Shown piece by piece: positions 1 to 64,000 of a stretch of 64,000 nt of DNA. The translations under genes were made by a program, and so were the position numbers. The stretch is taken from the NCBI GenBank assembly GCA_036172245.1, contig JAYWIR010000069.1, forward strand, positions 1-64,000, in the 5' to 3' direction. Origin of the DNA: Raillietiella orientalis (Eukaryota). The notes beneath the pieces are model-generated. The model did no database searches and was not told the origin of the DNA. It was given only the letters and a program-made list of their open reading frames with translations. Each line of letters opens with the position of its first letter. Positions within the stretch are counted from its first letter, which is position 1.

Positions 1-682
1 TCTCCGTGGAACCCTCACCTCCTACCAGAAAGCCCAGTTTGCCTCTTACGCACTGGGAAGTGCTGTGAATTGACCACATGATCGAAGGTACCGACTGCTA
101 TTTTCGAATGCAGGAAGCAACAGGCAAGGGCTGCTCAGGCAAGAGTTTTGTCATGGTAGGGAATGCGAATGCTTCCCCGTGATCTGTAACGGGTCGGAGT
201 AACAGGATCAAACACGCATTCCACGATCCTCTGCAGCGGATTCCCAACCGTGAGGGAGTGTAGTTATTTGCTTGACAACTCGGTCCATTCTGCCATACTG
301 GATTCGGTTGCATGAACTCAAGAATCGCAGGTAGTTAGATCACCTGCTTTCGCAAACCAAAAGCCAGTATGAACAGGATGCATGGCCTAGAGGACGCTTC
401 CCTCGTAGATGACAGAAGCGGAAATTCCTCTAGTCTCACCTTTGTCTACCCATCCTTGCTGCAGTCCTTTGCGAACAACACCTGTCGGAAGGCTCATGGA
501 GTTCGAATTCGGAGAGCAATACGGGAAGCATTTGGAGTGAGATACAGGACCGAAGTGAGGAATCGATCAGCAATGGAACGGATAAAGAACGGAGAGGATG
601 AACAAGGAGTTCGCTCCGACTCTACATTGGGTGCGAATGGCCTTTGCGTTCCCGTGAGAATGTCACGGGTAAAGCGTTGCAA

Positions 683-720
683 AACGCTTGCAGATGCGCG
701 GATGGGCATCTGCAAGCGTT
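683..720. repeat. Perfect 15-bp inverted repeat with an 8-nt loop
   Basis: AACGCTTGCAGATGC-GCGGATGG-GCATCTGCAAGCGTT. Confidence 0.85.
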
Positions 721-1829
721 CCTGAGACACAAAAGTTCAAGATGGAATTCCGCTACGTAAAACAGCCGATAGGCAGAGAGAGACTAGGCTACAAAGCTGT
801 GGGATTCATGAAAGACGGAAGGAATGAGAAGGAATGAGAATTCAATCACTCCCTGCGTTACTATTCCACGCAGCTGGAAGCGGAGATGTCTATTCACTAC
901 CGACTGATGACTTTGCGTGAAGATCATAGAGAAGGAGAGGTAGATGAGAAGGCGGTAGCACCTTAGGCTGTCGGGGAAGAATCGATGGAACATCTCCAAG
1001 GATACCAGGAGAGCCCAAGGAAAATGAAGCGCTGTCGCTTAGTGCATAACAAGTCATTTAGGGTGTGCAACCTTCTGAAATGTTATACGGCTGGATTATG
1101 TCAACATTTTAACTGCATCCTGTGCACAAATCGCTTTGAAATATCTGTAAATTTTTCCTAAAACCATGAATTTTATTTACGATATAAGCACCCATCCAAA
1201 GGTTGCGATAAATTACCTACTTGCAAGTTTTCGTATGAGATTCAAGGAACTTTGAAGTTTTAGCGTATGACAATTCGCAAATACTCGCAGCTTACTAAGA
1301 GCAAATCAACAGTTTAAAACATGGATTGTAGTATAATTGCTGAATTTTGGCATCTCGCAATAAAAAGATAAAAACTGACTGCGAATGACATGGCCTTAGA
1401 GCAGATTATCATGTATGCTTCCCTTCCGAATTGAGAGAAGCTGTTCCGAGAACACAATGGGATCTTTACCAAAGAGTCACAATGATCTTTTTGTTACAAA
1501 TGTAGAATTTCTCTTTTGTGGAATCGAAAATCAAGAACAATCGTGAAGTGTCGATATATTTACGTGACGTGCTGCGATATTAGAACATAACTATGTAACA
1601 AAGAGTGTTTTCAGAAACTTGGATGATGTTCTTTGGTTTGCTTTGTCATATTGCTCCTGGTTTTCTCGAAGAGCATTGCCCGCATTTGGTAACCCTTGTT
1701 CGTTTCTGTGCTGAGGGCTGCGCCGCCGAGTTGCATGCGGAAAGTCTGTCAAACAGTGGGAATGTGCGCAGCGAGCCGCACCAACTGGTGCTCGGCCACC
1801 CTTTCCCTGTTTTCAGAGCGTCTTTTGTG

Positions 1830-3078
1830 ATGGCCAAGGAATCCAAAAAGAATCAGAACAGATACATGCAAAGGCGTATTCATCATTTATTCCAGGTATA
1901 CAAAAGTGTTCTTGAAACGTCAGTTACCATGGGTTTGTTCAGTTTTTGAAAATTATTCAATGGTGCTTTATGTTTGAGGTTCCTATTGCTGTAGTTAAGA
2001 AATTTGTATTCGTTGAGAAAGTGCTTCAGTCTTGGTTTATTTGATCATGTATATGACTCTCTAAATATTTATGTATGCCAGTGGGGCCTTAAACTAAAGT
2101 TGAATCACATGAAGCAAATATTGTGCGAATCAGGTCATGTCAACTGGGTTCTATCTTGAGTGAATTCAGCATTTCATGTTTAAGTGTGACCCCACATGTG
2201 GATGCATTTGTTGTAAAGTTCAAAGTTGCACTGAACTTTTCCCTCTTTTCTAATAGAATCACTCACAATGTGAATTTGCCACCAAAAAAGTTGGAAGCCT
2301 TAATAAGAGCATTTGTTGCCTTTTATCAAGTGTAAGATTAATTACCATTTAAGTGTTCCTTGAGGATTTTTATTTGATGCTCTTGTACCTCATCAGATTA
2401 ATAATTAATTGTAATAAAAGCAGGCTGACGTTTTCTTAACTTCGGATTTGTGTATTGCAAGTTTTTTCCAGGAGTAAACTTTGCAATTTGTTATTGTATT
2501 AGCATCCCCTAGAGGTGGGAGTTGTGTTGCAACATTTTCCCTACTTGCCGCGTTTTTCAAATTGCAGGCCTTTAAGGTTCTTTAATCTATAAGTGCAACA
2601 GCCATTTTATAGTCATCAGTTGCCTTTTCAGGCACTTGATCAGCTGCCTGTTTTTATTAGCAGTATGTGTATTACAATTGTAGCACTGTATCTAAGGCAT
2701 TGTTTTATGTTTCTGCCCATGAAAGGTATTCATAAGTTTTCATTCTGTTTGAAGTTAGCACAACTTGTTTCGCACCCTGATCGAAGAAGTTCTGGACTAG
2801 CTTTCATATACTGTGATAGCTTGATATCTGTTAGTCAGAAATCGCAAACCCAAATGTAAGTACGTTGGTGCTAAAATGGCAACTGTTAATTGTTTTGTAG
2901 CCTGCCGTCCATAAAAAGTAAAATATGCAAGAAGTGCCATTCATTTCTGCATCCTGGATTTTCAGCACAGTATAGATTGCGTTCAAGGAGAGAGAAACAT
3001 TTAGTAATTACATGCTTGAACTGCCACACAGTAAAGAGATATCCACTTAAAAAAAGGCCTTTGAAGACCCCGACTTAG
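1830..3078 (+). CDS. RPP21: Ribonuclease P protein subunit p21 (Rpr2/RPP21 family), 3 exons: 1830-1895, 2755-2855, 2901-3078; 114 aa
   Basis: The spliced product MAKESKKNQNRYMQRRIHHLFQ|LAQ...SQKSQTQI|LPSIKSKICKKCHSFLHPG...KHLVITCLNCHTVKRYP has the R-I-x-x-L-x-Q N-terminal helix and two CxxC zinc-ribbon pairs typical of Rpr2. Both introns are GT-AG and phase-compatible. Confidence 0.9.
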
Positions 3079-3608
3079 GCTGCTAAAAGAGTTGCAATTC
3101 GAGAAATTTTAAAAAGACTTTGGAACCATGTGCATAGAAGTATGTGCAGCAAAATTCAGTGACCAAGTTGGTCTCCCAGGAGGACCTCGCACTGCCCCTG
3201 AAGTAACGTTTGAATAGTTTTGCCTCTTGTATTGTGTATGTGCTCCATTGGAATGAATACATTATGGTGCATACAATTTGTCTCAGATGTGCAAATTGTG
3301 TTGCCTGTCTCAAGGATTGAGTTGTTTTATTGGGGCATTCTCTTGTGCGTGCATGTTGGCACTATGCAAAAAACAAACATGCAGTGGAAGACAAAGGTGC
3401 AAGTCAGTTGTCGAATGTTCGGTAAGTCACCAAGGTCTGCCACCAGATTACATTGCTGTCAAGTCATTCGCTGATCAAGTTGCATCGTTGTGTGTGTCTC
3501 CATACTGTAGGCTCAAAGAGTGTTTGGTGTTGGACGCAATTGCCAACGTTCAAACAGCATTTTCGTGTGTTTCTTCACAGATGAAGAACATGAAAAGCAA
3601 TTGGATTT

Positions 3609-4493
3609 CTAAGGGGTCCTATTCTTTTCTAGCACAGGGAGCATGTCTTTTAAAAACAAAGGAAATGGGATCTTCTTTTTGAGCGCATATTGGTATAGTA
3701 GCCTGGGACCTATTGAATCCTCCAAGTCCTTCTTGATTTCCATCGTTTTTCTCAAATATTCCGTTTTATCTCCTTTGTGTTTCTCCTCGCTGTCAGCCTC
3801 AAAGGTGTTTTTGCATAAACTGTTCCAGTTTTCGGTGTTCACAGCCCAGGAGTCTCCATATTTCCGCACGATGACCTGGCTTCTCCTTTTTTTCTTCAGT
3901 GTTTTTAAGGGTACGGACGGATACACAGTAACTTTATCCATCCACAGCTCGTACGGCATGCTTTTCACTTCAACGGCTTCGAATTCTGGCACGTTGAAGT
4001 TCTTCTCCAGCCTAAAAAAATCATATAAGAATTGCTTGGAGATTTTACTGTCATCGAAATCATGTTTCCAGTTAATCCAGTCCCAGAACTGCGAGATGAT
4101 GTCGTTGTAAGCGGCCTCGAAAATTTCGGACTGAGTTTGGGAGTCGTCCTTGCGACTTTGGGACGGTTGCGGTCGACCTTTCCGCGCAAGTGGTCGCCCT
4201 TGTCCCTCCCTCCTTTGGATTCGCCGGGAAGCATTCTTTGGGGTGTTCACCGGCAGCAGCACCTCGGACTGGGCACGTTGGACGGTCGGTTTGTGAAAAA
4301 TTGGAGACTGCCGACTTGCGGTGGCATTTCGCGGCAGATTTCGCCCACCTCGGAGATTTTCGGGGCTTTTGGTTTGCAGGCCGACGTTGGATGGAAGAAA
4401 AAGTGTGAACGCGATGACATGCGTGCAGAGCACATTCCTTTTCTTTTGTTTTTTTCCAACAATGAGTGTAAAAGAAGGCGAATCCACCGACAC
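3609..4493 (-). CDS. Hypothetical protein, probably a terminal exon (294-codon ORF with a globular-looking C-terminal ~170 aa)
   Basis: Long open frame whose C-terminal part lies in AT-rich sequence where stops would be expected, with protein-like composition (AYNDIISQFWDWINWKHDF...). It converges on RPP21. No family recognised; the start and upstream exons are uncertain. Confidence 0.5.
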   Translation of the reverse strand: MSVDSPSFTLIVGKKQKKRNVLCTHVIAFTLFLPSNVGLQTKSPENLRGGRNLPRNATASRQSPIFHKPTVQRAQSEVLLPVNTPKNASRRIQRREGQGRPLARKGRPQPSQSRKDDSQTQSEIFEAAYNDIISQFWDWINWKHDFDDSKISKQFLYDFFRLEKNFNVPEFEAVEVKSMPYELWMDKVTVYPSVPLKTLKKKRRSQVIVRKYGDSWAVNTENWNSLCKNTFEADSEEKHKGDKTEYLRKTMEIKKDLEDSIGPRLLYQYALKKKIPFPLFLKDMLPVLEKNRTP

Positions 4494-5132
4494 ACCTTAA
4501 ACTTAAACTTGTGGAATCCAAAATCCGAGGTGCTGAAAGCGTGTCCTGCGGGCAAACTCCTCGCTGGCAAGCTCTGGAAAATTCTTTGGCTTCCAGAGGC
4601 GGAGGAAATCCGTTCTGGTGAATGATTCTCTCCTTGCATGAAACCCAAGATGGCAAGATGAACAACAGCAATAGAGAAGGTTCAGTTCGTTGTTCTCTTA
4701 CTAATTTACTAATTGCATCTGGTAAATACTGTTCTAAGAAAAAGAACATAGGTGGATCTCACGAAGGTGTGGTCAAGAAACGATAAGCGCGTACAGCTGT
4801 GGTCCAACGCAAGATCCCTTCTTTACGGTAGCTTAGCAAACCATCTTCGTTGTCGCTTGGGATATTTTAGAAGGGAGCACTGATTTGGTAGTTTCAATTC
4901 GTTAGCCGTGCACGTTCTATAAGCAGAGTTGGTTGCCGATCGGCTGAGGAGCAGTCAATCCCGGCATTGGATCCACTCCTTGAGGTTTGCCCCTGAAGAA
5001 TATAGAGTTCCCAGGAGAACTCGGAAGGCACTCGACCTGTCCGTCTCACCATAGCAAAGACATGCTTTTGTCTTTGCTGCCGACAGAGGACGGAGTCCGT
5101 AATGGACCGATCTCCCTCCATGCACCTCCACC

Positions 5133-7595
5133 CCAGAAACTTTTACTTTCGAGTCACTTTGAAACATTTCCTTGGCGGCATCTCTGTTCATTCTCTTTTT
5201 GTTCCTTCGTATTCAGGCATACGTATATGTACATATATTTGTGCGTGCGTTGCAAATGTGCAGCTTGCGATTGCAAATCAGAGGCAACGCAGTGATTTTC
5301 GATTCCCTGAGGAGTCTGTCGGCTTTCATCTGTAGAACTCCACGTTCCGGTCTGCATCATGGTGTTTTGAACACTCTGGAAAAAAAGGGCTTTCCGTTTG
5401 ATGGTTGCTGAAGGACACCGCACCTGAATGAAGAATGTGTTCCCAGCAGTACATAACCGTCGTATCGACTTCGTACATCGACGTTTGTATGGAGAGCCCG
5501 CCCTTAAGAATCCCTTGTATGAATTTAAGATGGGTACTCCGGTCACCCTGAGATTCTGCACGGGAGCCATCGCTGCTCAGCTGGTTAACCCTGTGCTCTT
5601 TTCACTGTTTTGGCTTTTCTGGTGGATGCCTCGGGCAGGACTTCCGGGAAACTGATCTTCCGTCTTCCTTCTTTTCCACATTCGGAAGCAGCAATTTCTA
5701 GTCCTTGGATCGAAATGCTGTTCTCGTAGAATCGTCCCAGCACGCGAAACCGTGGCCTTTTCTTGCAAGCTCTAAACATAACCTGCGCTGCATTCGACGG
5801 CGCATGTGCGAAAATGGTTTTGCCGCCAATGGGTGACTCATTCTTTTTGACCACACACTAATCGCGTTTCGGAAAAAGAATGCACACTCTCCACCTCGTC
5901 TTCCCTTCGTGGTTTGAGAGGAACCGTCTCAATCTCGGACCGGAGGAGAGCAAATTCCCTGAACCCTTCTGTTCTACCCGCTCACCCCCGATGTCTTTAA
6001 GGTCCCCTTGTTAGTCGGATTAATCGCACCCATTGCACCTCGCTGACACTCGCAGTCTACGAGGATGTTTTATCCGACAGGTAGTGAGGGATTCTGGTTT
6101 CGCAGAAGGCCGCGAAACCCTACAACTGTTTGCAGTCCGTTTTCATCAAAACACTTGTAGAAGAGGAAGACCTGAGAAAGAGGAGCGCACCGTTCGACGA
6201 GGGCGGCGCCGGCATGGCACATCTCGGCAGCGCGCGCAACCGAGCCATCTTGCACAGAATCCTGATAGCATCCCTTTCCCAAACAGGAGGAATGTCCTCT
6301 CTTCTTTTTCTGTATCAAGGAAGCCTTCATCGTGGAGGGATACGGCGAGAAGAGCATTATCGTCCATTATGCAGAGTACCATGTGTGCAGACGTCGTGCA
6401 CATCAAAAGCACAGCGCGCCAAATGCTGTTCTTCGACGCACAAGTGAGGCCATCGCCTACACCCTTCCTTGCCAACCGCTTCCGTTAAGGTTACATTTCG
6501 CATGTGGAATACCATCTTATGGAACCGCCTATACTCCAGGCACTCCAAGCCACTTTCTTCTTTCTCTTTTTCGCTAGTAATGGATCTCCGGAGCCTTCGT
6601 ATCAATGAAGAATTCCCCCTCGTCTTTTATTGCCCCAAGTGAAAGAGGAGCAAGAAGAAGAAGTCTTTGCGCGGAACTGCAAACGGCATTTCAGTGGTAT
6701 CGCAATTCGGAAGCAGCGGCGATGGCCACCCATGCACCAGCAGCAGTAGGAATTCGACGAGTGGCAGAAAGGAAGACGTCAGCTGAGATGACCCTCGCTA
6801 AACAAATCGGCGGAGTAGTTTCACTTCGACGGATATTGAAGACCGCACTCCCAGGGAGCCCAGCTCTGCTTCAGAAAAGCCTTCGGAACGCGTGTTCGTC
6901 ATCTCTCTTGTTCTCGCTCTGCTACCCGGATTGATGTCAGGGACAAGGCAGTGGACGTCCGTCAAGGAAGAGCTCCAGTCCCGTGGGAGACACTTCCACG
7001 TCATACGCAGAGACTTGCCTGAAAATCTGGAAAGAAGAGAACAAACAGTACCATCGAGTACGGTACGGATGCGGCCTTTAGACTGAAAGGAATGTGAAGT
7101 GGAATCTGCGCAGAGGGAAAGACGAGGGCATCTAGGGGAGACTCCAGTGGACCGTTCAGGATGACGAGAGCATCGCTGAGCCCCAAAGCGCCGGAATAAC
7201 TCGCTACTGACGTGTAGCTGATGGTTGCTCACCGGAAGAAACGAGCGGATTCCGAGCTCACCCAAGGAACAATGCAAGTTTTCCGGCAGCTTCGATTCGA
7301 CTATCATTTCTACTAGAAACTTCAGTCTGCACTGCCCCTGGCGACGAACTGGCGGCATGACTTCACATACTAAATGGAGCACTGCCGTGACCCTCCAGCC
7401 GAGAACTCCGCTGTTCATCTGGTGCTCGTGGGGCGGCCTTTCTTGCAAGATGAGGCAGCAAGCCAGCCGACTCGTAAAGCAAGAAGGACAGGAAAATCAT
7501 GCAGCACGCATCCAAAGCGGATCCGAAGGAGAACCAACTGAAGGGATCGAAAGCGTGCACGAAAGAAGCGGGTAAACGATGACCCAGCGTGTCCG
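5133..7595. repeat. Copy 1 of a 2463-bp near-identical direct duplication (partner 26741-29203)
   Basis: Sequence and ORF track repeat at an offset of 21608. Only one substitution was spotted (T5659 vs C27267). Confidence 0.97.
6937..7026 (-). pseudogene. Orphan duplicate of the FUK terminal exon (IFRQVSAYDVEVSPTGLELFLDGRPLPCP*), with duplicated AATAAA at 6626-6631
   Basis: Identical to 28545-28634, but no other FUK exons were found between this copy and the intact gene. Confidence 0.8.
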
Positions 7596-8089
7596 TGTCC
7601 CCCATCGCCCGAGAAGTCCGAGGAAGGTGAAACCCATCGTTGTCGCACGAAAGATCCCGCGATTCGTATACCGTGAACGCATTTGGAAGATGCAATGGAT
7701 TTCTCGCTTCGATAGAATTTTACAACTATCTTTCATGGTAATGGCTGCATTCATAGGGTTTGAGTGCATCCCTCGTCCTTACATGGCTGCTACACCGGTC
7801 AGCTAGATAGCTTCGCCAGAGATGCTTGAGGACTTCAATGGAGTGCAATGTTTATTGAAGCAGATGCAGATGAATGTCACAGTGACGTCTACTGCTCCGT
7901 GTACAGATACGTGTACAGATACGCTGCAGCTGCGTCACAGTTACGTGTGCGTCTGGAGGGGCCTTCGAGAAGGGATCACTGTGGGTGCTGGAGGGCGTTC
8001 TGTATATCTTTATAAGGATGCCCGCAAGTTCCTGTTTCGCGATTCCCAGATGGGGCTGTCCGCTACCCTCAAAAAGAGGACCACAGAAT

Positions 8090-8530
8090 TTATGGCATCC
8101 AGCCGTCCTCGCCTCTCTCAACCCCGCTGGAGTCAGCCTCAATCACTCGTAGGCAGCAAAGTGCTGCTAGGGATACGGTCGACGTGAAGACTTCGCGAAC
8201 TAAGACGCGCTTAAGAACGTCTCTGGGGTTGTGCTTGGGGATCCGCAGGGATGCGGCAAAACGCTCCCACAAAATGTGGAGGGCAAAACAACTGGGCGGA
8301 AGAAGGAAAGAGTTAGGTGTGCTGATGGCGGGTCGGCTGACCGATGCTGCTGCCGCAAGTGCCCCATCCAAAGGACTTTTGCGGTTGGTTGAGCCGCTAG
8401 GAATTCCTAGGGAAAACCTCGAGTAGACCCAATGCTGAAAAATTTTTGCACTCTTTCTCTCAGTTGACAAGATTTGGCGATCCTGTTGTTGCATTGGGGC
8501 CTCCTGTTCAACGCCGGTCGGCATCAATGA
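8090..8530 (-). mobile_element. Degenerate Tx1/L1-like ORF2 C-terminal fragment
   Basis: Translation (PRDVLKRVLV...LAALCCLR) and DNA match the 10790-10860 and 12170-12260 segments of the better-preserved copies. Confidence 0.6.
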
Positions 8531-8539
8531 GTGAGGGGG

Positions 8540-9138
8540 CGAGTCTGAATTGTAGCAGGTGCGGGGAACGAAAGTCCTTCTCTCACTTGTTCATGGATTG
8601 TCTTCCCTCTTATCCCCATTAGAAAGCTTTGCTGACACCTTGACGACCCTTCCGAAGACAACTTCAGAGTTTTAAGATGCCTCTTCTTTAAGGGTGCTCC
8701 ACCACCATCTGCATGTCTAGCAGATTCCTCCCTTCTTCATGGGATTGCGGCTACCTGGGACGCTGTCGAGAGAGGCGAGGACGGCAGGAACGCCACCATT
8801 TCGCAGTCAGCTCCTTGAGGATCGCTTCGAGGTGGCTCCATCTGGAGTGAATGCGGTGCGATCTTCTAGGCATCCATGAAAGGATGCAGGGGACGCCCAA
8901 TAGCAGCCAGTGACCCCATTGCTGACCCTTCAGGGTGTGTTTTTAAATCTATTTATTTTTCATTTTGTCTTCTTTTGTTTGACCCTCTACCGTCTACTGT
9001 CGAGGTGAGCCTTGTTGGTCTGTGTACCGGTTTATCGACAAATTGCTGGAAGAAACGAACGTAGTGGCAGCGGCAGTTCCACCACTGCTTTTGTATGTTT
9101 ATCCTTTGGATAAACACCTAATCGTAACCGAGTGAAAA
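8540..9138 (+). mobile_element. 5'-truncated Tx1/L1-like copy (CCHC knuckle, 3' UTR and terminal motif)
   Basis: CSRCGERKSFSHLFMDC at ~8551, a pyrimidine-rich 3' UTR, and the terminus GATAAACACCTAATCGTAACCGAGTGAAAA. Confidence 0.7.
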
Positions 9139-9149
9139 CAAGCGGCGGC

Positions 9150-10378
9150 GGAAGAGCTCGCGGCCTGAAGCGCGACTGGTTGGTGGATGCGGATGTACGC
9201 AGGAAGCACCTGACAGGTGGGGATTCGAGTCCCTGCTCCTCGTGCACTGGCTATTCCAGTGCAACGAGCGACGGCATCGTGCTTCCTCTGGGGTTGCTCC
9301 CTCTAACTGTGGCAGGTGCGGGTCACGGAGTCGTTCATGCACTTGCTTTTAGACTGCGGTGCTCCAGGAACTATGGCGGAGGCTGGCAGCAGCACTCCTG
9401 CACCAGGAGGACACTGCTCGAGATGTGGCACCTAGTGGACCCACGACTGGCGCAGTGATCGCAACCATAGGTTGCATACGCGCCATCGTTACAGCCCAAA
9501 ATGTACTGGAGACCAAGAGGCAGCGGAGGGATGTCATCGCTTTGGCAGCCATCTACATCGGTATGGCTGCAAGGTGGCATCACCTTGATGAGGAGACGAA
9601 GGAGATCGGCGGCATAGAGCGCCGGTTTACTCATGTTTAGGAAGGGTCCATGTCGGTGACCCCAGTCCCCTTTACTCCCTTACTAATTGAATTTTGCTTT
9701 TTTTTCTGTACTCCTTATCCCTACTCGCTCCGTCAATGTCCCGGTGTTTTTAATTTTTGTTTTTTGTTTGTCTAGTCCCCGGTTCTCGAGGAGCTAGTTC
9801 AAAGATCCCTACCCCAACCCACCCAATATTTATTTTTTTTTGTCCCTTGCCCCTCACCCCTTCTGGACATCTGCTTTTCCCGGCCTGCATGTCGGTGGAC
9901 CCTCCCTTTATTTCTCGTATTTGGCGGTTGTCAACATTTGTTCCTCGCTGGTTTATCAAAATAAACGCCTCAGCGTGACCGGGTGAAAAATTTCAGTCCC
10001 CTCCTGTTACCAGGTGCGCCCTGCGCGCAGAAGCACGCGGCCAATGAGCTATACGCGGCAATGCGCGATCGCAGCTTGATACGGGGAGAACCGAGAAGAC
10101 GGAAGACAGCCTCGGTCACGACCTGTGTCGACGGTTTGATAAACGAAAAGGAGTGGGATGGACTCTGCCCAACCATTCGCGACTAGAATCCGAAGTCTGC
10201 CCACTCGACAAGGGACCCCAATCCAAGGGGTGGCATCTTCCCGCTGAACCTTCCAGGAGCAGCGGAACATCACGAATTTCTGAGAAGCTTCACCCTCGAG
10301 AGCCTCATGGTCTGGGGTTGTCTCAACCTCTCGGTCCGCGAGTACTGCAACCAGTTTTCTCTCGACCACCTGCCCGCT
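9150..10378 (+). mobile_element. Degenerate APE-endonuclease fragment (9150-9240 and 9990-10378) split by a nested 3'-end copy of the same family (9242-9990)
   Basis: LKRDWLVDADVRRKHLTGGD (9150-9240) continues as LLPGAPCAQKHAANELYAAMRDR (from ~9990), collinear with the EN ORF at 11300-11440. The insert encodes GCIRAIVTA...DVIALAAIYIGMAARWHHL and ends AATAAACGCCTCAGCGTGACCGGGTGAAAAA. Confidence 0.7.
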
Positions 10379-10384
10379 TGGAGA

Positions 10385-11015
10385 TGCCACTCGGATACGC
10401 CGGGACGTTTATTTAAAACTCGTTTATGGTCAACACAAAACGTGATACAAGGCCCCACTAACGGCCACGCAATACACCGGACCTTCCGGACGCCGGGACG
10501 CAACCCGGTGTGACTCTCTTCGGCAGTGGAAGGGGATGGGGAAGAAAACAAAAATAAAAATAAGAAAAAAACAAAAAGAGCTTGGAGGGCCGGGAAGGGA
10601 TCACTGCCCACTGAGAGGAAAGCCCATCCTTCGCAAGATGTTCTCGAGGTCCATTTGCATCTGTCCCAGTTGGGGCCATCCGGCAGCTCTCTAAATGAAT
10701 CGAACTGCATAAGGGATGACTTCCATCTCGTTTGAATCAACATCTTCGTCCTGGGCATCACTCCATGCCGCCACGATGCCCCGGATGCAGCAAAGTGCTG
10801 CAAGGGCTGCGGCTGGCTGAAGGGCGTCCCACACGAACAGGAGTCGTAAAACGTCTCTGGGCACGCTGCCCACCCTGAGCCCGAGGGTCCTCCCAAAATG
10901 TTCCCAAAGGGGCCGGAGGGCAGCACAATCAACAAGAAGGTGGGGGAACGATTCACGCTCCCCGCACCTGGCACACTCAGGCTTTACTCTCCCCCGCATC
11001 CCTTCGATCCGGCGC
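10385..11015 (-). mobile_element. 5'-truncated Tx1/L1-like copy (CCHC knuckle, 3' UTR and terminal motif)
   Basis: CARCGERESFPHLLVDC; clearly homologous to 11780-12400; AATAAA at 10408-10413 on the minus strand. Confidence 0.85.
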
Positions 11016-11770
11016 TCCTGCAGAAGATCCACGTGATCACCGCGGAGAACGCCCAGGAGATAGAGAGGATCGCAGGGGGTCGTCTGTATTGGCAATGCGG
11101 CACTCGCAACAGCTGTGGTGTCGCGTTTTTCATGAAGCCAGCAGTCGCCGCCCTCGTCAAGGACGTACGCTTCGACAAGGACAGTCTGGTTGGCCAGCTT
11201 ATCCTTAGGTGGTCCGACTCGATCGACCTTGTCGTGACGAACGTGTACGCTCCGAGCGGAGGATGCGGGTACGGGGAACGTTCCCGGTTCCTCGAAACCC
11301 TGAAGCGCCACTGGCTGGTGGATACAAACGTACGCAAGGCACATCTGATCGGCGGGGATTTCAACATCCGCCTGCTCTCAGGTGTGCCTTGCGGGCAAAA
11401 AGACGTAGCCAACGAGCTGTGCGCTGCTATGCGCAAGCGCAACTTGTTGGGAAACCTACCGGAAATGGTCCAAAGCGTAGACCACGTCTTCCTTGACGCC
11501 GACCTGTGCCCACGGGTCGGCAGACGAGGGAAACTTCCGTCGACGCTATCGGACCATTTCCGGTTGATATTCGAAGTTATGCCTCGCGACAAAGGACCAC
11601 CATCCAGGGCGTGGCGTCTGCCCTGGGACTGGACGCGCATCTTAGGTGCGGCGGAACATCTCCGCCAATTCCTAGGAGGCGTCATTCTCCGGAATCTCGA
11701 AGACTGGGACCGCATGAAGGTCTCGGTCCGCGAGTTCTGCGAGAAGTTCCCTCTGCACCGCCTGCCCCGG
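11012..11770 (+). mobile_element. APE-type endonuclease domain fragment of a Tx1/L1-clade ORF2 (within ORF 10898-11839)
   Basis: Motifs GVAF, NVYAP, IGGDFN, VDHVF and LSDH, followed by WRLP...WDRMKVSVREFC, typical of the L1/Tx1 post-EN linker. The expected LQET reads LQKI, and the EN N-terminus is absent. Confidence 0.9.
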
Positions 11771-11779
11771 GGATTTAGG

Positions 11780-13925
11780 GTTACCACCCGGGTACGCATG
11801 GGGCGTTTATTATTAAAACTCTACAAAAACGTGGTATAAGGCCCCACTAACGGCCACACAACACCGGACCTGCCGGGACGCCGGGACGCAGCCCGGCGTG
11901 GCTCTCCTCGGCAGCGAAGGGGGATGGGGTAAAAACAAAAAGAAAAAATAAAAACAAAAGGAAAACAAAAAGAAGTTGGAGGGCAGGGAAGGGATCACAG
12001 TTCGCTGGGAAGAGGGCGCATCCTTCGAAGGAAGCCCTTGAGATCCATCCGAATGTTTCCCAGATGGGGCCATCGCGCAGCTCTCCGCATGAAGCAGAAT
12101 GCATACGGGATGACATCCTTCTCGTTTTGGTCCACTCCTTCGTCGCGGGTATCGCTCCAGGCCGCCACGATGCCTCGGATGCAGCAGAGTGCTGCCACGG
12201 CTGCAGATGGTTGCAGGACGTACCGCAGGAAGAGAAGCCGAAAAACGTATCTGGGCGCGCTGCCCGTTGGGGGCCTGAGGGTCGTCCCGAACCGTTCCCA
12301 TAGGGGTCGGAGGGCAGCACAGTCAACAAGAAGGTGAGGGAGCGATTCCCGCTCCCCACACCTGGCACATGCAGGATCCACCGCTCCCCTTGTCCAGTGG
12401 AAGCGGCGTGAGTTGCAGGGTAGACCCCAGTGCAACACCATCAACGCCGACTCTTGCCACTTAAGGGGAAGGATCCTGGATTCACTTAATACCGGGGGTC
12501 ACTTCAGCTCATCCCTGGGGATAGCGAGCAGCTCGCCCCATCTCAATATACCACGCAGGTGGACGCTCGGAGTCTTGGCATCGGCCAGCTCTTTGGTGGT
12601 CCACCCGCTCATCTTCTTCTCGGTGCCTCCGATCCGGCAAGAGACTTGCCACCTAGGCATCCGGCTGCCGTGAAGCGCCCTCCTAAGGAAGGGCATCGCC
12701 GTGGCGAAGGGTGTCCTTTCCGCCCACGTGCAACTCGCGGGAAATTCCAGTATTTTCCGCAGAGTGCGGCAGGCGTAATTGCTGCTTCGGAGGCAGTTCC
12801 GATTATCTTCGCTCCTCAGGTTTAACTTAGCCCATGTGCCAGCAGTCTTCTCCAGCCAGGCGGAGGAGTTGGCGGGGCTACAAACCATCCAGCTGCTCTC
12901 CTTGGCCAGGGTTGCCATGAGCCCAAGCAGTAGGCCGCATCTTCTGATCTTCCGGCCGGGGCACAGAAGAAAAGACGCGAGTCCATCGCACCGAGACACA
13001 CGGCTGGCGAGGAGGCGGGCCGGAATGCACCAAGGGGTGCACCACATCTTCGCCGTGATGGCCATGGTGCGCCATCGCAGCTGAATCTCCAAGCGCTTCA
13101 GCGTCAGGAGGCCAAGACCGCCGTCCCGACGCGAAGCGCATAAATCCTTCAGAGGCACACGAGGCCTCCCGCTGCCATAGAGGGCGATGCGGAGGAGGTC
13201 CTTGGTCCTCTTTTTGCATTCTATGGGGGCGGGACAGACAAAAAGCAAGGGGCTTAGGATGGGGGCCGCGAAGGCGTTCCAAACCGCGGCCCGTTCCGGC
13301 AATTGAAACTTGCCTTCCAGGAACGGGCCGATCGCCGTCTCGACTTTTCGGAGGCAGCTGGACCACGCTTCCGCAGGGGAATACTCCCCCAACGGCACAC
13401 CAAGGTGCTTGAAGTATCGTACCGTGGGGATCATCAAACGGACCCAGTCCGGCTGCCCTGCCCACGCCGCACCAACTGGCATTACGGACGACTTCGCCCT
13501 GTTCACCGTAAGTCCAGTTCCCCGACTCAGCAGGTCGAAGAACTCCTCGACCGCCGAAGCCGGGGTGGACATAGGGAGCAGCAGCGGAAGGTCGTCCGCG
13601 TATGCTGAAACGGCCGGCGTACCGGCGCAGTCCTGCGGCAGTTGCGCCAGAGTTTCCCTGTACGCTCTCAGTACCAACTCGAAGTAGGTACTGAAGAGCA
13701 AGAGCTCAGGCTGTCTCCCTGCCCTATCCCACGCCGCACCGGCACGCCGTGCACGGTCTGCCCGCTGAAAAAAAGATTGATTAGCGCGTCGCGCCAGCTG
13801 GAGCGCAGATAGGCCAATAATGAGTCCGGGAAGCTCAAACGTTCCAGAATCTCCAGCAGGAGATTCGGGTCGACGCTGTCGAATGCTTTACGCAAGTCGA
13901 CAGCGACCTCAAGGGCTCCCTCCCC
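11780..13925 (-). mobile_element. Tx1/L1-clade non-LTR retrotransposon, 5'-truncated: RT C-terminal half, CCHC knuckle and 3' UTR; disabled
   Basis: RT motifs DLRKAFDSVD, RGIGQGDSLS, AYADD and KHLG, then GGLGL and CARCGERESLPHLLVDC. It has a frameshift near 13703, an in-frame stop at 12499-12501, and AATAAA at 11806-11811 (minus). Confidence 0.93.
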
Positions 13926-13939
13926 CACCCGACCATCCG

Positions 13940-14620
13940 AGCCATGGCTGATGGACTCACCGGAATTCCGCCTGGGGATCCCCACGGAGAGGTACTTGAA
14001 GTACCTCGGCGTCCCGTGGGAGGACTTCTCCCCTCCAGAAGCATAGTGCGACTGTCTCCAGAAAAGTAGAGTTGGCGATTGGCCCGTTCCTAAAGGGCAA
14101 GTTCCATTTGCCGGAACGAGCCGCGGCGTGGAGCGCATTCGCGGCTTTTCTCCTTCTCCACCTCCTTTGTGCTTGTCTCGTCCCAAGAGAGGCTGAAAAG
14201 CAGACGAACGACCTCGTGAAAATCTCCTTGTAGAGCGACGAGAGGTCCCTAGTCCAGCTGAAGGATCCGTGTGCTCTGCGCAGGAACGGCAACCTCAGCC
14301 TCATGACGTAGCGCGTTGGCCACCGTCCTTTCCATCCGACGCGAGGCGTTGCCGGGATGCGGGAGGCTGCGTAGGGGATGTCAGCGCCTTCGCCGAGGCT
14401 CATCCGTTCCATGACAGCGCACCCCGCAGGAGTGGGTCTGCCAGGATAAGAGATGCTGTGGAGAGACTCTCTCAAAGTGTCCGTGGGGCAGAACAGTCCA
14501 CCATCAGGGGTGAAAGGAATTCCATGTTTTTTGGACCAGTAACAGCTCCACGCCACTTGCTCTAGGATAATGGCGCTGGCGTGTCTTTTCGTGCAACCGT
14601 CCTCATTGTCGGTGATTTAT
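13940..14620 (+). mobile_element. Degenerate inverted ORF2 fragment of the same family (post-RT region)
   Basis: RYLKYLGVPWEDFSPPEA*...VELAIGPFLKGKFHLPERAAAWSAFAA aligns with RYFKHLGVPLGEYSPAEAW...VETAIGPFLEGKFQLPERAAVWNAFAA on the opposite strand at ~13265-13420. Confidence 0.8.
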
Positions 14621-15678
14621 CTTCCTTTTTTTCCCACCCAAACTTTCCAAAAACAGTGAATTTACTGATCCCTGTGGCCAGCTGACTTTTCTTTCGGAAA
14701 CAGGTGAAGTCTTCTTCTTATGGGGAGCCGGGATTCTTGATGCAGGGATGCGAAAGTGTACCAAGCCGTCCGTGAAAAGGGGAATTCATCTTCCACTATA
14801 CCCGACGACTCCCCGAGGGAAGAACCTGCCGCACACAATGATGCCAGAGCCTTGTTCCGGAGTCAGCATCCACTACGTATCACCATCTCAAATCCACGGA
14901 ATTTCACGTCAAATCTTTGAGGATCTTCTCCGCTCCCAAGACCTCAGCAAGTCTGATTTCCTCGACGGGCCTCTCATGCCAGCTGGACGAAAAGCGGAAG
15001 ACTCCAGCTAATGGCCAGCTAGTGTGGTAAGGCGCGCAATGAGCTCTTTCTACATTCTCCTTGCACCGTTGACCGAACCCTCTTCAGCGTGGCCACCGTG
15101 GTTTTAAGCAGACACGCCAAAGTCACAGGTGCTGTTGAAGCGCAATCCTTTCTTCAAGGAGAAGCAGCCAGAAGCAATGCTTTCTCGATATGCATTAAGT
15201 GGTAGGAGTAGCTCATCCCATTGGAGTAACTAAAGCTTCAAGAAGGTTGCCAGATGGGTAAGAAATGCACGCGCCAGCAGCCTCTGCGACCAAAGCCACA
15301 AAAATCCTTTGAAAGAACAGCCCTGGATCGAATGGAAACAGAAGTCAGGAGAGCGAATGCGCGAGACTTCTTCCTGGTAACCGAATGGTTGCTGCTGGCC
15401 TTCAGCAACTTGCTCACTGCATCAACCACATGGAGCGTGATGACTCCACCTCATCCAAACAGTGAATAGATCTTGAATCCTCGGCAGCGTTCATTTATTA
15501 CCACAATGCCATGCAACACACCGTGCTCTTTAAAGGGCCAAACTTCAAATCCACGTTTCGGACTAACCTCCCCCACGCGATTTCAGATGTGTAAGAACAT
15601 GGACAGCAGAGCCGCCAATTATTTCTTCTGCTATCGTGAAAACTTCCGGAAATCATGGTTTTGGGCAACTCGAAGACA

Positions 15679-18600
15679 TCACGGGTACACAGGAGCTTCC
15701 TTTGGCAATAGAGGTGGCAAAGTGCCATATTCTTCGGGTGGAGAAATCTTTGGAGTGTGAAAATTAATTTGGTCCCTCTTGAAGTCTACTTGAACAGTTA
15801 TTCCGAGTAGACTCTCTGTAGACAGTTGCAGCTGAGTAGTTGTGGAAGGGACGAATGTGAGGAAGCATTTATTGTCCATTGGCTAGAACGAGATACACGT
15901 GAAGCATTTCCGAAGAGATGTCCGACAAGAGAAGGAGTTGCCCACACAACCGAGCGGATCGAATGTCCACGGCAAGCCGATAGACAGAAGTCTGCTGTCT
16001 ACGCATGCGCGTGGCGCAAGCAAAGCGCTTACGTGTGCGATAGCAGCGGGCGAGACGATGCCACGCAAGAGCGAATGGTAGAACACCTACGAGGCGCATG
16101 CCAATATGCCAGCCACATGATGCCCTTTCATGACTTTCGATGGCCTCGATTCGGCAATTCCGAGGGATTGCGTCGGTTTTTCGGGATTCTCTCGCCATCG
16201 GGAAAGATGGGTTGCAAGCAACGTCCACCTAAGCCACAGGGGGCACGCACGGCTGCGCTTCGCTCCTTCTTCTTCAACACCGCAACTGCAGCTGAATCTC
16301 ATATAGGATCTGTGATAACAACTCGCAGGACACTACGAGATGTTCCTGAAGGTGTTTCGGCTCGAATGCTGCTGGTCAGCCCGTGTCGCGGCGCCTCACG
16401 CGCTGCGAGGTCGAGGAAACACCTCGTGTTAAAGATCCTCCGCGAACTCGGGCTAATGCGACACGCTGGGGAGATGCGACGCGGCTATCGCGGATGGCAT
16501 CCAGCTGTGGTCCTGTTCTTCGCGCGGTCGAAGCCTTCTCCAGAACACCTCCAAGCAACTTCGCGGAACCAGTTTACCGGTCGTCCGTGCGTTTGGAGGT
16601 GCGAGTCCACTCGAATCAGGGACATGGGGGTTTCTAGAGAGCGCTTAGGTTTCTTGCACGCGGGTGGAGTGGGGCGCGAATGCAGCGACCCGAAGACCGA
16701 CTTTCAGGAAGCCCTCAACTTGCGGCGAAGAAGGCGTCCGCCTTACCTCAAAGATGTATTGATTTAATTTCAACGTGATTGTGTATTTTTTGGTGATAGA
16801 GATCTGCACCAAAACGTTCGTTTTCGGTTCGCAGTTCACCTGGAAGGGATTTTTTTTTTTTCAGTGGATTGTCAAAGATCAGTGGAGACCAACTTGATAT
16901 AATCCGTATTGCATTTTCTTCGCCTTGGGATCTAATGTGACGGCCAGTTCTCTCACGAATTTTTCAGGAGCCGCAGCCAAATAGCTATCCAATCTCAGGT
17001 GAGTCGTGATATCCTTTGACGTGTGTTTCACCCTTCCGCCTTCTTCTATGGTGAGTCTGGGAGGAGAGAAGCGGATTAGGGTTTCTTGGCAGGAAGCTCA
17101 ACTGGCGTCTGCAGTGGCAACACCAGTAGCTCAGGAAAAGAGAACGTGAAGAGGACAATCGTCAAGGGTTTGCCCGTTCACCAAGGGAAAGGATCCTTGA
17201 ACGGAGTCTGCCAATCTGGGTTCGCAGTGGCTAGAATAGGAGTGGGGACCATCTCATAAAGGGGGAGCAAGTGCAGTCGGCGGCAAGCGCATAAGGTGTT
17301 TCCTTATGCACATCCACTCCAATGATGCCCCTTTCCTCGATTTAGCGGCGAAGAACAGCATCTCACCTGTGTGTTTTAAACGAATAAGTCTTTTTGCCTT
17401 TAGGATTGAGGAGCTTCACGGAGTCGTCAAAACTGCTCAGCAGGTCCCCGTGGAGTGGATCCAGAGTGAGAGTTCCACCTTCTCTGGAATTCCCGTGAGG
17501 AAACGGATCTCATCCGGCGAGTGCGTCTTCTTACCTATTCAACTTCACTGTCATCTTCAAAGAGGAAAGGTTTTTCTTCCGAATGATTTTTTTTACGTAA
17601 TCCCTGTTGATGGGAAAGGTGCCCATGTACATATTGAGATTTGGGATGGGGTTGTTGAGCGGAGGTGAGTAAGACGAAACAATGCGTATTGGGACGGTTT
17701 CTGGTAACAGCAAGGAACTCCTACTTTCACTGGTCATGACCTGAAATGAATTCCGCTTACAGAGGTGGTCATGACCGGGTTGCTTCGCTTCTCCGGAAAC
17801 TCTACTCGGCTTCTCCAAAGCACGCTTTTTACCCCCTAGTTCCAAACCACGCCGTGCAGAGGGGCGCAGTCGACCTCTTGGACCGATCGCAACGCACACC
17901 GAACCGCCTCGTCTCTTTCGGTTTCGCGCGAGCATTTCAAGTTTCTCTTCTCGCCAGGCAGCAGCGGCTGGCAGCCCCTAGGTTCCTAGGACCGCCGGCA
18001 CCGAAGGAAAGGAGAAAGCACGCAACTCGGTCACCAAGGTGCCACAGCACTCCGTGAGAACAAGCCGCTCAAAGTCTTTCCAGAGGGATGGAACTGCAGA
18101 GCATCACCCATCGACGTCGTCGCTGAGGGAACTGCAGCTGGACCCATTCCCGTGAAATTCCGTCATCAATATGCCAGAGCCCTCGACGCTCGACAAGCAG
18201 AGAGCAGTTACCTGAAGCGAGTCATTTCCGACAAAGGACTGGTGTTGCGTGCCGAAGACATTCGTTCTGTCCACTTTTTGGAATTGAAAGGTCTCGGAAT
18301 CCGCGTTGCTGAATCTTAAACGACTTTCTGCAATGGAAAGGCAAACTTGGAAGTGGCAGTTGCGCGCACTGAGGTCGCTTACTGCAAAATGCAGTCGGGC
18401 AGCAGTGGCTCAGCGCGACCACACTCGAGTACTCTCCAGCATCCAGGACAAGGGGCAAATGTTGGTGTGTAGATCCCAGAATAGCATCCAGAATGTAGAA
18501 ACTCTGCATTATTGGAGTGTGAAGGAGGCGGAAGGGCTGCACTTACTCTCACATACTGAAGATGAAAGGTTTCTGTCTCAAGTGGAAGTTGAGCTGCCCT

Positions 18601-18708
18601 AGGGAAGTGCAAGGAAGGATCACTTCCGGGTCACCAGCAAGCGATCCCTCAGCACCCTTACCAGGAAACCGCTATCAAAGCGGTGAAGAATGCGGCGGAT
18701 GTCCACAT
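15679..18708 (-). CDS. Secreted pepsin-fold (peptidase A1-like) protein, probably catalytically inactive; 9 exons: 18708-18662, 18598-18547, 18503-18383, 18327-18212, 17740-17535, 17483-17367, 17056-16894, 16839-16747, 15882-15679; 372 aa
   Basis: All 8 introns are GT-AG and phase-compatible, giving an uninterrupted 1119-nt CDS with signal peptide MWTSAAFFTALIAVSWA. A1 landmarks appear in order: FYILDAILGSTHQHLPLVLDAG, C..C, SETF, FVGNDSLQV, GGTLTL, YLAAAP, YQVNC, YI...KC, VDFKRDQINF. AATAAA lies at 15494-15499 (minus). Confidence 0.8.
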
Positions 18709-21039
18709 ACGGAGGCCGATGGAGAAGTTCGGATGCAAACTCGTCGTGCTGCGGCGCTGACAAAGAGGACGTCCCTTCCTCCCTTTGGGCTTCCTCGAGG
18801 CGCTTAGTGAGTATTTATGAGGCTCAGACTCAGCATCCTCGCGACGATCTTCCTGGATCTTTGCAGGTGTTCACCAGTTTTCTTGGTTCTGAGTGTCACC
18901 TCTCTTCTCTATGTCAGTCGTAGTCAGGAAAGCGACGGGATGATGGATCAGCGAGCGGGGACTTTTCCTCTCCTTTTCCCGTGCGCGCGGGACTTCTGAG
19001 TAAGCAGCAGTCACTCATGCGAAGAAGAGAGCATGAGGGTCCCAGCAGTTGTTTCGTTTCCCGAGAGCGCCATCGCTTCCGTCTCTCGACTAGAGCGGGA
19101 CTTCCCCGAGAAGCAGGGAACGGATCGCGGCGCTCAACGCCGCCCGCATTCACCCACTCCCGGGAACGGAGTGAGGCGAGACATATAGCTCGGCATGAAA
19201 GGCCGCTCGCGGGTTGGCAGGAAAAGCGGGGGGGAGGCAACTTGACTTTAGCGTTTTTCGGGCTGTCGCAGGCGAGGAACGGTGTTCCACGATGCTGCAG
19301 TGTTCTCGCTGGAGTCCAGGTTACCGCTTTCACTGCGGAAGGGGGAAGACAGAGCTGCTCGCGGGTCGCCGCAAGGAAACCGGTCAGGGTCACGCGGTCA
19401 GGGTTCCCGGGAAGGCGGAACTCAGCCGAGCGCTCGACCAGAACAGTCTTTCGTTGCTTGCGACATCGGGGGGTGAGGGAAGACGCCGATCCTCTGTCTG
19501 TCCCCTCACGCTCTCATGTGAGAATCCACACGGGCAGCAACCTTGCAGACTGCGCGAAAGTGGCTGACCACCATCACTTTCCTCTTCCTGGTGTCCCTAG
19601 AGCGGAAGCCTTCTGCTGATCCCCGGTGAGAGAGGGTATTCGCGTTCCTTCGTAAGGCCCATTTATCACTTCTGAAGGTCAGCTGATGGGAGAAGCCTCG
19701 TTCCTGCACCTAGCCGCCTCGGAACTTCCTCAATTGACAGGACAGGATCCGTCCGCACTGCCGTGGCTCCAGGCGCCGAGATGCCTCACCTGGTCCCCGC
19801 ATCACGGAAGCGGCCACTTCCAGTGTTGACAGGCACTCTGTTTAGTGGCAATGCCATCTGCAGCGAAAAATGACCTCTCTTCTCTCTTTCCTTCTCTCGT
19901 CTCGAATCACTAAGGAAACGAAGCATTCGGAATTTGCTCGTTGCGGTGGATGCTGCTTCCTTATTTCCCATCAATAAATGTCTTCTGCTTGCGATAACTG
20001 GGATCGACAGCTGAGTCAGCAGCCGTGGCAAAAACTCCGAGCGAGAAACCGAAGCTGTAGAGGAGCCTCAGCTGACAGTGCTCTGGGGGCGTGGCGCTGA
20101 GAAGCTGCGCCGCACGCGACAGGTCTTCCGAGATCCTCCTTAGGCAGAGCCGGGGTCGAGCCCAGCATCCGATCGTGTAGACGCAGCGCCCTTCTGTTGC
20201 GCCTGAAAACTCGTAAATCTCTCCTTTCTTCCCCCCCCCCCCCTCGGCTTTCCTCCAGAGACCGTCGTCCCTTCGCTGGGAGTTCTCCGCGCCCGAAAAT
20301 GCTCGAATCACACACACACACACACCTACCCCACCCCACCCACCCTCCGCGGCGCCAGGTTCCAGGAGTGCCGCTCGCTGCTGCTGCCGAGGCGACCGCT
20401 CGCCCGAGGACCCATGGACGGTGGCGTCCCGCGGACCTCTCCGGCTGCTGCTGCTTCTCCGTCGAAAACCCGCGCTCGAGCCGAGGGAGCGAAGCAACGG
20501 TGCGGCGCACTTGCCATGTCGAGTGACCGAACAGCGCCCACGGAGGCACCGCTGCGCCCTCTGCAGCGACATGCAATGAAGGTTTCCTCCTTGCTGCGCC
20601 TGCCAACAGGTGGAGTCTTCACCCGGCCCGTGACAAAGCATTTCCTCGAGGCCGAATACGCAAACCCGGCAGGGTCTACGCCACTCAGACCGCTTCCGTA
20701 GGGGGTTGCAGACGAGGCCCTTAAGCCGGAGAGCTACGCAGCACGGAGAGAAGACACGGAAAAGGAACGAAAACGATTGTCCCCATGGTCAGGGGACTGG
20801 GAAGAAAGGGTTCACTGCATGTCGCACTGGGCCCTGTGCTCCCCGTGCGAGGTGCCAGCGAGCTTATCCTCTCGCGTACCCACGAGAATGTTTGTACCGA
20901 CGGAGGGAGCGCGTTGCTGGGCGAGCCGCCTCCCCTTCGCAGCGTCTCCTCCGTCCGCTTCGCCGCTCGCAGCAGCGACGGCGCGCAGGCAGCAGAGCGC
21001 TCCGGCTGCGTCGCTTCCAAGAGACCCTGCGTGTTCCTC

Positions 21040-22900
21040 CAAGATGGAAAGATGTCCCAAAAGTATCCGCAGGGCAACACGACGCACGGTCGGGTTCGGG
21101 GAGGATTCCTCTTCCCGGATCCAGAAGCAGTTTGGCGCGTCACGGGGGAATGCGGAACTCGGAGTCCTCCCGTCGAGAAAGACGCAGAAGGCGCAGCTCC
21201 AGTCCGAGATGGCGGCCTCAATGGCCGAGGACTAAGGTCTTAGCTATGGTGGCGCCTGCTCTGAGAAATCCCCAGGCACGCGGCCGGTTTCCAGAGAGTG
21301 GCGCCGTTGCCGCCTCGCATCCGCTGCCTGGACGGTGCACATTGTGGCTCCAACCAGGATAGCGTGTAAGAGTTTTTCTCTCAAATCGTTGGAGTAACAA
21401 AGGTGGTGTTTGGAGAACCACAAGGAGAATCTCCTTCCACTTGCAGATCCCGAAGGCAAAAAGCGGGACGTTCCAATGTGCACCTCCAGGAGGTGCATCT
21501 TTCAGAAACAACAAAAGATATTAAAGAGAACAATTGTTGTTTTTAAAGGATACTTTTTCATCTTTTGCTTTTTGCTCAACCTTACAATCGAGAATCTTAA
21601 GCACTGGCGCAGATCCCATTGCATTGGCCACCTGAGATGCTGTGGTCTCTCTAGAGGAATTGGAAAGGGACGGAAAGAAGTGGGCCCCGCCTCATCACGG
21701 CCTTCATTCGGCCACTACGCCATTGTCCCTACGGAGGAGTTGCCTACCAGAGGGATGCGTAACCTCGCAGCAGGAGCGATTGGGCCCGTGGAAGACGGAC
21801 CGGCGAGCAGACGTGAACCTGCCAAATGACCGCTCCGACGGGAGGAACACCTGAACACTCCTCCGCGAGACAGCGTGAGGACCCCTCCCTTCTATCTGGA
21901 CAGCACCATCCTCCCCTAGGGCGGGAGGTGGAAGAGGCGACTTGGCTGTCCTCACGGTGGAGCTTCCTCCGCCTGCAACGGCGGCATCACCGGACCCTGG
22001 AATCCGTGGACGCGCTGGCTCGACTCACCAGCACCAGCTCTGAAGATCTCGTTCCAGTACAGTGGTTCGGCAGGATGCTCCTGTGTCGACGAACCGGTCA
22101 GAGGAGCTCGTGCATCTGCCACACCTTTGGCCACCAAAAGGACTTGTACGCGGGGGCAAGCTGCCCATGATACATCCGGAGGAGGTGGAGTGGATCCCAG
22201 CGTGTTGGGATAGTGGTGTCTTCTCCCTCAAATGGCAAAGGATGGCGTTGCTGATGTGCATTGGGAAATGCATTGGTGCATCCAAAGCACGCCTGCAGCA
22301 TTGGACACGAGGGAGTGTCGATGCCCACTGTGAGGAGGTTAGCGAAAAGCGTTCCTTCCCGCACCTTCTGCTGGACTATCCGCCCTCCAACCCCTTTAGG
22401 AACTCTGGAGGGCGAATCCAGAGACATTTTCCGACTGCTTCTCCGCGTACCCATTTGCCTCCAACCGCATCTTCAGCAGTTCTCCGCTGTATCCGTGGAA
22501 TCGTGGCATGCCGGAACGCTGTAAGAAGAAGCCAAGATGACAAGGATGCCATCCACTGGGTGCGAATGTTTTTGGAGACCGCCTCAAGATCGCCTCACCA
22601 GGAAAACTTGTCAGCATCCTGGGCAGGATGCAAAGGACGTCTACAGGAGGACTGTGATTCCTTCCCTGCCCTCCCCTTCCCAGGAAACTACTCCTCTTCT
22701 CCTTTTTTGTCCCTTTTGGTTTCTTTGTTTTTTGTGGTTCTTTCCCCCTTCGCTTCTGGAGCGGACCTCACCGGTCTGCGTACCGGTTTTTGGCAAGTTC
22801 TACGCGCGTATTAGAGCCAAATGTTCTACCACGCTTTTGTTAATATTACGACTTTTATTATAACCTTTTATAATAAATGTCCCTGCAAATCCGGATGACA
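21040..22900 (+). mobile_element. Highly degenerate Tx1/L1-like copy (post-RT region to 3' terminus)
   Basis: HWTRGSVDAHCEEVSEKRSFPHLLLDY, AVLRCIRGIVA and CDSFPALP match the C-terminus of the 11780-13925 copy; the terminus is AATAAATGTCCCTGCAAATCCGGATGACA. The 5' boundary is approximate. Confidence 0.7.
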
Positions 22901-23219
22901 GACGTTTGGCCGCAGCGCTGTCTTCCCTATGGGAAAACAGCGGCAGTTGACTACCGGCGAGGTGGGAGTTCTCCTGCACCATCGCGGGAGCGGAAAAATT
23001 TCTAGGAGGATAATTCACGAAAGTGATGGCCGACGCGGCTATGCCGTGTTTGCAAGCGAAGGGCTCTCGCCGGTGGACAGCATTTTGAATGTGTTCCCGA
23101 AGAACTGTGTCCCTCTCCTGTGTTTGCACTCTTCTGTCCTCTCTCTCCGGTGTCAACACGACGTGGTGCTGTTCCTGCGCTGGAATCCTCCCTGAAAGAA
23201 ACGCGTGCACCACCTGACG

Positions 23220-24270
23220 AGGGAGAGTGCGTTTGCGGAGCGTGCCAGGTGCGGGGAGATCGAATCTCTCCCCCACCTGCCGACGAACTGAGGCGTCATC
23301 CGTCCTCTGTAGGAGAGGCTGACATCGGCTCTTCTCCACCCGGAAGATACTCCTGTTGATCTTCTGCTGCGCCGCTCCTTCAGTCGAGGCGGGCTCTCCT
23401 CTACCGCCGTGATTGCGACTTTGTGTTGGCATCCGTGCCATTCTAACGTCCCGATGCTCGTTGGGGCTCCACGGACGGCGAAGAGAGGCTGCCTGCATCG
23501 TTATGTTCTTTCTGAAGAAAGCAAGCAGGTGGCATGATCTGAAGCGGGAAGTCTGCAGGCAGATCAGCAACGTCGCAAGAAGGATTTAGAAGAAGAAACA
23601 ATATGGGTGCCTCCTTTTCCACCCACCAACAATTTATTTTTTTATCCCTTCACCTCCTCAATGCTGCAGACAATTTCTCCTTCGTCCTGCGAGTGGGCGA
23701 GTCCTCCCGTGATGAACTTCATTTAGTTTCTTTTTTCGATTCACAAGGGTAGGTTCCTTGTTATTTCCTTGAGGCCTTATTTTTTTATCAAAATAAACGC
23801 CGTGGCGCAATCGGGTGAAGAGCCTTTTGAAGGAAAATCGACCACGATTTTGCTGACTGGAAGTCTTCCAACGGAACGCCAAAATACTTGAAGCATTGGA
23901 AAATATGTGGAAATATCCCGGCGGATTGATCCAGCCTGCCCCTCTTACGACGTATAAACTGGTACGACCCTGAACTTCGTCCTGTTGACGCTAATGCCTC
24001 CGTCCCGAAACATGAAAAAATACTCCAGCGTTGCCGCTGGCATGGACATAGGCAGCAAAGGAAGCAGTTCATAAGGACGGCGTTCGCAAAATTCGGTCTG
24101 TTCCACGTTCCTGCAGCATTCCTGAAAGAGGGTCCCCAGGAGAACTGCAGTAGGAAGCACTGATGTCTGAGGACGTCACGAATGAGAAGGCAACATCCCT
24201 CAAAAGCGACAACCTTTTTAAAAAAGTCGACAAATCGCGGGCATGACGGCAGCCGCAACGTTGCGACACA
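23220..24270. mobile_element. Tail-to-tail Tx1/L1-like fragments: + strand knuckle and 3' end (23220-23820) abutting a - strand RT fragment (23822-24270)
   Basis: On +, ARCGEIESLPHL and AATAAACGCCGTGGCGCAATCGGGTGAA. On -, LPLLPMSMPAATLEYFF...GISVNRTKFRVVPV and FKYFGVPLEDFQSAKSW. Confidence 0.65.
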
Positions 24271-26740
24271 GAAAACAACTCTTTTATAAGTGAACAAAAA
24301 GAAAAAAACAAGGCTGCGCGACCGTCTGCAGCCCCAGGCAATCGCAAGAGAGGCGTCCCGAAAATTCAGCTGCATTTCTGTACCAACCGAAGGTGGTACA
24401 ACTGCAGGTCACGTCAGGAGTGGAGAGTGGCGCGTGGGTGCACGGGCAGCACTGTGCATAGGTACAGAAGCGACACGGATGCCATTGCGAAATGCACGAT
24501 CCCTCAGACGATCACAGCACCAGCAGCGCCATTCACGCTGGGCGCAAGCAGGCATTCCTTTCCCTCAGCGTCCAAGCCCTTCCAGCAAATCCATGCTCAC
24601 AATTGCATGGCACTCGGTGAGCGCCATACAAGCACGAACAACCACGCCAGAGGCGCATGCGCCTGGCCTCCTTCGACCCATTGAGCGTAACCACGGAAAA
24701 AGAACATCAGAAAAAAGAATCATGAACTTCTGGCAGCGCTCGTTTGCTGTGCTCATGGTTATTTTGTCGGCTTTCAGGATTCGCGATTACGCGAGATTCC
24801 TATACGCTGCCCTGACGGCTCCTTCGCTAGACGAGGAGGCGCGCGAGTAGCTGCTCGCCTTCCCGCCCTCCGTTCGTCGCCCAACAAGGAGCTTTTTAGC
24901 CTCCGTTTCACGGACCGCGGAGTTTACGCATTCATGCGTGCTCCTCCCTCACCCCTCATCCCCTCAAGTCCCCCTGTTAGCCCCATTGCCTTCACCCAGT
25001 CCTCCCCGCTGACGTTCGCTGCCTGAGAGAACGCCTCAGCTCGCATCGACCAGGTAGCGAGGCCGGGGCTCCTCCTCCGCATCCAGCCGAGCAACTCAGC
25101 AGCTGATCGCAGAACACCTCCACCGTAACACCAGCAGAGCAGGCAGACCGGAGAAAGAGGGGCGCGCCGGCCGACGTGGGCGGCGCCGGCATGGCGCGCT
25201 CCCATCTCCGCAACAAGTAAATTCGCTGGCAACGGCTCTCTGCTGAGACATCACCACCAGCCGACAGGATACGCCTCCTTCCTTATCCTGCCACTAGCCC
25301 GGCTGCTTCTTTTGCTTCCGCTCTTCCGTTACCTGCAAGCTGCTGTCGGCAAAGTTGACGTGTCGCCCATAAAGGGCGTAGGCGAATATCAAGCATGAAA
25401 CGGAAAACTTTGTTGGCAAAGCTGCTGCCCTGCCTCTTTCTTCAGCAGTGATGCTGCGTATCACTTCACCACAACGCGGCACTCGACCAAAGCAACGTTT
25501 ATGTCAATCCCACTGACTGCCCGAAGGCATTCGAGTTTGCTGGTCGCATTCTTGGAGCGATGTCCACCCGACAGTGCACCACGGACGCGCCAGAGGAGCG
25601 TGGTCCACATTATCCGCACAGGACGGCTCAAAACGGGTGAGTGCAGCACACTTCTGGTGAGTGCTTTTGTTGAGCCATTCTTGTAGAGTTAACCGTGCTC
25701 GGTGCTGCTTCCAAGCTGCAAAGGACGGGCGTTCCACCGAAAGAAGATGGCATGCTCTGACATGGTGGCAGAACGGCAACTCGGTCGCAGCGGTGCTCCA
25801 ACCCTTTTTCTGCCGTGGGCGGACGGTTGGACAAAGGATACGGGGCATCCAGGTGCGCCACAATCCCTCGTGCTGTTCTCTGCGGGCCACCTCTGCACGC
25901 GCCCTTCAGTTGCCGTTACCGCCAGCAATGCACGCCTTTCACTTCCTACAGACAGCATCCAGAGGATACTCCACTTTTACTGCATTGGTTTACTACCAGG
26001 AAATAAAGGAAACAGCTGGAGGAGAAGTTGCCCTACTTGACGAATCCTGACATATCCTTGCTTCCGTTTGCCTTCCTGCGTAGTCCCTATCGCGTACTGC
26101 TTTAAGTACAGAATTCTTTCAGAATCGCCTGGACACGGACTGCAGCCTTGCTGCATTCGCTCGCATATTCCAGGCTTCCTGTTGTAAGCGTGGAAGGCTC
26201 AGGCAAGATGTGGAGATTCCCTTTTGGGAACCACTTCGCGTTTCCATATTGAAATGCGCTCTTGATGATCCTTTTCGCTTTAAAGATAATGTCGTCTTAA
26301 CGTTCTCTACTTTCTCCTTTTATCATCTTTCTACGCCGGAGTGCACACTTTTAGTTATTAAGCTGCAGGTTGTACCTTCTAACTCACCTGCTCTTACTTG
26401 CCCTCTATCTTTGCGCTGGAACACAGCAATGAACTTTGAACTCCATTCAACATTAACTGCGGGCGCGGAAGCATCAAACTCTTGCAGCAAGCACCGATAA
26501 AGCGCATCTGCGCAATGCAAGATGAATCCTGCAGAATCCTGTAGCTTTCATTTACAGACATCCCATTGCAGGAAGTTCCCACAAACGATATCAACAAAAA
26601 CAGTGCAGGAAGAGAAGGCGTAATGTAGAATGAATCACTTCAACCTTCGTTGTTTAAATGAGTAATGTGAGACTGCTAAAGCTTTCATCCGTTTTGCGGT
26701 GGAGGAAATCTTGGAGCTGTTTTTTCACTCTCACCAAAGT

Positions 26741-29203
26741 CCAGAAACTTTTACTTTCGAGTCACTTTGAAACATTTCCTTGGCGGCATCTCTGTTCATT
26801 CTCTTTTTGTTCCTTCGTATTCAGGCATACGTATATGTACATATATTTGTGCGTGCGTTGCAAATGTGCAGCTTGCGATTGCAAATCAGAGGCAACGCAG
26901 TGATTTTCGATTCCCTGAGGAGTCTGTCGGCTTTCATCTGTAGAACTCCACGTTCCGGTCTGCATCATGGTGTTTTGAACACTCTGGAAAAAAAGGGCTT
27001 TCCGTTTGATGGTTGCTGAAGGACACCGCACCTGAATGAAGAATGTGTTCCCAGCAGTACATAACCGTCGTATCGACTTCGTACATCGACGTTTGTATGG
27101 AGAGCCCGCCCTTAAGAATCCCTTGTATGAATTTAAGATGGGTACTCCGGTCACCCTGAGATTCTGCACGGGAGCCATCGCTGCTCAGCTGGTTAACCCT
27201 GTGCTCTTTTCACTGTTTTGGCTTTTCTGGTGGATGCCTCGGGCAGGACTTCCGGGAAACTGATCTCCCGTCTTCCTTCTTTTCCACATTCGGAAGCAGC
27301 AATTTCTAGTCCTTGGATCGAAATGCTGTTCTCGTAGAATCGTCCCAGCACGCGAAACCGTGGCCTTTTCTTGCAAGCTCTAAACATAACCTGCGCTGCA
27401 TTCGACGGCGCATGTGCGAAAATGGTTTTGCCGCCAATGGGTGACTCATTCTTTTTGACCACACACTAATCGCGTTTCGGAAAAAGAATGCACACTCTCC
27501 ACCTCGTCTTCCCTTCGTGGTTTGAGAGGAACCGTCTCAATCTCGGACCGGAGGAGAGCAAATTCCCTGAACCCTTCTGTTCTACCCGCTCACCCCCGAT
27601 GTCTTTAAGGTCCCCTTGTTAGTCGGATTAATCGCACCCATTGCACCTCGCTGACACTCGCAGTCTACGAGGATGTTTTATCCGACAGGTAGTGAGGGAT
27701 TCTGGTTTCGCAGAAGGCCGCGAAACCCTACAACTGTTTGCAGTCCGTTTTCATCAAAACACTTGTAGAAGAGGAAGACCTGAGAAAGAGGAGCGCACCG
27801 TTCGACGAGGGCGGCGCCGGCATGGCACATCTCGGCAGCGCGCGCAACCGAGCCATCTTGCACAGAATCCTGATAGCATCCCTTTCCCAAACAGGAGGAA
27901 TGTCCTCTCTTCTTTTTCTGTATCAAGGAAGCCTTCATCGTGGAGGGATACGGCGAGAAGAGCATTATCGTCCATTATGCAGAGTACCATGTGTGCAGAC
28001 GTCGTGCACATCAAAAGCACAGCGCGCCAAATGCTGTTCTTCGACGCACAAGTGAGGCCATCGCCTACACCCTTCCTTGCCAACCGCTTCCGTTAAGGTT
28101 ACATTTCGCATGTGGAATACCATCTTATGGAACCGCCTATACTCCAGGCACTCCAAGCCACTTTCTTCTTTCTCTTTTTCGCTAGTAATGGATCTCCGGA
28201 GCCTTCGTATCAATGAAGAATTCCCCCTCGTCTTTTATTGCCCCAAGTGAAAGAGGAGCAAGAAGAAGAAGTCTTTGCGCGGAACTGCAAACGGCATTTC
28301 AGTGGTATCGCAATTCGGAAGCAGCGGCGATGGCCACCCATGCACCAGCAGCAGTAGGAATTCGACGAGTGGCAGAAAGGAAGACGTCAGCTGAGATGAC
28401 CCTCGCTAAACAAATCGGCGGAGTAGTTTCACTTCGACGGATATTGAAGACCGCACTCCCAGGGAGCCCAGCTCTGCTTCAGAAAAGCCTTCGGAACGCG
28501 TGTTCGTCATCTCTCTTGTTCTCGCTCTGCTACCCGGATTGATGTCAGGGACAAGGCAGTGGACGTCCGTCAAGGAAGAGCTCCAGTCCCGTGGGAGACA
28601 CTTCCACGTCATACGCAGAGACTTGCCTGAAAATCTGGAAAGAAGAGAACAAACAGTACCATCGAGTACGGTACGGATGCGGCCTTTAGACTGAAAGGAA
28701 TGTGAAGTGGAATCTGCGCAGAGGGAAAGACGAGGGCATCTAGGGGAGACTCCAGTGGACCGTTCAGGATGACGAGAGCATCGCTGAGCCCCAAAGCGCC
28801 GGAATAACTCGCTACTGACGTGTAGCTGATGGTTGCTCACCGGAAGAAACGAGCGGATTCCGAGCTCACCCAAGGAACAATGCAAGTTTTCCGGCAGCTT
28901 CGATTCGACTATCATTTCTACTAGAAACTTCAGTCTGCACTGCCCCTGGCGACGAACTGGCGGCATGACTTCACATACTAAATGGAGCACTGCCGTGACC
29001 CTCCAGCCGAGAACTCCGCTGTTCATCTGGTGCTCGTGGGGCGGCCTTTCTTGCAAGATGAGGCAGCAAGCCAGCCGACTCGTAAAGCAAGAAGGACAGG
29101 AAAATCATGCAGCACGCATCCAAAGCGGATCCGAAGGAGAACCAACTGAAGGGATCGAAAGCGTGCACGAAAGAAGCGGGTAAACGATGACCCAGCGTGT
29201 CCG
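26741..29203. repeat. Copy 2 of the 2463-bp duplication, containing the in-context FUK last exon and 3' UTR
   Basis: Same sequence as 5133-7595. Confidence 0.97.
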
Positions 29204-32200
29204 CTTCCACCATCAGGCGAGAAATCAGCAGGTGAAGCCCATGTTTACCGCAGGAATAGAGCGAACGTGCGGATTGGCAGCACAAATGGAATGTGGCTCT
29301 AGAAATCACTGTTTGACCCCGTGGACGTGAGCTTTTCGCGGCTGGTCAGTGGAATGGAACGATGCCACGCAGTTAACCGGGAGAGACCTCTCGGCAGCGA
29401 GCGAGATCGCCGGCAGTAAGAGAAGTGCTTCTTCTCCTTGTCCTCACCCCTCTTTCTCCCTGAGCACTCCGTTCGGCACGGCACGCCTACTGGCGTGAGG
29501 AAGCGAACCAGAGGGAAATCGAGACTCCGGCCGAAGCCTCCGCAAGTGAGAACAGAGAACCCATGACCTCCTTCCATTGAGTGGGAAGCGAGCGCAGTGG
29601 GCGCCACCTACCTGGATGCTCCGGAGGCGTTCAAGGATTGCGTCCTTCGAGTGGGGCTCCTTGGAAATCGCGAGAAGAAATCCCCCACCTCCTGCCCCAG
29701 CCAGGACCTGAGTCGCAGTGCAGAAACCAAATGTGACCCCAGTCGGCCTGGGACGCACCTGTCCGTGCAAGATGGGTTTTATAGCCGCCATCATTCCGGC
29801 CACGTACGCCGATTCGCACCCGGGGGCTATGATCTTCTTCAGGGTCCAGTATTCGTCCAGGAGCCTCCCCAGCTCCCGCATGTCTCCTTGGGAAAGCAGT
29901 AAGGGTTTCGAGAAGGATAGAGGAGCAGACTGGGTTGCGCGCCATCCCACCCAACCTTGCGAAACAGATCGCCTCGAAAGGAAGAGGCGAAATATCTTCG
30001 CCTCGGCACTCTTCGTCAGGGACCTCGGCATGACCGAGGTCCCTGCTCGTGCACATGCTCGCACGCTTACATGCAGAAGGGGAATCGAGCAAACCCCGCT
30101 TGACCTCCGCTATAGGACACTGCAGGCTCAAGAACTTCCTCCGCTGAGTCAAAGGTGCGCGCGAAAAAAATGCACCGGAAGCCTTCGACCGCTGCGGTCG
30201 TCCTTTTCTTCTGTGACCAGCGGAGGCCGCAGTCTCTTCTGTTCGCCAACAGAACGGACGGTTGCTCACAGAAGCAGATCATCCCCACGCTCGGGCGCCA
30301 TTCCCTGAGGCGCTGAAAGGGAAATCTCGAGGAACTCCAAAGGACGCAGAGGCCCGTTGGCGCGAGCATCCGCACACATTATGTGTCGCGCCCTCTCCAG
30401 GCAACGCTCTTGCGCAAAGTCCAACGTCCACGAGCGTTCTTCGGAGCGAAGTGTGCAAGGGTTCACAGCAGCAGCAGCAGCCGTTGCTCACTCTTCGGCA
30501 CCGAAGGTCGCCCTCCAGGAGGACGGGGAAAGCGCCACAGTGTCCTTTTTTCACCGTTCTTTCCCGCGGGCGCCTTCGCGCACCGCTCGAGGACTCCTCA
30601 GGCGCCATCAACGCCCACCGCGTTCTTGACCCCATCTCCGCAGATTCCGGAGCGCGAGGGCATCCTAGGGAGCACGCGAGCGGTAGCAGCATCCCCAATG
30701 GACGTGGCTAGGAGACGGAGGGCAGAGCGTTCGGTAATTCCAGCAGGAAGCGTGGATCATCAACCCGATGGAGGAAAAGAGAGCGTCGGCAGGCGTTACG
30801 GAAAAGAGCGAGAAGCACGGATGTCTCCCTGGTGACGCGGCGAATGCCGTCCGACCTTCCCCTTGGGTTGCGCGGCATCCTCTGCGCTTGCACAGTCCGA
30901 CAGGAGAAGTCCGAAACACGACGAAGACGACGATGTGACTCTTTGCCCAACTCTTTGCCCGACACCACTTGGAGGCGGAGGCGAACGTCCGGAACGTCGC
31001 TTACGTCATCACCCCGTCCGTTCATGCTAGAGGCATCTCAACTCTAAGTATCCGAGAGGTCACGCTGCATGAGAGCGAGAAAATCGTTCGTCCACCGTCC
31101 CGATCGACCGACCGGCTCGGCGATGACCCCTTTCGCTCACTCCCGTCTCTTCCCTCCGCGTTGCCTCGAAGAAACTTGCAAGGAATCCCCACGCAACGCT
31201 GAGGAGCCAGGTTTCCGGATCCTTGGACGCTCCCCTCGGTCGTGCGGATGAAGTCCGGAGGGTACGAGATCCCCGTGCACGAGGCGACACGCCGGCAGCG
31301 GTCGGGATGCGGGAAGAAAAAAAAATGGTGGTAGAGAGCCGGCCTTTGCACCCCGCAGGCCCAAGCAGCCATCGGATCGCATCTCGCGGGCCGCCGTCCA
31401 GTCGCGGAGACAAAAGAGAGAGTCGCCCCCTCTTCCGGACGCTGCTGACTACTGCACGGCAGAGATGAGAGCTCCAGAACCCCGCCCCATTTCTCCTCGG
31501 AGCTCACCGCGCCTCACGGCATCGCAGGTGCCCGGGACAAGTTGACGAAGCTCCCGGAACGCGAGCGCCATCCCACCCTCGTTGGTGTACCAGCAACGGA
31601 TGACATTCTGGAAGGCAAGGAGGAGGGGAACGGTTGCGAAAAGGGCGAGCGGCGGAAGGGGTGGAACAGACCTGGACAATGTTCCTCGCCAGGCGAACCT
31701 TCCCGGTGTACAGCAGGACCATGTGGGCGTTGAGGGTGGCCACGGCACGAGCGCTGCACTGGACGGATTCCACTTCCACCTTCAGGGGAGAGCCGCCGTC
31801 GTCGCTGCCGCGTATAGACGCGCCCTTAGAGGACCCCAGGCACACGCCGGCGTACAGGCCGCCGAGCTGGTCTTGCCATCCACCCGCGGTAGTCAGCATC
31901 TGTTCCACGCACAGGGCCTGTCCGGGAAAGGGAAGGAGGAAAAGTTTCTCCCCCTTTGCCGGTAACTTTTCCCTTTACCGCATGCGCGAGGTCCAGGCGG
32001 GTGAACGTGGTGCCCATGAGCGTCCATACCACGGACAAGACCGCGGAGATGAGGATGCTGCTGGTGCCCAGCCCGGATCCTAGAGGCACCTCCGACGAAT
32101 GCTCCAGTAGGAGTCCTCCACCGATCTGCGCGCGAAGAGAGAGGAGACGCGGAAGATGCGATTCTTTGGCGAAGATTCGATCGCAGGCGGGCGCGCCGGG

Positions 32201-35200
32201 GGAAGGGACCACGGAGCGGGGGAGAACTGACCTTGTTCTCCAGCTGCTGCCGCAGGTTCGTCGCAGAGGTCACGTCCACGACTCCGGCGAACACCAGCAC
32301 GGCCTTGCAGAGCACACCTCTGGAGGCAGGGTCGCGGATATCGCCCACGTCCTCCAGCCGGTCCAGTGTCAGATCCCTGGAGCGCGCACTGCAGCAGCGC
32401 TCCCTGAGGACGACGCGGAACTCGCGAGTGACCTCGCCCCTTACCACCAAGGGCTTCTGCAAAAGAAGGGAGGGGTCACTTTCACACAAGAGCCGCGGGC
32501 GGCCGCAAGAGGGTGCCCAGCAGACACCGGAGGCGGTGCGATTTTCGTAGCCACCCGCGGCGGCGGCGCCAGAAACGAGGGGGGATAGCAAGAGAGAGAC
32601 GTCGGAAAGGGGTCGCTTGAGGTTCGCGGTCCCTCCTGCGCCGCAGGCGGCGGTGGCGGCTCCGAAGCCCCCTGCCCACCTGGCCGTTGATGAGGACGCC
32701 GACGTTCAGCACGGCTCCCCCCTGCTCGTAGCAAATGGGCGGGGTGTCACTCCACCCGCCCTGCAGATCCACGCGCACGGGGCACCGTGCCTCGGCGACG
32801 GCTCCGGGACCCACCGCGTGGGTCACGGAACCCGCGGGCCCTATCCACCGGCGCACGGACATGACCGTGCGCTGGACAAGTAGCTGGGCTGCCCTCTCGT
32901 AGTGGCGAGCCGCACGCAGCATTCGGCACGGGTGGTCCATCCAGCCGCGCCTCTCCGCGGCGAGCTCCAGCACGCCTCCCTGGAGGTCGCCCGCCTGGGA
33001 GCGGATGGTCGTGAGCAGGATGCGGCCGCCGACCCCGACCTACCTCGAGAAGACCGAAGGCTTTGCCCCAAGCCCTGTTGTTCCCGGGACCGCTGCGCAC
33101 GACGAGGGGGCCTCCGGCAAGGCACGAGAGAACGTCCGCCGCGAGAGTTAAGAACCGGGACGTGACGTGCGCTGGACCCCGCGAGGACACCTCTTCGAAG
33201 CCCTGGAGCAAGGAAGGCCACCATCCCTCTTCGGAGAAAAAGACGGCAGGAGTGAGCGAGCGAAGGGAGGGGGCGAGGGGGGAAGTATGCAAACCCGCAC
33301 ACGCTGAGACGATGAGGGGACGCCAGGAGATGCCATCCAGGCCGCGGCCAGCCGCCAGCGCGCCCTGCAGGGACGTCCGGGGGATTCGCCTGGAAGCCTC
33401 GACGTGGGCCCCGACGTCGCTCGAGGTTAGAAGCCGCCTCAGGCTGTACCTCCTCGGCTGGGCCTTTGCCCACGCGGATGAGACCCGCAGCCTCTCGTGG
33501 TCCCTTGATATTAGGGCCTCCACGTAGTCCAGGGCCTCGGCTGGCCCTAGAGCCGGGTACAGGGCGGCATCGTAGAGAGGTCCGCCGCGGCCGATCCATA
33601 GATCCTCCGGGGAGAAGCCAGTGGAGGCCAGGAACTCCGACCAGGGCGCGTTGAGGAAGGTCGCAGCGTCCGAGACGTCCTTCGGGCAGTCCGACGTTCC
33701 AAACACGGCCAGCACTACGACCGCCCCCGCGGCGGAAGCGGGAGTCTCCCTGACTTGGAACTGGATGACGGCCGTTTCCCTAGCGACGCGCATGTCGCGG
33801 TCCTGGAGAGACGGGGGAACGAGAAGGTAAAGACGGAGAGCTAGGAAGAAACCGGCGAGCTGACCTTGAAGAGGGAGAAGTCCACGCCGCATAGGAAGCA
33901 GCCGTCCTCCACGAACACCCGCCGCGGTCCGGGAACCATGCAGTGCTGCATCGTGGAGCGTCCCTCTACCTCCAGGGGCACACCTTCCCCAACCACGTTC
34001 AGCAGATCCAGCCCATGTGCCCCACTCCCTCTCTCCGGGAGCTGACTGAACGACGACAACAGCGTCCCGCGGTAGGAGTCCAGAGGCAGCGAATCGTCCA
34101 GATAGACATGCCGGCCGGTCAGCGCAGCCGCGTGAAGTCGGTAGCTCCTCAGGGAGCTCCATAGTGCCTCCCTGGAAACGAGCCAGGGGAAGGCGCCGCT
34201 GCCGTCGCCTCCGTCCCCCTTCCAACGGCCTCACCTGAATTCCCCCATGGTTTCTCCGGAGCAGGCCGAAGAGTCGTATCCCTTGGCAGCGTGGTAGGCC
34301 TCCCCGAACGCCCCCGAGCAGAACGCCTCCCGAGTCACTCCCGGACACATGGGAGGGAGGAGGTCAAAGAACAGGGAGACCTGGAGGGGGCCGTAAAAGT
34401 CCTCCCTGGGAGGAGGAAAGAGCGCGCGCGCGCACCTGCAAGGCGTCGCCTCCGGCATCGACGCCGCAATAGGTGCACCGGTCCAGCAGACAGGCTCCCG
34501 GAAGCGTCAGCAGTCCCTCCGCGAGGGCCGTCGACAGGAACACCACGCCGGCGAGCAGCTCCACCAGTCCGTCCGAGCGGGTCAGCTCCTCTGCGGCACG
34601 GAGGTGAGCGGAAGAACAGGGGTTTGGTTTCGCCCCGGGTGACGGGGAAGTCCCGAGTGGACAGCGGATAGAGGAAGGGGGGAGGGGGGAATGCAGCACG
34701 TTCCCATGTTACCCCCTACGCACCCAAGGCGGCAGCAGTCCCCATGTATACGATGGTGTCCACCTCCTTGCCGTCCGGGCCGCGGACGATGACACCATGC
34801 CTGGTGGCGTAGGAGACCGTACCGGGCACGCTAAAGAGGACAGCGTCCGCTGAGCGGTCCCAGGAGAGGGAAGCGCCTCCTTCGGCAACGTTCACGTCCA
34901 GGAACACGTCCGTGCTGCAGACCCAGACTCCTGGCTCACGCCCCCTCTTCAGCTGCAGCCAGCACGAAAACACCGGAAAAGAGAGGGACGTCAGCACCGG
35001 CTCAGGCGAGAAGTCTGCGTCGTCCGAGCAGTGCACGATGGATGACAGAGCGGAGATGCCGTCGAAAGACAGCTGGCGGCCGCGGAGGCAACCAAGGTTG
35101 TGGAGACTCAGCACCAAGATGGGACCGTTCGCGGTTCCACCCCCGTAACCCACCGCCCTGGAGGCAGCAGCAGCCTCCTCGACATGTGGAACCGCCAGAC

Positions 35201-36027
35201 CCGCAACGGTCGCTTCCTCTGCGATGCGCACGAGGCTGGCAGAGGAAAAGCAGCGGCAGCCAGGAGTTCGTCTCTTTCCGAGAATTCGATAGACACGGAG
35301 CCAGTAAGAAGGAGAGGGCAGCCTCATCCAGCGCGCACGACCTCGACAGGTCACCCCCGTCCACTCTCCGCCCCACTTCCGTTCACTTACCGAACTGCAC
35401 AGGTCCAAAGCGTGCAGCAGATTGCTGGGCGCGCAAAACCCCACGGCTTGCTGGCACTCCTGCCTTCCCGTGGGTGCCGGAACGAGGGCAAAGGCGTTCA
35501 GTCCCCGGGAGTAGATGGACTCCCTGCCCATGTGCAGGATGAGCACGTCGCAACCCTTCAGGACGTCCGTGGTGATCTGGAGACGGACAGAGCAGGTTGT
35601 CACACGGACCTGCCCGCAAGGACGAAGGGGGGCAGGAGGGATTAGGATCCCCGAGGCCCTGCGGCAACGGGGAGGAAGGGCAATCCGCCCGTTCCCGAAG
35701 GCACTCACACTCGCGAACCCTCTGCGTCCACTCAGCTGCTCGGCTACTACCAGCAGTGCGTTCATGGTGGCCGTGCCGCTGCCCAGGTTCACGGAGGGGT
35801 CCTCTACCGTGATGCACACGCAGTCCGAGTTCAACCATCCCTTCTTGACCAGCAGCTTTTGCTCTGCAGAGGAGACCTGGCCGGTAGGTGGAGCCCCCTC
35901 GCCGCAGGAAGCAAAAGGATAGAGAAGAGGAGATCTCACCGCACTGCAGAGCGTCCAGCCAGACGGTAGAAGAGCAGGTGAAAACCACCGCTGACCACTG
36001 GTACCGCGATGCGCCGACAGAAGCCAT
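28545..36027 (-). CDS. FCSK: L-fucose kinase (animal FCSK/FUK type), 17 exons: 36027-35940, 35863-35709, 35576-35391, 34952-34724, 34590-34436, 34380-34235, 34171-33865, 33802-33295, 33228-33044, 32994-32680, 32456-32232, 32125-31979, 31917-31672, 31607-31508, 29886-29759, 29707-29612, 28634-28545; about 1101 aa
   Basis: Motifs VEDP..NLGSGTATMNALLV, PGVWVCSTD, VSLFFDLL, RAARHYERA, CPVRVDLQGGWSDTPP, the GHMP motif PLGSGLGTSS, EQMLTTAGGWQDQLGG, LYTGKVRLARN and LAGAGGGGF. All introns are GT-AG with compatible phases; AATAAA lies at 28234-28239 (minus). Confidence 0.95.
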
Positions 36028-39000
36028 TCCGCTGGCGCCAAATGGAGACGCTTGCGACGGACAGGAGGAGTTCTCACCAGATGACGAACCGGCAACAGGA
36101 TGTGGCTTCACCGAAGGGTAGGTTTCAAGACCCGAGTCCAAGCGTGGGAGGGGATCGACCGATGCTCAGGGAGTCGGTAGGGGCGCAGTCCTGGATGCTC
36201 CTGTACCCGCTGACCTCGCAGTCAGCTGCAAAAGAAACAGGTTCGAGGATTCGAGGTTCTGAAGGAAGAGCCCAAGAGAGGTCCATCCCTTTCGTCTCAT
36301 CTCGGATTCATCCCGGTGTCTGGAGAAAGGGTGGTAGGGACAGGACCAGGCGAAACAAATTCGGAGATCACGGTTCACTGCACGACCAAAAGTGAACCTT
36401 TCCGGGAAAAAAGGGTCAGAATCCACAACTTTGGGGAGGAGGAAGATTCGAGAAAAGCCCGGTGGTCGTCAATGGTACCTTGCGCGTGGGGACTAGGAGG
36501 AAAACATACGGCTTTTCAGATCGGTCACCGCAGTGAGGAGGGATGGAACCTCCCTGAGGATAAAAGGCCATCCAGGATACCGCCCCGAGATGTCGTAAAA
36601 GTGGGAGATTCATCGCGGTCGCCTCCGATGCTTCCGGTGTGTGTCACCGAAAGACTGGACTCTTTTTGGAAAAAGGATCATGACGAGGCGGTGACCTTTT
36701 CCCTTCACAGATGCGAACCCTTCCGCGGAATGTCCAAGCACCCACCTGTCCCCATAAGCACCCAACAGGCATGCTTGCCACAGCTCTACTCGTTGTGCTT
36801 GTCGTCCCGGAAAGATTTCTGCAGCTCGTGGACTTCGTTCGCTTGGACGTTGAAGATCTTGACTGCACGGACCATTTGCCGTTCCTCAAGTCTGCGACCA
36901 CCGACTGCCAGGAAGTGTACGGATAGAAATTGGTTAGGCGCATCAGCCACTGAAACCTCCCTACTCTTTAAACTGCAAACATTGGTGATATTCCTGGACA
37001 GCAGCAAAATGCGCGGCATACACTTCCCAGACCTTTTTGCTTGCTGGGGTCTGCGATCAGTTTGGTTCTTGGGAATGCCTCGAGCCAACTTTGGAATTTC
37101 AAGACGCCTGACCTAAACATCGAGACCAGGAAAACCTAAACAGCCGTGTTGGCTTTTAATCTTGCACTGACGCTGACGCCACCTTATCAAACTTGTCCGT
37201 TCTCATGGATGCAGTTTCTACCGGCGTCTCGCTGTTGCAGACGCTCGCAAGGTGGGTGTTGTCTTTGAGTGTGATTTCTTAGGTGCCCCGTAGTTTTCTC
37301 TAAGCCAGACTTGCTACCGGGAAAAACTGTTTTCCCCCATCCCGGATGACGGCTAGGCGACACAGTGAGCAGAGGCATGGAATTTGCAAGCATTCAGTCA
37401 GATGAACGATGGAAAAATTTCCAGTCGAAAGTGCCTAGTGCCCATCCCCTTACTAGAGGTTGAGTTAAGCTACTTGCGTTGACAGTGTCTGCCATAAGAA
37501 ATCCGATCAAAATGCCCCACAACGGAAGCGCAAGAGCCCTCATTAGTCGTCACCAAAAGACTCAAAGCCAAAAGGGTTCCCAAGGGAAAATCACTTCATT
37601 TAAGCTGCATCGGCCAGTCAAGCTAATAGGCCGTGTTGGAATACTCAGAAGCATTCATTCTTCAGTTTTTCCCTACTGTATCACGCAAATAGGAAAAAAA
37701 AAAAAAAAAAAAGAGGCGTGCTGTGCTATGTTGCAATTTAAAATTATAAGCAGCACATGATGGCAAAGTTTGATTTTCCTAATTTTAAGGAGCTGCCTTT
37801 CTCAATGATGAACACACATGATCGGACCGAAAACGAAAGAAACACGGAAACAAAACAAATGCCATGTTTCATTCGGGTACACTTCCATTTGCCTGTGTTT
37901 GTGGCTACCATTAGCCATGTGGTTTACCGGAGACAACGGCAAAACACATGAAGCAAACTCTTAATTGCAACTCTTCCGCGTTGAAACCCATGGAAACAAA
38001 TAGGATGGAATTTCAAAGTGACAGCATTTTTGCATAAAAATAAATCCTCTGGAGTATTGTTCTCAAAATTCGATTATTTGCAAAACCAATGACCGAACAA
38101 AAACGAATCAAGTCTTTCTAAAAATATAAATTTCCGATCCAGTTTTACTTTCCAAACATACAGGGACAATGAACAAATCCTTGGCAGAACTTTTACGAAT
38201 GCCGGCCACCCTTGATCCCATCGAAAAAATGAATGCAGTTTTGCATTCATGATCGTTTCTTGGAATAAGTTACACATGGAATTATTGTTACTTCTTTGAA
38301 AACACCCCTGGAACCATAATTTTTATACTGTTGTAATACTTCACTGCAACTACATTATCATCTATAGCATTCATGTGCCTATCCAGCTCTGTTGACTTCT
38401 TCATTGCATCGCCCCTAGCTATTTATCATTTTCACATGTCAAGCACGGGTTTCCTTCATAACCCACTAAAGAGGGTAACCAATGGAACTGTTCTTCAGAC
38501 TCATTGGAATATCATTATCTAACTTGTAAAGGACCTCAATACTCTCCAAAAATTTATGTCACCCATCTTTTCTCCGTAACTATGGATTTCCACTCTTTTT
38601 TTTCTTTTTCTTCTTTTTTTTGGGGGGGGGTCTCAATCATTTCAATGACATCAGTGTAATAGTAACATCTACATGGCTCCAAAATATTTCAATGGATTTG
38701 TTTTAAAAAAAATCATTCTTGTTTTCCAAGTCCTAAAATTACTTTTGCATTGTGTTGTCATCCATTATTCAACTTTTTTTTTACTTTACTGCTTAAAAAG
38801 AAAATCTAGCCGAATTCAGCAAACATACAATTTGCACTCAGAAGGTTTCAAAACTGTGATGTTGGATTCCCATGTGGCATCCTGAAGAGCATTTATTTGC
38901 TATAATTAGATCTGGAATCAAACCAGATATACACCACCTTTGGAGAAACTTGGACTTCATTTGACTATGACAAGTAAACATGAATATACAAATAAACAAT

Positions 39001-41898
39001 TAATGTCACTTTCAGTTGCTGTGAAGAGAATTTGAAATTGCCTTTGGAAATTGTGATCACATGCCATCAGAACAAATAAGCAGAGACATTTTTAAGGATA
39101 GCTAGAATTGTTAACATTACAGCAGCATAATGAAGGAGTTAGTAGTGGTAAGACCGTGCACAAGCACTCTAGTATAACTCTGGCAAATACAACTTGATGA
39201 ATGACTATACAGAGTTTCAGGATATGAATTGGACTTCCTCTGTACGATTCTTAGCTTGAAAATTGTACAACTACTTCCAATTCATTCCCATGAAGTCTCT
39301 AAAAAATCCTTTTACATCATGAGCATGCCTCAGGGTTTTGTAGCTGCTTTATTTCTCTGTAATTTGAATGCTTAAAAAAATTTTAAACAGCGGTTTGCAT
39401 CAATAATAGCACTTTTATTATATGTGATGTTTTTTTGCTTTTTTGGAAAATCATTTCCTTTTTGCAATTTTTACATGGATCTTCTACACAGAATATGCTA
39501 CTGTATCAATATATACGAGATTCCAAACTGTCCAGATGTTGATATACTTTCAAACACTTTCATATTTCCACATGCAGTAAACACTTTTGCAATGTTCCAT
39601 ATTGTAATCCCATTGAAGGGCCTTCACTTGCAGATTGCACTTGACAAGGATGGATTATTTTATGGAACTACATTTGATACACATTGGGCATGATCGATTT
39701 TAATTACAAAAACAGACATGTAAAAAATTAAAAGCCAAAATCTGCGATTCCTCCTGTAAAGGATCATCAGTCATATCCATTTATGACTTCCTATTACCCT
39801 ACACAGTACTGTTTTCCTCATTTCCTTACCACCCAGTTCAGTTTAAAATCACTATTCCAATTCAGTATAAATTTCTAATCTCAATCACACCGAAAAATTC
39901 TAGCAAATAGCAACTCGTTTGCAAGAAATCATTTTTCATCTGTGCCAAATTTAATGATCACCTTTAGAACACAAAACTATAACAAGCACATGAACAGGAA
40001 CTGTGTTTCTATATATCCAAATCATCACTACAATTGAAATCCCCAAAATAATGATGATCACAAAGTCTAACCCTAGACAAAAAGAATTACTTGCAAATTT
40101 TTCAGGATCATTTGAAATTTGTGTATGAGAATTACTTACAAGAAGGATTGGTAAATCTGAGTCAACCAGTATCTGGGCAATCGTTTGAAACCTTTCATAG
40201 CATTTTTAACAGGTAGTGCGACAACTGCTGAGGAAAATGCACATATATGTGCGAGTTGAGGAAAACTCACCAAATAATACCACCTCAGGGGACCCAAGAC
40301 TGCAAACCGGATCATGAACAGAAAACAAAATCAAACATAGAACTGGAAAAATGAAAAGGCCCAACAAATGCAGTATATGAGAACAAAGCCAATATCACCA
40401 CATAAATGCCCCTCTTTGGTTCAAAACTGTTAAGATAAAGTTTCTAAACCAGCTTGGTATAGATAAAGAGACCGCGTACTTCAATGAACAGTGTCATATA
40501 ATGTGAATGTTTCAGCGTTTTTACTTCGAAGATATAACTTTCCGATAATAGAATAACGACAGGAATTTATTCCTTCGTGCAAATATCAGTTTCTTATTTT
40601 CAGCATCAACGTGCTGGCAATACAAGTAATTAGCACATTCCTTCGACACGTTCTGATGCAGTGTAAATCAACCCTAACGACACACAGGAAAGAAAATTCC
40701 TAGTAAAAGGCAGATTTGTAGGCAAACCTGAACACACAAACGACCCGCAGATGACTTGATAGAGGGTAAAATCTCAAGAAGAAAATGGCTCTGTGGAACG
40801 GAAGCATTAAAAATACCTGGCCGGAAAGATATACGTCACCCAGATCATCTCCAGGAAATCCATCACAGATATGCCCTTACCATATAGGATTCAGATCGGG
40901 ATTCCAGCATATCTGAGGCGAATCGGTACGATTCAGTACGTTCGATTCATATAAAGTGCAATAAGGCGAGGAATTTGTCAGATCTTAGGAACCGTCTGGC
41001 CCTTCGGGGGGAAAGCCCGTGCTTGCGTTAATGAAAACTTTCAATCACGGAATTCCCATCCGTGGAAGTGCAGCCGAGAAAGCGACTCCAAAGCAAATAA
41101 CGCGAGTGCTATTGCATAGCTCCCGAGACTTTGGAAGGCTCCCCATCGAAGTGTGCGTATTTTAAAAATTATGCGAGTGCACGTTGTTGTTTTGCAGCCG
41201 TTGCCAAGTCAATGCAGATATCTTTACAGCAAAAATTGGAAGAAATCCACACGTCATGGAGTCGGTGGATGCCACGATGCAGGGGTATCTTCGACACGAA
41301 GAAATGAGGGATGCTGTGAATAACTCTGCTTTGTTTTCAATAACGTGATTATGGGTGCACCTGGTGGCAATAACCACAGCAGTCTCAAGAGACAAATCTG
41401 GAGGAGGTATTTCACATGCCGTATGAAAAACTCAAGCTCATAAAAAAGCAGTTTGAGCATCATTGCTTCAAGGGGATCAGTGCCTCAATATCACTGCTTC
41501 TGTTCTCCTGGCTCTTCGATTCGAAGTTTGAAACACAGAGTTCTTCTTCAAGTTTAAGTTTTATACGCATTCTCAAGATTACTTGAGTGTATTTCTTAAT
41601 TTTGCAGTAGTTTCAAAGGACAAAAGCAGAACATACATCAGATTTGCATGTGCTTCCTCAGCTTCAGAATATAAAGGAACCTGCAAAAGCTTAGGCAAAC
41701 ATTTTTTCCAGTGATTCTGATGCCTTTTAATATGAACCTCTCTCTGAAGGTCCTGAAATGCTATACTTTTAGGCAATGAATTTCGTGTATTTTAGAATAG
41801 TTATCAGTGTCATGGACGTTGAAACTGCTGGTGCTGCTACCAGGATAGTCCAAAAGCTAAGTTGAATTAACGGAACTAAAATATATACATCTTTCGAA

Positions 41899-42560
41899 GC
41901 AGAGCACGCCTGTCTCATGGACACTGCGGAAGTGGATGTACGCTGAGTCGAGTGCGGTGAAAGGGAAACCTTCCCGCATCTTACATTCGAGTGTGTCTCC
42001 CTGGTTGGACTTGGGAGTCGACTTGCCCCAATCCTCCATCTTCCAGTAGGCGACCCTAAGGACATATACAGACGCCTCTTTCTGCGTAACGGCCTGCGTC
42101 CGCTGCGTCTCTAGCACTCCTCTGCTGCGTGCGCGGCATTGTGCAAAGGTGGAACGCAAGAAGAAGAGGCCAAAGATGCACGGACGCCATCCACTGGACG
42201 ACGATCTCTTTGGAGACGGCGACAAGGTGGCGTCTACCACCCATGAGAAAAGCAGAACTTGTCAGCATCCTGCATAGGATGCAGAGGACCGACCCAGGCG
42301 CCCAGTGATCCCCTCCCTGCCCTCCACTCCCCCAAATAACTATTCCCCTCCCCGTTATTTCTCTTTTTCTTTCTTTCTGTTTCAGTTTCCCCTCCCCCTG
42401 TGCCTAGGGAGAGGACCTCGCCGGTCTTAGCACCGGCTCACGACAAGTCCGCCAGCGTGGGAGAACCAAGTGTTCCCCCACAAAAAACCTATTCAAAGAC
42501 TTTATTATCTAATTCATACTAAATTAGAATAATAAATGCCCCGGCATATCTGGGTGACAA
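41899..42560 (+). mobile_element. Isolated 5'-truncated Tx1/L1-like copy with a 12-bp target-site duplication
   Basis: ECGERETFPHLTFEC knuckle remnant, 3' UTR, and terminus AATAAATGCCCCGGCATATCTGGGTGACAA. Flanked by ACATCTTTCGAA (41887-41898) and ACATCTTTTGAA (42561-42572). Confidence 0.85.
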
Positions 42561-45184
42561 ACATCTTTTGAAATAAATCAGTTTGTGTCTCTGTGAATTT
42601 TGGCAAATTGCCATTTACAGATTCTATGAATAATGCTGTCTGTCATCCACATTGATAGGAAACATTTCACATCTTTCAGTTTCTGGTGATGTATTCTTAA
42701 GGTTTCAATAACCAGTACACAATACTCTGAGCACCGCCTTTCTTATTTATAACACTGTTAGACTGAAGACCTGGCTGTTTCATGGACTCAAGTTGCAAGT
42801 CTGAAGTTGCATTTACATCTCCTGTTGACGAAATTCCCGAACCCACGACGAACTTAAGGGATCTTTTCATTAAAAGGAAATCCACATCAAAGCTTGGAGA
42901 GGAGATCTAAGAAAAACCTGAGAGCAAATTGTTTGCGCCGTGGAATCCATGTCGTCGATCCATCGTATTTCGGTTGTTTTGTGGCTAACGCGCAAAATGA
43001 GTTTTTTTTTTTCTTCGAAACTCCCACAAACAGCACAAGGTCTCATTATATTTTTTTAACAGTAGTGGATGGCTAATCGATTATTTACCCTGAACAGCGG
43101 TTTATTAGAAATTCGCTTAATTGCTGCATAAGTAGCACTAGCACTGTATACATTCTGCTAGATTTTTGGCAGACTGTTTCGTGAAAAACTGTCTGTAAGA
43201 AAACAAAGCAAATCTTACAGACTGCTCGACATTACGACTTCTGAAAGACGATGATATTTGATTCCACAGAACTAAGGACTGACATCAAGCAATGATAAGT
43301 GGAAAGGAGTAAAGAAAGCAAAGTTTAATCAATGTAGCATTTACTTGAGTGTTATGAGCACTATGAAAAAGCAGAGATAGCGAAAACATGAGTTCATGTA
43401 ACTACAGTTTAGCGATTTTAGCTATTCCTTTGTAAAATGAAGATTTGTTCATATAAAATTCATTTTTAGTGTCCAAAAATTAATTTTCCTTTTCCAAACC
43501 GATCCGGTCACAAGTTACTTACTCAAGACTTTGAAGTGTTGCCTATTTTTTTGCATTACAAAAGCTTGTCTATTTCTAATCTAGACATTGATGCACAGAA
43601 CTAAATTAATTTTGATAATATATCCTGTTGTATTGTGTCATGAACTCATAGCTGTGAAATTATATGAATATGTTTCCCATTTGTAATGTGTATACAAAAA
43701 TCTGTACTGTACTGACTTTCGCGTGAAACTATTATTTGCTCTCTAAGAAGTCGTATGGTGGCCTTAACTTAAAGTAATTGTATGCTCATCATATCTTGAA
43801 AAGTTCCATTCTTTTGTATCTCCCAGCATGGGCAGACAAATCTTTGTTTTGAATTCGCTAGGAAAATGATCAACAGCACAGCTTGAGAGAGTCGTAATTA
43901 GCTTCAGCAAGAAACGATAAAACTTTTCTTAAATGTGACTAGATTAAAAACTCGATAGAAAGATTATAATATGATGGAAAATGACAAAAGAACTAAGGAA
44001 ATAAAAGAATTGCAGAATGAAGCCAAAGAGAGGATTTAGCTCTACGAAAAACTTTCAATCTTCCTTCCCGTCCTCAAAACCCGCGATCAGATGCTCAAAT
44101 ATGTGAATGGTACAACTTTCATTTTAATATGAACTTAATTTGGATGTAGTTGTGGACACGTTATGAATGCTTATGTAGTAATTTTTTGCACAGCAATAGA
44201 GGATGTGTTTAATTCATACTCCTTGAAGATTTTTTTTTCCAGAAGCACACATTCATTCTTCTTGTGAGAAAGAAGAAAATGATCTCTAACTTCTGTGTTT
44301 CAAGCAATACTCATCTAATTCAGATTCTTTACTCCGTCGAGCTGCTTTGCAATCTTTGTATCCTGAAATTGTAAACAATCCAGTGATAGCCATACTAAGT
44401 TGTTTTTGGCAAGGATTTTTGACGATGACTACCAGCTCCAAGATGGTTTGAGAGTTACTGTTGCGAAGATTGTTTTGCTTCAAGGTGTAAGGCATGTAGA
44501 AATTCATCTAACTGGAATCCGTCACGGAATTCCTTCAACTATCGAGAAAAAAAAAATTCTTCAACTTTGGTATAAAAATACGAAAAGCTTCTGGATCATT
44601 CTTCATAAAAATAACCTATTCCGTTAACCTTTGAAATGATTTGGTCGCCACTGTCATCACTAGGTATCAACGTAAATTCGCTGTTCAGAATTCATTTGAT
44701 GAATTTGATTCTTATGTATCACTTTGGAGGCAATGCTTTATTTCAAGAAAAAAATTGGCAGCCATGCGTTCCTTATTTGAACTGTAAGTGTGGAAAACTG
44801 CAGATGATAATGTAATAACAAAAAGTATTAATTGCTAAATGTTTTTATGCAAGATATGATATTTGCCGATCGTTGGTATATGTCCAAATGCTGAGGAGAT
44901 ATGAGATCTGATGTATGTGCACCAATTTATTCCATTCCTGAATCCGGACGATCTGCAAAGTGAATCTACATACTGAATTGCGAATTGAGGTTTTAGGAAA
45001 CTAAATATGAGGTTGACTTCTTGTTTAAGGTGCATCGGAGAACTAACCAAAAAGTTTGCAAATCTTCCAGAGTCATATATCAAAAGAAAGACAGAATGGG
45101 TATGTTCATTAAATTCAACTTATTAATTGAAGCTATTTATAAAAGTTGAGATTATATCATAGTGTAATACATTTTGGTATCGGG

Positions 45185-48100
45185 ATGTTTTTTAGATTCA
45201 CACCAGAATTTAGGGCAGTATTAAAGTGGCGCATTTTTCAGGTTGTCTTCAAAACACCAGATGCACCAATGTACCAAAAAAAAAAAATTCAGAAAAAAGT
45301 TTATCAATATACTCTTGACAGACCTTGGACAGCAGAATTTAGAGAAGCAAATAGGAAGCGCTTGCCTAAAGTATGGTTAAAACCCATAGGAAAGCACAGC
45401 ATATTCAAGGGCGATATGGTAATATTTTAAGTTGAAATTCGAACTCAATAAAACTTATATCTATCCCAAAATTCTTGACATGTTTGCATTGTGACAGTAC
45501 TCGTGGACTAGATTCAGAGGTCTTGATTTTTTACGTTAATTAACATGAAGTTATTGTATTTAGTGTATCATTTGAAATTCGAGTATACATGATTTATCTG
45601 TCATATTAGGTACAGATCCTCAAAGGAAAAGACAAAGGTAAAAATGGAGTTGTGTGTCAGCTCATACAGGAAAGACAGTGGGTTCTAGTGGAGGGTTTAA
45701 ACTGCATATATAAGCTTATAGAGAAAACCAAAACATTTCCTGGAATTTTGCATAAGGTGGAACAACCTTTGTTAATAAATGAAGAAGTTTCATTGATTGA
45801 TCCTGAAGATCAGTAAGTTTTTTCAGTTAGTTAAGCCATTTGTTCTCTCTAATGCTTAGATTTTGTAACTACTGATTCAAAAAACTCTTGTCATTTATGG
45901 ATGTAAATTTCTCTATTTGCACTTGTGTCAATTTTTCAAACTGGTTGTTTAGTGGATACATTTGTTAACAAATGTTATGGAAGAATATAAGGAAACTTTT
46001 TCTTCATGATCAGTTAAAGATAATTATCATTCGATGCGTTCAAGATAAACAAAAATGTGCATTAGAAATATATATTGTCCAAACTGTGTTTAACAGATAA
46101 GCATTATTATTGGAAATGTGGAATAATCTAATTAAGGTAAGGGCTGTTATGAAGAAGGAAATGAAGAATAACTTGAAATATCAAGGAGGCTCATATAATT
46201 TAGCCATGAATAACCAAGATCTGTTTGTTACTTGATTGTGTGTCTCCTAAACATTTTGTTTTTAATGTCTAGTTTCATAAATTTGAAACAGAAATTTTTG
46301 TAGAATACTTGGAAAATAAATCATTAAGCGTATTTAAGTTTAATACCACAGTCTGATTTGAGCGGAAGGAAAAATTCTCAATCATGATAGAAATGCATGC
46401 TTGGGACTCTTGTTTAATAACATAACACGGGGAACGAAAAGTCTTTGATTAATGGCTAATGAAACAAAGAACTCTGTGAAGTCAAGTCTTTCAGAAAGTT
46501 GGAGCATTTGGCAAACATGAGTAAATGAAAATTTAATGTTTATTGTTGCTTGCATTGCATGAAGATAAAGTTGAGACCCTCTTTATGCAATGGAATGCAA
46601 ATGCAAGGATAAAAGCCTGGAACAGTGTTTCAACAACTGATAATGAGGAGAATGATCACCATGAAATTCCTTAAAACTGATTGTGGAGCTGAAAGAAAAT
46701 GAGTTTCGTTCAGTCCGAAAGTCTCCAAAAGGCCGAAAATAATCGCATTCTTCTAGATCGCCATTTTGTGAACAGAAATTATTCCGTGAATATGTGTCGA
46801 ATTTTTTTCCTGAGCTCCTATTTCGATTTGGATATCTTGCCAAGTCTGTTCAGAGTTCAGCATGCTCGGGTAGGCATGTAATGAAAGTGTGGTTTGTCCA
46901 CTGGAAAAAAATTGTTTCCTTGTCTCCTTAACCTCTAATTTAGCATTAATCACCGTTCCTGCTAGTAGATCAGATTGACATTTGTATTTTTTGTGAAGGG
47001 TGAACCCTTGAAAACCCTTGCAGGATTCCACGTGTTGGCCTTCATGCCTGCGTTCCGTTCTCGATAGCACTTGCTCCTCATGTGGGTTTCCAAAACGATT
47101 TGCATGTGCACGGAATGCATCGGTCATGTGGATGGGATTGACTTTATGACGTCGCCTACCGAAGTTTTATGAGAAACGGACGCCGTGCCGTTGTTGATGA
47201 TTTCGATCGTGTTTCACGCTTCGGTTGGGTGGTTCAAGTTGGCTCAGAATCGGAGAGTTTCTCCCTCCGACTCGTCCGTTTGTCGTCCTCTCCGTCTGCC
47301 ACCAACCCGGACATTGGAAGGTCATCTGTGTTCGGACGTCAGTGGGGTCACTGATTTTTGCTTCGAAAATAAATGCTATGATTTCGTGTGAAGGAAGCAG
47401 CTGTGAAAGGACACCACTGAGATCAAAGGTCGTTGTTGCGAAAAGTGTAAACAAAGCAAAAATGGGGATTTCAAAAAGCAGTTTTCTTTTTCCGGAGATC
47501 ACTTGTTGACTGATGACGTATTTTAGAACGGGGGACTCTCGCTGCTTACTTTTTTTCACCTATGGTGAAATGTAGAAATATCCATCGCAGTGCCCCCCAT
47601 CCTTTTTTTTTTACACCTCGAGAATCGGTGCTATTTTTTTAAACATTATTCCCGGAAGGTCACTTCCATTGGTGCAGGAATTTTAGTATGCGTAAATCGT
47701 TATAATTCTTGGAACTGATCTCTCAGGTACATAAAATTTATCTTGCAAAATATTTCGTTTCAGCAAACCAACAAAAATAGAATGGCGTTATTTGGAAAGT
47801 GGCGAACAAGTCCGTGTATCAATTCGGAGTGGGAGAGTGATTCCCATGCCCAAAGCTGCTGAAGAAACGAAAGATTACAAAGAGAAAAAATTTTATTACG
47901 GTTAGTATTTTTTATTTTTCCTCTGGTAATTCGGGTTTATGTAATTTTTAATTATGTCGTCCCGAACGCGGGGGAATCTCACTGATAGCGAGCTTCCTCG
48001 CCGATCATCTGTCGGTGATGAGCTTCTGCTTGCTTTGATTTTCAACGTATTCCGCCTTTTGGTGCCACGAAGTCCTTTCTTTTGGCACTTACAGATCTTT

Positions 48101-51100
48101 TTCTGTAAGGAGTGTGCCTCAGGGAAGATGCGCGCCCGAGTTGTTTTTACGAACAAAAATGGGAAAGAGTCATTTTCAAATGCAGGGGGACGGATCGGAA
48201 AAGCACGTTCCCTAAGTGCAGGGCCACGCCCTGGTCCGAAAGAGCTTTCGTTAGGTAAGGAGGAAGTCGCGACGAACGCCACCCTTGAATTGGTGAGATC
48301 GCCAAGGCCAGCATCGTATGTAGAACAAGCGCGGCAAGGTCGATGGCTGGAAAAGTGTGGTGCAAACCTGCTGTGCTGCTCCTCTGCACCCACCGAGATG
48401 CCCTTTAGAAGAAACGTTCCGCAGTTTCCGGCTCCGCACCCGTTCGTACCGTGCGAACGTCATTCGCCGAAGGCCAAGTCGAAAAACTCTTGCAACTCTG
48501 CGTGACCCCTTTTCCGATTACTGCTGTAAAGGATGCGGTTAGCTATCAGGTCAGCCCCACAAATTGTGGGAATATCTAAAGTGGGATTAGCAAGTAAACG
48601 GGAAATATTTTCGTGTTGCCCGAAAAGTGGACACAGTTTCAAAAAGCTTCAGAAAGAACGATGGCGCCACTCCCAGGATGAAGACGTTGGGCAAGTCGAG
48701 AAAACTGAGTCTTGGAAAAATGTGCTTCCGATATGGGAGCAGGAAGTTAACGATGAGATCGAGTTCACGGACCCGGAAGTGCGTCGCAGAGAAATAGCCG
48801 AGCAGTTTGCTCATCGGACCGTGTGATGTTCGAACAGGAGGAGTCAGTCAAAAAGATTCCCATGACGAAGAACTTCCGGTTCGGTGCACCAGAGAGGAAC
48901 GTGATTTGGCAAGCGAATCACAGATTGCCGTGGCGAGTATGCTTTCAAGGATCACGAAATTCGTGGGCTTAAGGGAGTCGGACTTTCCATGTTTCCTTGG
49001 GCCAGAGGGAACGGGCTTTCCCCGATGTTCAAGGTGCGCTTCTGCAGACTTGCCTGACACCGAGGTGGTCACCGTCCAAACGGCGTGAAAACCCGAAAAG
49101 TGTTGGGTGTTGCCCATAGCTCCGTAAGAGTTGAGAGGCGATGGTGCAGATTGGGGCGTTTGCTTTTTGGAATTGCTGCACGCCATATTCTTTGGAACTG
49201 CCTCCTCGTCCATTTTATCCAAACCTGCTGAGGCTTGGGCTCCAGCTGAATGTGGAGTGCTGTGCGCCTGGGTCGTTGGAAAAGCATTCGTGGCAGGTCC
49301 AACGTCTGTTCTGAGAAAGCTCCAGCCCCGAGTCTCAGTTTTCGGCACGGTGAAGTTCGTTAAAACGAAGTTGCTGACAGTTGTCGCATTTGTCCTTGCG
49401 AGCTCCACAAGACCAGTACGACGGCGTGGTCCTTGCGTTCGTACCGACTTCATGCGATCAGGCTTTCCTTCGAAGCATTTGTTTGCTTTGATCCTCAAAA
49501 GATGCGTACCGGAAACTGCTCGACCCAAGTTTCCCAGCTCGGTGCTTTCCACATTTCGTTTCGAATAGGGATCCGCTCGTCGAGGCGTGACGGTAGGCGC
49601 GCAATCTCGGGACGGGAGGATTTCGAGATTGGAAGCACTTGCGCCGCGAGCTGACCTGCGACCTGTCCAGTGGCCGCTTGTCAGAACGGAAGTGCCCGTG
49701 TCATGGCACAGTCTGCTTCGATCCTTGAACTCGTTGATCAGCTTCCGTTATTGCTTTCCCACCCAACGTGGACATTTCCGCTTGCTAACTCGTAATTCCG
49801 TGAAGTCGTGGTATGATTCAAGTCGGAAGCATGTGGAAATGGTTGTTGTTGTTGTTGTTGTTTTTTTTTTTTTTTTTTTTTTTTTCCCCAGCAGATTAAG
49901 TCATGGATGACAGCACAGACGCTGCATCTATGGCGCCCATCACACGATTCGGTTATCGCCGTCGAATACCTAGTTCTCCCATTGAATCACTGAGCCCTTG
50001 AAATGTTGAGGTATCGAAAATTTCAAGTTTTAGTGCGTGAAGTCCGTCAGACGGAACAGAACAGCAATTGCTAAAATAATTCCGCAAGATGTAGCAATCA
50101 GTGCAAGTGGAATGAATCCATTCTTCTCCGATGCAAAGCGCTTCGTTAAGAGACGTTTTCTGAGGCGGATTCGCCGATTTGGTGGCTCTTTGTTTTTCAC
50201 TGTTTCTTATTCAGAATCGCTGTGCGTCCGTGTCTTTCAGTTTGGGTTAATCAGACTAATTTCCCACGTGGGGGCTCTTTGGGAGCAGCCAGTCTCAATT
50301 ATCGGAATCCTTCATTAGGCCCTTCATCTGCATGAGGCTTCCATCCGAACTCCGTGCCTTGCTTCATCCACTTGATCTTTGGCGCAAGGAGCGCTCACGA
50401 AACACAGTCACGCCACGTGTCTTATTTCAGCTCAATACATCGACAGCGAATCGTTCTGTCATTCGCCGTTCGAAAGGCCTTATTTCTTCGTCCTCCTGAA
50501 ATTCTATGCGAGACTTCCATCGTGCCTCAACCGATTCAAATGTTTAACCGCCCTGCCGGTGCGTGCATCTCCAGAGACGCCCGGGGACTGCAGCTGCAAT
50601 CTGTCGCATTCCTGAGCTTGGAATGTCTTTTTCGGCATTTGGGTGTCTTTTGCTTCAATCTTGCCAGTGGGAGAAAGCGAGCTGATTCGAATGTGTGTGT
50701 TCACTTGGAACGAAGCAGCAGATAGAAAAAGACGCACGAAACTTTTGATAACAGCTCATGCGTGCGTTCCAGGTTGGGTTTGGATTGTGTGACTCCGACC
50801 ATTTGCAACGTCGCAACACGTAGAGATTCATATGGGGCTCCCATCTGGACCACAGGCTGTTCTTTTGCAGCCAGTCCATCGTAATTTCCGACAAGCTGTT
50901 CAATTGCAGCCTCCTCCCAGTTGACGAGCAGCCCGTAAACACGGGACTGAAGCACAGTTGGCTACATTGGAAGGGATGAGGGAAGCCGATTCTGCTCCAG
51001 GACTTTCGTATTCCTTTTGCGGGAATGGCTTGTTGCTACTGAAGGTGAACGATCCTCAAACGGATGATGTGCTTGTTGATGCCTCGTGTTACCTTTTGGA

Positions 51101-51980
51101 TCACAGCTTCCTTGAGGCTCGGTTTCCATCAGACGTTCTCTCGGCTGAGACAGCGGCGACCATTAGTCATTTTGATCACCAGAATTCTCAAGGAACTTTT
51201 TCTTAGTACTGTGCTAACAGATCCCCCCGCACGCACACACTTCCTTTTATTATTATTGTTATTATTTTCTTTCTTACTTTCCCCTCAAAAGTCAAGTTCC
51301 GAATTCTTGTCCACGGGTGATGCCATCAGCCTTGGCAACGGGCTTTTGTGTGCCGCAGTCTTGCCTCTCATTTTCCGCGGTATTCCCTAAAAGATCCACT
51401 TTGTTCTGTGAAAATTCCTCCTTCGCTCCTCGAGGAAGGTAGCGTGTCTTCATCGCATTTTCTAAGTAACATGAAATTGCTGCCCGCACGCATTAGTCTG
51501 TTCCAAGAACGTCCAGTGACCCAGGAGCATCTCAAAGGTTGATGTTGGGACTCTCTCAAGTCAGTTGAAAGGGAGATCTGTATTCAGGATAATGAAACTG
51601 AGGATCGCATGCTGTGCAATCCGTACGGCGCACTTCGTACGAATTAGACAACCCCATGCTCTTTTATCTGTCTCCCAAACGTTTATTCTGCCTTTTTGTT
51701 TATTCTTCGAATGGAATGGGATCGAAGCCGATGTAGATTATTTATTCTCCAAGGGGGGGAGGGGGAGGGGAGCGCCATAATTTCCCACGTAGTACGAAAG
51801 CAACGATGCATTAAGTGTGTTCTAAGCAACTTTATTCTTCTAGAACAAGAAAAGGACACCAAAGAAGCCGAGGTCACGAAATTAACTTTCCAGCCTAAGC
51901 TTATGACCTTCGAAATGGAAATAATGCAAAATATGAACATTACTGAAGACAGGATTCCTGCCCCGACGTGGTGGTATTAA
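45185..51980 (+). CDS. MRPL24: Mitochondrial ribosomal protein L24 (uL24m), 4 exons: 45185-45418, 45610-45812, 47764-47900, 51844-51980; 236 aa
   Basis: KOW motif [18 protein letters not shown], then [26 protein letters not shown]...[12 protein letters not shown] and the C-terminal TFEMEIM...[11 protein letters not shown]. Phases are compatible. Confidence 0.95.
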
Positions 51981-52652
51981 ATAGTATTTACAAAGCTGTG
52001 GAAAAGTTGTATTCTTGAAATGTTAATGGTTAGAGAAAAAAAATTACTTTGTTGTTCTTTCAAACTCGGTTGCTGTCGGAACTGAATTAATTTTGTACAA
52101 TTATTGAATTGAGGATTTCTCAAGTAGCAGTCATTTATCCGGATCTTTCCTGCAGACTACATGTTCAAGCAAACCTTTGTAAGAGGCTTTCCTCTTTGCT
52201 ACTCGTCTGCATTTCTGGTTGAGTCCAATTTCTCAAAGAGTTGTTCCGCCATGTCGTCTCGAAGGAGTATGTGCACGCAAATTTTCGGTAATTGCAACTC
52301 AGTAATTTCTCCGTGAAATCTTTCTAATTCCCGAACATGTTGTTGTTGTACTAACACAAGCAGCAATCCGCTGTTCTTTATTCAAAGTGCTGAATTATTT
52401 GAGTAGAAAAGAAAGGAAAGGTGCTTTTGACTTTAGAATGTCTTTGAATGGCACTGGTTGCACTTAAAGCAACTTAACAATCTTTATGTGAAAACTCTCT
52501 TTGGCATTTGACACATTTCACCTCAAAAATAGCCACATCATGACCAAGTCATAAGACATCCAACCATATACGTATTTGTTGTGTACTTGAAAAAAGAAAT
52601 CACGAAATGCGTACAAAATTTATTTGGAATATTTTTAAGAACGCCCATGATT

Positions 52653-54772
52653 TCAGTCAGTACCAAAATACTTGTGGCCAAAATGATTTGGAGCAATTGG
52701 ATGTAATTCGGATGTCAAAATCTTTAGATCAGGAAATGCGCTACTCACTGCCTGTGCTGCCAGTGGTGTGCTGAACAGGTTAAGAAGTATCAAATTTTTT
52801 TCTTGAACCATGTGTTCCTTTAATGTTTTTACTGCTCTTATCACTGTGTTTCCAGTATCTACACAGATAATGAAATGCGGTGTGTTTAAAACTTGTAAAT
52901 CTTTGTCAGATTGCATATAAAGTACAATAAAATTTCTTTTCATCAAAATGTGATAAAGGAGCCAATTAAGAAATGGCTCTTCCTTAAGTCTGTGATATGA
53001 ATGCTAATTATTTCTTTGAAAAGCATTGTTAACATGAACTCAATATGTAGCAAATGATTACAAACTTAGAAGGGTTTAAGGTTGAAATGTTGAAAATAAA
53101 AATATATTTACTTAATATAGGATACATCAGCAAAACTTTTCGTGCTGCAATATCTTTGGGGAACTTTGCATACACTACTGTTGCCTCATGAGTATCTGAG
53201 TCTGATTCCACCAATATTTTGCCTATCCTTATTGAACGGCAACAATCTCTCAGTCCCTGCAATTTCAGTACAATTTTTGAGCATGCACTTTTCAGTGGAA
53301 TTTTTACATTTTCAAATATATCAACTTATCAAAGGTGGAATTATTAATTGAATTCAAGTCTTTCCCCAATTTCGTAACTTATCAAATGGGCAGTAGTTAA
53401 ATTATGTCATGAATGAAAACCATTCATTTAAGGCGCATACGTTCAAGGGATTGAAACATACACTTAATATGAGAATCAGATTTTCATCTTCGTTTCTGAA
53501 CAAAGTTTCAAAAAAATAAAATAAAGTATCAATGGCTTTTCATAATCCGATTTAATGTCCAGTGAACCGAAATTTTCATTTTCATTCATGGCATGGGCAA
53601 CATTCAGCACAACCATGGGAAACTTTGTTCTTGGACTTGCAGCTTTCTGCACAGAAAATTACAGCTTGGATTACTCCTATGTCAACATTTGAAATGATTT
53701 TAAAATGTTCAAATACAATCTTTGTAACTTACAAAGGCCTAAGAATTTTCAAAAGGCATCATTATGGAAATTAACTTAAATCTGCAAATGCAAGTAAACT
53801 GGAAATTTAAAAGAATCGAATCAACTTAAGAGTACCCAACAATATAAATATTGTATGTATTTATAAAATACCTTATCACTCAGTGATAGTTTCTGCATTG
53901 CTAAGTTTGTGAGCAAGTTTACTGTACAGACAGTATGTGGACTGTCATCATTCATAATTATGTTTACATGCAATCTCATAAATGCTTTACTTTGACTTGA
54001 TGAAAGAAATGCATATCATTTCAGTGCATGGGCAACAAGAATTCATTTTCCAATAACAATCTTTTGTATGTACACCAAAGCTACAACTGTCATGTAAAGA
54101 AGTATCTAACTTTTGGGGAGACACAAAATAAATGCCCACGTAAAATGAAAGTTAAATGAGGAGGAATAATTCAGCATGCATAAAGATCAGTTATTTAACA
54201 AAACTTGTCTCACAGTACTTTTTCCATGGCTTCACCACTTCTTACGATGCTTACACCACAGTTCCCTCTTTTAAACTTCAAGCCATGATAGACCCTTCCA
54301 GTTGGAGTCACTATATCAACGGAAGTGTACGGTAAAAAGTTGAGTCCTTCTTCTACCAGAAGCCTTATCTACATTGGAAAATACATGATCAAGTTGTAAT
54401 CCAACTAATTTGCGAACACGCCTACAAGTCTATCAGCATAAAAGACAAAATCACTTCTTGTTGCATCTCTGAAATAATCAATTATAAAATGATTAAAATG
54501 CAATGTCCATTAACGAACTGATCTCTGATAACTGTCTGCAATCCTATAGTTTCATCAGTGCATGACAAAATTTTCAAATTGGGTGTTAAATTAGGCACTA
54601 ACGATTCCTTGAAGGATATGTTTAATTCTGAAACCTGTTATTTACGTGATGCATATGCTTTTTACGTACCCACAGATATGGTTTGATCCTTTTTCTCCTT
54701 GCTGGATTCAGCAGTGCATTCAGGGCCAGCTTTAGTGGATTCACCAATTGTATGTGCACAGTGACAGCTCAT
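52653..54772 (-). CDS. UPRT: Uracil phosphoribosyltransferase homolog, 6 exons: 54772-54670, 54627-54519, 54468-54426, 54368-54219, 53256-53112, 52858-52653; 251 aa
   Basis: [75 protein letters not shown] and the C-terminal HFGHKYFGTD* match the animal UPRT type. The first exon is less certain. Confidence 0.93.
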
Positions 54773-55586
54773 GGTAACAAGGTCTCTCAAAACAAATCAC
54801 ACAACGGTTGACACTTCTGCAACCGCAGTCAAATAATGTGAGAAATTTGTTGTCAAATATCGGGTGCAAAATGTGCAGACGGCAAGACTTAATTACTTTG
54901 ATGATTGGATCGATTGAATTAGCACGCTTTAACGCACGTATCTTGAAATGAGTCAACCATCGAATAACACAGATTTTTTTTTCTTATTAGACCAGCAGCA
55001 GGTAAACGAATACAAAAATCAGGTCTTACTGTAACCCATGGTAGTCCGATTGCACGTACAACCAAAGAACTCGTAATGCTGCATGCTGAAAACAGTGTTA
55101 CACAAGTACCATAACAAATGTCTCCTAATTAGACTTGAAAGATTTGGTGTTGAACTTCCAAAGTTGGAAGTGTGAAGAAAATTTTGGAATTATAAATTCA
55201 GTAAGTTCCACCCTTTAGTATAAGCAGCAGCATTTTTAATTTTTTCTCTTGGTTTTTCCTTCATTAAATGAAACCGTGAATGCCAAAATCCAATCGCGAA
55301 CCGTATACGCTTGAAATTTCAATTTTTCAACTAGCATGTACAGGTATTTATGTTATCCTACAAATAAAAAGACTGGAAAAAGGCTGCTGGAATAAGGTTG
55401 TTTTCACCAAAGTTTAGCCATATTAATGGAGAAGAATATTTTGCGAATTTGAACTGCTATTTTCTGCCATTACGACTCCAGGCAATGATTGAGCTACATT
55501 TTACCAAGGATGTAAACAGATAAAGAATATTGTCTTTGAAATAAGCACACCATTAGGACCAACGTTTTTGCTGATAGATTCGCTAG

Positions 55587-55821
55587 TTTGAAAATTTTGC
55601 CATGCGCCGATGAAACCACAAGTTATCAGAGATCAGTTCGTTCATGGATATCGGAGTTTGTTCAATTCATAATTAATCATTTCAGTGATTCAAGAAAAAA
55701 TGATTTTGTGTTTTATGCTGGTCGATTTGTAGGAGGCATATTCGCTAATTTTTTGGATTACAACTTGATTATGTATTTTCCAATGTAGATAAGGCTTCTG
55801 GTTGAAAAAGGACCCAATTTC
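55587..55821 (+). pseudogene. Inverted partial UPRT duplicate (parts of exons 2-4 with two introns)
   Basis: LKILPCADET, DSRKNDFVFYAGRF, IRLLVEKGPNF and both intervening introns match the reverse complement of ~54337-54581. An ~11-nt deletion shifts the frame. Confidence 0.88.
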
Positions 55822-55992
55822 TGATACATATCCACATCCACACACCAAAAGTAATTAAAAATTGCAAAATTAAAACATCAGTAAACATGAGAATCGTATT
55901 TCGTAAAAATGCATTAATTGACTCCTCTGAGAACCAAATTTTTATCAAACCTGTATGTTTTCACTGAGATATCTTGATGTTAGTTTTTGGAA

Positions 55993-56041
55993 TATCTTGC
56001 ATAGTTTCCAAAAATTTACTTTTTGGAAACTATGCAAGATA
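55993..56041. repeat. Perfect 22-bp inverted repeat with a 5-nt loop
   Basis: TATCTTGCATAGTTTCCAAAAA-TTTAC-TTTTTGGAAACTATGCAAGATA. Confidence 0.9.
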
Positions 56042-59000
56042 ACTATGCCTAAACACGCTTTTATTTCCTGTAAAATGTCTTCAGCACGGAAATGTAGAAA
56101 GTCTCTATTTTTTCTTTAGTTTGATCCGAAAAGTTCCTTTGTATTTCAACTATCTTTCTTCCAAGGTTCTATTTCTTTTAAAAACACATCTCACTTTTTT
56201 CCCCACAGCCTGGGCTTTTATTTAGTTTCGTACAGAAACTTTGTGTTTTTCGTTGAGGATATTTTTCAAGAGGTGTAGCAAACATTCTCAAGAGTGTTTT
56301 TCTCTAATACCTTTCTGATGCATTACTCATTTATAATAGGCATACTTGAAATCGTCATTTAGAAAACAAAAATACATTCATTTAAGTGCATTTTAATCAA
56401 GGCAATAATCGCTGCACCGTAATCATGGCCATAGTATCACATACCACATTATCTAACATTGTATTCTGTTTTCACACTACACTGCTCCATCTTGGCATGT
56501 AAACTCAACATCAATGAACACTTGCTTGCGTGATCGAAACGTAACTTTTGATGCATGTATGCTCACTGTTTATGACAAGTCTTTGAGCTTTCAAGAAATA
56601 TTTGCCAACGAAGCATTTTGTAATTTGGTTGCGAGCTCTGCGTTGATTAGATTTACAAGTCAATAGATAAAGATCCGGATTCTCATGATTTATTTTTCTC
56701 GTTAGGGTCGGCCGATGCTTATGTTTTCTATCTAGAATATTATTACCGTGGTAAGTCTGCCAATGGAATTAAAAAACGATGAGAATATATCTTTATTCAA
56801 TGGTAAACAGATCAGATAATATCCTTGCCTCTATTTGTAAACAACGTAGAAATTGGAAGCATCCGTCTTTCTTCTCTTACTCTAATGAGAAGCTTTTCCA
56901 GCAGTTTACTTACTCTGAAACACCCGTAATCTTCGCAAAAAATTCCTTCTAAGAAGATCAAAAAAAAGTTCTCTCCGTGCACAGTTATCGTTGATCCTCA
57001 TGGTCGGAATTGGTGCATATGTGGCAGCGGCATTTTGTGATCCTAGGTGCAGCTCCGATAATTCATTTTACCTTTAAGATGCCAACCTCCAGGAAAAATT
57101 CAGCCATCATATGCCTAACGTACAGATTATAAATGTTATTTACTGCCTGAACTTCAATTTGGAAATGCTTACGATGCACTTGTTGGTGCCACAAGTGCAT
57201 TGAATTGAACAGGTTATCAGAAATTGCACAGGGCTATAGGATAAATCATCTGTTAAAAACGTCAATTTCTGGGAAATTATTAATGGCACTTTTTTTCCCG
57301 GGAGCAAGAATGGAGTCTCCAGGAGTATGAGACTCTTGTGCAGTGATTTTAAACCGTAAATTCTTCTGAGCTCCATTTTTCATTTCCATCAAATTTCAAG
57401 TCTGGAAATTCTTCAATCAATAGCATTATTGATGATTCCTATGTCTTGCCGAAGCCGTCCAAGCTTTTACCAGCGGAGGAGGGGACATTGAAGAACTTCG
57501 GAACAGATTCTCCATTTTCAAAGCTTAATCTTCAGTTGGTTGACTCAGTGTCAGTGACCCTTTCGCATGAAATTTTCTACGCTTTCACAGGTAAAAGAGG
57601 TTATCTTCAGCAGATATCTGAAGGAGTCAACAGTTTCAAGTGTGTGGTTACTGCCGTATTTGAAATGTTAAAGGAATAGAATAAGATTCCAATCACATTC
57701 AGCTTTTTCAGTGAAAAAGTTTCCTGTTGTTATAATTTCAAAGTTGTATTGCTTTGAAAGACTGGGAAGGTCTTGTCCTCTGGACTTGTATACACATCAT
57801 TAATTGTATTATGACCTGACCGAACCCTGACTTGCATAATTGTATTATTACCTGATGTGTTTTTTAATTTAAGTCTTGCGACAAGTCGCATAAAGAAGCT
57901 GTTTGGATCATGAATGATCATTGCACGTACCACGTTGTATGCAGAATCTGGATGTTCAGTATCTACACTTTTTCTTAAACGATATGTTTGAATAACATTC
58001 CATCCAGATTTGCGAAAGTAATAGTTTTAAATGGGACTATCGTGTATATAAAAATGAACATCGTAATTTAAAAAGTGTAACGAACAATTAATGGTATCTA
58101 ATGACCAACCCAGAACTGTCTGATCAAAACCATTGTCTATTAAGCTTCATCAGGCAAACATTTATTCTGATAAGCACAAAGCAACTTATACCAATTTCCA
58201 GAATTTTTCAATCCTGCAAATGTCCGTTCATAAAACAACACAGTTACAGTTTTCGTGTTATAGTAAGCATTTGAATTGTAACGATTCAGGAGTTATGATA
58301 AGAGATGCATAACTGAAGAAAAAGTAAGAATTTTCAAATGAAAATCCCAAAGAGGGTGAAACTCATTGCTAACCATAGAAAAAAAAAAAAATTACTTAAA
58401 AGACCTTTGAGTATTGCAATCTATGTGATCACATGAAGCACCAATCGAACATCATAACGTCCAAAACACCCTTTCATTCGAAAATAAGGAACAAAGTCTG
58501 GTTTCAATCTGATGCATATGTTGCAGAATATTGCTGGTGGAGAGGTGGTGCCGAGGTGAGTTTTGATTAAACAGTTCATGACCTCTGGTATTCCATGGCA
58601 AACGAACTTGGCAGGCTTGTTCACCTGGAAGCTCGGCGATTGCCTGGAGACAAGTCCTTCACAGCGTAACAAGCACGGAAACTGCACATTAATCTAAGAG
58701 GGTTTTATACAAGTTAATGAGCTTTCCATTTCCAATTACGTTTTATCAGTGTTTGAAGACTTAATTTTCCCTGCAGTTTTCCTGTTAAATCCACTGTTTT
58801 TTTTTGATCTTTATGGCATGCAAAGGTCATGCCCCGTATTACCAGGACTGAATTCGGTGCCTCGCTAGAAAACGTCTGCGAAAAAGAATGGACTCTAGAA
58901 AGCCGTATCGAAAACTTTCCCTTCTGAATTTCGAGTTTCTATTAAAGCGTCTTTTTTGCGTGCAGGTGTAAAATTCCGATGCTTTGCAGTCGGTTTTACA

Positions 59001-60226
59001 ATGCATTGATTGATGTAAGAACCACAATTGAGTTGACTAGCTTTTAATTGATTGAACGTTTTACCAAATACACTTTAAACAAATTAAACTATCTTTACTT
59101 CACTTTTGTTTACAAAATCTGAGATTGCGTTAAACTGTGCTTATTTGACTTGCGGAACTCCAGATTTCAAAGAATTTGTGAAAGTTCTCACTGCCTAGCA
59201 CAATTTGTCGTTTACTGAAATTTGCCTCATTAAGATTTTCTATTTCGGTGTACCATTGGTGTGCTTTGTTGTGTTCTTTTCCTTACATTCTAAATGTCTC
59301 GTTGCTGTAAAATCGATTAATTTCCAATTCTGGTAAAGTACAAATGCTAAAGTCACACTGAATTCGAGTCTCAGTACTCAATCAAATTTGCTTTACGGAT
59401 ACAGAATATACTGAAACAAGGAACTGCTCTTTCGCATTTGTGAACTTGGTAACACTGTAATTTTTGTTCTTGGATTGCATCGCATTGCTGTTTGGGTGCT
59501 TCATTGGTATTGCATATGAAAGTTTACTTCGGTAGTTTGGTCCTTTGCAACTGACCGTACTGTGTAGTAATAAAGGGAATGGCAATTTTTGCAAAAAAAC
59601 TGGATTCCTACTTGTTATAACACATATGATCAAGGTATTTGCCCACCTCTTATTAGGCAGGCACCTTTTACAGAAGCTTTGATAAAAGTATCTGTAGTCT
59701 AAAATAACCATCGTTTCAAAGTTCTGTATTTCAAAACCAGATGGCATACAAACAGCAAATTCATCACTAAAATGAGCTTATGCAATAAATTTCATTTGCT
59801 TTTGATTTTTGAGAAAATTCACTAAACATCTGTAAACGTATGAACAAAATATTTGTAAACATCTGTGAGAGTGATAATCATGCACGGTATATTTGGGATG
59901 TATGCTCCAGCAGAACTGCTTGTTTGCAATATTGTGTAATTGCAAATATGGTATTGCAAATATTGTGTAATTCCTGGTTGACATCTTTGATATTTTTTCA
60001 CATTTTCCTTTTTCTGATACTTGCTGATGGCTATTTCACAGACATGCAAATAAGTATTGTTGGCGTCTGTCTACAATTGCCTTCGATTCAAAGATTTGTT
60101 TCATCCATGCTTGCAGCAAAATCTACAACATGCTCTTCTTCCTCCTTGAAGACCAAGATGATTTTTCCCATTTAGAAATTTTAGTACTCACTCAATTGCT
60201 GAATTTCACTGATGTTCACAGGATTG

Positions 60227-61929
60227 TTACGTGAAAGATTCCATCAAAAATTGGAATTTAAAACTATCCCAAGTAGGAGATCGAAATGCAATACCTTGAC
60301 TGCATGACAAAGGTTGCTGTTGCCTACTTAGCTGTAAATTCTTTTTCCCATGTGCTGCACTAGGTGAGTATGGTTTTACCTGATAAGAAACAGAGTCCAT
60401 CTAGAAAACCCTCCTGTTAATGGCCAAAGCAAATCAGGAGATTACCTGCATATCAGGAGAATTCAACTCGCATGTGGAAACTGGAATGGGGTTTTCCCTT
60501 GCTAAACTCTGAGCACAATATGAAAACTGCAAGTTTGGTCGTTTCAGTGAAATCCATTTCCGCAGATGTCTACACAACATGATTGTAGACCTCCATCCCT
60601 TATGTGAGTTCAGATGCTTACTTGAGAAAAGGAGCCACCATGAAAAAGCAACTCTGCCTTCTGTATGGTGCATCCCAGTGACTGAAGAGTTCCATAACCT
60701 GAAACCACTCTAAAGCTTTGATTTCATTTCGTGTTTTGGGCACAAATTTCGTGTTTCTGGGTACTCCGGGTACTAAATATAGACGCACTCTAGTATCACG
60801 AACAATTTCTTCAATGTATTCTTTTTCATCTAAGTGACTACTGATATCAAAACCAGTTTCTTCCAGAACCTAAAAACATGTTACTTCATGTTTTCATATG
60901 TTCAATAGGAATTCAACCTCTCTGATGGCACAGTTTTCTGGGGATTCATCTTCATTCACTTTCCCTTTGGGAAATCCCCATGAATTTTTCGAGTAAAACC
61001 CTTGGACCAGAAGTACATGTGACAATTCAGGGTTGATAAGAATTGCACCATAAGTTGGTACAGTTTGTTTGTAACATTTCCATTTCTGATACACTTCATC
61101 TACACTGTCAGAGTAAATTTTCAAAAATGGGATGTGCTGAAATTTGAATTGGATACCTTGTCATTATGAACCTGTTACATGGCAATAATATTGAACTATA
61201 CTAGATCACACTTAAAAATTATTTTGGGAATTTCAAGGAAACAACTGCTTTCAATTGTAAACTCATAAAGTGATTCTTTGTGTGAGAACAGGTGTAATTC
61301 AAGAACAAAGTTTGGTGCTTTAAAAAGTAAGTGCATGTTTATAGGTGCAAAGTTATTACATATGAATCCTAAATACAAAATAAAACACTTCATACATGGA
61401 GGGTCTAGTGGATTACTCAATAATTGCATGTGCCCGATAATTTAAACGTAATTCGCGAATCAAGTCGCATGAGGTCAAATCAACAGCACAAGTTTCATGT
61501 TCCCATTTTTCCTTCTGTGGCTGAAATATTGTTACACCTTGAAAGGTATTTGCCATACATTATATACATATTTTAAAACACTTGTGCCGTTTCGAGTTCT
61601 TTCCCTAACTTGTCTCGGCAACTATCATTGAATTTCCCAAATAACGCATGGGTAATATACTTACATTAAAAATGGATTTCATAAAGCTTCTTATGTTGCA
61701 TCTTCTTACGTACGGGTAAGAATTACAATAAAAATCCAGGTAGAACCAGTGCGCCAATTCAATTTGAAAGCAAAGGCGTATTAAATCCCTACGTTCTTCC
61801 TCTGGTATGTTTATAATGAAGCGGCTAAAATTCACCCAAGTTGACCCTTTCAAGGACAGTTTGCCCGAGATACCTGCTTAGATCATCTAGGATGTAGGGT
61901 GGGATGAAAGGGTTGGTTTTGTTTTCCAT
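60227..61929 (-). CDS. DCP2: mRNA-decapping enzyme 2, 6 exons: 61929-61874, 61824-61665, 61136-60918, 60869-60622, 60569-60446, 60379-60227; 319 aa
   Basis: Box A ([37 protein letters not shown]), VPTYGAIL, Nudix box [48 protein letters not shown] and a C-terminal WDSFKF motif. Phases are compatible. Confidence 0.95.
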
Positions 61930-64000
61930 TTGGTAGCTATGCTGCCTGCGATGTTTATGCACTTTATACACTCAGCCTTCTTGAAAGAAACCCTTTTCGA
62001 CATTCTTCACTTCCACACTGCCTTCATCCCCCTGTCATCGGCATGACACACAAACCACGTCGAAATCAACAAGACTAACGTCAGCGTTCACAAATGGATG
62101 GAGCTCTCCCGTCGGGGAGGGGGCAAAAAAAAATGATCCAAGGGTACAAGGATACGCTCGAATTCAAATAATTTCCCTCCACCACGTGGCTGAAATAGTT
62201 ATCATCCTTGTAAATTGCACCTGTATGCGGTCATTACATGCAATCACAAAGCGAGGTGAATTGACTTATGCATCCACAAAGTAAACACTCAAGCTACTTT
62301 CACTTCGCGGAGGCTGCACGGGTTGCAGAAATCTTGGGAGCTTCACCGAGACGTTAATGGCATAAGCAATATAAAAAGGAAAGCAGGCAATAAACTGTCT
62401 TTTTTTTTTTTTTTTTTTTTTTCTATTACAGTGCGCTTCTACGGGGAAAACTACCCAGCCGAACCGTAGACTCCGGCTTGAAAGGACCCACGGCTACCAT
62501 CAAACATTCTTCACTTTTAAAAACTCGAATGTTGCACAGACCAAAGAGACGGCAGAACACTCTTAGTGTCGAAAACACACACACGCCAAGAAAAAAGAAA
62601 AACCTTTCCATTATAGTAGTAGTTGACAGGAATATACCCTGAATGCTTTTAGAAAAGGTGAATTAAGGACTTCGAGAAACAAACACTGATATTTAAGGAG
62701 AACGTACACTACATCAGAAAAAAAAAAAAAAAAACTAAGAGAGTAACCAGCATTGTGTGTTATGGGTAGGCTGTCCCCAGGACATTTATTTTCTCTAGCC
62801 CCTGGTATCAAATTGGAATTGGCACAGTATGAAAAACTTGGATTAATTTGGAAACGAACGGTCCTTACAAAGAACACGGTACATGGGACTGATTAACATG
62901 TTTTTTTTTTTTTTCACGAACATAATCTGTTAATCGCTAGAGGTAATAAAATTTCGGCCAATATCACAATTTTGTAGACTCTGGTTTTCATCTCATTACC
63001 CTTAAGTGCCAATATAGCATTCAATCACTGTTGGTTAAGTCATTCACTCCTTTTAAATATTTTTACGTCCTTTTTTGTGAAGGAATGAGGTAATGATAAA
63101 CACTAGATGTAAGTGCAAAGAACCTTTTCACTCAAGAAAACCTATGCCAAAGCATAGGATTGACTTTTCAACATTTTTCTCACTTTTGCCAACGGCTCGG
63201 TTCACTTTGCATTAGAATGCTGCTTCACATACCTTTTATACTATTTTTTTGGGTTCCCTTACCTTTCAAACATAGTTTCGAAGGATTTCTCAATGTATTC
63301 TTTGAATGCACTGATTCCATTCTTTGCAATTCTGATTTAATTTGCAGTTATTCTGTTTAGCTTCTTAGCACTGGTTATGTTTAACAATCGTGCAAGTCTC
63401 GAACACAGTGCAAGGATATAAAATAAAGCACTGAGGTACCGTAAGGAATCACTCGAGTTTACCGCAATCGAAATCTCATAATGCCAGATCGATGCAGTGA
63501 AATAATTTTGAGCCGACCCTTTCAGATAAGAAGTGATAAAACATTCTTCACTTGGTTATTACAAAAATGGAATTTTGATCGACGAATGTAATGCGAGATT
63601 TTCGCAGCTGCATCAAATGTGATCTCGATTTTCACCAAAGCGTAGGTTTCTGCACCACGCATTTGGTAGCCCTAACCCTCGTCTTTTCGACGGTATCCGC
63701 GAAAATGGTCGCACGCGTTCCATCTGGATATTAGTTTTCCCGACCCCAAAGAAAAAGCTTACTTGAGATTTTTCAGTGCACACGAGTCCGGTGGACTACG
63801 TCCGTGTTATGGATGTGTCCACGTGCACAGAATGCGATTTTTCGCTCCGCTTTTTTTTTTTTTTTTTTACATAACCAACGTTTATGACGCAGAAAACACT
63901 CGATTAGTGTTCTGCTGCTCTTGTGATGGAAAAGACGAATCTGCATACGATAATTTAGGGTGCAAGCTCACTGTTCTCTGGGAAAAAGTTTCCCCTCTTC

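Follow-up and report, generated by a model that had tools for sequence, protein, structure and literature searches.

The question raised by this locus is whether a set of small exons on the minus strand of the window (the whole 64,000-nucleotide stretch of DNA that was analysed) forms a genuine gene for a pepsin-like protein, as an earlier note on this DNA had claimed, and whether such a protein would still be a peptidase.

A nine-exon gene on the minus strand

Reading the minus strand from 18708 to 15679, nine exons and eight GT..AG introns give an open frame of exactly 372 codons, so that the gene and the 372-aa ORF of the earlier note were reproduced exactly, with canonical splice sites at all eight introns. 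The coding part of 1,116 bases contains no stop or frameshift in any of the nine exons, and the splice dinucleotides are intact at 16 of 16 positions. The donors of seven of the eight introns are in the top 11 of 158 GT sites, that of intron 7 is weak, and five introns form a tight size class of 43-63 nt. There is no in-frame ATG upstream of the ATG at 18708 before a stop is reached. Base asymmetry between codon positions is pronounced in the spliced coding sequence (chi-square p = 5e-5, compared with 0.65-0.89 for the three long introns), a weak indication, given that any open frame carries a built-in bias. The GC content of the exons (0.37-0.53) is lower than that of the introns (0.53-0.57, with one exception at 0.39) and far below the roughly 0.63-0.67 that codon-position values indicate for the fucokinase-like exons nearby, an unusual pattern in a coding gene. 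The gene structure, together with the family homology described below, identifies the locus as a real, intact nine-exon eukaryotic gene.

Features of the nine-exon gene and its product (all on the minus strand)
Feature	Position	Description	Basis
Exon 1	18662..18708	ATG at 18708; hydrophobic signal-like N-terminus, residues 1-16	Spliced model
Exon 2	18547..18598	Short mature N-terminus leading into first beta-strand; no prosegment	Model and HMMER/hhalign
Exon 3	18383..18503	N-lobe psi-loop	HMMER/hhalign and ESM Atlas
D54-A55-G56 (exon 3)	18443-18435	First motif	HMMER/hhalign and ESM Atlas
Cys67 and Cys73 (exon 3)	18404-18384	On first conserved disulfide loop	Alignment
Exon 4	18212..18327	Flap region	Alignment
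F98-G99 (exon 4)	18256-18251	Where A1 peptidases have Tyr75-Gly76	Alignment
N-x-S (exon 4)	18226-18218	Sequon	
Exon 5	17535..17740	Mid N-lobe; least certain exon	Strong acceptor and donor; length suits A1 spacing (hhalign)
Y-M-G (exon 5)	17629-17621	Close to expected N-lobe hydrophobic-hydrophobic-Gly site	
Exon 6	17367..17483	C-lobe start; turn of G-G-x-L-x-L type	hhalign
Exon 7	16894..17056	C-lobe psi-loop	Alignments
R241-L-D243-S244-Y245 (exon 7)	16995-16981	Replaces D-[TS]-G-[TS]-[ST]	Alignments
Exon 8	16747..16839	Cys277 at 16833-16831	HMMER/hhalign
Exon 9	15679..15882	Cys311 at 15867-15865; stop TGA	Spliced model
L330-L331-G332 (exon 9)	15810-15802	On C-lobe hydrophobic-hydrophobic-Gly motif	hhalign
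Pro-rich tail (exon 9)	15756-15682	25 residues	

The exon 5 region allows 713 alternative open splice models, and neither homology searches nor the splice-free position test described below confirmed this exon. A phmmer search with exon 5 against 1.84 billion representatives returned Ig-repeat and VWA-repeat proteins only, which were rejected as summed weak repeats.

The proposed setting in retroelement debris is based on two sub-gathering Pfam matches located 1.4-5 kb away, to Exo_endo_phos (22.8 bits) and RVT_1 (23 bits). The long introns of the gene have no match elsewhere in the window, and Rfam and tandem-repeat scans of the window found nothing. An identical 2.5-kb repeat lies near the gene. 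The fucokinase-like ORF of 538 aa, searched with 'longer' lengths, had no match at 1e-5 in a collection of 5.8 billion protein clusters, and a UPRTase-like exon had no PDB match at 0.001. A candidate second A1-like gene (59036-56514, minus strand) was set aside as being at chance level; it shows weak colinear matches, but no spliced chain, no A1 match in the PDB and no paralogue by tblastn.

Homology to the pepsin family

The product was compared with a local HMM built from 48 metagenomic ORFs encoding PF00026 proteins (all eight of those tested were PF00026, with E <= 1e-90). The spliced product scores 22.1 bits against this profile, whereas 500 shuffled versions and the reversed sequence reach at most 1.3 bits. 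The match consists of two colinear domains, with residues 32-112 lying on HMM positions 10-91 and residues 199-322 on positions 178-297, and hhalign joins both lobes in a single alignment of residues 32-354 with columns 12-338 (302 columns, P 2.1e-4). BLASTP against the 48 sequences gives colinear matches at about 24% identity (best E 0.002), and identity to canonical A1 proteins is about 21-24%. The significant match to our own 48-sequence profile thus covers both lobes in the right order, as expected of a member of family A1, and the pepsin-family homology proposed earlier is borne out over the two lobes by profile score, colinear domains, hhalign and BLASTP.

Some of this evidence is independent of splicing. 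When unspliced exon-bearing ORFs were placed on the profile, six of the seven fell within 2 columns of their colinear position; that of exon 6 falls on template columns 164-173, as expected (hhalign). Exon 3 alone, in the ESM Atlas, has a first match of 0.95, and at least 28 of its 30 matches are in clusters carrying PF00026. A conserved Tyr-x-Val-x-Cys stretch arises only once exons 7 and 8 are joined. In our own spliced profile alignment the N-lobe came out highest of 68 tiles across the window (24.4; the median was 16.0), although the method is a weak tool that recovered the N-lobe only, missed the C-lobe and shifted the splice points slightly (18370/18314).

The fold appears to have been retained to a degree, with 27 of the 89 strongly conserved columns kept, in addition to L-L-G and all four cysteines of two disulfides. 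Cys67/Cys73 and Cys277/Cys311 align with conserved Cys columns as the conserved disulfide pairs, which we take to correspond to pepsin disulfides 45-50 and 249-282 (pepsin numbering). Judged by these alignments, the gene product is a real, very divergent homologue of the A1 family.

Searches with single exons were largely negative. Seven single-exon ORFs matched no Pfam family at E up to 10, and in hhalign no exon ORF was individually significant (ranks 71-1332 of 1374). In phmmer searches of the PDB, exon 3 found no A1 chain (only armadillo-repeat and AP-endonuclease chains, E 0.56-1.1), and exons 4 and 7 found nothing. Exon 7 had no usable match in the ESM Atlas, and in the 5.8-billion-cluster protein collection neither exon 3 (14 candidates) nor exon 7 (59 candidates) had a candidate that scored. 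No orthologue or paralogue was found with exons 3, 5 and 7 in protein collections or by tblastn in the window.

Active-site motifs and the N-terminus

Asp32, Tyr75 and Asp215 are described as the active-site residues of A1 peptidases (PMC2761423). The first motif of the present protein, D54-A55-G56, keeps the aspartate but has alanine for threonine and so departs from D-[TS]-G, and the usual serine that follows is replaced by glutamate. At the flap, Phe98 is aligned to Tyr75. Both the D-A-G motif and the Phe-Gly flap had been proposed earlier and both stand in the alignments. A literature search for the D-A-G motif in A1 proteins gave nothing relevant. Phenylalanine is given as a common replacement at position 75, and among the homologues treated in that source none with Phe75 is reported as shown to be active; the Tyr75Phe change in rhizopuspepsin is described as weakening activity while leaving some (PMC2761423).

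The second motif is harder to place. In both the HMMER and the hhalign alignment, Asp243-Ser244 falls on D-[ST]; the next two positions (Gly and Thr) are deleted and a tyrosine follows. An ungapped MAFFT alternative instead puts Arg241 on the catalytic aspartate. Neither hmmalign nor MAFFT --add gave a usable whole-length alignment, and they are kept only to show this ambiguity. The glycine is absent in every alignment. The earlier description of this motif as unrecognisable is therefore correct in that D-[TS]-G is broken, but goes too far in that two methods still place Asp243-Ser244 there; the second catalytic aspartate may survive as Asp243. The claimed loss of the terminal Ile-Leu-Gly motif was not upheld, since L330-L331-G332 aligns to the hydrophobic-hydrophobic-Gly motif of the C-lobe. 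In the N-lobe, Y-M-G lies within exon 5, which aligns poorly, and is 1-2 positions away from the aligned site.

Residues 5-16 have a mean Kyte-Doolittle value of 1.91 and there is no further hydrophobic stretch in the product, in agreement with the signal peptide claimed previously; the likely cleavage region extends into exon 2. This predicted N-terminal signal peptide probably directs the product to the secretory pathway. The first aspartate is at residue 54, compared with residues 79-167 (median 96) in the seed proteins (32 of 48, those with a judgeable N-terminus), and there is therefore no room for a prosegment. The N-terminal prosegment of the zymogen, which is expected of a competent A1 peptidase, is thus missing, as had been suggested.

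Alternative readings and the probable role of the protein

That the open frame is a chance construct, assembled from frequent GT/AG sites and carrying pepsin motifs by accident, is very improbable. The absence of any singly significant exon (Pfam, PDB, hhalign) would suit it, as would the many open alternative splice models, those of the exon 5 region alone being numerous, and a similar local profile score (21.9) at 59036-58929, where there is no other gene support. It does not sit well with a whole-protein score far above those of 500 shuffles, with the matching of both lobes in the correct order, with the colinear placement of the unspliced exon ORFs, with the Asp-like character of exon 3 taken singly by an independent method (ESM Atlas), or with the strong donors and the narrow size class of five introns.

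An active but atypical aspartic peptidase, with an Asp54 and Asp243 dyad in D-A-G and D-S-x contexts, a Phe flap and no zymogen stage, is unlikely. The second D-[TS]-G is without its glycine in all alignments, the substitutions in and after the first motif are Thr to Ala and Ser to Glu, the ungapped alignment exchanges the second aspartate for arginine, and few of the strongly conserved columns survive (27/89); set against this are the aspartates that HMMER and hhalign place at both catalytic positions, the retained C-lobe hydrophobic-hydrophobic-Gly motif, and the frequency of Phe75 and partial activity of Tyr75Phe rhizopuspepsin reported in PMC2761423. Less likely again is a silent relic, a once-functional divergent A1 gene that is unexpressed or newly pseudogenised and whose frame has not yet been hit by decay. 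Exons 3 and 7 are common to no protein in the 5.8-billion-cluster collection, the exon base composition is unlike that of neighbouring coding sequence, and weak LINE-like fragments and the 2.5-kb repeat lie close by, all of which would be in its favour. A frame of this length, open over nine exons with every splice dinucleotide intact, speaks against it, however, as does the retention of the start codon, signal-like segment and four disulfide cysteines, and an intact frame at only about 21-24% identity would imply long purifying selection on the fold.

The reading that we favour, with modest confidence, is that of an intact nine-exon gene for a very divergent pepsin-superfamily protein that is without a prosegment, probably secreted and degraded in its active site, and most likely a binder that does not cleave. 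Its signal peptide would route the product, presumably made without an inhibitory prosegment, into the secretory pathway, and the protein would adopt the two-lobed beta fold typical of the family, held in place by the two conserved disulfides. Peptide cleavage is most likely absent because of the D-A-G motif, the Phe flap and a C-lobe loop in which Asp-Ser is not followed by Gly-Thr (or in which Arg takes the place of Asp), and loss of catalysis is thus the most likely outcome as far as the sequence can indicate. The cleft between the lobes would then serve as a binding site, as in known non-peptidase A1 homologues, and by this analogy binding is the more likely use of it.

Compared with pepsin-like A1 peptidases of the cathepsin D or pepsin type (MEROPS A1, PF00026), the protein shares the colinear profile match in both lobes, two disulfide pairs, the C-lobe hydrophobic-hydrophobic-Gly motif, a signal-like N-terminus and an aspartate aligned to the first catalytic position; two of the three aligners also place an aspartate at the second. 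The protein differs in its low identity (about 21-24%), in its first motif (D-A-G where D-T-G is usual), in the Phe that replaces Tyr75, in the broken second D-[TS]-G-[TS], and in having no prosegment and a 25-residue Pro-rich C-terminal tail. Characterised bacterial pepsin homologues, too, are not known to carry a prosegment. Their genes are intronless and prokaryotic, whereas the present gene is eukaryotic, with nine exons, a signal-like N-terminus and disulfide cysteines, although phenylalanine at the flap is shared with some of them. Some bacterial homologues with Phe75 and degraded hydrophobic-hydrophobic-Gly motifs are described as probably inactive (Rawlings and Bateman 2009, PMC2761423). 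Family A1 takes in non-peptidase homologues, the pregnancy-associated glycoproteins (PAGs) of ruminants and a xylanase inhibitor being named among them (PMC2761423); the cockroach proteins Bla g 2, Per a 2 and Lma-p54 are described as inactive aspartic proteases (PMC9541408), and the PAGs as comprising active and inactive forms with binding retained (PMC6221303). The present protein resembles these and the wheat xylanase inhibitor TAXI-I, by description only, in being of the pepsin family with an altered active site; all of these known proteins are regarded as binders and not as enzymes. For the PAGs, however, identity to pepsin-type enzymes is given as about 50% (PMC6221303), against about 21-24% to canonical A1 proteins here. 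For kinship of the TAXI type, the TAXi_N labels of exon 3 in the ESM Atlas are non-discriminating, as canonical seeds match TAXi_N too.

We tentatively consider it possible that the gene belongs to an orphan lineage of pepsin-fold pseudoenzymes that are secreted, lack a prosegment and have been selected for fold and not for chemistry, with the cleft acting as a ligand binder or the protein as an enzyme inhibitor. Collections of billions of sequences yielded no predicted protein that shares exon 3, 5 or 7. The gene finding itself is sound, and is likely to reflect another reuse of a protease fold and no new kind of system. The finding would gain greatly in value if the organism were parasitic or symbiotic and its protein bound a host molecule. 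If expressed, the gene would add a very distant branch to the pepsin-fold proteins in which catalysis has been abandoned or strongly altered, and would illustrate how such genes, split into many small exons, can escape protein catalogues.

Gene model and splice signals

The A1-like gene, a nine-exon gene on the minus strand (18708 to 15679) relating to the pepsin-like aspartic peptidases, was rebuilt from splice signals (Table), and the length and end points claimed in the earlier note proved exact: once joined, the nine exons give a single 372-codon frame that closes with TGA, and the quoted peptide pieces are all visible in a three-frame translation of the minus strand between 19000 and 15400. 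All eight introns have GT..AG borders, five belong to a tight size class of 43–63 nt (the other three are 310, 471 and 864 nt), and seven of the eight donors are within the top 11 when the 158 GT sites are ranked on a simple consensus score, the exception being the weak GTTGGT of intron 7. Reading upstream from 18708, a stop is reached without any in-frame ATG on the way. The spliced coding sequence shows asymmetry between codon positions (p 5e-5) and the long introns show none; the three long introns also have no match elsewhere within the window.

The exons have a G+C content of 0.37–0.53, mostly below that of the introns (0.53–0.57 for seven of the eight; 0.39 for intron 7) and far under that of the neighbouring fucokinase-like coding sequence (0.56–0.74 by codon position); exons poorer in G+C than introns are the opposite of the usual pattern. 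We also note a stop-free, Arg-rich frame of 318 codons on the plus strand (15811–16764), antisense to the gene, which lies within intron 8, overlaps the start of exon 9 and matches no Pfam family.

Features of the A1-like gene and its surroundings
Feature	Position	Strand	Basis
Exon 1, A1-like gene	18708–18662	minus	splice-signal model
Exon 2, A1-like gene	18598–18547	minus	splice-signal model
Exon 3, A1-like gene	18503–18383	minus	splice-signal model
Exon 4, A1-like gene	18327–18212	minus	splice-signal model
Exon 5, A1-like gene	17740–17535	minus	splice-signal model
Exon 6, A1-like gene	17483–17367	minus	splice-signal model
Exon 7, A1-like gene	17056–16894	minus	splice-signal model
Exon 8, A1-like gene	16839–16747	minus	splice-signal model
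Exon 9, A1-like gene	15882–15679	minus	splice-signal model
Exo_endo_phos, weak LINE-like	10850–11836	plus	22.8 bits, under Pfam cut-off
RVT_1, weak LINE-like	13671–14294	minus	23 bits, under Pfam cut-off
Direct repeat, 2.5 kb, two copies	5108–7634 and 26716–29242	same orientation	essentially identical
Fucose-pyrophosphorylase domain, two long ORFs	34719–36107, 32750–34363	minus	Pfam
GHMP-kinase N and C domains	31829–32269 and 29447–30109	minus	Pfam
UPRTase-like exon, isolated	52656–53003	minus	PF14681, 35.6 bits

Homology to family A1

Taken one at a time, the exons lack the length and the conservation needed for recognition. Pfam searches with seven exon-bearing ORFs and an E limit of 10 returned no family, phmmer searches of the PDB with exons 3, 4 and 7 no A1 chain, and a word-indexed search of 5.8 billion clusters with exons 3 and 7 no match. 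The sole positive among the single-exon tests came from the ESM Atlas, where exon 3 alone gave a top match of 0.95 with 174 shared features, a score that shuffled proteins are stated by the tool to reach about once in 100, and had no fewer than 28 of its 30 matches in clusters carrying PF00026; exon 7 gave no usable match there.

For the spliced product a local A1 reference was made by scanning a metagenome collection with a degenerate pattern for the ten-residue A1 motif. This yielded 120 loci, 49 of them with a full-length ORF and a second D-[ST]-G-[TS], and an HMM was built from 48 of these 49 ORFs (47 distinct rows; pairwise identity 25–100%, median 41%); all eight seeds tested were PF00026 at E ≤1e-90. 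The HMM matches the product in two colinear domains (residues 32–112 on HMM positions 10–91 and 199–322 on 178–297), and hhalign gives a single local alignment of residues 32–354 with columns 12–338 of 360 (302 columns, 21% identity, P 2.1e-4, probability 46%). Colinear matches at about 24% identity also come from a BLASTP comparison with the 48 seeds, the C-lobe reaching a best E-value of 0.002 and the N-lobe one of 0.006. As judged from these alignments, the spliced product is a member of family A1.

As a control for freedom in choosing splice sites, all 1374 stop-to-stop ORFs of at least 30 aa in the window were aligned unspliced to the same profile. The exon-bearing ORFs rank 71 to 1332, none significant alone; the best matches of exons 3, 4, 6, 7, 8 and 9 fall on template columns 12–47, 59–100, 164–173, 228–255, 268–286 and 319–340 respectively, and six of the seven exon ORFs lie within two columns of the position predicted by exon order and length, exon 5 alone missing. 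The binomial estimate for this agreement, about 2e-8, is rough and partly dependent on the full-length alignment. In a spliced profile alignment of simple design, the N-lobe comes first of 68 window tiles with 24.4 (median 16.0, runner-up 21.9), and the C-lobe is missed. In the exon 5 region 713 alternative open models score 21–26 bits vs 22.1 for the model of the earlier note, and homology gives no validation of this exon; it is accepted because its acceptor and donor are strong and because, with an exon of this length, the spacing usual for the fold is regained. A chance construct is highly improbable, and the gene is real as a coding unit, being intact, properly signalled and homologous to the family.

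Surroundings within the window

Pfam was run on 132 of the 144 window ORFs of at least 110 aa, the other 12 being two duplicates in a repeat copy and ten alternative-frame ORFs over fucokinase-like exons. No paralogue of the A1-like gene is present in the window, for which Rfam and tandem-repeat scans were empty. Downstream of the gene, at 10.8–14.3 kb, the only Pfam matches are the two weak LINE-like ones, on opposite strands; a 300-nt direct repeat (10545–10844 and 11939–12238, 77% identical) lies beside them. Both these fragments and the gene are bracketed by the copies of the 2.5-kb repeat, which are 21,608 bases apart and 98.5% identical over the called span including its edges (100% in a 300-nt sample). 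ORFs inside the repeat match no Pfam family, and the two copies may stem from a recent pair of mobile elements, from segmental duplication or from an artefact of assembly.

The gene at 29447–36107 (minus strand; G+C about 65%) encodes a fucokinase/GDP-fucose-pyrophosphorylase-type protein, for which no relatives were found among longer proteins at 1e-5. G+C content ranges from 34% to 67% per 2-kb step, and the UPRTase-like exon sits in the AT-rich third of the window (about 35%). At 59036–58929 on the minus strand, a 36-residue open stretch directly after an AG ranks second in the window by local score (21.9) and resembles the A1 segment after the first catalytic motif, with S-x-x-L-W followed by two Cys four residues apart. 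It has no spliced continuation, no A1 match in the PDB and no similarity to the main A1-like gene, and is taken as a chance resemblance, though it may be a decayed fragment.

Active-site anatomy and possible function

As read off the hhalign and HMMER alignments, the product retains 27 of 89 strongly conserved family columns. The degraded first motif and altered flap described in the earlier note are both apparent, as D54-A55-G56-E57 vs D-T-G-S in the N-lobe and F98-G99 vs Y-G. In the C-lobe both profile aligners place D243-S244 on D-[ST], with the next two positions (Gly and Thr) deleted before Y245, while the MAFFT alternative, which is ungapped, aligns the catalytic Asp with R241 and the Gly with D243. 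The failure of the second motif thus stands, D-[TS]-G appearing under no alignment, but the second Asp may survive, since the profile aligners put D243 in its place. The supposed loss of the terminal ILG-type motif is contradicted by L330-L331-G332, which occupies the hydrophobic-hydrophobic-Gly motif of the C-lobe; the N-lobe counterpart is uncertain, with Y-M-G nearby in exon 5. Cys67/Cys73 and Cys277/Cys311 fall on the columns of two conserved disulfides. The N-terminus is hydrophobic (mean Kyte-Doolittle 1.91 over residues 5–16), and the product has no further hydrophobic segment. The first Asp is residue 54, vs 79–167 (median 96) in those seeds (32 of the 48) whose N-terminus can be judged, so a prosegment of the usual size cannot fit, as had been claimed. 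A pI of 9.1 makes the putative mature protein basic; it also has two sequons of the N-x-S type, an additional Cys and a Pro-rich tail of 25 residues.

Measured against a working A1 peptidase, this protein falls short on four testable points: the two D-[TS]-G motifs, Tyr75 and the prosegment. Rawlings and Bateman (2009; PMC2761423) give Asp32, Tyr75 and Asp215 as the active-site residues, report that Tyr75Phe weakened rhizopuspepsin and that activity had never been shown for any Phe75 homologue, and count PAGs and a xylanase inhibitor among the family's non-peptidases. Bla g 2, Per a 2 and Lma-p54 are classed as inactive aspartic proteases (PMC9541408), a binding role having been suggested for some of them, and certain PAGs are inactive yet still bind (PMC6221303). 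Because of these failed features and precedents, we favour, at somewhat better than even chances, a predicted secreted protein that would bind through its cleft. The main rival, an atypical active enzyme, to which the possible survival of D243 is relevant, we consider unlikely; next, and slightly less likely still, comes an unexpressed relic.

The observation in the earlier note is confirmed and its interpretation borne out only in part, the results speaking neither for nor against the role in host interaction that it suggested. Judged by its sequence, the product adds a very divergent new member to the non-canonical A1 homologues, a kind already known; its importance would grow if it were shown to be expressed, if orthologues proved to be under selection or if its source were known to be a parasite.
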